Part shown: positions 1 to 45,496 of the stretch, piece after piece
Position numbering within the stretch: the stretch's first letter is position 1
How the letters are laid out: every line of letters begins with the position of its first letter
Assembly (NCBI GenBank): GCA_040004225.1
Contig: JBDUBI010000136.1
Span: forward strand, 1 to 45,496
DNA from: Acidobacteriota bacterium
GTDB taxonomy: Bacteria > Acidobacteriota > Thermoanaerobaculia > UBA5066 > Gp7-AA6
Length of the DNA: 45,496 nt
Direction of reading: 5' to 3'
Program-made: the position numbers and the translations under genes
The notes under the pieces: generated by a model
Databases searched by the model: none
The model's input: only the letters and a program-made list of their open reading frames with translations
What the model was told of the DNA's origin: nothing

Positions 1-2
1 CG

Positions 3-1412
3 ACGTTCTCCGGGGGGCTCGGCGGAGGATCGGTCACGACGGCGGCGTTCGTCGAGGCGTTCTCGTCCGGGCACTTCCGGGAGCGGATGGAGGATCTCGT
101 CAAGCCGCTGCGCGCCGCGCCGGCGGACGGAATGGCCGCGCTGCCGATCCCCGTCTCCTTCTCCGGGGCGGGACCGGGGGGGAAACTCTTCGACCGCGTC
201 GCGGAGGCAGCCGGGTGGATGGCGGCGCCCTCCGGCGCGTCCGCCCGCCCCGCCGCGGCCGCGGGAGCGGAATTGCCGGGGCTCTTTCCGGGCTCCGCGG
301 TCGCCGCGCAGCTGCTGTCGGGAGACATGGACCTCGCCGCCACGGGAACGGTCACCTGGGTGGAGGGGAATTCCGTCCTCGCCTTCGGGCATCCCTTCCT
401 TTCGATGGGGCCGGTCTCGATGCCGATGACGCAGGCGGAGGTCCTGAGCGTTTTCCCATCCCTTTATCGCTCCTTCAAGTTCGCGGCGACGGGGCCCGTC
501 ATCGGGTCCATCACGCAGGATCGGTCGACCGGCATCCTGGGGACGTTCGGGACCCGTGCGCCCATGGTCCCGATCACGCTCAAGATTTCTTCCGACGCCG
601 GGATCGCGCCGCAGACTTATCGCTTTGCCGCGGTGCACAATTCCATGCTGACGCCGCTTCTCTCGGCCCTCGCGATCGACAACGTCGTGACGACCCTCGA
701 GAAGCGCACGGGCGAGCGAACGCTCGTCTGGAAGTCGGCGATCCGGACCCCCGGCCGCACGATCCACTGGGATTCGGTCTTTTCCGGGCTGGCGGCGCGC
801 GAAGAGGCGGTGAGCTCGCTGGCGGTGTTGACGAATTACCTCATGGCCAATGAATTCCGGGACCTGACGATCCTCGGGATGGACGTCGAAATCTCCCACT
901 CCGATCGCCTGCAGAGCGCCCGCGTCGTGCACGTGGAGGCCCGGAAGGCGCGCGTCCGGCCCGGTGAAGAGATCCCCATCTGGGTCGATCTCGTCGACTT
1001 CCGGGGGAGCAGCCGCCGTGTCGTCATGACGCTGAAGGTCCCGGTCGACACTCCGCCGGGGACCTTGAATGTCTTCGTCGGGGACGGGTCCTCGGCCACC
1101 GCGTACGATCTCGCCGCCGTGCCCCCCGACCCGCAGTCGCTCGACCAGGCGCTCGATTTTCTGGCGCGCATCCGTCCCCCGAACAGCCTGAACCTGATTG
1201 CCTATCGCCGCGCCCCCGGCGCGATCGTGGGGGGCGAGGCGCTGCCCTCGCTTCCTCCGACCGTCACCGCGATTCTGCGCGACCGCGGACCGGGCGAGGC
1301 CTCGACGCCGGATCTCGCGTTCGTGCGGCTCCAGTCGGAGACGCTGGAGCAGCCCGTCCCGGTCACGGGTTCGGTGCGCCTGCACATCGACGTGGTTCCC
1401 AGAATCTGGTGA
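3..1412 (+). CDS. SpoIVB/S55-like peptidase domain protein, C-terminal part (5' end lies outside the window)
   Basis: The frame is open from nt 3, with no stop before the listed Met at 87. Stop is TGA 1410-1412. GTVTWVEGNSVLAFGHPF resembles the His-containing GTLT...ALGH block of peptidase family S55. GC3-rich codon usage. Confidence 0.45.
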   Translation, partial: TFSGGLGGGSVTTAAFVEAFSSGHFRERMEDLVKPLRAAPADGMAALPIPVSFSGAGPGGKLFDRVAEAAGWMAAPSGASARPAAAAGAELPGLFPGSAVAAQLLSGDMDLAATGTVTWVEGNSVLAFGHPFLSMGPVSMPMTQAEVLSVFPSLYRSFKFAATGPVIGSITQDRSTGILGTFGTRAPMVPITLKISSDAGIAPQTYRFAAVHNSMLTPLLSALAIDNVVTTLEKRTGERTLVWKSAIRTPGRTIHWDSVFSGLAAREEAVSSLAVLTNYLMANEFRDLTILGMDVEISHSDRLQSARVVHVEARKARVRPGEEIPIWVDLVDFRGSSRRVVMTLKVPVDTPPGTLNVFVGDGSSATAYDLAAVPPDPQSLDQALDFLARIRPPNSLNLIAYRRAPGAIVGGEALPSLPPTVTAILRDRGPGEASTPDLAFVRLQSETLEQPVPVTGSVRLHIDVVPRIW

Positions 1413-1419
1413 AGCCGGC

Positions 1420-3606
1420 ATGAAACTGCGATTCCGGTTCGGTGCGATCGTGGTGTGCGCTCTCCTCGCCGGCGTCTCCGGCGCCTTTGGAGCGGCGACT
1501 CGGATCTGGGTTTCGGACTCGAGCTCCGACTTCTCGCTCGGAGAGGCACGCGGAATCGCCGTCACGATCGACGGGTCTCTCGTCCTTTCCCGCGCGAGCC
1601 AGCGGGTGGACGGAATCTCGGAGGCGTCTCTGTTCTCGGTGGTCTCCGGCGCCGACGGAACCTCCTACGTCGGCACGGGAGACTCGGGGCGAATTCTCCG
1701 CATCTCGACGTCGGGAAGGGCCGACACGCTGGCGACCCTGAAGGAGAAGGAGGTGACGGCGCTCGCGGTCGGGCCGGACGGAGCGATCTACGCCGGCGGT
1801 TCGCCGGGTGGAAACGTCTACCGGATCGACGGCGGGAAGCCCGCGCTCTATTACGCTTCAGGGGCGCGGTACGTCTGGGCCCTCGCGTTCGCGGAGGGCC
1901 GGCTCTACGTCGGCACGGGGCTTCCCGGAGAGATCCACCGCGTCTCCTCCGCCCTCAAGGGGGAGCGCCTCCACGCCACCCCCGACGCCCACGTCCGGAC
2001 TCTCCATACCGACTCCCGGCATCGGGTCTGGGCGGGGACCTCCGGCTCGGGACTCGTGCTTCGCGTCGATCCTTCCGGCGCGGTGTCGACCATGTACGAC
2101 TCGGCCAAATCAGAGGTGACCGCGATCACGTCGAGCGGCGACGGGCGCGTCTGGGTCGCCGCGGGGTCTTCCGATGCGTCCTCTTCCGGCTCGGAGCCGA
2201 TTTCGATGCCCTCTGCCGCGCCCCCGGTGCCGACGGCGAAGACCACGAGCGCGCGCGAGGACGACGGCAAGGAGAAGGCGGAAGTGACCGTCTCCGTGTC
2301 CACGCCGCGCCTGGCGCCGCCGACCTCGGGGTCTTCGAAGTCGGGTTACTCGTCGGAGGTGCTGCTGTTTGAAGAGGGGGAGCCCGCGAGGCCGGTCTGG
2401 ACGAGCTCTTCGGAGCTGGTGTTCGGCCTGTCGGCGGACGCGGATCCCGCTGCGGTTCTCGCCGCGACGGGGCCGAATGGAAAGTTGTATCGCGTGGCGA
2501 TCGGGCGGTCCGCCCTGGAACGGACCTTCGACGAGAAACAGGTGACGTCGATCGGTGGCGACGTCATCGGCACGAACTCGGCCACCGGCGTTTACCGTCT
2601 GGCCGCCGGCGCCCGGACGGGCGAGTGGGTCTCCGCGGTCAAGGACACGGGCCGCACCAGCCGGTTCGGCGCCTTCCGCTGGGAGGGGGAAGCCCCGGCG
2701 GGGACCCGCATCGAGTTTGCGTTCCGTTCGGGAGAGTCCTCGGCGCCCGACAACACCTGGAGCACCTGGACGACCTTTTCCGAACGGCAGCATGCGGACC
2801 GGAATCCCTCGCCCCCCGCCCGGTACATGCAGATCAAGGTCAGGATGAGCTCGGACGGCGGGCGGGTGCCCTCCGTGCGGCACATCGAGGCTTCCTACCG
2901 CAACCGCAACGCGGCCCCCGTCGTCGATTCCCTGGCGGCGCTGCCGCCCAACGAGGTGTACGCGAGGTCCGCGTCGGGAGGCTCCAACGTCTTCGAGACG
3001 ACCGCCCCCGACGAGAAGGGCATTTTCACGAGTCTCGAGGAACCGCGTGCGGAAGGCGCTCCGCGGCGCCTCCTGCGGAAGGGCTACCGGACGCTGACCT
3101 GGCGAGCCTCCGACGCGGACTCCGACACGCTCTCTTACGACATCGAGTTTCGGCCGCTCTCGTCCGGCCGCTGGATGATGCTGCGACGGAACCTCAAGGA
3201 GACGTTCTACTCGTTCGACACGACCTCTCTCCCGGATGGCGACTACGTGTTCCGGCTGACCGCGTCGGACGCCGAGGCGAATCCGGAGGAAAAGAAAACC
3301 GGGATTCGGGATTCTTCGCCGGTGCGTGTGGACAACACGCCGCCGGTGATCCGGCGGCTTCCTTCGAGCGGGGCGGGGTTCGAGTTCGAGGCCACCGACG
3401 CCGCTTCGCCGATTCTGGAAGCGGAATACAGCATCGACTCGAAGGAGTGGGTGCGGGTGGAGCCGAAGGACGGGCTGTCCGACTCGATGCAGGAGTCCTA
3501 CGCGATCCCGATCGATGCGAAGGCCCGCGGGGGCTTCCTGCTGATCCGCGTGACAGATGCCTCCAGGAACGTCGCCGCGGCGAGTTTCGCGCTTTCCGAG
3601 AAGTAG
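1420..3606 (+). CDS. Secreted beta-propeller (Reg_prop-like repeats) protein with C-terminal Y_Y_Y/Ig-like domain
   Basis: ATG 1420 lies 7 nt after the upstream stop. Signal peptide MKLRFRFGAIVVCALLAGVSGAFGA. Repeated G-x-V/I-Y/W-V/A-G-T propeller-like strands. C-terminal LSYDIEFRPLSSGRW...DGDYVFRLTASD looks like a Y_Y_Y-type Ig fold. The 5' extension of the listed ORF back to 1198 overlaps the upstream gene and is Arg-rich. Confidence 0.6.
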   Translation: MKLRFRFGAIVVCALLAGVSGAFGAATRIWVSDSSSDFSLGEARGIAVTIDGSLVLSRASQRVDGISEASLFSVVSGADGTSYVGTGDSGRILRISTSGRADTLATLKEKEVTALAVGPDGAIYAGGSPGGNVYRIDGGKPALYYASGARYVWALAFAEGRLYVGTGLPGEIHRVSSALKGERLHATPDAHVRTLHTDSRHRVWAGTSGSGLVLRVDPSGAVSTMYDSAKSEVTAITSSGDGRVWVAAGSSDASSSGSEPISMPSAAPPVPTAKTTSAREDDGKEKAEVTVSVSTPRLAPPTSGSSKSGYSSEVLLFEEGEPARPVWTSSSELVFGLSADADPAAVLAATGPNGKLYRVAIGRSALERTFDEKQVTSIGGDVIGTNSATGVYRLAAGARTGEWVSAVKDTGRTSRFGAFRWEGEAPAGTRIEFAFRSGESSAPDNTWSTWTTFSERQHADRNPSPPARYMQIKVRMSSDGGRVPSVRHIEASYRNRNAAPVVDSLAALPPNEVYARSASGGSNVFETTAPDEKGIFTSLEEPRAEGAPRRLLRKGYRTLTWRASDADSDTLSYDIEFRPLSSGRWMMLRRNLKETFYSFDTTSLPDGDYVFRLTASDAEANPEEKKTGIRDSSPVRVDNTPPVIRRLPSSGAGFEFEATDAASPILEAEYSIDSKEWVRVEPKDGLSDSMQESYAIPIDAKARGGFLLIRVTDASRNVAAASFALSEK

Positions 3607-3649
3607 TCCGTCAGGAGCACGACACCTCCATAATGGGAGGATCGTGAAG

Positions 3650-5401
3650 ATGCGCCTCGCCGCGTCTCTTTCCCGGGTCTGTCCGGCCGCGCTCTTTTCA
3701 GCCGCGGTGTTCCTGGTCCCGGCCTGCGGGGACGGGAGTCGCGGCAATCGTGCCGCGCGCCCGGTGGTCAGGCCCGCAAACCCCGCGCGGATCCGGGCGT
3801 CTCCGGCGCTCCTCGGGTATCTGGACGAGTCGGGTCTTCCCCCGCGGCGGGAGGGCGGCACCCTGCGGCGGCGGCTGATCGGCGACCCGGCGACGCTGAA
3901 TGCCGTCATGCAGTCGGGCGCCCCCGAGCAGGAGGTGCTCCAGTACGTCTCCCGCAACATCCTCGATTTCGATTCGCGGATGCGGCTCGTTCCCGGCCTC
4001 GCGGAAAGCTATACGGTTTCCCCGGATGGCCGTTCCTTCACGTTCACGATCCGGAAGGACGCGCGATGGGAGGATGGCTCTCCGGTCTCCCCGGCCGACG
4101 CGGTTTTCACGATCCGCTCGATCGTGGACCCCAAGGTTCCGTCGCCCGTCTTCAAGTCCGTCTTCGACGGCCTCCTCTCGGTGGAGGCTTCGGGAGATCA
4201 CTCCTTCACGGCCCGTTTTCGCGAGCCGTCCGCCTACCGGGCCATGGCTTTCGTCCTCCCGGTCCTGCCGGCCCACCGCTTCTCCGGAGTCGACTTCCTG
4301 CACGCGCCGGGCAACCGCGCCCCGCTCGCCAACGGGCCCTACCGGCTGGCCTCGTGGCGCGCCCAGGACGAGATCGTGCTGGAACGCAATCCCCGGGCTT
4401 GGGGCGAGCGGGGCCACTTCGACCGCATCGTCTTCAAGGTGCTTCCCGAAGACGCCGTCAGCTACCGCGCCCTGGTCGGCGGAACCGTGGACGAGACGCG
4501 CCTCGATACCTCCGGGAGGGAGCGCGCGCGCTCCGACCGCGCCTTTGCCGACTGCTGCCGGATGGTCGAGTACTACGACCTCGGGTGGAACTACATCGCG
4601 CTGAACAACAAATCGCCGCTCTTTTCCAACCCGGCTGTCCGGCGGGCGCTCACGATGCTTCTCGACCGGGCCGGCATCGTCCGCGGCCTCTTCCGCGGCT
4701 CGGCCCGAATCCTGTCGGGTCCGTGGGCGCCGGATTCGCCGGCCTACGACCCCGCCGTCCCTCCGCTGCCATTCAACCCCCGGGCGGCGAGCGCGCTGCT
4801 CGACGCGGCCGGGTGGCGGGACAGCAACGGGGACGGAACTCGCGATCGAGGCGGACGCGAGTTCTCCTTCGATCTCCTGGTCTCTTCCGGAACGACCACG
4901 GGCCGGCAGATCGACGAGACGTTCATCGCGGAGCTCGCCCGCGCCGGGATCCGGGCGCGCATCCGCTCGCTCGAATGGGCATCCTTCACGGAGCGGGTCG
5001 ACTCCGGGAACTTCGAGGCCGCCTCGCTCGCGTGGTCCGCGTCCGACCCCAACCCGGACCCCTATCCCTATTGGCATTCCTCGCAGTCTCCTCCGCAGGG
5101 ATTGAACAGCCAGTCGTACCGGAACGACCAGGCGGACCGGCTGATGGAGTCCGCACGCCGGGAACAGAACGGCGAGCGCCGGCTGGCGATTTACCACCGG
5201 CTCCACCGGATCTTCCGAGACGATGCGCCCGTCATCTTCGTCGCGACCTCTTCGCAGAAATTCGGGTTCCGCAACCGGGTGCGCGGCCTCGTCACGTCTC
5301 CGCTCGGCTTGTTCGGCATCTGGCCCGGGCCGATCGGCTGGTGGGACGCGGACGGTCAGGGACAGGCCGTGGCCTCTCCGGCCGCACGGAGCGGTCCGTG
5401 A
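3650..5401 (+). CDS. ABC transporter substrate-binding protein, family 5 (peptide/nickel type), lipoprotein
   Basis: GGAGG at 3636-3640 precedes ATG 3650. N-terminus MRLAASLSRVCPAALFSAAVFLVPAC is lipobox-like. Length and motif style (WEDGSPV, NPRAW, LEWASF) are typical of SBP_bac_5. Confidence 0.8.
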   Translation: MRLAASLSRVCPAALFSAAVFLVPACGDGSRGNRAARPVVRPANPARIRASPALLGYLDESGLPPRREGGTLRRRLIGDPATLNAVMQSGAPEQEVLQYVSRNILDFDSRMRLVPGLAESYTVSPDGRSFTFTIRKDARWEDGSPVSPADAVFTIRSIVDPKVPSPVFKSVFDGLLSVEASGDHSFTARFREPSAYRAMAFVLPVLPAHRFSGVDFLHAPGNRAPLANGPYRLASWRAQDEIVLERNPRAWGERGHFDRIVFKVLPEDAVSYRALVGGTVDETRLDTSGRERARSDRAFADCCRMVEYYDLGWNYIALNNKSPLFSNPAVRRALTMLLDRAGIVRGLFRGSARILSGPWAPDSPAYDPAVPPLPFNPRAASALLDAAGWRDSNGDGTRDRGGREFSFDLLVSSGTTTGRQIDETFIAELARAGIRARIRSLEWASFTERVDSGNFEAASLAWSASDPNPDPYPYWHSSQSPPQGLNSQSYRNDQADRLMESARREQNGERRLAIYHRLHRIFRDDAPVIFVATSSQKFGFRNRVRGLVTSPLGLFGIWPGPIGWWDADGQGQAVASPAARSGP

Positions 5402-6369
5402 CGCGCTATATCCTCCGACGCCTGCTCCTGGCCGTGCCGACACTCGCCGGCATCGTCGTCCTCGTCTTCTTTCTCCTGCACCTCGCGCCCGGAAGCCCGA
5501 TGAGCGCGATGGGGGGCGACTCCGGCCGGCGCGTCTCGCAGCGGGCGGCGGAGGAAATGCGGAAAATCTACGGGCTCGATCGGCCGCTGCCTGAAAGGTT
5601 CGGCCGGTGGGTGAGCCGCGTCGTCCGGCTCGACTTCGGGGAGTCGTTCGTCGACCGGCGCCCCGTGCTCGATCGCATCGAGGAAGCGCTGCCCTACACC
5701 CTCGTGTTGAACGGGCTCGCTCTTCTCCTGACGCTCGCGATCGCGGTTCCGCTCGGCGTCGTCACCGGTGGCCGGCCCGAAGGCGCGCTCGACCGGGCCT
5801 CCGGAGCTCTGCTGTTCGCCCTCTACTCCCTCCCGGCGTTCTGGGCGGCGCTGCTATTGCAGGCGCTCTTCTCGGTGCGCCTCCGGTGGCTGCCCCTCTA
5901 CGGAGTCGTCTCCGATTCTCCGGAGGGGATCGGCCTGGCGGATCGGGCCTCCCACCTCGTCCTGCCCGTCGTCTGCCTGACGTACGGATCCCTGGCGTTC
6001 TTTGCGCGGCTGATTCGGGCGAGCGTCGCGGAGACGCGCAATGCGGACTACGTGCTGGCCGCGCGCGCCCGCGGGCTTTCGCGCCGGGAAGCCCTCTGGA
6101 AGCACGCATTCCGAAACGCGCTCCTGCCTCTCGTCACGCTCCTCGGTCTCGTTCTTCCGGGGCTTCTCTCCGGGAGCGTCATCATCGAGCGGATTTTCGC
6201 GTGGCCGGGAGTGGGGCGCCTCTATTTCGACTCGATCCTGTCGCGCGACTACCCGGTCGTCCTCGCCCTGTCGCTGCTCGGGGCCGTCGCGACGCTTCTT
6301 CTCACTCTCGCGGCGGACATCGCGAGCGCCGCGGTCGATCCCCGGGTGCGGGACGGAACTCTCGGATGA
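5398..6369 (+). CDS. ABC transporter permease (DppB/OppB-like)
   Basis: GTG 5398 overlaps the upstream TGA (GTGA). N-terminus TRYILRRLLLAVPTLAGIVVLVFFLLHLAPGSP is the canonical OppB/DppB start. Multiple TM segments. Confidence 0.85.
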   Translation: MTRYILRRLLLAVPTLAGIVVLVFFLLHLAPGSPMSAMGGDSGRRVSQRAAEEMRKIYGLDRPLPERFGRWVSRVVRLDFGESFVDRRPVLDRIEEALPYTLVLNGLALLLTLAIAVPLGVVTGGRPEGALDRASGALLFALYSLPAFWAALLLQALFSVRLRWLPLYGVVSDSPEGIGLADRASHLVLPVVCLTYGSLAFFARLIRASVAETRNADYVLAARARGLSRREALWKHAFRNALLPLVTLLGLVLPGLLSGSVIIERIFAWPGVGRLYFDSILSRDYPVVLALSLLGAVATLLLTLAADIASAAVDPRVRDGTLG

Positions 6370-7217
6370 ACGCGCTCCTCTCTCTCGCCGCCCCGGCGGC
6401 ACGCCCGCGCCGCGCCATCCCCGGCTCGGCGCGGGTCGCGCTCGCGATCGTCGTGCTCCTCTGGATCGTGGCCGCGCTCTCGCCGCTCGCCTCGCGGCGC
6501 GCGGCCGACATCCGGTTAAACGAGCGTCTCCTCGCTCCGTCTCGGGCGCACCTGTTCGGGACGGACGATCTCGGACGCGATCTTTTTGCCCGCGTGGTCG
6601 CGGCGACCCCCATCTCTCTCGCCATCGGGACGACGGCCGCCGCGGTGTCGGTGATCGTGGGTTTCGCGATCGGCGCGGTTGCGGGGTGGTTCGGCGGGAT
6701 GACGGACCTGCTCCTCTCCCGCGCGATCGAGGTGGTGCTCTGTTTTCCCGTGCTCTTCCTTCTGCTGGCGCTGGCCGCGTTTCTTCCCCCTTCCCCGGCG
6801 ACGGTCATTCTCGCCATCGGGTTGACCACCTGGCCGGGGGACGCGCGCTTTGCGCGGGCCGAGATCCTGAAGGCGCGGGACCTCGACTACACGCGCGCCG
6901 CCCGTGCCGCGGGGGCGACGACTTCGCGCATCCTCCTGCGCCATCTCCTTCCCGTCGCGGCGCCGCCACTTCTCGTCTCCGCCGCGTTCGGGGTCGGCTG
7001 GGCGATTCTCGCGGAGGCCGCGCTCTCGTTTCTGGGCGTGGGCCTCCCGCCGCCGATGGCCTCGTGGGGCGGAATCCTGGCCATCGCGCCCGCCTATATC
7101 GACGAGGCGTGGTGGATCGCGCTCTTCCCGGGTCTGGCGCTCTTCCTGACGGTCGCCGCCTATAATCTGCTGGCCGAAGGGCTGCGGGCAGCGACAACGG
7201 AGAAAGTGAACCGATGA
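6366..7217 (+). CDS. ABC transporter permease (DppC/OppC-like)
   Basis: ATG 6366 overlaps the upstream TGA (ATGA). HLFGTDDLGRDLFARV is the OppC/DppC signature. TM-rich. Confidence 0.85.
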   Translation: MNALLSLAAPAARPRRAIPGSARVALAIVVLLWIVAALSPLASRRAADIRLNERLLAPSRAHLFGTDDLGRDLFARVVAATPISLAIGTTAAAVSVIVGFAIGAVAGWFGGMTDLLLSRAIEVVLCFPVLFLLLALAAFLPPSPATVILAIGLTTWPGDARFARAEILKARDLDYTRAARAAGATTSRILLRHLLPVAAPPLLVSAAFGVGWAILAEAALSFLGVGLPPPMASWGGILAIAPAYIDEAWWIALFPGLALFLTVAAYNLLAEGLRAATTEKVNR

Positions 7218-7693
7218 CCGAGCGCGTGGCCCTCTATCCGGGTTCGTTCGATCCGTTGACGAACGGCCACCTGGACATCCTCTCGCGGGCACGGCGCCTC
7301 GCCGACCGGGTCGTGGTCGCCATTCTCGAGAACGACGTCAAGACGCCGCTCTTCTCGATCGCCGAGCGCCTCGAGATGATTCGCGAGATCGTGGGAGACG
7401 ATCCCGCCACCCCCGTCCTCTCCTTCCAGGGGCTGCTGGTGGACTTTGCCCGCGAGACGGGAGCGACCCTTCTCGTGCGGGGGCTGCGCGCCGTCTCCGA
7501 CTACGAATACGAGCTGCAGATGGCCCTGATGAACCGGCGTCTCGCCCCCGGAATCGAGACCGTGTTTCTGATGGCGAAGGAGGAGTACTCGTACGTGTCC
7601 AGCCGGCTCGTCAAGGAAGTGGCGCGCCTCGGCGCGGACGTGCGAGGCCTCGTCCCGGATCCGGTCCTGCGGCGCCTGGTCGGGAAATTTTGA
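7214..7693 (+). CDS. coaD: Phosphopantetheine adenylyltransferase
   Basis: YPGSFDPLTNGHLDI nucleotidyltransferase motif, 159 aa, ATGA overlap with the upstream permease. Confidence 0.92.
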   Translation: MTERVALYPGSFDPLTNGHLDILSRARRLADRVVVAILENDVKTPLFSIAERLEMIREIVGDDPATPVLSFQGLLVDFARETGATLLVRGLRAVSDYEYELQMALMNRRLAPGIETVFLMAKEEYSYVSSRLVKEVARLGADVRGLVPDPVLRRLVGKF

Positions 7694-8178
7694 CCGGCGA
7701 GCCCCCTCTTCGCGTCGTCGAGACCGGCGTTCGCGTGCGTTACGCGGAGACGGACCGTATGGGGATCGTGTACCACGCGCATTACATCGTCTGGTTCGAG
7801 ATCGGCCGGACGGAGTTCTGCCGCGCCGCCGGAATCCCCTACCGGGCGATGGAAGAGGCGGGACTCCTGATCCTCGTCACGGGCGTCGAGTGCACCTACC
7901 GGCGATCGGCGCGATACGACGACGAAATCCGGATCCAGGCGCGCATGCCCGAGCTTTCGGGCCGCGGCCTCTCCTTTGCGTACGAGGTTCTCGGGCCGGG
8001 CGGCGTCCGCCTGGCCGACGGAGCCACGCGGCACGTGTTCGCCGATCCGGAGGGACGGCCCCGGCGCGCTCCGGACGAGATCGTCGCCCCCCTGGAACGT
8101 TTTCGTCGGGAGACGGACGGAGCGTCCACGTCACCGCGGCCCGGAGGAAACCGAAGGGGCATCTCCGACGTAGTTTGA
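7690..8178 (+). CDS. Acyl-CoA thioesterase, YbgC/4HBT hotdog family
   Basis: [29 protein letters not shown] is the typical YbgC/4HBT N-terminal block. TTG start overlaps the coaD stop (TTGA). Confidence 0.75.
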
Positions 8179-8191
8179 TCGGGGGAAACTC

Positions 8192-8662
8192 ATGAATAAA
8201 GCCACCTTTGGCGCGGGATGTTTCTGGGGTGTCGAGGCCGCTTTCCGGCAGGTGCCGGGCGTCCTCTCGACCGCGGTCGGGTACTCGGGCGGGACGCTTC
8301 AGGACCCGACCTACCGGGACGTGTGCGGCGGCCGCACCGGCCACGCCGAAGTGGTCGAGGTCGAGTACGATCCCGAGCGCGTCTCCTACGGGGAGCTCTT
8401 AGACGTCTTCTGGGAGAACCACGATCCCACGACGTTGAACCGGCAGGGCCCGGACGTCGGAGAGCAATACCGTTCGGCCGTGTTTTTCCACGATCCCGAC
8501 CAGGAGTCGGCGGCGCGGGCGTCCAGGGAAACGGTCGAAAAGTCCGGCCGCTACCGTCGTCCGGTGGTCACGGAGATCACGGCGGCGTCGACGTTCTGGC
8601 GGGCCGAGGACTACCACCAGCAGTATCTCGAGAAGCGCGGGCTCGCGAGCTGCAAGATCTGA
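8192..8662 (+). CDS. msrA: Peptide-methionine (S)-S-oxide reductase
   Basis: [12 protein letters not shown] catalytic-Cys motif, [19 protein letters not shown], 156 aa. Confidence 0.92.
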
Positions 8663-8667
8663 CCGGA

Positions 8668-8761
8668 CGGGAAACGGGAATCGGAAACGGGAATCGACGG
8701 GGAAACCCGAGCGGGGTTCTCTTCAGCTCCGATCTTTCCGTTTTCCGTTTTCCGTTTTCCG
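8668..8761. repeat. Inverted pair of tandem heptamer arrays: (CGGGAAW)x4-5 at 8668-8706 and (TTTTCCG)x4 at 8735-8761
   Basis: Read directly from the sequence. The arms pair with G-U wobbles in the plus-strand RNA. Located between the convergent msrA and GT2 genes. The right arm lies inside the GT2 3' coding end. Confidence 0.8.
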
Positions 8762-9442
8762 TCTCACAAACCCGTATCTCGCGATCGTCCAGAGGATCTT
8801 GTAGCCGGCGCGGAGCGTTCCAGAGACCGTCCCGGTGATCTTAGAGACACCGACCCGCCGGCGATACGAGACCGGGACCTCGGCGATCGCGAGCCCCGCT
8901 CGGATCGCTTTGACCTGCATCTCACACGTCCAGCCGAAATTCGTGTCTTCCATCCCGATTTTCGCGTACGCGTCCCACCGGATGGCGCGGAAGGGACCGA
9001 GATCGGTGTAGCGATGGCCGTACAACACGCGGATCAAGAAACAGGCCAGAAGGTTCCCGAATCGCGCCTGCGGCAGGAGGGCGCCGGGCTCGCGGCGGCC
9101 AGGCGCGCGCGAGCCGATGACGAGGTCCGCGCCAGCCTCGATTTCCGCGAGCAGGAGCGGGACCTCCTCCGGGTGGTCCGAGTAGTCGCCATCTAAGAAC
9201 ACGAGGACATCCGGCGGGTTCTCTCGGAGCGCCGCCACGCCGGCGAGACAGGCGCTGCCGTATCCCCGCCGCGGTTCGCGCACCAGGCGCACGGGCAGCC
9301 CGCTCGCGATCAGCGACGTGTCGTCAGTCGAGCCGTTGTCGACCACCACGACATCCGAGACCGGCGGCCGGGGAATGTCTGCGACGACGAGCGGGAGCGA
9401 TTCGCGTTCGTTGAATACGGGGATGACCACGGAGACCCTCAT
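8723..9442 (-). CDS. Family 2 glycosyltransferase (polyprenyl-phosphate sugar transferase-like)
   Basis: MRVSVVIPVFNERESLP, VVVDNGSTDDT and FLDGDYSD motifs. ATG 9442 overlaps the upstream EamA stop (ATGA). The last ~13 codons are encoded by a heptamer repeat array. Confidence 0.8.
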   Translation of the reverse strand: MRVSVVIPVFNERESLPLVVADIPRPPVSDVVVVDNGSTDDTSLIASGLPVRLVREPRRGYGSACLAGVAALRENPPDVLVFLDGDYSDHPEEVPLLLAEIEAGADLVIGSRAPGRREPGALLPQARFGNLLACFLIRVLYGHRYTDLGPFRAIRWDAYAKIGMEDTNFGWTCEMQVKAIRAGLAIAEVPVSYRRRVGVSKITGTVSGTLRAGYKILWTIARYGFVRRKTENGKRKDRS

Positions 9443-10386
9443 CGAACGATCTTCGCGGCACTCTTGCGGGCCGCCACCGAAATCCCGAGCCCCGCGAAAA
9501 TGAAGGCCGCCGCCAGCGCCGTTCTCGCCGCGAAGCTTTCTCCGAGGACCACCACCGCGAGAACAGACGCGATGAGCGGCTGAAGGAACACGTAAAAGGC
9601 GACGCGGGACGCGTGCGTCCTCGCGAGCGCCCACGAATTCCAGAGATAGGGAAGGACGCTGCAGAGAATCACGATCCCCGCGACGCCGGCCCAGGCGGCC
9701 GCGGGGACCCGGGAGGGGGAGAACCGGAGAACAGCGGGCGCCGCCACCAGGAGGATGGGCGCCGCGCCAAACAGGAAGACGCGCGACACGATCGTCTCGG
9801 CGGAATACCTCGCCAGGATCGGGCGCGACAGGACCAGATAGCAGGAGTACGAGAGAGAGTTGGCGAGGATCAGGAGATCGCCTCGCACCGTCGCCCCGGC
9901 CAGCTGGAGATGGCGGACATCGAGAAGGATCAGGACTCCCGCCGTCGCGAGGCCGACGGCGGCAACACCGCGGGGGGCGATCTTTTCCCGCCCGAGGAGC
10001 ACGGCCACCACGAGGGTGAACACGGGAATCGTCGCCGTCAGGATCGTCGTGTGGATTGCCGTGGTCATCGACAATCCCAGGATGAAGAGCACCTGGTTGA
10101 GGGAGACGCCGAGGAGGGCGTAGAGCAGCACGGCCGGGCGATCCCGGCGCTCGACCTCGCGCCCCCTCGACAACCGCCGGACCGCCTCGAGCACGAGGGC
10201 GGCCGAAGAGACGCGGATGGCCGCCAGCACGAGCGGGGGGATCGCGGGCAGGACGAGCTTGCCGAAGATGGGAAAGAGAGCGAAACCGGTCTGGGCCCCG
10301 AGGAGGGCCGCGTGAACGATCCAGGTCTCGTCCCGAAGCCCCGCCGGTTCCGGGGACGTCCCGTCCGGAGCCGGAGCGAGGCTCAC
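9439..10386 (-). CDS. EamA/DMT-superfamily transporter
   Basis: About 10 TM segments in two-repeat EamA style. GTG 10386 overlaps the ygfZ-like stop (GTGA). The listed 655-aa ORF upstream of this point is Arg/Gly/Pro junk overlapping the ygfZ-like gene. Confidence 0.75.
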   Translation of the reverse strand: MSLAPAPDGTSPEPAGLRDETWIVHAALLGAQTGFALFPIFGKLVLPAIPPLVLAAIRVSSAALVLEAVRRLSRGREVERRDRPAVLLYALLGVSLNQVLFILGLSMTTAIHTTILTATIPVFTLVVAVLLGREKIAPRGVAAVGLATAGVLILLDVRHLQLAGATVRGDLLILANSLSYSCYLVLSRPILARYSAETIVSRVFLFGAAPILLVAAPAVLRFSPSRVPAAAWAGVAGIVILCSVLPYLWNSWALARTHASRVAFYVFLQPLIASVLAVVVLGESFAARTALAAAFIFAGLGISVAARKSAAKIVR

Positions 10387-11282
10387 GGGAACGGAAGATT
10401 CGACGGAATCGCCGAGCCGTCCGGCGCCTCCGTGGACACGAGACGCTCTCCGGGGGCCACGTCGCGAAACGCCCAGCCGAGGCCGATCGGCCCGAGGCGA
10501 GGCGACAAAACGGAGCTCGTCACCCGTCCCATTTCGACCTTCCCGCCGTCCGGCTCGCCCGGGCGTTTCAGGACCGTTCCAACGGGGACCGCCGCGTCGG
10601 GGAAGCGGAATCCCACGAGACGGCGATTGACCCGCCCGTACGTTCTCAGCCGGGCGACGATTTCCTGCCCGACGTAACAGCCCTTCGTCGTCGAGATCGC
10701 GTCTGCGAGGCCCACCTCGTCCGGAAGATGGGATTCGTCCGCATCCTGACCGAACCGGGGTCGACCCGCTTCGACGCGCAGCACTTCCGCCGCCGCGTCG
10801 TCCAGCGAAACCGCTCCGCTGGCGACAAGCCGCGCGGTCGCGTCTTCGAGCTCGGCCGCGGGAACGAGAAGCTCGCCGGAAAACTCGGCTTCGCCCGGGA
10901 GAGCGAGCCATCCGCCCACGACGGCAGAGGAGGGGAGCGGCGGCCCCACGATCCCGATGCGGGCGAAGTCGGCAGAACGGTCTTCGATCCGGACCTTCTG
11001 GAAAACGGCGTACTTCGCGAGATGGCGCACCACGCTCTCTCGCGACGCCGCCGGGAGAAGGAGCCGGAGTCGGTCGGGCATGCCGAGCAGGCGCGCCACG
11101 AAGAGGAGCTTCCCCTTCGGCGTCAGGCCCGCCGCTCTGAGAACCTGGCCGGCCTCCGCGCACCGGACGTCCTGGGTCAGCTGACCCTGCAGGAAGGCGG
11201 CCCGGTCCTCGCCCGTTACGTCGAGAACGGCCGCGGGTCGCACCCGATAGGCGTGGAGAGAGGGAGAAGGGCTCTGGTTCAC
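10383..11282 (-). CDS. ygfZ: Folate-binding YgfZ/GcvT-family protein
   Basis: TKGCYVGQEIVARL (the KGCYxGQE YgfZ signature). DRAAFLQGQLTQDV N-terminal block. GTG start overlaps the upstream stop (GTGA). Confidence 0.7.
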   Translation of the reverse strand: MNQSPSPSLHAYRVRPAAVLDVTGEDRAAFLQGQLTQDVRCAEAGQVLRAAGLTPKGKLLFVARLLGMPDRLRLLLPAASRESVVRHLAKYAVFQKVRIEDRSADFARIGIVGPPLPSSAVVGGWLALPGEAEFSGELLVPAAELEDATARLVASGAVSLDDAAAEVLRVEAGRPRFGQDADESHLPDEVGLADAISTTKGCYVGQEIVARLRTYGRVNRRLVGFRFPDAAVPVGTVLKRPGEPDGGKVEMGRVTSSVLSPRLGPIGLGWAFRDVAPGERLVSTEAPDGSAIPSNLPFP

Positions 11283-11743
11283 CGGGGCCGGATCTGCGCC
11301 CGGATGCGCGCACGCGGCGAGTCGACGATGTCGAGGGTCCGCATGCGGGTCGAGATGCGAATGTTGTCGTCGAGCTTGTGGTCGTCCACCGTGTCGTCTT
11401 TGTCACCGGACTTCGTCACCCGTCCGGACCGGTCATAGACGTCCACGGTGAGCGAGATGCGGCACTTGCCGGATCCACGATTCTCGACGTGAAAATCCCA
11501 CCAGAGCCACGAGTTGTCGCTCGGATCTTCGTGTCTCGCCTTTCGAATGTCGTCGGCTCCCGGGTAGTTGCGCAGCGAAACACTCCGCACGGAGCACCCT
11601 CCGGAAGTCCAGCCGAGGTTCGCCCGGCCGGTGCGGGGGATCGGAACCGACTTCTCGAATTCCGCTCCGGTGGCGGGGATAGCCACCGCCGCGGCCGCCA
11701 GCGCGAAGAGCGCCCGCCCGACGAAGTGAAAGCTCGAGGTCAT
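11279..11743 (-). CDS. Hypothetical secreted protein
   Basis: Signal-peptide-like MTSSFHFVGRALFALAAAAVAIPATGA. GGAAGGAG RBS upstream of ATG 11743. GATAAT box at 11765-11770 (minus strand). No recognisable domain. Confidence 0.5.
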   Translation of the reverse strand: MTSSFHFVGRALFALAAAAVAIPATGAEFEKSVPIPRTGRANLGWTSGGCSVRSVSLRNYPGADDIRKARHEDPSDNSWLWWDFHVENRGSGKCRISLTVDVYDRSGRVTKSGDKDDTVDDHKLDDNIRISTRMRTLDIVDSPRARIRAQIRPR

Positions 11744-11824
11744 ATCCAGTTCTCCTTCCGGCGTATTATCGCTTTCGTGGAAGACTCGAGCGAGGAGCCC
11801 GGCCGGCACGTGATCGACATCTTC

Positions 11825-12040
11825 ATGATGTCCATCAAATGCGGGAATTGCGACACCTACCAGACCGTGATCCGGTTTTCGAAGGGCCCCGATAAGAACG
11901 TCTACACGTACGAGTGTGAAAACGAGATCTGCGACCCGAACGTGACGCGGACGATCGTCGAAGTTCCGAAGCAGGTGGACAACTCCGTCAAGCGCGCCGA
12001 GGAACTGCCGTACTACGACCGCGAGAGCTCCGACGTCTGA
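11825..12040 (+). CDS. Small zinc-ribbon-like protein (71 aa), hypothetical
   Basis: CGNC...CENEIC gives four Cys in two knuckles. Normal (not Arg-rich) amino-acid composition. Coding-like third-position bias. Confidence 0.5.
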   Translation: MMSIKCGNCDTYQTVIRFSKGPDKNVYTYECENEICDPNVTRTIVEVPKQVDNSVKRAEELPYYDRESSDV

Positions 12041-12068
12041 CCGCCATCGTCCCGCCTTCGAATTCCTG

Positions 12069-12074
12069 TAAAAT
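12069..12074 (+). promoter_or_regulatory. -10-like TAAAAT, 9 nt upstream of ATG 12084 (PaaI gene)
   Basis: TGTAAAAT-GAATCGTTT-ATG in a locally AT-rich 43-nt spacer. Confidence 0.3.
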
Positions 12075-12083
12075 GAATCGTTT

Positions 12084-12566
12084 ATGAGTGCAACGATGAC
12101 GACCCCTCAGCCGGGCGGCCCCCCGGCGCTGGCGCCGGACCTCCTGGCCCGGCTCCAGAAGAGGCTCGCAGGCTCTCCCGCAATCGGCTGGCTCCACCCG
12201 GTCCTGGAAGAAATCTCGCTCGATCATGCCGTCCTGAAGCTGCCCTACCGCGAAGAGGTCAGCAACGGGTCCGGCACGGTCCACGGTGGAATCCTCGCGA
12301 CCCTGGCGGACACGGCCGTCGCCTTCGCACTCTCGACCAACTTCGACGGAAAGATGGGGTTCGCGACCGCGGACCTGACCATCCACTTTCTCCGTCGCGC
12401 ACGAGGAGACGTCTGGGCCCGCGCGCGCATCCTGAAGAAGGGGCGGCGCCTCAACATCGGAGAGGTCGAGATCGTGGACGCGGGGGACCGGCCGGTCGCC
12501 CGCGTGCTCGCCTCGTTTCTCCTGACGACCTCCTCGTTCGATTACGCACCGGAAGGGAAATCATGA
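12084..12566 (+). CDS. PaaI-family hotdog-fold thioesterase
   Basis: VHGGILATLADTAVAFAL core motif of the PaaI/4HBT-III family, 160 aa. Confidence 0.75.
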   Translation: MSATMTTPQPGGPPALAPDLLARLQKRLAGSPAIGWLHPVLEEISLDHAVLKLPYREEVSNGSGTVHGGILATLADTAVAFALSTNFDGKMGFATADLTIHFLRRARGDVWARARILKKGRRLNIGEVEIVDAGDRPVARVLASFLLTTSSFDYAPEGKS

Positions 12567-13591
12567 ACGACGACACGATCCCGTTTCCCGCGGCGGAAGA
12601 GGGAGGCGAGAAGAAAAGCCGCCGCCGCCGCGGCGGAGCGCGCCGCCACAAGGCGCGACCCGCCGGAGCGCCCGAGGAGCCGAGGAATGGCGACCTGGCG
12701 CTTTCCGCCCCGGTCCCGGTTCTCGCGACTCCGTCCCTCGCCCCTGCGCCGGCGGGTCCCTCGCAGCCGATGGGGCCGTCTCAGCCGATGGGGCCTCTGT
12801 CCTCTTCGCATGCGATGGCGCCGCTCTCCCTGGCCCCTCCGCCCGCCCGCGTTTCCGTGGAGCAGCGGATCTCGCTCTTCATCGATTTCGAGAACATCGC
12901 GCTCGGGGCCCGCGACGCGAAGTACAAGAAGTTCGACATCCACTTAGTCCTGCAGCGCCTGATCGAAAAGGGGCGGATCGTCTACAAGAAGGCCTATGCC
13001 GACTGGACGCGTTACTCAGACTACAAGCGCGAGTTCCACGAAGCCGCGATCGAGCTGATCGACATTCCCCAGCGCGGATACAGCGGGAAGAACTCGGCAG
13101 ACATCCGCATGGTCGTCGACGCCATGGACCTGGCCAACTCCAAGGGACACATCACGACTTTCGTGATCTGTTCGGGAGACTCCGACTTTTCGCCCCTCGT
13201 CTCGAAGTTGAAGGAGAACGACAAGAGCGTCATCGGCGTGGGGGTCAAGAACTCCACGTCCGAGCTGTTGATCAGCAACTGCGACGAGTTCATCTTCTAC
13301 GAGGACCTCGTCCGAGAGACTCGCGAGCTGCCGTCGATCGAGAACCTCCCCGAAAAGAAGCGGGAGGTTTTCCGCCTCATGCTCGACTCCATGCAGGCGC
13401 TCCAGAGAGAGAACTACGACGTCATCTGGGGCTCGATGATCAAGCAGACGATGCAGCGCAAGCAGCCGTATTTCAACGAGTCCTACTACGGCTACAAGTC
13501 CTTCTCGGAGCTTCTGGAGGATGCCGAGCGGTTGAAGATCCTGACGATGAAGAAGGACGCGAAGAGCGGCGGCTACATGATCAGCGTGTAA
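12563..13591 (+). CDS. NYN (LabA-like) nuclease domain protein with C-terminal OST-HTH/LOTUS domain and a disordered Arg/Pro-rich N-terminus
   Basis: ISLFIDFENI, GKNSADIRMVVDAMDLA and FVICSGDSDFSPLVSKLKE are NYN/LabA acidic motifs. The C-terminal ~75 aa (FRLMLDSMQAL...YGYKSFSELLEDAERLKIL) looks like LOTUS. ATGA overlap with the PaaI gene. Confidence 0.8.
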   Translation: MNDDTIPFPAAEEGGEKKSRRRRGGARRHKARPAGAPEEPRNGDLALSAPVPVLATPSLAPAPAGPSQPMGPSQPMGPLSSSHAMAPLSLAPPPARVSVEQRISLFIDFENIALGARDAKYKKFDIHLVLQRLIEKGRIVYKKAYADWTRYSDYKREFHEAAIELIDIPQRGYSGKNSADIRMVVDAMDLANSKGHITTFVICSGDSDFSPLVSKLKENDKSVIGVGVKNSTSELLISNCDEFIFYEDLVRETRELPSIENLPEKKREVFRLMLDSMQALQRENYDVIWGSMIKQTMQRKQPYFNESYYGYKSFSELLEDAERLKILTMKKDAKSGGYMISV

Positions 13592-13624
13592 AAGCTGAAA
13601 TCGGGCGTCGGCCGGGACTCGAAC

Positions 13625-13679
13625 GATCAGGACGGGAAGTCGCAGCCTTGTTTCCCGTTTCCCGTTTCCCGTCCCGATC
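13625..13679. repeat. (TTTCCCG)x3 heptamer array (13651-13671) inside a 14-bp imperfect hairpin (13625-13638 pairs with 13666-13679)
   Basis: Read directly. Same unit as the complement of the 8668 array. The minus strand reads GGGACGGGAAACGGGAAACGGG. Located between convergent genes. Confidence 0.8.
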
Positions 13680-13695
13680 CGGGTTTCTCGGCCCG

Positions 13696-14706
13696 CTACT
13701 TCCTCTTCAGCGTGATCCGATCGCCCCTGCCGCCCTCCGGCCCGGACAGCGTGCCGTAAACCTCGAGTTTTAAGAAATCCGCGGCGCCGGAAAAGTCCCA
13801 GACGAGGTTCTGGAATCCGCGCAGGGAGCTTCCCGGATCGGGATGGATGACGTCGGACAGCGCGTCGACTCCCCGGTTGCGGGCGTACGGTTTCGAGGAG
13901 AACACGTAGGAGAGGAAGCCGCTCTGGTTCACTCCCGCCTGGACCAGATAATCATCCTCGACCGACTCGAGAAGCAGATAGCGCACGTCGAGCACCTTGC
14001 CGGTCTGTCCCTCGAGGGCGCGCCAGACGCGATCGCGCCTGGGGATCCACGCCGGGAACGGGATGAAGTCGATCGGCAGGCTCGCTCCCGCGGGCGAGGC
14101 GGAGAGCAGAGAGGAGATCTGGCCCAGCCGCTGCGGACCGTCTGAAGCCAGCCGATACCCGGCCCCGGCCCCTCCCCGCCCGGGGTCGGTCAAGAGGACG
14201 TGGGCCGCGAGGATCGCGCCTTCCGCATCTGTTTCGAGGAAGACCTGCTTGAGGGCGGGGCGCGCCGGAGCGCTCAGTGTCTTCGAAAACTCCGTCGCCC
14301 ACCGGCCCGAGAGATCCAGCCGGGCGGACGTCGCGGCCGGAGCCGGAGTCGGGGAAACGGCGGGAACGGGAGCCGGCGTGCGGGACCGCAGGGCCAGGAA
14401 AAGCAGGATGGCCGCGAGCGCCGCGGCGACCCCGATCGCCGGCGTCTTCAGCGCGCCGCGGGACGTCTCTGTGGCGGCGCGACCGGTGCCTGGAGGTGCC
14501 GGCTCCCCGGGGGGGCCTGACGGGGCAGGAGGCGGAGCGGGCTTCGCCACCGGGGGGGCCGGGACGGCGGCGGCGGTTTTCGGGGCGCTCTCAGGGACGG
14601 CTCCCCGCTCTACCGGCGGCTCCGGCTCGAAGGGGCGCGAGCAGCGGAGGCACTTTTCGGTGGGGATCTGCGTGAAGCCGCACGTGGGGCAGGTCACCCA
14701 ATCCAT
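13696..14706 (-). CDS. Hypothetical membrane protein: N-terminal zinc ribbon, Pro-rich linker, one TM helix, ~230-aa extracytoplasmic domain
   Basis: MDWVTCPTCGFTQIPTEKCLRCSRPF (CxxC-N11-CxxC). TM helix AIGVAAALAAILLFLAL. No domain recognised in the C-terminal part. Confidence 0.55.
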   Translation of the reverse strand: MDWVTCPTCGFTQIPTEKCLRCSRPFEPEPPVERGAVPESAPKTAAAVPAPPVAKPAPPPAPSGPPGEPAPPGTGRAATETSRGALKTPAIGVAAALAAILLFLALRSRTPAPVPAVSPTPAPAATSARLDLSGRWATEFSKTLSAPARPALKQVFLETDAEGAILAAHVLLTDPGRGGAGAGYRLASDGPQRLGQISSLLSASPAGASLPIDFIPFPAWIPRRDRVWRALEGQTGKVLDVRYLLLESVEDDYLVQAGVNQSGFLSYVFSSKPYARNRGVDALSDVIHPDPGSSLRGFQNLVWDFSGAADFLKLEVYGTLSGPEGGRGDRITLKRK

Positions 14707-14713
14707 CGGGCCG

Positions 14714-14722
14714 AGTGTAGCA
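14714..14722 (-). promoter_or_regulatory. Extended -10-like box TGCTACACT, 7 nt upstream of ATG 14706 (leaderless candidate)
   Basis: The minus strand reads CTGCTACACT-CGGCCCG-ATG. There is no room for a Shine-Dalgarno sequence. Confidence 0.45.
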
Positions 14723-14837
14723 GTGAGAGTTCCGGCTCACGAGATTCCCGTTTTCGGCTCTGACACCCGATCGTCGTCGCCGGTCAGAAAAAGGCGGGCC
14801 GAAAGAGATGCGGCCGTGTCCGGGGACGAAGACTGTC

Positions 14838-15896
14838 TCAAATCTCCCGGAAAAAGAAACGATCGAGCACTCCCAGGCGGGCCTGCCGGTCGTAGTCCGG
14901 GTCCATGAGCCAGAGGGCGGCGGCGATCGAGGAGGCGAGCGAGTTGCCGTCCTGGGGCGTGAAACAGAAGCCGACGATGTCCCGGTCGCCGTTGTTGGTG
15001 ATGGTCGGCGCCGCCACGACCGCCTGAGAAAGGATGCGGCCGTAGTACCCGTGGTCGCGCCCGAAGGAGAAAATCTGGTTGGACGAGCGCTTCTCCGTGA
15101 TCGCGATCCGGCGATTGGCCCGAAGCAAATCGAGCGCGCGCTCCTTGGTCATCGGGTGCGTCAGCTCCAGGTCGAACCAGAGCGAGTGCATGTACTGAGT
15201 GTTCAACTTCATCGCCGACGAAAACAGCTTGGGCTTCCAGCCGATCGTCTCGAGCAGGCGGGAGGCATCCCGGGCGTGGTGCGTGCCGTACTGGGGGTCG
15301 TCGTGCTTTCCGGCGGAAGGCGCGGGAGCGAAGCTCGAGTCCTGCGAGACGTCGTTGGCCCGGCGCATGCAGACGAAGCGGCCGTGCTCGAGACCCGAGC
15401 CGTGGTCCTCGTTTTCCGACAGAGTCTTCACGAGCGCGGCGATGTTGTGTGTGTTGCAGGAGACGACCTGGATAAACCGGTCCTCGCCGGCCACCAGCGC
15501 TTTGTCGTTGATACCCATCGCGTACGGCTTTCCGAACCCGAACTCGCTGCCCTGCGCCAGAAAACCCCTCGGACCGGAGAGCTTCTCGTACGCCTTCTTG
15601 TTCTCGTTCCCCGCCGGCGTGCAGTCGATCACGACCGTGGCGCGCTCGAGAGCCTCCTGGGCCTCGTAGTCGACCTTGTGGCCCAGAGCCTCGAAGTCGG
15701 CGACCTTGTCCGAGTCGACGGCCAGCCTGGCCCCGCGCTGGAGGAGGTGGTTGACCTTCGCGCGTTCGGTCGTCATCGGGGTGCGCTTGTGGAAGGTGAT
15801 CTCGTCGATCCCCAGGTATTTCTTGAAATCGGCGAAGAGACCGATCAGGGGCTCGCCGATGGTGCCGGTGCCGACGACGTGTACGATCTTGTTCAT
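14838..15896 (-). CDS. Type II (archaeal-type) glyceraldehyde-3-phosphate dehydrogenase-like oxidoreductase
   Basis: N-terminal Rossmann motif VHVVGTGTIGEP, VVIDCTPAG, catalytic-Cys block VVSCNTHNI (archaeal GAPDH has VSCNTT), THHARD (archaeal SHHGPD), 352 aa. Confidence 0.6.
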   Translation of the reverse strand: MNKIVHVVGTGTIGEPLIGLFADFKKYLGIDEITFHKRTPMTTERAKVNHLLQRGARLAVDSDKVADFEALGHKVDYEAQEALERATVVIDCTPAGNENKKAYEKLSGPRGFLAQGSEFGFGKPYAMGINDKALVAGEDRFIQVVSCNTHNIAALVKTLSENEDHGSGLEHGRFVCMRRANDVSQDSSFAPAPSAGKHDDPQYGTHHARDASRLLETIGWKPKLFSSAMKLNTQYMHSLWFDLELTHPMTKERALDLLRANRRIAITEKRSSNQIFSFGRDHGYYGRILSQAVVAAPTITNNGDRDIVGFCFTPQDGNSLASSIAAALWLMDPDYDRQARLGVLDRFFFREI

Positions 15897-15953
15897 GCGT
15901 TTCGTTCCTGCTCCGTGTCTTCAAGTGAGTGCGTTCCCCGGGGCTTCCCGGGG

Positions 15954-15965
15954 TCCCGATCGGGA
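15954..15965. promoter_or_regulatory. Perfect 12-bp palindrome TCCCGATCGGGA in a divergent intergenic region (candidate operator)
   Basis: Read directly. Flanked by CCCCGGGG and CCCGGGG self-complementary runs. Lies between the GAPDH-like gene (minus strand) and the hydrolase gene (plus strand). Confidence 0.25.
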
Positions 15966-16054
15966 GCGGCCGGGAGGCCGGAAGGATACGACGAACGGCG
16001 TCGTTCTCCAACGCCCCGGGGAGACTTCGGCGCCGACGGTCAAGAGGAGCCGGC

Positions 16055-16684
16055 TTGACCGCGAGCATTGAGACCCTCTTCTTTCCCGGCCCGGAAGGCC
16101 GTCTCGAGGGGCTGTGGAAGGACGCCGCCGCCCCGCGGAAAGGAGGCGCCCTCTTCGCCCACCCGCATCCGCTTTTCGGTGGCACCCTTCACAACAAGGT
16201 TGTCTATCGGGCCGCCCGGGCGCTCGTCGAAAACGGCTGGGCCACCCTTCGATTCAACTTCCGGGGCGTCGGGCTTTCGGAGGGAACGCACGACGAGGGG
16301 CGCGGAGAGACGCTCGATGTCCTGGCGGCGGCAGACGAGGTCGAGCGCCGCACCGGAGGCCCTCTCGTGACGGGCGGATTTTCCTTCGGGTCGGCCGCGG
16401 CGCTGCGCGCGGCCGCCGGCGACGGGCGTGTCGCCGCCTTCATCGGAGTCGGGCTTCCCGTCGCGACCGATTCGATACGTCAGACAGCGCGTCCGGCCGT
16501 GCCCGCGCTCTTCGTCGTCGGTGAAGAGGACACCTATGGCCCTCCGGATCTCCTGCGCGAGTTCGTCGGCCGGTCCGGCGCCGTGGTCGTCGTGCCGCGA
16601 ACGGGGCACTTTTTCGAAGGAAAGCTCCCGGAGCTCGAGGCCGTGGTCGGGAGTTTTCTGCGCGGGCTTTCCGTTCCCTCCTGA
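16055..16684 (+). CDS. Alpha/beta hydrolase, COG2945-like
   Basis: FAHPHPLFGGTLHNKVV block. Nucleophile elbow GFSFGS. GAGGAG RBS 6 nt before TTG 16055. Confidence 0.6.
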   Translation: MTASIETLFFPGPEGRLEGLWKDAAAPRKGGALFAHPHPLFGGTLHNKVVYRAARALVENGWATLRFNFRGVGLSEGTHDEGRGETLDVLAAADEVERRTGGPLVTGGFSFGSAAALRAAAGDGRVAAFIGVGLPVATDSIRQTARPAVPALFVVGEEDTYGPPDLLREFVGRSGAVVVVPRTGHFFEGKLPELEAVVGSFLRGLSVPS

Positions 16685-16686
16685 TC

Positions 16687-17253
16687 ATGGCGGGTCAGCT
16701 CTCACTGGAAACGCGGCGGGATCTTCTCGACCTCGCCCGCCGGTCTCTCGAGGCGCATTTCCGCGGCGATCCGTTGCCGCGCCTTTTCTCCGACCGCTCG
16801 GAAGCGTTCGGCGAAGCCCGCGCGCTTTTCGTGACGCTGCGCAAAGGGGGCGACCTTCGCGGCTGCATCGGCACTCTGTCGCCGGAGGGGGACCTCGGGC
16901 GAACCGTCCCGCGGTTCGTGGTGCGCGCCGCGTTCGAAGATCCGCGCTTCCCGCCTCTGAATCAAGAAGAGCTACCCCTCGTCGAGATCGAGATCTCCGT
17001 CCTGACGCCCCCGGCGGCGGTCGAGGGTCCGGAGGAGATCGAGGTCGGCCTCGACGGCCTCATCCTGGAGCTATCCGGCCGAAGCGGGCTTCTTCTCCCC
17101 CAGGTCGCCACCGAGTGGAACATGACCCGGGAGCGTTTCTTGGAAGAGCTCTCCCGGAAGGCCGGCCTCCCGTCGGATGCGTGGCGAAATCCCGCCGCGC
17201 GCCTCTGGAAGTTCCAGGCGGAGGTTTTTTCGGAGGGGGGCGCGGGGGGTTAG
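16687..17253 (+). CDS. AMMECR1 domain protein
   Basis: LRGCIGTLSP signature and PRFPPL, 188 aa. Confidence 0.85.
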   Translation: MAGQLSLETRRDLLDLARRSLEAHFRGDPLPRLFSDRSEAFGEARALFVTLRKGGDLRGCIGTLSPEGDLGRTVPRFVVRAAFEDPRFPPLNQEELPLVEIEISVLTPPAAVEGPEEIEVGLDGLILELSGRSGLLLPQVATEWNMTRERFLEELSRKAGLPSDAWRNPAARLWKFQAEVFSEGGAGG

Positions 17254-17259
17254 GGGTTT

Positions 17260-17301
17260 GGCGAAGGGCGAAGGGCGAAGGGCGAAGGGCGAAGCCGAAG
17301 G
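17260..17301 (+). repeat. Five perfect tandem GGCGAAG heptamers plus one degenerate unit
   Basis: Read directly. Starts 7 nt after the AMMECR1 stop. Gives GGG-CGAA-GGG-CGAA-GGG-CGAA-GGG. Confidence 0.9.
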
Positions 17302-17341
17302 AGCTGAGGGCGCAGACCGGTCCAGCCGGGTTCCCCGTCGC

Positions 17342-18133
17342 TTACCCGGACGTCGGCTTTCCCCGCCCGCCGCCCGCGAGCCTCCCCGAATAAAGCAGCA
17401 GGGCGGTGGCCACCGCCGCGTTCAGCGAGTCGACCGGCTCGCGCATCGGCAGTGTCAGACGCCGGTCGAGATAGCGGTAGGCGCCGGCGGGAAGCCCTGT
17501 TCCTTCCGCTCCGATGACGAGCACCGACTCCTCGTCGAGCGGCTTGTCGAAGGGATTCTCTCCGCCCGAGGCGACCGCACCGGCGATGCTTCGTCCGGCG
17601 GCGCGCGCGTCCGCCGCAAACGGCTCGAACGAGACGCGCCCCGACACGGGGATCCTCAGCACGCTTCCCGCGCTCGCGCGGACGGCGCGCGCGTGAAAGA
17701 AATCGGCTGACCCGGGCGCGGCCAGCACGCCCGCGGCGCCCGCGGCCTCGGCGACCCGCACGATCGCGCCCAGGTTGCCGGGGTCCTGCACGCCGAAGAG
17801 GAAGACCGCGGGCCCGCGGCGGCCCAGGATTTCGGCGACTGGAACGTCCCGCCGCCGGGCGACGGCGAGAAGGTGCTGGGGCGTCTTCGACTCCGCGAGA
17901 CGCTCGAGGACGGCGCGGGAGACCAGTCGCGGACGCGCCGAAGCGATCGCGGCCAGCCTCCCGGGCCGGATGCTCCCGTCGTGCAGAAGGTCGTCGAGCG
18001 GCAGGCCCGCGGCGACCGCTTCCAAAATCGGCTTCTCCCCCTCGATCAGGAAGTGTGTGCGGGCCTCGATCGCGCGGACGATCTCGCGCACGACGGGGTT
18101 CGAAGGCGACTCGATTCCCGCCATGATCCCCAT
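17342..18133 (-). CDS. TrmH/SpoU-family RNA 2'-O-methyltransferase
   Basis: VQDPGNLGAIVRVAEAAG, VIGAEGTGL and ESLNAA-like (DSLNAAVATALLLY) SPOUT motifs. Start could be ATG 18133 or ATG 18124. The longer listed ORF overlaps the divergent gene. Confidence 0.8.
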   Translation of the reverse strand: MGIMAGIESPSNPVVREIVRAIEARTHFLIEGEKPILEAVAAGLPLDDLLHDGSIRPGRLAAIASARPRLVSRAVLERLAESKTPQHLLAVARRRDVPVAEILGRRGPAVFLFGVQDPGNLGAIVRVAEAAGAAGVLAAPGSADFFHARAVRASAGSVLRIPVSGRVSFEPFAADARAAGRSIAGAVASGGENPFDKPLDEESVLVIGAEGTGLPAGAYRYLDRRLTLPMREPVDSLNAAVATALLLYSGRLAGGGRGKPTSG

Positions 18134-18141
18134 GCTATAAC
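18133..18141 (+). promoter_or_regulatory. Extended -10-like box TGCTATAAC, 8 nt upstream of ATG 18150 (leaderless candidate)
   Basis: TGCTATAAC-CCGCGGCC-ATG. It overlaps the divergent TrmH start codon. Confidence 0.4.
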
Positions 18142-18149
18142 CCGCGGCC

Positions 18150-19346
18150 ATGAGGTCCTGGCGCGAGCGCCTCGCCGCAGCGGTGGACCTCGAAAGCGCG
18201 ACGCCGGGATCTCCGCTTTCCGCGCTGTGGACGTTCCCGGCGATGATCGCTTCCGCGTTCCTGGTCGCGTGGGGGGCCGAGGCGGCGGAGTTCCTGATGT
18301 CGCAGGGACTGGCCCTCGCCGTGCTCGCGCTGGTGCAGACTTTCCCGGAGTTCGCCGTCGAGGCGGTCATCGCCTGGAAAGCCGGCAAGAACCCGGACAT
18401 GGTCCACCTCGCGATCGCGAATTTCACCGGCAGCCTGCGGCTCCTGACGGGACTCGGATGGCCCATGATTTACGCGGTCGCGGCGTTCTACTCCCGGCGG
18501 AGGCGCAACAGGCCGCTCGGACAGATCCGGCTCGAGGACGACCACGCGGTGGAAGTCCTCGGACTCCTGCCCCCTCTGGCGTATTTCGTCGTCGTCTGGG
18601 CCAAGGGCAGCCTGTCTCTCGCGGATTCGGCGGTCCTCGCCGCGACTTACGGGATCTATCTCTCGGTGCTCCTGAGGATGCCTCCCCGCGAGGAGGGGCT
18701 CGAACAGGACGACGAGGTCCCTGCCGTATCCCGCTGGGCACTCTCTTTTTCGGGCGGGAAGCGATGGGCGGCGGTGGGCCTGCTTCTCGGAGGCGGCGGC
18801 GCGATCATTTTCTTCATCGCGGAACCCTTCCTCACGTCGATGATGGCGCTGGCGACGAGCCTTGGAATGTCCCAGTTCGTCTTCATCCAGTGGGTCGCTC
18901 CCTTCCTCTCGGAGTTCCCCGAAAAAACGTCCGCCTTCGCGTGGGCTCGCAGGATCACGCGCGCCCCCGTCGCTCTGGTGAACATGGTCTCCTCCAACAT
19001 CAACCAGTGGGGGATCCTTTCGGGCCTTCTCGCCGTCATCTACTGCTGGAGCCGTGGATCGACGGACCCGCTCCCGTTCGACGACTTTCAGAGAGGCGAG
19101 ATTCTTCTGACGATCCTGCAGGCGTTCCTCGGCTGGCTGTTTTTAGCGTCGATGAGCTTCGAGCTCTACGAAGCGATCGGGCTCTTCGCCCTCTGGGCGG
19201 TTCAGTTCGCCGTCCCATCGCTTCGCCACGAGATGCTCTTTGTGTATGGTGTGTGGATCGTGATCGAGATCGGGCTCCTCCTGACGGGCCGCAAGAAACT
19301 TCTAGCCGTCACCGCCTTTGAAAGATCGTGGAAGCGGCGCAGATGA
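18150..19346 (+). CDS. Polytopic membrane protein, CaCA (Na+/Ca2+ exchanger)-like two-repeat architecture
   Basis: ~10 TM segments. Two internal repeats each carry an x-F-P-E motif (QTFPEFAVE and SEFPEKTSA) resembling CaCA alpha-repeats. Family assignment is tentative. Confidence 0.45.
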   Translation: MRSWRERLAAAVDLESATPGSPLSALWTFPAMIASAFLVAWGAEAAEFLMSQGLALAVLALVQTFPEFAVEAVIAWKAGKNPDMVHLAIANFTGSLRLLTGLGWPMIYAVAAFYSRRRRNRPLGQIRLEDDHAVEVLGLLPPLAYFVVVWAKGSLSLADSAVLAATYGIYLSVLLRMPPREEGLEQDDEVPAVSRWALSFSGGKRWAAVGLLLGGGGAIIFFIAEPFLTSMMALATSLGMSQFVFIQWVAPFLSEFPEKTSAFAWARRITRAPVALVNMVSSNINQWGILSGLLAVIYCWSRGSTDPLPFDDFQRGEILLTILQAFLGWLFLASMSFELYEAIGLFALWAVQFAVPSLRHEMLFVYGVWIVIEIGLLLTGRKKLLAVTAFERSWKRRR

Positions 19347-20536
19347 GCGGGATCCGCCTTTCCCGTCGTGTCGAGGAGCTCTGCCCGTCTTCGACCGTCG
19401 CAGTCGGCAAAGCGGCGAAGTCTCTCGCGGCCTCCGGGATCGACGTCGTGGACTTCGGCCTCGGCGAGCCCGATTTCCCGACGCCCGATTTTGTCGCCCG
19501 CGCGGGAATCTCCGCCATCGAAAATGGACGCACGAAGTACACGGACACGGCCGGCGCTCCCGCCCTCCGGGAAGCGATCGCGGAGAAATACCGGCGCGAG
19601 CAGGGGAGCGGCTGCCTCGCTGAAAACGTTCTCGTGACCGCGGGCGCGAAACAGGCCGTTTTCAACGCGTGTCAGGCGCTTTTCGACCCCGACGATCAGG
19701 TCGCGGTGTTCTCGCCCTACTGGGTCTCATTTCCGGAAATGGTGCGCCTGGCCGGAGCGCGCCCCGTTTTTGTCGAGACGAAGCTCGAGGACGGATGGCG
19801 GCCGACGGCGGCGCTCCTGGAGAAGCACGCGGGCCCGGGGGTGCGCGGCGTAGTCTTGAACTCTCCGAACAATCCGACGGGCGCCGTCGTCACGGGGGAG
19901 GAGCTCGAGCGAATCCTCAAGTGGTGCGCGCGCCGCGGCGCGGTCCTCATTTTCGACGAGACTTACGACCGCTTTCTCTACGACGGGCGAGAGCACGTCT
20001 CGGCGGCGTCCTTCTGGGAAGGGTATCGGGAGCAGATCGTGGTGACAGGAGCCGCGTCCAAGACGTACGCGATGACCGGTTGGAGGCTCGGGTGGGCCCT
20101 GGCGCCGCGGGAGCTCGTGGCCGCGATGGCGTCGTACCAGAGTCACTCCACCTCGAACGCGTCCTCGATCTCGCAGGAGGCCGGCCGGCTCGCGCTGGCG
20201 GATCTGGAGCGTTCGGACGCCTCCGTGGCCGGCATGCTCGCCCAGTACGCGCTGCGCCGCACCGCCATGCTGGAGGCGCTCGAAGGAATCCGCGGTGTCG
20301 AGACGTCTCCGCCGGAAGGCGCCTTCTACACGTTCCCGCGCGTGTCGGCTCTCTACCCCCGGCTCGGAGTGACCGGGTCCGAAGAGCTGTGCCGCCGGCT
20401 TCTCGCGGAAGCTCACGTGGCCGCGGTCCCGGGAGAGGCGTTCGGGGACGACGCCTGCATCCGGCTTTCCTTCGCGACGTCTCTCGAGAGGGTTCGCGAA
20501 GGGATGCGGAGATTCGCGGAGTGGGTAGCGAAGTAG
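19343..20536 (+). CDS. Class I PLP-dependent aminotransferase (aspartate aminotransferase-like)
   Basis: FGLGEPDFPTP, NSPNNPTG and ASKTYAMTGWRLGW (PLP-Lys block). ATG 19343 overlaps the upstream stop (ATGA). GTG 19328 is an alternative start. Confidence 0.85.
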   Translation: MSGIRLSRRVEELCPSSTVAVGKAAKSLAASGIDVVDFGLGEPDFPTPDFVARAGISAIENGRTKYTDTAGAPALREAIAEKYRREQGSGCLAENVLVTAGAKQAVFNACQALFDPDDQVAVFSPYWVSFPEMVRLAGARPVFVETKLEDGWRPTAALLEKHAGPGVRGVVLNSPNNPTGAVVTGEELERILKWCARRGAVLIFDETYDRFLYDGREHVSAASFWEGYREQIVVTGAASKTYAMTGWRLGWALAPRELVAAMASYQSHSTSNASSISQEAGRLALADLERSDASVAGMLAQYALRRTAMLEALEGIRGVETSPPEGAFYTFPRVSALYPRLGVTGSEELCRRLLAEAHVAAVPGEAFGDDACIRLSFATSLERVREGMRRFAEWVAK

Positions 20537-20558
20537 CCGGCCGGGAGGAGGTCCCCCG

Positions 20559-21599
20559 TCAGGCTTCTGGCGGAAGCCCGGCAGGAAGAACAGGGTCGTC
20601 GTCCCACGCGCTCTCCCCGGGCGGTTTTTCCGGGGGAGCTTTGGACTGAGGGACGTCCCCGGACCCGGAGACGTCGATAGGAATCCCGCGGGACGCGAGC
20701 GGGGCGCGGTGTGCCGCCGGCTCGCTCGCGTCGAAGAGCGCGAGCACGGAGCCCCAGGCCGCGACACGCGCGGCCGGGCGGACGGCGAGCAGCAGCAGCA
20801 GGAGTGCGAGGTTGACGGCAACCGCAGGGCCCGACGGCGTCCGCTGCGCCCATGCGGCGGAGAACACGATCAGGAGCGCGGCGAAGGCGATGACGCTCCA
20901 GAACAGAAGGACCCCGAGCCCCCGGAGACGCAGCCCCCGCGACTGACGCCACGCTTTTCGAAACGCCGCGAGGGCGCCAATGCCAACCCTCCACCGCCGG
21001 GCGGCCCGGGCGAAATCGTAGAGGAGGGTCAGCGATCCGAGGATCCAGAGAGCGACGACCCAGACAAGGATGCCCCACGCGCCGCGCCCCGCGGAATGCG
21101 GAGGCGCCGTCCGGAAGAGCGTTTTCGCGAGGGTTCCAGTGAGCCGCAGCCAGGCGCCGAGCGCGATGGCAGCGAGAAGCGCGAACAGGGCAAAACACTT
21201 CAGGTTGTGCCCGAAATGGCGCCGCGAACCGGCCCAGAAGGCCGCCCTGGATTCCCGGACCGAGAACACGTCGCGCCCGAGCGTCTCGACGATGCCTCCC
21301 GCGAAGAAAATCTGCAGAAGGACACCGAGAAGCGCCGCCCACAGCATCGACTGGCGGGCGCCCGCGATCGCGGCCGCTTTCTCCCGCCAGAAATCGAGCA
21401 CCTCGACCGGCGCGAAGTCGGGATGATTGCGGATCAGGTGATCGCCGGCGAGGGTGCCCCGGAAGGCATCGGCCATCGCCGGGGCGAGAGGCGCCGCGGA
21501 CAGGCCGCCGAGGACCAGCGTGCAGAAGGTCAAGAGAAGTATGAGCCGTCCCCGCGAGAGCGCCGCAAAGCCCGCCGAGAGTGCGCCGGTCCGTTTCAC
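20559..21599 (-). CDS. Hypothetical polytopic membrane protein
   Basis: At least 6 predicted TM helices. GTG 21599 overlaps the M1 peptidase stop (GTGA). No recognisable family. Confidence 0.5.
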   Translation of the reverse strand: MKRTGALSAGFAALSRGRLILLLTFCTLVLGGLSAAPLAPAMADAFRGTLAGDHLIRNHPDFAPVEVLDFWREKAAAIAGARQSMLWAALLGVLLQIFFAGGIVETLGRDVFSVRESRAAFWAGSRRHFGHNLKCFALFALLAAIALGAWLRLTGTLAKTLFRTAPPHSAGRGAWGILVWVVALWILGSLTLLYDFARAARRWRVGIGALAAFRKAWRQSRGLRLRGLGVLLFWSVIAFAALLIVFSAAWAQRTPSGPAVAVNLALLLLLLAVRPAARVAAWGSVLALFDASEPAAHRAPLASRGIPIDVSGSGDVPQSKAPPEKPPGESAWDDDPVLPAGLPPEA

Positions 21600-23731
21600 G
21601 CGAGGGACCAGAGGAGCTGCTGGACGAGGGCTGCCAGAGCCGCGGTCCATCCCAGGTACTTGAAAGACGCCGCGCGTCCGCGAGTGTCGGCGGCCCCGCG
21701 CCCGACGCCCAGGACCTTGGAGTCGTTCAAACGGTTGGCGTCCCAGGCGTTCTTATGGTCCGGATCGACGGCTGCCCACGCCAGGTGCGAGGTCGAAAAG
21801 ACGCGCAGGCGAACCCAGCGTGCCTCGGCCGACAGTGCGCGATCGACGACCCGCCCGTCCTCGAACACGAGACGCGCCCCGGCACCGTGCGGCCAGTCTC
21901 CCGTGTTGGCGAAGAGAACGACGCTCTCCCAGCGTTTTGGCGCCCGCTTTTTCGGGGCCCCTTTTTTCCCGCTTCCCGAGGGGCGCCCCTTCTCGAGAAT
22001 GACGCGCGCGCCCCCCCTGTCGAACAGGCCCGAGTCCTCCGGCGCCCGTTCGCTTTTCGCGGAGACGACCTGCCAGTCGAGGCGTGCGGTGCCGAGCACG
22101 ATCTGCGACCGGTATTTGGAGAGGTTCTGCCCGGACGAGCGCTCGAACGCGTCGAAGAAGTCGGCCGTCGAGGGATGCCGGAAGGACCACTGCTGAAAGA
22201 AGGCGCGCTCGGCGCGGGCAAAAACCTCCGGCCCGAGGTCGTTTCGCAGCTGCGCCATGAAGAGGCCCACCTTCATGTACGAGTTCACGCCGTACGAACT
22301 TTCGGTTGCGTAACCCCACGCGTGGCGCAGGATCGGGTCGAGGTTTTTCTCGGAAGCGGAGAAGGTGTGAGCTACGGCGATGGACCCGATTCCGATGCCG
22401 CCCGGCAGCTCGACCAAATCGCGCGCCCCGAACGCGAGCGACATGGAGCGGTACTCGGCGTCCGTGTTGAGCCCCTCGTCGAGCCACGATTCCTCGAACT
22501 CGTTGCTTCCAATCATCCCGTAGAAATACTGGTGCCCGAACTCGTGCAGCGTCACGTTCTGAGTGAATCGCGCTTTGCGGAGAGGCCACCGCGCGAGGGG
22601 CGCGATCGTGCCACCCGTGATGAAGGTCGGGTATTCCATGCCGGCGGAGCCGAGCCCGTCTTCTGGCGGATCGACGACGGTCAAGGTCTCGTACGGGTAG
22701 GCGCCGAACCAGAGCCCGTAAAAGGCGAGGGCCACGCGCACGCCCTCCTCATACGCCGGCCGGGCGGCCCGATGGTCGGGTTGGAGAAGAAGCCGGATGG
22801 AAACCGGTTTGAGCGCAAGATCGCCGGCGGGCATGCCGAGCTCCGCCGCCGCGCGCGCGGTCCATTCCGGGGGCACGTCGCGCGAGGGTTCGAACCGGTA
22901 CTCGTGCACGACGAAGCGAGGGTCCGCCGTCCAGGCGAAGTCGTGCACGTTCTCCTGCACGTACCGATAGGAGGTCCGGTCCCCCTGGCGCGTCTCCGAA
23001 ACGCGCCGCCCCGTCGCGCCGACGACGAACGACGACGGCACGCTCAAGGTGACGTCGTAGTCGCCGAAGTCCGCGTAGAACTCGGAGTTGGCGTGGAACG
23101 CATGGCAGTTCCATCCGCCGGCCTTGCGCTGGCGCAGCCCCGCCGGTTCATAGACGCCGACCTTGGGAAACCACTGGCCGACGAGGTGATAGTTCCGCAC
23201 GAATCCGGTTCTCGCGAAGATCCGGGGAAGCTGCGAGCGAAATTCGATTTCGAGAACGATCTCTCCGCGGGGCGCCACGGGGGAGGGAAGGGGAACGGCG
23301 AGCACCGTTTCGTCGGCGCGGTCGTTGCCGTCCGGCCGGATCTTGCGGGAAGACGCGAGAAGATCCGTGCCCGCCCCGTTCTTGAGAGAGAGAATGTCGA
23401 TGGCGCCCCAGTCTTCCGCCTTCTCGCCGGCGCGGTCGCCCCGCAGCTGCCCGCCGGATTCCCGCATGAAGGTCGAACGGTTGTTCTTGAAGGCGTTCAA
23501 GTAGAGGTGGAATTGCATCTCCGAAACGAGGTCGTCGGAAGGATTTCGCCACACCAGCCGCTCGTGACCCGTGACGACATGGGTTTTCGGATCGAGCCTG
23601 GCGTCGATGCGGTACTCGACGACGGGCGGCCGGACGGGGGACGCGGCGAGAACGCCTGCCGGCGCGGCGATGCCGGCAGCGGTCCAGATCGACCCGAGGA
23701 GTCGGCGAAGTGATGCGTGACGCGTTGTCAT
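21596..23731 (-). CDS. M1-family zinc metallopeptidase (aminopeptidase N-like), secreted
   Basis: HEFGHQYFYG...WLDEG (HExxH-x18-E). GMEYP variant of the GxMEN motif. Signal-like N-terminus. ATG 23731 (alternative ATG 23749). Confidence 0.85.
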   Translation of the reverse strand: MTTRHASLRRLLGSIWTAAGIAAPAGVLAASPVRPPVVEYRIDARLDPKTHVVTGHERLVWRNPSDDLVSEMQFHLYLNAFKNNRSTFMRESGGQLRGDRAGEKAEDWGAIDILSLKNGAGTDLLASSRKIRPDGNDRADETVLAVPLPSPVAPRGEIVLEIEFRSQLPRIFARTGFVRNYHLVGQWFPKVGVYEPAGLRQRKAGGWNCHAFHANSEFYADFGDYDVTLSVPSSFVVGATGRRVSETRQGDRTSYRYVQENVHDFAWTADPRFVVHEYRFEPSRDVPPEWTARAAAELGMPAGDLALKPVSIRLLLQPDHRAARPAYEEGVRVALAFYGLWFGAYPYETLTVVDPPEDGLGSAGMEYPTFITGGTIAPLARWPLRKARFTQNVTLHEFGHQYFYGMIGSNEFEESWLDEGLNTDAEYRSMSLAFGARDLVELPGGIGIGSIAVAHTFSASEKNLDPILRHAWGYATESSYGVNSYMKVGLFMAQLRNDLGPEVFARAERAFFQQWSFRHPSTADFFDAFERSSGQNLSKYRSQIVLGTARLDWQVVSAKSERAPEDSGLFDRGGARVILEKGRPSGSGKKGAPKKRAPKRWESVVLFANTGDWPHGAGARLVFEDGRVVDRALSAEARWVRLRVFSTSHLAWAAVDPDHKNAWDANRLNDSKVLGVGRGAADTRGRAASFKYLGWTAALAALVQQLLWSLA

Positions 23732-23776
23732 GGAAGAGGGGCGAACCATATTCGGAAATCAGTCAGAATCCAAGCC

Positions 23777-24760
23777 GTGCCGACCTGCCTGCTGACCGGC
23801 GCGACCGGCTTTCTGGGGTCTCACGTGGCCAGATCTCTGCTCGCGCGGGGGTGGAGCGTCCGGGCCCTGGTTCGCGGCGGGCCGGAACGCCTGGGGACGC
23901 TTCCCGCCGCCGGGGTGGAGGTGGTCGCCGGGGATCTCTCCGCCGCGACGGATCTTGACGCCGCCGCCTCTCGCGTCGACGCGGTCGTGCACGTCGCCGG
24001 GATCACGAAGGCGCGAACGCGAGAGGAGTATCGCGAGGGGAATGCGCGTGGAACCGCCCGCCTGGTCGACGCGGCGCGGCGGAGCGCCCCGGGGGCCCTC
24101 TTCCTCCTCGTGTCGAGCCAGGCGGCGGCGGGACCGGCGCGCGGCGGCCGCCCTGTCGCCGAGGAGGATCCGCCGCGGCCGGTCTCGTGGTACGGAGAAT
24201 CCAAGCGCGAGGGCGAGGAGGCGGTTCGAGCGGCGTGGCGGGGGCCGTGGGTCGTCATCCGGCCCTCCGTGGTTTTCGGGCCCGGCGACCGGGGGCTGCT
24301 CCTCCTTTTCCGGGCAGCGGCGAAAGGGTGGCTGCCGGTCCCGGCCGCGGACTCCCGGATTCAGCTGATCCGCGCGGAGCGGGCCGCGGACGCCATCGCG
24401 GCGGCGGCGGCGCGGCCGGACCTGGCGGGACGTGCGGGGTTTCTCGCCGATCCCGCCCCGAGGACGATCGGGGAGCTTTCCACCTTGATCGCCTCCCTGC
24501 CGCCGAAACGTCCCCGTCTGGTGGCGGTGCCCCGGGCCGCCGTGCGCGTGGCGGGGGCCGTGGAAACGGTCGTCGAGAGCCTGACGCGACGTTCCAGGCC
24601 TTTCAACGCCGACAAGGCACGGGAAATCCTGGCGGGCGACTGGATCTGCGACGGAACGCCCCTGGCGCGGGATCTGCGCCTTCCCGAGGCCCCCCCGCTC
24701 CGTGAGGACCTCGCGGCGACCTGGGGCTGGTACGTGCGGGAGGGCTGGCTCTCTTTGTAA
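23777..24760 (+). CDS. NAD(P)-dependent extended-SDR (epimerase/dehydratase-fold) reductase; candidate ceramide/3-keto-sphingoid reductase (CerR-like)
   Basis: LLTGATGFLGSHV Rossmann motif. YGESK (YxxxK) catalytic motif. GTG 23777 is preceded by CAGAAT plus 7 nt. The functional assignment comes from gene context. Confidence 0.6.
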   Translation: MPTCLLTGATGFLGSHVARSLLARGWSVRALVRGGPERLGTLPAAGVEVVAGDLSAATDLDAAASRVDAVVHVAGITKARTREEYREGNARGTARLVDAARRSAPGALFLLVSSQAAAGPARGGRPVAEEDPPRPVSWYGESKREGEEAVRAAWRGPWVVIRPSVVFGPGDRGLLLLFRAAAKGWLPVPAADSRIQLIRAERAADAIAAAAARPDLAGRAGFLADPAPRTIGELSTLIASLPPKRPRLVAVPRAAVRVAGAVETVVESLTRRSRPFNADKAREILAGDWICDGTPLARDLRLPEAPPLREDLAATWGWYVREGWLSL

Positions 24761-24764
24761 AATT

Positions 24765-24773
24765 TGCTAAGAT
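24765..24773 (+). promoter_or_regulatory. Extended -10-like box TGCTAAGAT upstream of the spt-like gene
   Basis: Located 5 nt after the SDR stop codon and 61 nt before ATG 24835, which has its own GGGAG RBS. Confidence 0.35.
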
Positions 24774-24834
24774 CGGGTCCGATTCGGGGCGTCCCGCGGG
24801 GCGGCCGCCTGTCATTTTTGGTGTGGGAGTGAAA

Positions 24835-26070
24835 ATGAGCAAAGTCGCTCCGGTGGCATTCGCGGCGCGGACATCGCCCCTTTTCGACAAGTGCTTCCGA
24901 TACGACGATGCGCACCGCATTCAGCGGGCGGGCCTCTACTCGTTTTTCCGGGTGGTCGATTCGGCGCAGGACCCGGAGGTCGTCATCGGCGGCCGCCGGA
25001 TGATCATGCTCGGTTCGAACAACTACCTGGGGCTGACGAACGACCCCCGGGTGAAGGAAGCCGCGATCGACGCCATCCGCAAGTACGGGTCCGGCTGCGC
25101 CGGAAGCCGCTTCTTGAATGGAACCCTCGACCTTCACGTCATCTTAGAAGAGAGACTCGCGAACTTCATGCGGCAGGACGCGGCGGTCGTTTTCGCGACC
25201 GGGTTCCAGGTGAATCTGGGAGCGATCTCCTGCCTGGTCGGCAAAGGCGACAGCGTCTATCTCGACAAGCAGGATCATGCCTGCATCATCGACGGCGCGC
25301 GGCTTTCCTTCGGAGAGGTCCATAAGTTCAAGCACAACGACCCGGCGGACCTTCGGCGGCAGATGAAAAACGACACGGGGAGCCGCGGAAAGCTCGTCGT
25401 CGTCGACGGCGTGTTCTCGATGGAAGGTGACATCGCGCCCCTGCCCGAGATCGTGGCGGTCGCTCGCGACTACGAAGCGGCCGTCATGGTCGACGATGCG
25501 CACGGCGTGGGCGTGCTCGGCCCGACCGGCCGCGGCACCGCAGAGCACTTCGGCCTGGAAGAGGAAGTCGATCTGATCATGGGGACGTTTTCGAAATCGA
25601 TGGCGTCTGTCGGAGGATTCATCGCCGGCGAGTCCACCGTCATCGACTACATCAAACATCGCGCACGGACCCTGATTTTCTCGGCGGCGCCGCCGCCGGC
25701 CTCCGTGGCGGCCGCCCTGGCCACAGTGGACATCATGGAGCGCGAGCCGGAGCGGCGCGAGCGGCTCTGGCAGAACACCCGGTTCTTCGCCGACGGCCTG
25801 CGGTCGCTCGGGCTCGATACGGGGGAATCCGAGACGCCGGTCGTGCCCGTTGTCGTGGGGGAGGACTTCACCGCGCTCCAGATGGTCCACCGCCTCCACG
25901 AGGAAGGCATCTTCGTCAATTGCGTGCTCTCTCCCGCGACGCCTCCCGGCCGGGCCCTCATCCGGACGTCCCTGATGGCCACACACACGCGGGATCAGCT
26001 CGTGCGGGCCCTCGAGTCGATCGAAAAAGTGGGGCGAGAAGTCGGGCTGGTCCGCTCCGTCGGCGCTTGA
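24835..26070 (+). CDS. spt: Alpha-oxoamine synthase, serine palmitoyltransferase-like
   Basis: GSNNYLGL, GSGCAGSRFLNGT, DDAHGVG and GTFSKSMASVGGF (PLP-Lys). From memory this looks like the Sphingomonas SPT form, not KBL GTLGKA or BioF TFGK. C-terminal PATPPGRALIRTS. GGGAG RBS 5 nt before ATG 24835. Confidence 0.65.
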   Translation: MSKVAPVAFAARTSPLFDKCFRYDDAHRIQRAGLYSFFRVVDSAQDPEVVIGGRRMIMLGSNNYLGLTNDPRVKEAAIDAIRKYGSGCAGSRFLNGTLDLHVILEERLANFMRQDAAVVFATGFQVNLGAISCLVGKGDSVYLDKQDHACIIDGARLSFGEVHKFKHNDPADLRRQMKNDTGSRGKLVVVDGVFSMEGDIAPLPEIVAVARDYEAAVMVDDAHGVGVLGPTGRGTAEHFGLEEEVDLIMGTFSKSMASVGGFIAGESTVIDYIKHRARTLIFSAAPPPASVAAALATVDIMEREPERRERLWQNTRFFADGLRSLGLDTGESETPVVPVVVGEDFTALQMVHRLHEEGIFVNCVLSPATPPGRALIRTSLMATHTRDQLVRALESIEKVGREVGLVRSVGA

Positions 26071-26148
26071 GGATTTGCCGCCGCCGGTTCTGACTCGTCC
26101 GCTCCCGCCGCCGGCCGCAGTGGAGCGCCGGAACAATCCGGATGAGCC

Positions 26149-27294
26149 ATGACGGACGCCTCGGTTTTCGTCCAGCCCATCGGACGTTCGAAGAAAGAGC
26201 TCTCGCGGTTCTTCGACGTGGCCGACGGGATCTATGCGGGCGACCCTCTCTGGGTCGCCCCCTTGCGGGACGACGTCGCCAAGGTTCTCGCCGCAAAAAA
26301 CCCCTTCTTCCTGCACGGCGAGATGCAGCTTTTCATCGCCTCCCGCGAGGGCCGCGACGCGGGGCGGATCGCGGCGATCGTCGACCGGAACCACAACGAC
26401 TTTCACCGCGATCGCACCGGATTCTTCGGCTATTTCGAGAGTGAGAACGACCCTTCGGTGGCGCGGGCCCTCTTCGACGCCGCAGCCGCATGGGTCCGCG
26501 AGCGGGGTATGGACACGCTCCGCGGTCCGGCCAACCCGACCTTGAACGACGAGGCGGGACTCTTAGTCGACGGGTTCGAGTCCTCTCCGGTGTTGATGAT
26601 GACGTACAACCCCCGCTACTACGTGGATCTCGTCTCAGGGGCGGGGTTCGCGAAGGTAAAGGATCTTCTGGCGTACTGGTTCGAGATCCAGCCCGGCCCG
26701 ATGGCGCGGCTGGCCCGGATAGCGGAACGGATCGCGCGGCGGGAAAAAGACGTGGTGGTGCGCAAGATCTCGAAGAGGACGCTCGCCGCCGACCTTCCGA
26801 AGATCCGCGAGGTCTACAACGCGGCGTGGGAGAAGAACTGGGGCTTCGTCCCCATGACGCCCGAAGAGATGGACTTCATGGCGAAACGCCTGAAGCCGCT
26901 GGTCGACGAGGACTTCCTGTTCCTCGCCGAGGCCCGACGGCCCGACGGCTCCCCCGAGCCCGTCGCTTTCCTTCTGGCACTCCCGGACTACAACATCGCG
27001 ATGAAGCCGTTGAAAGGACGCCTCCTTCCTTTTGGCTGGCTGAAATTCCTGCTCTCCTTGAAGAAGATCCGCTCGATGCGCGTGTTGACTCTCGGGATCA
27101 AGAAGGAGTGGAGACTGCGCGGGCTCCAGGCGGTCATGTTCGAAAAGGGTTTGAAGGCCGCGCTCGATCGCGACTATGTCGGGTGCGAGATGTCGTGGCT
27201 GCTGGAGGACAACGACGCGATCATTCGCTCCGCGGACTTCTGGGGCGGCCGCCTCTACAAGACATACCGTATGTACGACCGGAGGCTGGCGTGA
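26149..27294 (+). CDS. GNAT-fold N-acyltransferase family protein (~380 aa); candidate bacterial ceramide synthase
   Basis: Acyl-CoA-binding-like block IKKEWRLRGLQAVMF (variant of R/QxxGxA). Conserved RGPANPTLNDEAGLLVDGF. Sits between the spt-like gene and the PAP2 gene. Function is inferred from context. Confidence 0.5.
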   Translation: MTDASVFVQPIGRSKKELSRFFDVADGIYAGDPLWVAPLRDDVAKVLAAKNPFFLHGEMQLFIASREGRDAGRIAAIVDRNHNDFHRDRTGFFGYFESENDPSVARALFDAAAAWVRERGMDTLRGPANPTLNDEAGLLVDGFESSPVLMMTYNPRYYVDLVSGAGFAKVKDLLAYWFEIQPGPMARLARIAERIARREKDVVVRKISKRTLAADLPKIREVYNAAWEKNWGFVPMTPEEMDFMAKRLKPLVDEDFLFLAEARRPDGSPEPVAFLLALPDYNIAMKPLKGRLLPFGWLKFLLSLKKIRSMRVLTLGIKKEWRLRGLQAVMFEKGLKAALDRDYVGCEMSWLLEDNDAIIRSADFWGGRLYKTYRMYDRRLA

Positions 27295-27311
27295 CGACGG
27301 GGTCGTAAGGG

Positions 27312-27393
27312 GTGAGGCGGGAGTGAGGCGAAAAAGAGAAGAAGCGGCAGGCCCCAGCGATGAGCGCCTGACGCCTCACGCCTGACGTCTCAC
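27312..27393. repeat. GTGAGGCG x2 (27312-27330) facing a (CGCCTSA)x4 heptamer array (27365-27392)
   Basis: Read directly. 27323-27330 pairs perfectly with 27372-27379. Located between the convergent GNAT and PAP2 genes. The array encodes the last 6 codons and the stop of the PAP2 gene. Confidence 0.8.
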
Positions 27394-28311
27394 GGCCGAG
27401 GTGGTCAACCGGTCATAAATCCGGTCTCCCAGCGGGACCGTCACCGCGGCGAGGATCAACCCGGCGAGCACGTCGACGACGTAGTGATAGCGGCAGTAGA
27501 TTGTCGACAGGATCAGGCACGTCGCCACGGGCAGCAGCCACCAGAACAGGTCGCGCGCGCGCCGGAATGCCACGAGCAATACGGCGGCCGCGAGCATCGT
27601 GTGCCCGGAAGGAAAGACATCCAGCTTCGTGTGTTCGAGCTCGTCCAGCGTTTGCGCGATGGCGGCGGCCACGGGAGTCGACTCCAAGGAAACCGTCTGG
27701 CGGCTCGCCAGTGCAAAGCGGGGACCGAGCGCCGGTACCGCGAAATATCCGGCGTAGGACACGTAGTAGCAGAGGGTCAGCGTGAAAATGTAGCGCCGCA
27801 GGGCGGGGATGTCCCGGACCCACAGGACGAATCCGAGCGCCAGCGAAATGAAGTAGTAGGTTGTGTAGGCCACGTAGAAGACATTCGTGAGCCACGGCCG
27901 AACGAATTTTTCGAGCCAGACCGTCACGTCGACCCCGAAGAGCGCCCGGTCCGCGGCGATCAGCAGCGCGTCCCGCGCTCCGCCGCGGGCAGAGAAGATG
28001 AGAACTCCCAGTGTCTCGTAAAGCACGGGGATGAACGCCGCCGGGTAAAAGTCGAGGAGAAACCGGATGGGCCCCGGCAGCCCTTTTTCGCGCCGGACGA
28101 GCACCGCGACGATGGCGACGGCCAGCGCGAGCACGGCATACCGGAGCAGGAGGCCGCCGGGATCGCCGAGGCGGCGAGAGAGCACGAGCGTGAGCAGGGA
28201 CACGGCGCCCAAGGCGGCGAAGTTGATCGCTTCGAGCGGGCGAACGAGTCTGGCCTCCGGAGGCCGGAGGGCGCGGACGGTGCTCGAGGAGGAAGTTGTC
28301 CGCGCCGGCAC
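27376..28311 (-). CDS. PAP2-superfamily integral membrane transferase, sphingomyelin/IPC-synthase-like (PAP2_3-like)
   Basis: [13 protein letters not shown] and [11 protein letters not shown] match the SGHT and HY(T/V)xDV motifs of the sphingomyelin-synthase/Aur1 type. 6+ TM helices. Start is GTG 28311, preceded by GATAAT plus 6 nt on the minus strand. The listed extension to 28557 is Arg-rich and overlaps nfeD. Confidence 0.7.
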
Positions 28312-28317
28312 GGCGGG

Positions 28318-28323
28318 ATTATC
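28318..28323 (-). promoter_or_regulatory. -10-like GATAAT, 6 nt upstream of GTG 28311 (PAP2 gene, leaderless candidate)
   Basis: The minus strand reads GATAAT-CCCGCC-GTG. Confidence 0.35.
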
Positions 28324-28425
28324 GCCGAAGGCGTTTTCCGGGGGGACGGCATACCGGCCGTTGGCCCCCCGTCCCGCCGGGCGATCTCGACCCCTGCCAG
28401 GACGCCTTCGCGCCGTGCGGCACGG

Positions 28426-28431
28426 TAGACT
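28426..28431 (+). promoter_or_regulatory. -10-like TAGACT, 8 nt upstream of ATG 28440 (nfeD, leaderless candidate)
   Basis: TAGACT-TCCTGCGC-ATG. Confidence 0.35.
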
Positions 28432-28439
28432 TCCTGCGC

Positions 28440-29741
28440 ATGCCGGCGCGGCTCGCCTTCCTGCTTCTTCTCTCAGGGGCCGCCGCGTTCCCGGCGGGCG
28501 CCGCTCCTGCCCCCCTCGTCGTCGTGGGGCGAATCGACGGTCCGGTTCATCCGGCATCCGCCGCTTACGTCCGCCGTCTGCTCTCGGGGGCGCGGGAGAG
28601 CGGCGCGAGGCTCGTCATCCTGGAGCTCTCGACGCCCGGCGGTCTCCTGACCTCCACCCGGGAAATGACGACGTCGATCCTCGAATCTCCCGTGCCGGTC
28701 GCGACCTACGTCGCACCGTCGGGGAGCTCGGCGGCGTCTGCGGGGTTTTTCCTGCTCCTGGCGGGAGACGTCGCGGCGATGGCGCCCGGAACCAACTCGG
28801 GCGCGGCGCACCCCGTCGGGGGCCAGGGAGAGGACCTGTCGAAAACGATGACCTCCAAGGTCGAACAGGACGCGCGCGCGTTCATCCGCAGCCTCGCGCG
28901 GCAGCGGGGAAGGAACCCGGAAAAGGCGGAATCCGCGGTGACTTCGAGTGCCTCGTTCACCGAGACGGAAGCGAAGGGAGCGGGCCTCGTCGAAATCATC
29001 GCGCGGGACCGCGCAGATCTCATTCACCAGCTCGACGGACGAAAGCTCGCCCGGGTCAACGGGTCGTCGCAGACTCTGGCCCTGGCGGGCGCGCGGGTCG
29101 AGAGCCGGGAAATGGGATCGCTCGAGAGACTGCTAGGGGTCGTCTCTCACCCGAACATCGCCTATGTCCTCTTCCTCGCCGGCCTGGTCGGGCTCTACTT
29201 CGAGCTCGCCAGCCCCGGCGCCATCCTTCCCGGGGTCGTCGGGGGGATCTCGCTTCTCCTGGCTCTCTATGCCTTTTCAGTTCTGCCCGTGAGTCTCGCG
29301 GGCATTGCCCTGATTCTTTTCGCCATTCTTCTCTTCATCGCCGAGGTGAAGGTGACGAGCCACGGATTGCTGGCCGTCGGAGGAGCCGTCGCCCTTCTCG
29401 CCGGCTCGGCGATGCTGTTTTCCGGACGCGCAAACGCCGCCGGATACCGCGTGGATCTCTCGATCGTCGTGCCCGCCGTCGCGCTGACACTTGCGGTCGT
29501 GGGGTTCCTCGCCTGGAATACGGTGCGGCTTCGGACTCTACCGGTGCGCACGGGGCGCGACAGCCTTCTCGGCCAGAGTGCTGTCGTCGTGCGGCCGATG
29601 GACGGAGAGGGTCGAGGGACTGTCATGGTCCACGGCGAATACTGGGACGCGTGCGGGGCGCCGGCCGCGGCGGTCGGCGAGCGGGTGCGCGTCGCGAGAG
29701 TCGAAGGCTTCACACTCCACGTCGAACGGAGGCTGTCATGA
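28440..29741 (+). CDS. nfeD: NfeD-family membrane-bound ClpP-class serine protease
   Basis: Signal peptide [29 protein letters not shown] and [14 protein letters not shown] (ClpP-fold Ser). Central TM bundle. C-terminal OB-like NfeD domain (GEYWDA...[14 protein letters not shown]). Confidence 0.85.
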
Positions 29742-30505
29742 GTCAGGTGTTTTCGTTTCCGGGTCTGATTTTGGCGGCGTTCGTCGGCCTGATCCTCTTT
29801 TTCAAATGGGTCAACATCCTGAAGGAGTACGAGCGGGCCGTCACGTTCTGGCTCGGCCGCCTGGGCTCGAAGCCGAAGGGGCCCGGGCTCGTGCTGATCT
29901 TCTGGCCGTTCGAGACGATGGTCCGCATCTCGCTCCGGACGATCGTTCACGACGTGCCCGCTCAGGACATCATCACCCGGGACAACGTATCGGTGAAAGT
30001 GAACGCGGTCGTCTACTTCCGCGTCGTCGAGCCCGACAAGGCCGTCGTACAGGTGGAGAACTATCTCTACGCGACCTCCCAGCTGGCGCAGACCACCCTT
30101 CGCAGCGTGCTCGGTGAAGCCATGCTCGACGAGCTCCTGTCCGAGCGCGAGAAGTTGAATGTCGCCCTTCAAAGCGTCATCGATCAGCATACTCAGCCGT
30201 GGGGGATCAAGGTGTCGCTCGTGGAAGTGAAGCAGGTGGACCTTCCCCCGGAGATGCAGCGCGCCATGGCGCGCCAGGCGGAGGCGGAGCGGGAGAAGCG
30301 GGCGAAGATCATCCACGCAGAGGGGGAGTTCCAGGCGGCCGCGCAGCTCTCCCGCGCCGCGGAAGTCATCGGCCGCGAGCCGGCGACCCTCCAGCTGCGC
30401 TATCTCCAGACGCTGACGGAGATCGGAAGCGAGAAGAACACCACGATCATCTTTCCACTGCCGATCGACCTTCTTCGCGCGTTCCTTCCGAAGGAGACGA
30501 AGTAG
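29738..30505 (+). CDS. SPFH/band-7 protein, stomatin-like (slipin)
   Basis: [40 protein letters not shown] and [21 protein letters not shown] overlap with nfeD. Confidence 0.9.
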
Positions 30506-30518
30506 AAGAGGCCAAAAA

Positions 30519-30624
30519 CGAAGGTCGAAAGGCGAAAGAAGGGAAAAAACCGACAAGGCCGGTCGACACCGCGACGGATCGGTTCTCCGGTCCGCCCGAC
30601 GCCGTTTCCCCTGCGCCCTTCGCC
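30519..30624. repeat. Degenerate purine heptamer array (CGAAGGT CGAAAGG CGAAAGA AGGGAAA) with a downstream complementary segment GTTTCCCC...GCCCTTCGCC
   Basis: Read directly. 30615-30624 is the reverse complement of GGCGAAGGGC (the unit of the 17260 array). 30604-30611 is the reverse complement of GGGGAAAC (as at 8699-8706). Confidence 0.6.
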
Positions 30625-30629
30625 TGAGT

Positions 30630-30638
30630 TGCTACACT
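30630..30638 (+). promoter_or_regulatory. Extended -10-like box TGCTACACT, 7 nt upstream of GTG 30646 (leaderless candidate)
   Basis: TTGCTACACT-CCGCGAC-GTG. Same 9-mer and same spacing as at 14714-14722. Confidence 0.45.
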
Positions 30639-30645
30639 CCGCGAC

Positions 30646-31344
30646 GTGGACGAGCCCCGCACGCATTACCAGCTCTCTTTCACGGCACGCCAGGCGCTGC
30701 TGCTGTTCGTCGGGCTTCTGGGAGCCCTGGCGGCGGCTTACGCCCTCGGTCTGATGACCGGTCTCGCCGGGCACGATGGACCGGAAACGCCCGTTGCGGC
30801 CGCGACACCCGGTACCGAAATTTCGACGAAGACCGCTCCGTCGGCCGTGACTCCGGAAGCTCTCGAAATCCCGCGGGCGGTGCGGGGAGTGGCTCCTTCG
30901 CGCGCGGCGCAGCGGGGCGTGACGTCGACGTCGGGGGCACCCGTGCCGACGTCTTCCCCGATCGCGGCCGGGCCGACGCCCTCTCCGGGACTTCAGCTCT
31001 TCGACGACGGTCCGGACCGCACGCCGGCCCCGGGCTCAGCCGCCGCGCGGAGAGTCCGCACCCCGAAGCCCTCCTCCGAAACGTCCGGTGTCCGCGCCGC
31101 CGCGGCCGGAAGCTTCTGGGTCCAGGCGCTTTCGGCGCCCTCCGAGAAGGAAGCCCGCTTGCGCCGCGATCGTCTCGCCGCTCACGGCTTTCCAGCGGCC
31201 GTCAGCTCCGGCTCGGGTCCGAAGGGGAAGGTCTACCGCGTGCGCGTCGGGCCTTTCAAAACGAGGGACGAAGCGGAGAAGTCGGCCGCGCGGCTGATGA
31301 CGCGGGAGAAGCTCCAGCCGTGGATCGTCCCCCCCGGGAAATGA
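30646..31344 (+). CDS. SPOR-domain (peptidoglycan-binding) membrane protein
   Basis: N-terminal TM helix. Low-complexity linker. C-terminal FWVQALSAPSEKEARLRRDRLAAHGF...YRVRVGPFKTRDEAEKSAARL matches the SPOR pattern. GTG start. Confidence 0.75.
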   Translation: MDEPRTHYQLSFTARQALLLFVGLLGALAAAYALGLMTGLAGHDGPETPVAAATPGTEISTKTAPSAVTPEALEIPRAVRGVAPSRAAQRGVTSTSGAPVPTSSPIAAGPTPSPGLQLFDDGPDRTPAPGSAAARRVRTPKPSSETSGVRAAAAGSFWVQALSAPSEKEARLRRDRLAAHGFPAAVSSGSGPKGKVYRVRVGPFKTRDEAEKSAARLMTREKLQPWIVPPGK

Positions 31345-32225
31345 CGTCCCTTCCCGCTCGCGCCCCGGAGTGGATCCGCGAAAAGCGCATACGGCTCTCC
31401 GAGCTCCATGACGTCAAGGACGTGATGCGGCGCCATGCTCTCTCGACGGTTTGCGAGGAGGCGCGCTGCCCGAATCGGGGCGAATGCTTTTCCCGCGGGA
31501 CGGCGACTTTCCTGATGCTCGGCGACGTCTGCACGAGGACGTGCGGCTTCTGCGACATCGCGCACGGAAAACCGGCCGCCGTCGACGCCCTCGAGCCGTT
31601 TCGTGTGGCCACCGCCGCGCGCGAAATGAAATTGCAGTTCGTGGTCCTGACATCGGTCGATCGCGACGACCTTCCTGACGGCGGAGCCTCTCACTTCGCC
31701 GAGGCGATCCGCGCGCTCCGCCGGAACGAGCCGGTCCCCGGAATCGAGGTCCTCACACCCGACTTTCAGGGGCGATTCACGTCGGTGGCGACGGTCGTCG
31801 AAGCCCGGCCGGACGTCTTCAATCACAACGTCGAGACAGTCCCGCGCCTCTATACGCGCGTTCGCCGGGGAGCGCGGCTGGACCGCTCGCTCGGGATTCT
31901 CGCGGCGGTCCGTACGCTAGACCCCTCTATAACGACCAAGTCGGGCTTCATGCTGGGTCTCGGCGAACGCGAGGACGAGGTCCACGCCCTCCTCGGAGAC
32001 CTGCGGAGCGCGGGCGTGGACATCGTGACGATCGGGCAGTACCTTCAGCCGTCCCGCGAAAATCTTCCGGTCGAAGAGTATGTTCGCCCGGAGGTGTTCG
32101 ACTCTTACCGGGAGGCGGGCGAACGGCTCGGCTTCCGCCACGTTTTTTCGGGCCCTTTCGTCCGGTCGTCCTACCGTGCGGAGGAGGCCCTCCTCGCGTC
32201 CGCCACGCGCGCCTCGCTGCCCTGA
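31341..32225 (+). CDS. lipA: Lipoyl synthase
   Basis: CEEARCPNRGEC plus the radical-SAM motif CTRTCGFC. ATGA overlap with the SPOR gene. Confidence 0.92.
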   Translation: MTSLPARAPEWIREKRIRLSELHDVKDVMRRHALSTVCEEARCPNRGECFSRGTATFLMLGDVCTRTCGFCDIAHGKPAAVDALEPFRVATAAREMKLQFVVLTSVDRDDLPDGGASHFAEAIRALRRNEPVPGIEVLTPDFQGRFTSVATVVEARPDVFNHNVETVPRLYTRVRRGARLDRSLGILAAVRTLDPSITTKSGFMLGLGEREDEVHALLGDLRSAGVDIVTIGQYLQPSRENLPVEEYVRPEVFDSYREAGERLGFRHVFSGPFVRSSYRAEEALLASATRASLP

Positions 32226-32235
32226 GGGCCTCCGA

Positions 32236-33786
32236 ATGACGGTGTCGCGCTGGAAGACGCCCGCGGCCGGCGTGCTCTCCGGAGTTCTCTTCGCGCTGGC
32301 CTTTCCGCCGTACGGCGCGACGGTCCTCCTTCCGCTGGCTCTGGTTCCATGGATCGCCCTCCTTTCGGTGGAAGAAAGCCGCGGCCGCGCACTCCTCTCG
32401 GGCCTGATGTTCGGCATGGCGTTCTGGTGCGCGAGTGTCCCCTGGATCTCCTACGTCGTGACCGTGTACGGAGGACAGCCGAAGGCGATGGGTGTCGTGT
32501 GCGTCGGCCTCGTGGCATTGATCTGCGCCGAGTGGACCGCGATCGTCGGCTGGGGGGTCGCGGCTCTGGCGCCTTCCCATTCGTGGAAGCGCCTCGCCGC
32601 ATTTCCCCTTCTCTGGATGGCCGCGGAGCACGCCAGGTCGGTGATCTACGGCGGCTTTCCGTGGAACCTGACGGGATGGGCGCTCGCCCGAAGGCCGGTG
32701 TGGATCCAGACGGCTTCCCTCTGGGGCGTGTACGGAGTGGGATTCGCGGTCGCGGCGGTCGCGACCCTCCTCGCCGCGTTTTCCGTGCGACGGCGCCCGG
32801 TCTTCCTGGCCGCCGCCGCCGCCGTAGTGCTGTCAGCCGGAGTCGCGGGAGCGATCCGGCTGACCTCGCCGGTCGAAGCCGGCAAACCGCTCCGCGTCCG
32901 GCTGATCCAGCCGAACCTCGCCGAAGAGGATCGGCGCACCTCCGACAGGACGGCGGAAAGCTATCGGCAGGTGCTCGCGCGCGGCTCCGATGCGGGCCTT
33001 GCGGGAGCCGACCTGATCGTCTTCCCGGAATCGGCGTTCCCCATGTACTGGGAGGCGAGCGCCCGGCTCCGCGAAGATCTGAACCGACTGTCGGCGGATT
33101 GCCGCTGCGCGATTCTGTTCAACGACGTCACCTCGGAGCCCGGCGGCCGGGCGTCCAACGCCGCGCGGCTCGTGACGCCGGAGGGGCTCGCGCAGGGGAT
33201 CTACCGCAAGGTGCATCTCGTTCCTTTCGGCGAATACGTCCCGCTGCCGCGGCTCTTCTTTTTCGCCCGCCAGATATCCCGGGAGATCGGGGAGTTTCTT
33301 CCGGCGGAGACTCCCGTCGTCCTGCGTTCGGGACAGCTCGCGCTCGGAGTGGGCATCTGCTACGAGATCATCTATCCCGGCCTGGCGCGGCGCCAGGTTG
33401 CCGACGGCGCGAACCTGCTCGCGACAATCTCGAACGACTCGTGGTACGGGCGCGCGGGAGCCCAGGAGCAGCATTTCGCGGGGGCGCTCTTCCGCGCGGT
33501 CGAGAACGGGCGTTACCTGGTGCGCGCGGCGATCACGGGGATCTCGGGGATCGCCGATCCGCGCGGGCGTATTCTGGCGGAGATCGCGCCGAATACGCCG
33601 GGGACGGCCGTCGGGACAATCTCTCTCCTCGGAGGCTCGACCCCGTGGACCCGATGGGGGTACGTTCTCCCGCGGATCGCCGACGCCGCCGCGGCCGGCG
33701 TGCTACTCTCGGGCCTCGCCCGGTGGGGGCGCGAACGCGCGGCGAGGCGCCGGCGGCGGGCGGCCTCCCACGGAGACATCACATGA
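32236..33786 (+). CDS. lnt: Apolipoprotein N-acyltransferase
   Basis: N-terminal polytopic domain followed by a CN-hydrolase domain: VFPESAFP (Glu), KVHLVPFGEYVP (Lys), GICYEIIYP (Cys). Confidence 0.88.
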   Translation: MTVSRWKTPAAGVLSGVLFALAFPPYGATVLLPLALVPWIALLSVEESRGRALLSGLMFGMAFWCASVPWISYVVTVYGGQPKAMGVVCVGLVALICAEWTAIVGWGVAALAPSHSWKRLAAFPLLWMAAEHARSVIYGGFPWNLTGWALARRPVWIQTASLWGVYGVGFAVAAVATLLAAFSVRRRPVFLAAAAAVVLSAGVAGAIRLTSPVEAGKPLRVRLIQPNLAEEDRRTSDRTAESYRQVLARGSDAGLAGADLIVFPESAFPMYWEASARLREDLNRLSADCRCAILFNDVTSEPGGRASNAARLVTPEGLAQGIYRKVHLVPFGEYVPLPRLFFFARQISREIGEFLPAETPVVLRSGQLALGVGICYEIIYPGLARRQVADGANLLATISNDSWYGRAGAQEQHFAGALFRAVENGRYLVRAAITGISGIADPRGRILAEIAPNTPGTAVGTISLLGGSTPWTRWGYVLPRIADAAAAGVLLSGLARWGRERAARRRRRAASHGDIT

Positions 33787-34905
33787 CCTCTCGCGACGAC
33801 CTCATTTCCTCGCTGACGAACGCCTCGGAGCGGCTGCTGTCGCTTCGGGGCTATCTTTGATCTCGACGCCGCGCGGAGCGCGCTCGAAAGTCTGAGAGAA
33901 AAGCAGGGCGCAGCCGATTTCTGGAGCCGCCCGGAAGAGGCCCAGAACGTTCTGCGGCAGGCGAGCTCCCATGAGCGCCGCATTGGCACGGCGACCCGGC
34001 TCGATGAGCTCCGGGACGAGCTCCAGACCTTAGCCGAGCTGCTGCGCGAGGGTGAGGACGCCGACGCCGATGCGCGCGATGTCCTCAAAAAAGCCGAGAC
34101 GTTCGGCGACGACCTCGAGCTCTCCGTCAAGATGGGGAATCCGGAGGACGAATCAAACTCGTGGCTCATGATCCACGCGGGCGCGGGAGGTACGGAGTCC
34201 CAGGACTGGGCGGAGATGCTGCTCCGGATGTACATGCGTTTCGCGGAGTCCCGCGGCTGGAAGGCGGAGCTGATCGACCGCCAGGACGGCGAAGAAGCGG
34301 GTCTCAAGAGCGCGACGCTCCACGTCGTCGGCGACCACGCGTACGGGTACCTGAAGGGCGAGATGGGGGTGCACCGGCTGGTTCGCATCTCGCCCTACGA
34401 TTCCGCGCAGCGCCGGCACACCTCCTTCGCGTCGATTTACGTCTCCCCGGAAATCGATGAGCACATCGAAATCGAGATTCTGGACAAAGACCTGCGGGTG
34501 GACACCTACAGGTCGAGCGGCGCCGGGGGCCAGCACGTCAACGTGACCGATTCGGCGGTGCGGATCACACACCTGCCGACGGGGATCGTGGTGACGTGCC
34601 AGAACGAGCGCAGCCAGGGCCGCAACCGGGACACCGCCATGAATGTTTTGCGCGCGCGGCTGTATCAGAAGGCGCTCGACGAGCGCCGTTCCGACGAGGA
34701 AAAGAAGGTGGGTGAGAAGAAGGCAATCGAGTGGGGGAGCCAGATTCGCTCGTACGTCCTTCATCCCTACCGGATGGTCAAGGACCACCGCACGGGTCAT
34801 GAGACGGGCGATACGGACAAGGTGCTCGACGGCGGCATCACGCCCTTCATAGACGCGTACTTGAAGTCCGCGGCGGAAGGATCTCGAGCTTCGACCGGCC
34901 CGTGA
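33783..34905 (+). CDS. prfB: Peptide chain release factor 2, requires programmed +1 frameshift: join(33783..33857,33859..34905)
   Basis: ORF0 MTSRDDLISSLTNASERLLSLRGYL ends at CTT TGA (33855-33860), preceded by GGGGC-TAT as in E. coli. The +1 frame continues DLDAARSALESL... into the listed ORF, which carries SPYDSAQRRHTSFA and the GGQ motif (SGAGGQHVN). Confidence 0.92.
33847..33861 (+). promoter_or_regulatory. prfB: prfB +1 frameshift site (internal SD-like GGGG, slippery CTT, in-frame TGA)
   Basis: The sequence GGGGCTATCTTTGAT has the same spacing as the E. coli AGGGGGTATCTTTGAC autoregulatory site. Confidence 0.85.
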
Positions 34906-35504
34906 GCGGAGAGGGATCGTCGCCGCTGTCCGCGCGCGCTCCGCTCTCCGGCTGGATGGCCGAGCTGCGGGAGCGCCTCGCCCTCTGGAACCGCCGCGCG
35001 AAGGCGCCGGAGGAAGGAAACCGGCGTGCGGCGGTCTTAGTGCCGCTCTTCGTGCGGGACGGCGGCCTGTGGACGATCTTCACGCTGAGGACGGAGTCGG
35101 TCGAACACCACCGCGGTCAGATCTCTTTTCCCGGCGGAGCGGAAGAGTCCGGAGACGCGACGCTCTTCCACACGGCGCTGCGGGAGACCGAAGAGGAGCT
35201 TGGCATCCGGCCGGAGGATGCCGTGCCGCTCGGGCGCCTCTCGCCGATCGTCACGGTCACGAACTTCTACGTGGAGCCCTTCGTGGCGGCGATCCCGCAG
35301 CCCTACGCCTTCGAACCCCAGGAGACAGAAATTGCGGAGGTGGTCGAGGTCCCGCTGGCAGCTCTGCTCGCTCCCGGCGTCTTCGAAGAGCGGACGTTTC
35401 CCGCCCGCGAGGAGCCCATCCTCTATTACCACCACGACGGACACGTGATCTGGGGCGCCACCGCGAGAATCCTGCGCGAGCTGCTCGACGCTCTGGCGGG
35501 CTGA
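34902..35504 (+). CDS. NUDIX hydrolase, CoA pyrophosphatase type
   Basis: LRTESVEHHRGQISFPGG precedes the Nudix box GGAEESGDATLFHTALRETEEELGI. GTGA overlap with prfB. Confidence 0.8.
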   Translation: MSGEGSSPLSARAPLSGWMAELRERLALWNRRAKAPEEGNRRAAVLVPLFVRDGGLWTIFTLRTESVEHHRGQISFPGGAEESGDATLFHTALRETEEELGIRPEDAVPLGRLSPIVTVTNFYVEPFVAAIPQPYAFEPQETEIAEVVEVPLAALLAPGVFEERTFPAREEPILYYHHDGHVIWGATARILRELLDALAG

Positions 35505-35555
35505 CGCGGCGTTTGCCGCCGGGTCCTCGGAGTGGAAGCGAACCGCTGAAGCCCG

Positions 35556-36455
35556 TCAGTGCCCCTGGTAGCTTTTCTCGCCCGCCTCGACGCGGACAGG
35601 GAGGCGATTCTGTGACGGCGGCAGCGGACAGGTCGCGTACGGCGTGAACACGCACGGCGGGTTGTAGGCCTTGTTGAAATCGACCACAGCGGACGAACCC
35701 GGTGAGGGCGGCGTCACGTAAAGGAACCGGCCCCCCCCGTAAGTCTGCGTCCCGTTGGTCCGGTCTCCGAAAATGACGAACCAGTCCTCGGTGCCCTCCT
35801 CCGTCACGACGTCGAGGCGGCAGGTGCTGCCTCGCACCTCGAACACCAGCGCGCCCGGCGATTTCTCCCGAGCGGTCGAGCCGAGAACGTTCGGCACCAG
35901 GATCTCCTTCGCGGGCTGGTAGGACTCGAACCGCGCCTCGATCCGCCAGCGCGTCTCGACCGGAAAAGACTCGATTCCGCGGAAGCTCTTCAGAGCCGTG
36001 CTTTCGGCGTCCTTGACGCGCACTCCGATGCGGCCATTGCGTTCGATGAGGTGGAAGCGCAGCGGACCGCGCCGGATGAGGGTGGGCTCGCCCGAGGCAT
36101 CGGTCGAGAGCGCGGACCCGGTGACCGGCTTCCCTCCGATCTCGACTGTTTCGCCCGGAGCCGTCGCAAGGCGTGCCCCCGCGGCATCGAGACTGATCGT
36201 CGCGAGGCGCGCGGGAGCCTTGCCCGCGGGGAGAACGACGCGCGATTTCGGGTCGCTCCCCACGGTGTTGTCGCCAGATTCGAGCCAGAACAGGCCCACC
36301 AGAGTCAGCCATCCGTCCTCGCGACGCAGGCTTTGCAGGCGCCGCTCGCGCCACGCTTCGAGGTCGCGCCGGTGCGCGGCCGGGTCCAAAGAGGATGGCC
36401 CGGCGCCGACGACCATCAGCGGGAGGAGGAAGGCGAGCAGAGCTCTCGAGCGCAC
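35556..36455 (-). CDS. DUF1684 domain protein, secreted
   Basis: FGDRTNGTQTYGGGRFLY...VDFNKAYNPPCVFTPYATCPLPPSQNRLPVRVEAGEKSY is the characteristic DUF1684 C-terminal signature. Signal peptide present. GTG 36455 is preceded by TAGACT plus 6 nt. Confidence 0.85.
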   Translation of the reverse strand: MRSRALLAFLLPLMVVGAGPSSLDPAAHRRDLEAWRERRLQSLRREDGWLTLVGLFWLESGDNTVGSDPKSRVVLPAGKAPARLATISLDAAGARLATAPGETVEIGGKPVTGSALSTDASGEPTLIRRGPLRFHLIERNGRIGVRVKDAESTALKSFRGIESFPVETRWRIEARFESYQPAKEILVPNVLGSTAREKSPGALVFEVRGSTCRLDVVTEEGTEDWFVIFGDRTNGTQTYGGGRFLYVTPPSPGSSAVVDFNKAYNPPCVFTPYATCPLPPSQNRLPVRVEAGEKSYQGH

Positions 36456-36461
36456 CCGTTC

Positions 36462-36467
36462 AGTCTA
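36462..36467 (-). promoter_or_regulatory. -10-like TAGACT, 6 nt upstream of GTG 36455 (DUF1684 gene, leaderless candidate)
   Basis: The minus strand reads TAGACT-GAACGG-GTG. Confidence 0.35.
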
Positions 36468-36537
36468 CGACCAGTGCCGTGTCGAGAGAAGGTTGCCGGC
36501 CGGCTCCAGTTTCAAAACCGCGAAAGAAGACCCGCCA

Positions 36538-38208
36538 TCAGCTTCCCGCGCGCTCCAGCGCCGACAGCTGCTCCGCCCGGGCGAGGTTCGTCTTTGCGGG
36601 AGCAAACGCCGCATCCTGAGCGAGGGACTTCCGGAAGGCTTCGACCGCGCCGGAGAAGGAGCGTTTCCGCGTCCGCACCACGCCGAGGTTGTTCCAGAGC
36701 GTCGCCGATTTCGAATTCGTATCGAGCGCCCGGACGAGCGCGGCCTCGGCCTCGTCGAGCCTGCCTGCGTCCGCCAGGCTTCCGCCGAGCCCCGCCGCCG
36801 CTTCCTCGTTGCCGGGTTCGAGGTCGAGCGCCGAGCGAAACGCGGTCGCGGCGTCTTCGGGTTTCTTCAGGGCCAGCCGGGTGTGGCCGAGCGCCGTCCA
36901 GACCGACGTCTCGTTCGGCGCGAGTCGCGAGGCTTCGGCCAGCTCGCGTTCGGCCTCGCGCAACTTTCCGCGCCGGCGAAAGGCCCTGCCGAGGTTTTCG
37001 TGCCCCGCCGACCGCCCGGGCGCCAGCCGAACGGCCTCCATCAACTCTTCCGTCGCGCGTTCGGCCTGATCGGAACGGAAGAGAAAGACCCCGAAGTCGT
37101 TGTGCGCGTCGGCGGAGGCCGGATCGATCTCGATAGCGCGTCCGTAGGCGATCCTGGCGGCGGTCCTGTCTTTCAGCTCCTCCATCGAGCGTCCGAGCCC
37201 GAGAGCCGCCCCCACGTTCTTGCCGGAGAGCTCGAGGGCCCGCCGGTAATGGCTCGCGGCCGTGCTCCACTTCGTCTGCCGCTCCGCCAGCCGGCCGAGC
37301 GCGTACTCCGCGCGCGAGTTGCCGGAGTCCAGCACGAGCGCCGCCGTCGCTTCCCGTTCCGCGTCGCCCTCCTGCCCGAGAGCCAGGGCCGAGTCCGCGA
37401 GGATGCGGTGGGATTCGGAGCTTTTCGGGTCGAGCTCCAGGGCGCGCGCCGCCGCCGCCTGAGCGGCGCGGAAGTCGCCGTTCTTGAATGCCGCTTCGGC
37501 GGTCTCGAGAAGCGGACCGGCTGCGGATGCGCCGCTCGGACCCGCTGCTCCCGCCGCGGGAGCCGAGACGGCCGGGCCGGAGGGAGAAATCGGCCCGCTC
37601 GTCACCAGGTTGCGTTCCAGATCTGACGCGCGTTTGCGCGACGCGTCCGCTTCCGCGGATCGACCGAGGCGGTCGTAGGCGTCTCCGAGCAGACGGTGAA
37701 TCTGCGGATCCGCCGAGCTCTCCGCTCTTTTCAGGTCGTAGAGAGCTTCCTCCGCCTTGCCGTCGGCCAGCTTTTCCCGGGCGGTGCGCTTTAATTCCGC
37801 CAGATCCGCCGCGGGCGCCGTCGCCCCCGCGATTTCCGTCCGAACCGCTCGGGCGAGGCGCACGAAATCCGGGCTGTAGAAGTCGGCCACGACATCGAGG
37901 GTGGGGCGCGCGGTGAACGCCACTTTCAGGCTCTCCCGGGCCGCGCGGGAATTGCCGGCGATGAAGTAGGCCCAGCCGCTCTGGAACGCGAGCTCGGCCC
38001 GGCGGTCGGCCACCGAAGCGGCGTCCGCGGCGCGGGCATATTTCTCGCCGGCTTCCTGGAAGCGACCCGCGTCGAAAGCGCGCTTGGCCTCGGCCTCCGA
38101 TCCCGCGTCGGGGGTGGCCGCCAGCTGAGCCGGCGAGAGGCTTCCCGCGAGTGCGAGGGAGAGAGCGAGCAGCGCGACGCGGAGGCGCGTCACCGTGACG
38201 CGCGTCAC
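36538..38208 (-). CDS. Tetratricopeptide-repeat protein, secreted/periplasmic
   Basis: More than 10 TPR-like A/L/Y/G-patterned 34-residue repeats. Signal-like LRVALLALSLALAG. GTG 38208 overlaps the kinase stop (GTGA). Confidence 0.75.
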   Translation of the reverse strand: MTRVTVTRLRVALLALSLALAGSLSPAQLAATPDAGSEAEAKRAFDAGRFQEAGEKYARAADAASVADRRAELAFQSGWAYFIAGNSRAARESLKVAFTARPTLDVVADFYSPDFVRLARAVRTEIAGATAPAADLAELKRTAREKLADGKAEEALYDLKRAESSADPQIHRLLGDAYDRLGRSAEADASRKRASDLERNLVTSGPISPSGPAVSAPAAGAAGPSGASAAGPLLETAEAAFKNGDFRAAQAAAARALELDPKSSESHRILADSALALGQEGDAEREATAALVLDSGNSRAEYALGRLAERQTKWSTAASHYRRALELSGKNVGAALGLGRSMEELKDRTAARIAYGRAIEIDPASADAHNDFGVFLFRSDQAERATEELMEAVRLAPGRSAGHENLGRAFRRRGKLREAERELAEASRLAPNETSVWTALGHTRLALKKPEDAATAFRSALDLEPGNEEAAAGLGGSLADAGRLDEAEAALVRALDTNSKSATLWNNLGVVRTRKRSFSGAVEAFRKSLAQDAAFAPAKTNLARAEQLSALERAGS

Positions 38209-40064
38209 TGGGCGTGTTCGGTCGGGGCGGGGGGAGACCATGTCTTCTTCTCTCCTTCAGGGATAGCAACCTCTGCCGTGTGGGGATTCCACCCGGCGCG
38301 GGACAACGTGATCTTGTGCGTTCCGGACGGGAGGGAGACCGTGAGCGCGCCCGACAGCACGCCGTGGAACTTCGAGTCGATGAGAACGGTCGCGCCCGAC
38401 CAGGCGGGCGCCTCGATGACGAGCGCACCGATCGGGAAGCGGTACGCGATCGGGGCCGCTCCCGAAGACCCGACCTGAAAGTCTTTCTGGTACCGGGGAA
38501 GGCCGGCTCCCTCGAAGCGCACCTGGTGGGCGCCCTGAGTCAGCTCCACGGTTCGCGCGGGGATCGAAGGCCCGACCTTCCTTCCGTCGACGTACAGGGT
38601 GGCGGAGGGGATCGAGCTGAACTGGACCGGAAAGCGGCGGGCCGGCCGTGCCGGCTCGGGGGCCGGCACCGCGGCGGGTTCGGCCGGTTTCGCGGCCGCC
38701 GGAATCGGAACGGCCGTCGGGGCGGCGGGGACAGCGTCCCGTCCGAGCTGAGGGCTGGGGAAGGCGATCGGAGCGGTTAAGACCGGCTCCGCGGCGGGAC
38801 GCGGCCCGGAGGAACGGCCCGAAATCGCGGGCGCGCTCGCGGCCCGCGCGGTGCCAGCGTGGGACGAAAGCTTCCAGGCGGCAAACAGGACTCCGAGCAC
38901 CGCGACCGCGGCGGTGCCCGCCCAGAGCACCCAGCCGGGGCCGCGGCCGCGCGCGCCGCCCGAGCCCGTGCGTCCCGCCGTGGTGCGGTCGGCCGGCTCC
39001 TGAAAGTGGACGAGCTCGAGGTTCGCGGGCGGAAGCGGGATGGCGACCTGAGTCGGGGTGTGGTCATACGTTTCCGCCCGGACTCGCGCCAGCGCCCCGG
39101 ACGGCGGCGTGACGCCGATGGGGGGTCGTGGACCCACCGTCGTTCCGCGCGAGGGCGTGCGGGGCGCGGGATTGGCCTCGGCCGCGCTCACGCCGCGAGT
39201 GGGAGTCAGCGGCGAGCCGGAATTCGGGTTGGTCAGGAATTGAGAAGAATCGCCCACGAGCTCGCGGTACACCGTTTGAAGATCCTGACGAAACGCCTCC
39301 ATGGAGGCATATCGGCTGTCGGCGCTCTTTTCCATGGCGCGGGAAACGACCTCCGCGAGCGAAGCGGGGACGGCGGGCGCAAGGGACGTGATGGGCTCGG
39401 GCGTGTCGTTTAAGATCTTGTAAAGGACGGTGGAGAGGTGCTCGCCGCGGAACGGCTTGCGCTGGGTGAGCAGCTCGTACGCGAGGATCCCGAGCGAGAA
39501 GAGGTCGGTTCGTCCATCGAGCCCCTCCCCCCGGATCTGCTCCGGTGCGAGATAGGCGGACGTGCCGAGCGTGATCCCCGTCTGAGTCAGGCTCGATTCG
39601 GAGAGCAGGGACTTGGCGATTCCGAAGTCCATGATCTTGACGGAGCCGTCGTCGAGGATTCGGATGTTCGACGGCTTGATGTCGCGGTGGATGATCGACT
39701 GGCGGTGCGCGTAACCGAGTCCGTCCGCGATCGACATCAGGATTTCGATCTTCCGGGGGACCGAAAGCTGCTCGCCGCGCTTGACGATTTTGTCCAGGTC
39801 CTCGCCCGTCAGGAACTCCTGGACGATGTACGGGACCCCCTCCTCAACGCCGAAATCGTAGATCGTGGTGATGTTGCGATGGTGCAGGTTGCCGGCGAGC
39901 TCCGCCTCCCGGAAGAACCGGCTTCGGATCTCTTCGTCGTTCAGCTGGCAGGTCTTCACCGCGACCGTGCGCTTGATGAAGGGATCGCGGCCGCGATAGA
40001 CGGCCCCGAAGCCGCCGACTCCGATCTGTTCGGAGATTTCGTATTTCCCGATTTTTTTGGTCAT
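38205..40064 (-). CDS. Hanks-type Ser/Thr protein kinase with TM helix and C-terminal PEGA-like domains
   Basis: GVGGFGAVY, AVK, HRDIKPSNI, DFGIA and APE motifs. TM helix WVLWAGTAAVAVLGVLFAAW. C-terminal beta-rich repeats ending IPEGEKK (PEGA-like). ATG 40064 (TTG 40067 in the ORF track). Confidence 0.88.
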   Translation of the reverse strand: MTKKIGKYEISEQIGVGGFGAVYRGRDPFIKRTVAVKTCQLNDEEIRSRFFREAELAGNLHHRNITTIYDFGVEEGVPYIVQEFLTGEDLDKIVKRGEQLSVPRKIEILMSIADGLGYAHRQSIIHRDIKPSNIRILDDGSVKIMDFGIAKSLLSESSLTQTGITLGTSAYLAPEQIRGEGLDGRTDLFSLGILAYELLTQRKPFRGEHLSTVLYKILNDTPEPITSLAPAVPASLAEVVSRAMEKSADSRYASMEAFRQDLQTVYRELVGDSSQFLTNPNSGSPLTPTRGVSAAEANPAPRTPSRGTTVGPRPPIGVTPPSGALARVRAETYDHTPTQVAIPLPPANLELVHFQEPADRTTAGRTGSGGARGRGPGWVLWAGTAAVAVLGVLFAAWKLSSHAGTARAASAPAISGRSSGPRPAAEPVLTAPIAFPSPQLGRDAVPAAPTAVPIPAAAKPAEPAAVPAPEPARPARRFPVQFSSIPSATLYVDGRKVGPSIPARTVELTQGAHQVRFEGAGLPRYQKDFQVGSSGAAPIAYRFPIGALVIEAPAWSGATVLIDSKFHGVLSGALTVSLPSGTHKITLSRAGWNPHTAEVAIPEGEKKTWSPPAPTEHAQ

Positions 40065-40139
40065 CAAATTTGCTACAGGTCGTAACAGTTTAAACGAAGC
40101 GAAACGCCTCGGGGCGCGCGCTTCTCGTGCTCCCGCCGC

Positions 40140-40145
40140 GATAAT
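40140..40145 (+). promoter_or_regulatory. -10-like GATAAT, 8 nt upstream of ATG 40154 (lipoprotein gene)
   Basis: GATAAT-CTGGCGGC-ATG. Confidence 0.3.
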
Positions 40146-40153
40146 CTGGCGGC

Positions 40154-40693
40154 ATGCGAAGGATCACGCTCACCCTCCTCTTCGGGGCCGCCGGCGCCGC
40201 GGCGGCGTGCGGGAGAGGCGCCCCGGCCGATCGGCTGGCGCGCGCCGCGGCGGCGTCCACCGCGCGGCTCGCCCAGACCGCCGTGTTCCGCCCGCCAGCG
40301 GACGGGATGCTGACCGAGGCCCAGGTCGACCGCTATGTGAAGGTCCGGCGCGCGGCCAAGGGGCGCACGGACGCCGAGGCCTCTCGCGCCGTCGGGGTCG
40401 ACCCCGAAGAGTTTGCCTGGGTGCGGTCCCGGATCATCGAGGGCCTGCTCGAAGCCGACCGGCGTCGCGTCCGCTCGGCCTCGGACGAGGTGTATGGACG
40501 GACGATCGCTTCGCTCCGGGAGACGCGGCGCGCCGTTCGGGAGGCTTCGATCGCCCGTTCGGTCGACGAGCAGATCGCCGGGCTCGAGCGCGAGCGGGCG
40601 ACCCTCCGTCGCGCGGAGCCGGTGTCGCCCGCCCTGGCCGCGAACGCGCGCCGGGTCGCGGCCCGAAGGGGCGAAATCGACGGCCCTCCATGA
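40154..40693 (+). CDS. Hypothetical lipoprotein
   Basis: MRRITLTLLFGAAGAAAAC lipobox-like signal. Helical, Arg/Ala-rich body. GATAAT box 8 nt upstream of the ATG. Confidence 0.5.
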   Translation: MRRITLTLLFGAAGAAAACGRGAPADRLARAAAASTARLAQTAVFRPPADGMLTEAQVDRYVKVRRAAKGRTDAEASRAVGVDPEEFAWVRSRIIEGLLEADRRRVRSASDEVYGRTIASLRETRRAVREASIARSVDEQIAGLERERATLRRAEPVSPALAANARRVAARRGEIDGPP

Positions 40694-41745
40694 CGCTGAC
40701 GACGATCCTGGAAGAGGAGATCGAGGCGGGCTCTTTTCCGGGCGGCGCGGCGCTCGTGGGCGATGCCGGGTCGATCTTCGCGCGAGCCCACGCCGGGCGC
40801 GCCACGGTGCTCCCCGGCGACACCTCTCTCGAACCCGGGATGCTCTTCGACCTCGCCAGCCTGACCAAGGCGCTCGCGGCCGGCGGATTGACCTGGGCGG
40901 CGCGGGAAGAGGGACTCGATCTTCGTTCGCCGCCCGGCCGGTTTCTCCCGGGCTGGAAGAAGACCCGATACGAGGGGATCACGCTCGAGATGCTCCTGAC
41001 GCACACGTCCGGACTTCCCGCGTGGTTTCCGCTGTATGCGCGCGGAGAGGGGGCGGCCGCTTACCGGCGCAGTCTCGGAGAAATCGAGCCCGAAGCGATT
41101 CCCGGCGCCGCCGTCGTGTACAGCGACATCGGCATCCTGGTGATGGGGGACATCCTGGAGGCTTTCTTCGCGACGCCGATCGACCGGGCGTTCTCGGACC
41201 TGATCGCGGGCCCGGCGGGCTCCGGGGCGCGTTATCTCCCGCCGGACCCTCTCCTCTGCGCCGCCACCGAGGCGGGCGACCAGACGGAGCGGGACATGAC
41301 GGCCGCCCTGGGTCTCTCATATCCGCACTTCCGCACCGGCATCGTCCGAGGCGAAGTGCACGACGGCAACGCGCACCGGCGGGGAGGTGTGTCCGCCCAC
41401 GCGGGTCTCTTCGGCACGTCCGAAGACGTCTGGAGGCTGGCCCGCCCCTGGCTCGACCCCGGAAGACGGGAGTTCACACGCGACCGGACCCCCGGCCTTT
41501 CCGAAGCGCGGGGGCTCGCGTGGCAGGGCGTCCGCGGCGCCAGATCGATTCCCGAGGCCGGATTCTCCTCCGACGCCTTTGGCCACACCGGTTTTACCGG
41601 GACGTCGATCTGGATCGACCCCGGGCGAGAGCAGATCGTCATTTTGCTGACAAATCGGGTCCATCCAGAGGTCCACGGGGATTTCAACGAGGTCCGAAGA
41701 CGTTTTCACGGAAAGGTGCTGGAAGGGGAGTTCGGACGAGGTTAG
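40690..41745 (+). CDS. Serine hydrolase, beta-lactamase/PBP4*-fold family
   Basis: FDLASLTK (SxxK), VVYSDIG (YxN-like) and HTGFTGTS (H/KTG) motifs. ATGA overlap with the upstream gene. Confidence 0.8.
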   Translation: MTLTTILEEEIEAGSFPGGAALVGDAGSIFARAHAGRATVLPGDTSLEPGMLFDLASLTKALAAGGLTWAAREEGLDLRSPPGRFLPGWKKTRYEGITLEMLLTHTSGLPAWFPLYARGEGAAAYRRSLGEIEPEAIPGAAVVYSDIGILVMGDILEAFFATPIDRAFSDLIAGPAGSGARYLPPDPLLCAATEAGDQTERDMTAALGLSYPHFRTGIVRGEVHDGNAHRRGGVSAHAGLFGTSEDVWRLARPWLDPGRREFTRDRTPGLSEARGLAWQGVRGARSIPEAGFSSDAFGHTGFTGTSIWIDPGREQIVILLTNRVHPEVHGDFNEVRRRFHGKVLEGEFGRG

Positions 41746-41807
41746 ATTCCACGGGGCGGCGGCCGGCCCGCGAGGCGCCTCCGTCACGACCTCTCCCGCC
41801 GGCGCTC

Positions 41808-41816
41808 TGTTAGATT
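41808..41816 (+). promoter_or_regulatory. Extended -10-like box TGTTAGATT upstream of the thiolase gene
   Basis: 18 nt before ATG 41835. Confidence 0.3.
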
Positions 41817-41834
41817 TCGATCGGGGGATTTTTG

Positions 41835-43016
41835 ATGCAGGACATCGTGATTCTCGACGGCGCGCGCACTCCCATGCTGGAGTACAACGGCGCCTTTTCG
41901 GACGTCTCGGCGATCGATCTCGGGGCGCACGCCGCGCGCGAGGCATTGGCCCGCACGGGGACCGATCCCGGGCAGATCGACCACGTCATCTTCGGGAACG
42001 CTCTTCAGACTTCGGGCGACGCGATCTACGGAGCCCGCCACGTCGGGCTGAAGGCGGGGGTCCCGAAGGAAGTGCCGGCCCTGACGGTCAACCGTCTGTG
42101 CGGGTCGGGGTTCGAGTCGATCGTTCAGGCGGCGCACCGCATTCTCCTCGGAGAGGCGAAGACGGTTCTCGCGGGCGGGATGGAGAACATGTCCGCCGCG
42201 CCGCACGTCATCCGGGGCGCGCGGAAGGGGCTTCGCCTGGGGCAGGGGGCCCTCGAGGACTCGCTCATGGTCGCTCTGCTCGACTCGTACTGCGGCCTCT
42301 ACATGGCGCAGACGTCGGACCGCGTGGCCGCGAAGTACGGGATCACGCGGGAAGAGCAGGACGAGTACGCCTTTTCTTCGCAGCAGAGGGCCGCGGCGGC
42401 GCAGAGCGCCTGCCGGCTCTCGGAGGAAATCGCGCCGATCGACGTGAAGGCAGGTCGGAAGACCGTCCGAATCGAAAAAGACGATCACCTGCGGCCCGAC
42501 ACGACCCTGGAAGGTCTCGCCGCTCTGGCCGCTTCCTTCGGCGAGGGTGGCCAGGTAACGGCCGGAAACGCCTCCGGGATCGTGGACGGGGCGGCGGCGG
42601 TCGTGGTCACCTCGGCGGAGGAAGCCCGCGCCCGCGGGAAGAAGCCGCTCGGCCGGCTGATCGGATGGGCTGTCACGGGAGTGGAACCGGAGCTGATGGG
42701 CCTGGGGCCCGCGCCCGCCGCTCGCGCCGCTCTCGAAAAAGCCGGTCTCCGCCAGGGCCAGATCGACCTCTGGGAGATCAACGAGGCTTTTGCGGGTCAG
42801 ATCCTCGGTGTCGTCCGCGAGCTCGGGCTCGATCGCGAGAAGTTGAACGTCAACGGCGGGGCGATCGCGCTCGGGCATCCGCTCGCCGCGACAGGAACCC
42901 GCTGCACGTTGACGCTCCTGAAGGAAATGCGGCGCCGCGGCGTCCGCTACGGGCTGGCTGGCGCGTGCATCGGGGGGGGACAGGGAATCGCGGTGGTGCT
43001 CGAAGCGGGATCGTGA
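41835..43016 (+). CDS. Acetyl-CoA C-acetyltransferase (thiolase II)
   Basis: VNRLCGSG (active-site Cys), NGGAIALGHPLAATG and CIGGGQGIA C-terminal motifs. Confidence 0.9.
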   Translation: MQDIVILDGARTPMLEYNGAFSDVSAIDLGAHAAREALARTGTDPGQIDHVIFGNALQTSGDAIYGARHVGLKAGVPKEVPALTVNRLCGSGFESIVQAAHRILLGEAKTVLAGGMENMSAAPHVIRGARKGLRLGQGALEDSLMVALLDSYCGLYMAQTSDRVAAKYGITREEQDEYAFSSQQRAAAAQSACRLSEEIAPIDVKAGRKTVRIEKDDHLRPDTTLEGLAALAASFGEGGQVTAGNASGIVDGAAAVVVTSAEEARARGKKPLGRLIGWAVTGVEPELMGLGPAPAARAALEKAGLRQGQIDLWEINEAFAGQILGVVRELGLDREKLNVNGGAIALGHPLAATGTRCTLTLLKEMRRRGVRYGLAGACIGGGQGIAVVLEAGS

Positions 43017-43094
43017 GGAGCGGCGCTGGACTGGACGGAACGGATCCTCGGGTTCCCGGTCCGCACCGCGGCCGTCGCCTCTTTTCTGGAGGAC

Positions 43095-43352
43095 TTGAAG
43101 GCGCGGCGGGCGGCCGACTTGAACGGCGTCCTCGTGACGTTCAACGACGGCAGCCTCTGCCGCGACGCGCTCCGTCACTGGCTTCTGAAAGAATGGATCG
43201 TGATTGCGCCCCACTCGCCGCTGACGGCGCTCCCGGGGCGAGAGTTCGCGCGGGATTTGACGCTGAGGCAGTTCTGCGGGGAAAGCGCGGCCGCACAGAA
43301 ACGCGCGCCCGACGCAGAAGAGGGAGGATGGGACGGCGATGACGATTCGTAA
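43095..43352 (+). CDS. Small hypothetical protein; start uncertain (frame is open and coding-like from the thiolase TGA at 43014)
   Basis: Strong G/C third-position bias and non-junk composition (VLVTFNDGSLCRDALRHWLLKEWIVIAPHSPL). The only canonical-type start is TTG 43095. 14-nt overlap with hbd. Confidence 0.35.
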   Translation: MKARRAADLNGVLVTFNDGSLCRDALRHWLLKEWIVIAPHSPLTALPGREFARDLTLRQFCGESAAAQKRAPDAEEGGWDGDDDS

Positions 43353-44199
43353 AGTGGGCGTCCTGGGGGCCGGGTTGATGGGTTCGGGAATCGCGGAGGT
43401 GGCGGCCAAAAGCGGCTACGAGACGGTCGTGCGGGAGGTTTCGGACGACCTCGGCCGGAAGGGGATCTCGAGGATCGAAGGCTCCCTGGCGAAGGCCGTC
43501 GAGAAAAAGAAAATGACCCCGGAGGAGAGGGACGCGGCGCGCGGGCGGCTGTCCACGACCACGAAACTGTCGGACCTCGCGGACTGCGACATCCTCGTCG
43601 AAGCCATCATCGAAAACCTCGACTTGAAAAAGGAGACGTACCGGGAGCTCGACCGGACCTGCAAGCCCGAGACGATCTTCTGCTCGAACACGTCTTCGCT
43701 CACAATTACCGAAATGTCCGCCGCAACGTCGCGTGCGGACCGGTTCGCGGGCCTTCATTTCTTCAACCCCGTGCCGGTCATGAAGCTCGTCGAGGTGGTG
43801 CGGACGATCGCGACTTCGGAAGAGACTTTCGAAACGGTGTTTCAGTTCGCGCAGTCCCTGGGAAAGGATCCAATCCGCGCGCGCGACAATTCGGGCTTCG
43901 TCGTCAACAGGCTCCTCGTTCCCTATCTCCTCGATGCCGTGCGCGCCCTGGAAGAGGGAGTCGGCAGCCCGGAGGACATCGACAAGGGAATGGAGCTCGG
44001 CTGCGGGCATCCCATGGGGCCGCTGAAGCTGCTCGACTTCGTCGGTCTCGACACGACCTTTTACATCGCTCAGATCATGTTCGACGAATACCGGGAAAAG
44101 CGATTCGCGCCGCCGCCTCTGTTGAAGCGCATGGTTCTGGCGGGGCGTCTGGGCCGCAAGTCCGGCCGCGGATTCTACGAATACGGCGGCGCAAAGTGA
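43339..44199 (+). CDS. hbd: 3-hydroxybutyryl-CoA / 3-hydroxyacyl-CoA dehydrogenase
   Basis: VGVLGAGLMGSGIA Rossmann motif, NTSSL, HFFNPVP, and the C-terminal GRKSGRGFY motif. GGGAGGA RBS. Confidence 0.9.
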   Translation: MTIRKVGVLGAGLMGSGIAEVAAKSGYETVVREVSDDLGRKGISRIEGSLAKAVEKKKMTPEERDAARGRLSTTTKLSDLADCDILVEAIIENLDLKKETYRELDRTCKPETIFCSNTSSLTITEMSAATSRADRFAGLHFFNPVPVMKLVEVVRTIATSEETFETVFQFAQSLGKDPIRARDNSGFVVNRLLVPYLLDAVRALEEGVGSPEDIDKGMELGCGHPMGPLKLLDFVGLDTTFYIAQIMFDEYREKRFAPPPLLKRMVLAGRLGRKSGRGFYEYGGAK

Positions 44200-44978
44200 G
44201 CGAGCTCGTCCGGGTCGACACCGCCGACGGGATCCGAACACTCACCGTCCAGCGTCCGGAGAAGTTGAACGCGCTGAATGGCCAGGTGCTGGAAGCGCTC
44301 GACGCCGAGGTGATGGAAGTCCGGCGCGACGCGACGCTGCGATGCCTGATCATCACGGGCGCCGGTGAGAAGGCGTTCATCGCCGGAGCGGACATCGGAG
44401 AGCTCGCGAAGCTCACGCCGGTCCAGGGACGCGAGCACGCCCGGCAGGGCCAGGCGGTGCTCGACCGGATCGAGAACCTCGCGATTCCGACGATTGCCGC
44501 CATCAACGGCTTCGCGTACGGCGGCGGGCTCGAGCTCGCGATGGCCTGCACCCTCCGCGTCGCGTCGGAGAACGCCCGCATGGGTCTGCCGGAAACCTCT
44601 CTCGGCATCATTCCGGGCTACGGCGGAACGCAGCGCCTGGCGAGACTCGTCGGCCGCGCCCGCGCGTACGAGCTCGTCCTGACGGCGTCCAAGAGTGTGT
44701 CGGCGGCCGAAGCGGAACGGATCGGTCTCGTCAACCGTGTCGTCGCGGCGGGGCAGGCGCTTTCCGCAGCGTTGGACATGGCGCGCGCGATCGCGGCCAA
44801 TGGCCCGGCGGCTGTGCGCTACGCCCTGGACGCGATCCGCAGCGGCATCGAGATGCCTTCCGCGGAAGGAAGATTGCTCGAGGCGACCCTGTTTGGTCTC
44901 TGTGCCGCGACCTCGGACATGAAGGAAGGCATGACGGCATTTCTCGAGAAACGCCCCGCAAAGTTCACCGGGTCTTGA
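44196..44978 (+). CDS. Enoyl-CoA hydratase (crotonase)
   Basis: FIAGADI, AINGFAYGGGLELAMAC and MKEGMTAFLEKR. GTGA overlap with hbd. Confidence 0.88.
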   Translation: MSELVRVDTADGIRTLTVQRPEKLNALNGQVLEALDAEVMEVRRDATLRCLIITGAGEKAFIAGADIGELAKLTPVQGREHARQGQAVLDRIENLAIPTIAAINGFAYGGGLELAMACTLRVASENARMGLPETSLGIIPGYGGTQRLARLVGRARAYELVLTASKSVSAAEAERIGLVNRVVAAGQALSAALDMARAIAANGPAAVRYALDAIRSGIEMPSAEGRLLEATLFGLCAATSDMKEGMTAFLEKRPAKFTGS

Positions 44979-45007
44979 GGCCCCCTGCCCGCAGAAACGC
45001 CCGGCCC

Positions 45008-45016
45008 TGCTAAACT
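45008..45016 (+). promoter_or_regulatory. Extended -10-like box TGCTAAACT upstream of the HMGL-like gene
   Basis: 20 nt before GTG 45037, with an AAAGGA RBS in between. Confidence 0.3.
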
Positions 45017-45036
45017 GACTACCGAAAGGACGCACC

Positions 45037-45496
45037 GTGCACCCGCCCGAATCCGACCTGATCTACGACTGGAACCGAGCCGGCGGCTCCGTGTTCCCGG
45101 CCCGCGGCGTCGTGGAGCTCGACGACGAGACCCTGCGCGACGGCCTGCAGTCGCCCTCGGTGAAGAGCCCGTCGATCGAGCACAAGTTGAAGCTCCTCCA
45201 CCTCATGGAGGCGCTCGGGATCGATTCGGCGGACATCGGCCTGCCCGGAGCGGGCCCGCACGTGGTCGCGACCGTCACGCGCCTCGCGCGGGAAATCGTG
45301 GATTCAGGAATGAAGATTCGTCCCAACTGCGCGGCGCGCACGGTCGCCGCCGACATCATCCCGATCATCGAGATCTCCCAGAAAGTCGGCATTCCGATCG
45401 AAGTCTCCTGTTTCATCGGTTCCTCCCCGATCCGGCAGTACGCCGAGGACTGGGACCTCGACCGCATGCTGCGCCTCTCCGAGGACGCCGTGTCGC
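45037..45496 (+). CDS. HMGL-like / 2-isopropylmalate-synthase-family protein, N-terminal part (3' end lies outside the window)
   Basis: DETLRDGLQSPSV is the DRE-TIM metallolyase motif. AAAGGA RBS before GTG 45037. The frame is open to the end of the window. Confidence 0.6.
   Translation, partial: MHPPESDLIYDWNRAGGSVFPARGVVELDDETLRDGLQSPSVKSPSIEHKLKLLHLMEALGIDSADIGLPGAGPHVVATVTRLAREIVDSGMKIRPNCAARTVAADIIPIIEISQKVGIPIEVSCFIGSSPIRQYAEDWDLDRMLRLSEDAVS

Follow-up and report, generated by a model that had tools for sequence, protein, structure and literature searches.

Ceramide synthesis in Caulobacter crescentus reportedly depends on Spt (CCNA_01220), bCerS (CCNA_01212) and CerR (CCNA_01222) (Stankeviciute et al. 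2022; Olea-Ozuna et al. 2021), and the head groups of its phosphosphingolipids are added through a ceramide kinase/Cpg route. The corresponding spt, bcerS and cerR genes are unclustered in Bacteroidota, and a metagenomic survey recovered Spt-like genes from 38 phyla, with bCerS and CerR genes located beside many of them (PMC11334938). Bacterial precedent for a different head-group chemistry comes from BT_1522, an AUR1 homologue that makes PI-dihydroceramide (PMC9246714), and a gene cluster around E. coli yghO has been drawn as a sphingolipid locus (bioRxiv 10.64898/2026.04.12.717747).

Here we describe a locus from the MAG of an uncultured, soil-type member of the Acidobacteriota in which members of the AOS, tandem-GNAT and extended-SDR families are clustered as in Caulobacter, with homology traced through the Sphingomonas and E. 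coli loci. On computational evidence throughout, the four genes very probably make ceramide and perhaps also yield a phosphate-headed sphingolipid. The overall reading of a sphingolipid locus that combines Spt-bCerS-CerR ceramide synthesis with Aur1-like head-group transfer is one that we hold with reasonable, though not high, confidence.

Layout of the locus

Within the window (the whole 45,496-nucleotide stretch of DNA that was analysed), the interval 23777-28245 carries all four ORFs, three co-directional and one convergent, at the positions given by the original prediction:

23777..24760, + strand: cerR-like extended-SDR reductase, 327 aa, GTG start (Pfam Epimerase match and locus homology)
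24823..26070, + strand: spt-like alpha-oxoamine synthase (AOS) of Sphingobacterium/CFB type, 415 aa (NCBIfam, PDB, NJ tree)
26149..27294, + strand: putative bCerS-family tandem-GNAT N-acyltransferase (YghO family), 381 aa (AF2/Foldseek, locus homology)
27341..27355, - strand: terminator-like hairpin and T-run in the 81-nt gap between the GNAT and PAP2 genes (weak, from a consensus scan only)
27376..28245, - strand: PAP2_3 (Aur1/IPC-synthase-like) polytopic membrane protein, ~289 aa, candidate transferase (Pfam, Foldseek, linkage)

The genes are separated, in this order, by 62, 78 and 81 nt, and cerR-spt-bcerS probably forms one transcript. This compact three-gene operon differs from the Caulobacter arrangement, as does the lack of AcpR, AasR, LptF2/G2 and cpg genes. 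The earlier remark that neither an ACP nor an acyl-ACP synthetase gene is adjacent extends to the window as a whole, which contains no ACP, acyl-AMP ligase or LptF/G homologue. The compact all-in-one layout to which attention had been drawn is not peculiar to this contig; MAGs from six or more phyla show it as well.

The three co-directional genes

The AOS, whose sequence includes GTFSKSMASVGGF, GSGCAGSRFLNGT and PATPPGRALIRTS and which matches Pfam Aminotran_1_2 at 198 bits, groups with serine palmitoyltransferases on the sequence comparisons made here. Its top NCBIfam model is SerpalmtaseCFB (556.6 bits), followed by the best non-Spt model (452.8 bits), KBL (407) and BioF (401); among PDB entries, S. 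multivorum SPT (454 bits) precedes the KBL-like Thermus BioF/KBL (341), KBL (280), two cysteate-C-fatty acyltransferases (265 and 247), BioF (226), ALAS (208) and CqsA (142). The protein aligns with crystallised Sphingobacterium multivorum SPT (PDB 3a2b, 8guh), an enzyme from a different phylum, without gaps over 386 residues at 51% identity, sharing near-identical GSGCAGSRFLNGT and PLP-lysine blocks. It is of Sphingobacterium rather than alphaproteobacterial type, another difference from Caulobacter. An NJ tree joins it to all GNAT-linked AOSs and splits this group from KBL/BioF with a support of 83/100. Profile comparison, PDB ranking and phylogeny agree in placing the enzyme on the Spt side, where the original prediction had put it, and clustering with KBL was not seen. 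H159, D231, H234, K265 and R390 (S. paucimobilis numbering; the PLP lysine and the catalytic His/Asp/His/Arg) are all retained, but are common to all AOS enzymes and hence no proof of specificity; nor is specificity for serine and the acyl substrate assured, because the SerpalmtaseCFB score lies under the equivalog cut-off of 640.

That same shortfall, together with the detectable relationship to cysteate-C-fatty acyltransferases and the ability of Spt to accept alanine (PMC11334938), would suit an enzyme that uses alanine, glycine, cysteate or another amino acid to make a sphingolipid-like aminolipid, for example a 1-deoxyceramide or a sulfonolipid analogue. The product would then not be canonical ceramide, and the PAP2 protein would be left without a 1-OH to modify. 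We regard this as distinctly improbable: the match to S. multivorum SPT exceeds that to the cysteate enzymes by ~190 bits, the motif blocks shared with the former are near-identical, and the conserved linkage to an Aur1-like enzyme argues for a free 1-OH.

The SDR carries the GATGFLG and YGESK motifs and matches Pfam Epimerase (102 bits, 4e-29), and its PDB matches include NDUFA9-like chains. Over its full length it is 28-38% identical to the SDRs of the Sphingomonas, E. coli, Roseomonas and Streptomyces sphingolipid loci, with 37-38% for the Streptomyces and Roseomonas proteins and 31% (E 3e-21) for the Sphingomonas gene that immediately precedes acpR-spt and occupies the CC_1164 position. 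The upstream extended-SDR reductase that had been proposed is therefore one that matches the reductases of established sphingolipid loci. Its ORF opens at 23717 (GTG, a possible alternative start) and the Rossmann motif TGATGFLG follows directly after 23777; because this motif begins within ~10 residues of the start, the protein lacks an N-terminal signal sequence, whereas Caulobacter CerR has been reported to be periplasmic (PMC11087976).

No threonine dehydrogenase occurs among the PDB matches of the SDR at E<=1e-5, and this bears on whether the AOS and SDR could be a kbl-tdh pair for threonine catabolism, or the AOS a BioF biotin gene, with unrelated neighbours. All AOS enzymes are mutually similar, as the NCBIfam scores of KBL and BioF illustrate; however, Spt models and structures score at least 100 bits higher, the tree separates KBL and BioF from the clade of this AOS, and some genomes encode AOS and GNAT as a single fused protein, leaving this possibility a negligible likelihood. 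The threonine degradation pair in particular is effectively refuted by the Spt scores, the tree and the missing dehydrogenase match.

The GNAT protein, predicted as a ~380-aa acyltransferase directly downstream of the AOS and found to have 381 aa, has no sequence match in Pfam, NCBIfam or PDB. Its AlphaFold2 model (pLDDT 84) is a tandem GNAT, the top Foldseek matches being tandem GNATs (2wpw, 7q3a; E 9e-14 to about 1e-13). It is homologous over its full length, at 33-38% identity and E about 1e-68 to 1e-81, to the GNATs of the Sphingomonas, Roseomonas, Streptomyces and E. coli (YghO) loci, the matched protein being encoded in each case by the only GNAT gene of the locus. Identity to YghO amounts to 33.5% across 96% of the acidobacterial protein; the UTI89-type locus places YghO beside FAAL-SDR-ACP-AOS-lptG-lptF, but is of the proteobacterial ACP/acyl-AMP-ligase type and has no PAP2 gene. 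The S. parapaucimobilis protein (35% identity, E 3e-68, full length) is encoded in the order cerR-acpR-spt...lptF-lptG-x-GNAT, which mirrors Swit_3905, Swit_3906 and Swit_3908, with the GNAT in the position of Swit_3908. These three genes correspond to CC_1156, CC_1155 and CC_1154 (bCerS), and Swit_3908 has been published as the orthologue of CC_1154 (45% identity, E 5e-109; PMC11324152 Table S2B). The protein is thus tied to CCNA_01212 / CC_1154 through a positional orthologue rather than by direct alignment. Natural AOS::GNAT fusions (P0133, P0217), 780 aa in length, occur on independent contigs. Homology to genes in the bCerS position and linkage to spt across phyla run counter to what the original prediction had named as refuting it, and support its assignment as a bCerS homologue and candidate N-acyltransferase. 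As a by-product, the orphan YghO of E. coli is placed in the bCerS family.

The convergent PAP2 gene and its genomic linkage

The PAP2 ORF ends with a stop at 27376 on the - strand and extends to 28557, but the gene itself probably spans ~27376-28245, because homologues (~290-300 aa) align only from residue 105. Its best Pfam model is PAP2_3 (70.2 bits, cut-off 27), followed by PAP2 (43 bits) and PAP2_C (28.5 bits), the C-terminal model of sphingomyelin synthase. The FPSGHT and RYHYVVDV motifs are invariant in 29 homologues, FPS[GS]H and R[YF]HYxxD being conserved throughout the family, and so are residues S213-G214-H215 (C2, SGH), H254 and D258 (C3, HxxxD). C2 and C3 residues are common to PAP2 phosphatases as well. 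The phosphatase C1 motif KxxxxxxRP is absent from the family, the preceding position reading PALGPR; C2/C3 motifs without this C1 motif are a mark of transferases.

The AlphaFold2 model (pLDDT 85) is closest in fold to IPC synthases (Aur1): the first two Foldseek matches are 9ivc_A (Aur1) and 9vj4_A (an IPC synthase-ceramide complex), at TM 0.51-0.57 over 281-298 columns with marginal E-values of ~1e-3, and in sequence the protein is too distant from solved IPC synthases for HMMER to match them. Likeness to Aur1/IPC synthases and BT_1522 thus comprises the PAP2_3 family and the His-His-Asp motif set, with Aur1/IPC synthases as best structural match; the acidobacterial protein, however, lacks a Kei1 partner, and differs from BT_1522 in having no inositol-synthesis gene nearby and in being encoded in an spt locus instead of an inositol-lipid cluster. 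Animal sphingomyelin synthase and SMSr share the HY[TV]xD[VL] and SGH(T) motifs as well as the PAP2_C match, but SMSr ranks below IPC synthases as a structural match (TM 0.34).

Most PAP2 superfamily members are phosphatases, and one may ask whether the + strand genes make ceramide while the PAP2 protein acts as a lipid phosphate phosphatase. Such an enzyme might use ceramide-1-phosphate, a sphingoid-base phosphate or a phosphorylated head-group intermediate, in parallel to the PgpA-like step of Bacteroides inositol lipid synthesis. In keeping with this, the C2/C3 motifs are all that the sequence alone matches in PgpB, YodM and acid phosphatases (E 0.015-0.5), NCBIfam gives weak matches to LpxE and PgpB, and both of these recur in the fold search. 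Yet PAP2_3 and PAP2_C fit the protein, C1 is missing, the full-length structural matches are IPC synthases (TM 0.51-0.57, compared with 0.34-0.39 for weaker matches and 0.39 for PgpB), and no ceramide kinase gene that could supply a substrate was found near the locus; on balance we consider a phosphatase unlikely. The Aur1/SMS-type form initially assigned to the PAP2 protein fits its Pfam family, motifs, predicted fold and genomic linkage, and a role as ceramide phospho-head-group transferase is plausible.

Linkage was surveyed in 80 species-level GNAT loci from many phyla, every locus related to the present one being from a MAG. The gene set, its previously unremarked fourth gene included, recurs across many uncultivated phyla: within 5 kb of the GNAT gene, an AOS is found in 51/80 loci, an SDR in 43/80 and a PAP2 in 30/80, with all four genes together in 20/80. 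Counting end-truncated copies, a PAP2 homologue lies at most 1.6 kb from the GNAT gene in ~32/80 loci, and the remaining 2-10 kb flanks of the 80 loci hold just one; a PAP2 of the same full-length family adjoins the GNAT gene in 31/81 loci, and of those GNAT loci whose flanks are complete, roughly half lack a neighbouring PAP2 gene. The PAP2-GNAT linkage is far beyond chance.

The PAP2 gene might also be a mere syntenic neighbour with a role outside the sphingolipid pathway, for example an undecaprenyl-PP or lipid A phosphatase. PAP2 adjacency in close Acidobacteriota relatives proves little, because their entire 15-kb neighbourhood is syntenic. Against this, the same family adjoins the GNAT gene in Verrucomicrobiota, Eisenbacteria, Gemmatimonadota, Nitrospirota, delta/Desulfobacterota, Latescibacterota and Armatimonadota, with varying flanks, order and orientation; at least four gene orders exist, and in Bryobacterales the PAP2 gene lies inside the operon (SDR-PAP2-GNAT-AOS). 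An accidental neighbour is accordingly very improbable.

Proposed route and its significance

The homologies and gene linkage observed lead to a putative route, with predicted substrates, step order and head group, that agrees with the originally proposed Spt, bCerS and CerR set plus a candidate head-group transferase. Spt would condense L-serine with acyl-CoA to 3-ketosphinganine, without a dedicated ACP or acyl-ACP synthetase, like Sphingobacterium-type enzymes; the tandem-GNAT bCerS homologue would N-acylate 3-ketosphinganine, and the extended-SDR CerR homologue would form dihydroceramide by reducing the 3-keto group, with N-acylation placed before reduction on the Caulobacter model. The His-His-Asp site of the Aur1-like PAP2_3 protein may then transfer a phospho-alcohol from a glycerophospholipid (PE, PG or PI) to the ceramide 1-OH, releasing diacylglycerol and giving a phosphosphingolipid, in place of the kinase-based Cpg route of Caulobacter. 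The three core genes appear to be a new member of a known system, and their conserved PAP2 partner appears to be undescribed. That this PAP2_3 protein belongs to a widespread, hitherto uncharacterised bacterial family of ceramide phospho-head-group transferases (CPE, CPG or IPC synthases), occurring with bCerS in at least eight phyla, is a proposition to which we give even weight for and against.

In soil, Acidobacteriota rank with the most abundant bacteria, and their membrane lipids (iso-diabolic acid, brGDGT precursors) serve as environmental proxies. No report of sphingolipids from Acidobacteriota was found in the searchable literature, so that a confirmed ceramide/phosphoceramide pathway would extend their envelope biology by one class of lipids. 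The same literature yielded no bacterial ceramide phospho-head-group enzymes beyond BT_1522 and the Caulobacter kinase route, and the PAP2_3 family, linked with bCerS in the genomes of many phyla, offers a concrete candidate for this step that can be put to the test. If this holds true, the phosphosphingolipids of Acidobacteriota, Verrucomicrobiota, Gemmatimonadota, Nitrospirota, Eisenbacteria and others would arise by a eukaryote-like route of Aur1/SMS type, distinct from that of Caulobacter, and the tie between PAP2_3 and bCerS would allow better predictions, from metagenomes, of which organisms produce sphingolipids.

Organization of the cluster

The four open reading frames predicted to form a complete ceramide and phosphosphingolipid pathway are real: all have coding-type GC3 in the marked region (window G+C, 68%), and every motif quoted in the original prediction is found there. 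Thermoanaerobaculia MAGs are the closest named relatives. Three forward-strand genes converge on the fourth, with intergenic gaps of 62, 78 and 81 nt.

Genes of the cluster
23777–24760, +, extended SDR
24823–26070, +, alpha-oxoamine synthase (AOS)
26149–27294, +, 381-aa GNAT protein
stop 27376, start ~28245, −, convergent PAP2 protein (start placed from homologues)

The PAP2 reading frame stays open up to 28557; because its homologues are 290–300 aa long and align only from residue 105, the start is placed near 28245. As had been noted, no ACP or acyl-ACP synthetase gene is adjacent, and the whole window is devoid of ACP, acyl-AMP ligase and LptF/G homologues; neither tRNAs nor Rfam elements were found in it.

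Directly beside the PAP2 gene lie genes for an NfeD membrane protease and a Band_7 (stomatin-like) protein (28296–30505, +). This arrangement probably reflects synteny and not functional linkage, since the neighbourhood is kept only in close Acidobacteriota relatives (loci L001 and L002). Elsewhere in the window, a 4HBT thioesterase gene comes after a cytidylyltransferase-like one (7214–8178, +), with another 4HBT thioesterase gene 4 kb downstream (12084–12566, +). The release factor 2 gene prfB (33783–34905, +) shows a classic programmed +1 frameshift: the PCRF/RF-1 domains are encoded in the +1 frame, past a short frame-0 ORF that stops at CTTTGA (33855). A large TPR-repeat protein and a Ser/Thr protein kinase carrying a PEGA domain at its C terminus are encoded side by side (36538–40067, −). 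Genes for a thiolase, a 3-hydroxyacyl-CoA dehydrogenase and an enoyl-CoA hydratase form a trio of the fatty-acid beta-oxidation type (41832–44978, +), after which comes an ORF (45019–45495) that is open at the contig end.

The three forward-strand genes

The top NCBIfam model of the AOS is SerpalmtaseCFB (556.6 bits, below its curated equivalog cut-off of 640), against 452.8 for a BioF/Kbl-related subfamily, 407.5 for KBL and 401 for BioF. Among PDB sequences, two Sphingobacterium multivorum SPT entries match over 386 residues without gaps (454 bits), with weaker matches to Thermus BioF/KBL (341), Sphingomonas SPT (300), KBL (268–280) and cysteate acyltransferases (247–265 bits). A neighbour-joining tree groups the protein with S. 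multivorum SPT and every AOS adjoining a homologue of the GNAT gene; 83 of 100 bootstraps set KBL (from E. coli and Thermus) and BioF (from E. coli) apart from them. The PLP residues are kept, though these are common to all AOS enzymes. Scores and tree thus agree with the predicted assignment to the Spt kind and not to KBL or BioF, and by sequence the protein is probably of the serine palmitoyltransferase type. Among proteobacteria, spt is accompanied by ACP and acyl-ACP-synthetase genes in the alpha, beta and gamma classes (PMC9386255); their lack here fits the AOS type of the window.

The GNAT protein had no match in Pfam, NCBIfam or PDB sequence searches, and its homologues were reached through tblastn of plasmid records and a search of all representatives, which gave a family of 7333 representatives (50% identity level) at E≤0.001. 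AlphaFold2 models it as a tandem GNAT (pLDDT 84), and its best Foldseek matches are tandem-GNAT proteins (E ~1e-13). The plasmid records contained full-length relatives with 33–41% identity, four of them in the following loci.

Loci encoding full-length GNAT relatives
Sphingomonas parapaucimobilis: NAD(P)H-binding protein, ACP, AOS, ATP-binding protein, lptF, lptG, desaturase, N-acetyltransferase
Roseomonas: ACP and AOS; then LptF/G (twice), GNAT; then acyl-AMP ligase, SDR
E. coli PN43: yghO beside acyl-AMP ligase, SDR, ACP, AOS, lptG, lptF
Streptomyces: AOS, GNAT, SDR

All four GNATs can be aligned with the 381-aa protein along their entire length, at 33.5–38.5% identity (E 1e-68 to 1e-81). 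In published tables, the orthologue of Caulobacter LptF2 is Swit_3905, that of LptG2 is Swit_3906 and that of bCerS (CC_1154) is Swit_3908, the last at 45% identity (E 5e-109) (PMC11324152 Table S2B), so that the aligned Sphingomonas GNAT holds the bCerS position; the E. coli UTI89 locus has been drawn as a sphingolipid locus (bioRxiv 10.64898/2026.04.12.717747, a 2026 preprint). This full-length similarity and shared position are in line with the predicted bCerS homology, and the 381-aa protein is accordingly placed in the bCerS family by sequence comparison, its link to CCNA_01212 running, by an indirect but short path, through the Sphingomonas positional orthologue. The E. coli orphan yghO also belongs to this family. 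Its record (L003, NZ_MG591698.1, 1–20943), with an acyl-AMP ligase, SDR, ACP, AOS and lptG/lptF paralogues around yghO, is filed as a PN43 plasmid but looks like chromosomal DNA, because the set stands next to the glc operon.

The SDR matches the SDRs of the same four loci from end to end (28–38% identity, E 1e-21 to 1e-37). In Sphingomonas the matching gene immediately precedes acpR-spt, the position of cerR in Caulobacter, so that the window gene reads as CerR-like. Its PDB matches are generic epimerases and NDUFA9-like proteins, with no SDR-type threonine dehydrogenase among them. Unlike Caulobacter CerR, described as periplasmic (PMC11087976), the window SDR leaves no room for a signal peptide. 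The alternative of a kbl-tdh pair, which the original prediction had named as refuting, and the BioF reading are rejected, as the AOS scores and tree favour Spt and the SDR has no threonine dehydrogenase match in the PDB. Ceramide synthesis by the three forward-strand genes is well supported and quite likely.

Linkage across lineages

One genome per GTDB species was scanned with a 13-sequence GNAT alignment, a 29-sequence one being too divergent. The scan yielded 80 loci (40–88% identity), every one a MAG, from Acidobacteriota, Verrucomicrobiota, Gemmatimonadota, Ignavibacteria, Planctomycetota, Nitrospirota, Eisenbacteria, Zixibacteria, Calditrichota and Chloroflexota, among others. Counts are also given for the subset of 41 loci whose GNAT gene has 5 kb or more of sequence on each side.

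Homologues at most 5 kb from the GNAT gene (all loci; full-flank loci)
AOS: 51/80; 31/41
SDR: 43/80; 28/41
PAP2: 30/80; 18/41
All four genes together: 20/80; 15/41

Gene orders
SDR-AOS-GNAT with convergent PAP2: this window, Nitrospirota, deltaproteobacteria
SDR-PAP2-GNAT-AOS, co-directional: Bryobacterales, Solibacteraceae
AOS-GNAT-SDR-PAP2: Eisenbacteria, Gemmatimonadota
GNAT converging on an AOS-SDR-PAP2 unit: Verrucomicrobiota

The cluster genes co-occur beside GNAT homologues in many phyla, in an order that differs by lineage. Two representatives are AOS::GNAT fusion proteins; a 780-aa fusion occurs on independent contigs with an SDR upstream, a PAP2_3 gene downstream and otherwise unrelated flanks. 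Two close relatives (70% identity) carry the entire 15-kb neighbourhood, which taken alone proves little about linkage. Crude all-against-all clustering of flanking ORFs, noisy at this G+C, found no fifth gene conserved outside close Acidobacteriota relatives, and a search for cultured carriers turned up nothing but one MAG, P0513, which bears the name Candidatus Solibacter usitatus.

At several loci (L014, L019, L033 and L087, also L021 and L040), mostly from Verrucomicrobiota and including one MAG labelled Akkermansia muciniphila, GNAT and PAP2_3 genes are adjacent and the available flanks lack AOS and SDR genes. In loci of this type GNAT seems to be linked more closely to PAP2 than to spt; either spt lies elsewhere in the genome or the pair works on a different substrate. 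A second cluster type occurs in the same phylum (L045, Acidobacteriota chromosome OY761556.1, 10001–15763): the GNAT gene adjoins a divergent AOS (37% identity to that of the window), a fatty acyl-AMP ligase and an SDR, without a PAP2 gene, a layout of the proteobacterial ACP/ligase type.

The PAP2 protein as a candidate fourth component

In Pfam the PAP2 protein matches PAP2_3 (70 bits), with PAP2 and PAP2_C weaker. By iterated profile, the GNAT-adjacent PAP2 genes form one full-length family (positions 2–286 matched), present in 31 of 81 loci with all copies except one at most 1.2 kb away. The motifs YP, GPR, FPS[GS]H and R[YF]HYxxD recur throughout the family, which lacks a KxxxxxxRP motif. 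Aur1 and sphingomyelin-synthase transferases typically show such a C2/C3-only pattern. The AlphaFold2 model (pLDDT 85) is closest to 9ivc_A, the Aur1 of yeast, and 9vj4_A, an IPC synthase in complex with ceramide, with full-length TM scores of 0.51–0.57 and E values of just ~1e-3. The main rival is that the protein acts as a phosphatase: the family profile has only weak matches among PDB sequences, at the C2/C3 motifs of phosphatases, and PgpB (TM 0.39) and LpxE appear among the fold matches, ranked below the Aur1-type structures together with SMSr (0.34). A bacterial precedent for a transferase is Bacteroides BT_1522, an AUR1 homologue needed for PI-dihydroceramide synthesis (PMC9246714); literature searches found no paper connecting a PAP2 gene with bacterial spt/bcerS clusters. 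The best reading, held with slightly more confidence than doubt, is that of a ceramide phospho-head-group transferase. For the head group, the simplest guess would be a PE- or PG-derived one because inositol genes are not nearby.

The original prediction had singled out both the taxon and the all-in-one layout. The cluster is real, but the layout is not unique, and the taxon alone is mildly surprising at most, since Spt-like genes are already on record from 38 phyla in a metagenome study of the Black Sea, many of them sharing a locus with genes for bCerS and CerR (PMC11334938); literature searches found no lipid evidence of sphingolipids for Acidobacteria. The core of the cluster adds a new member to the Spt-bCerS-CerR system, already known. 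The new element appears to be the recurrent fourth gene, in a variant architecture whose PAP2 protein is a candidate to catalyse a step not yet characterised.
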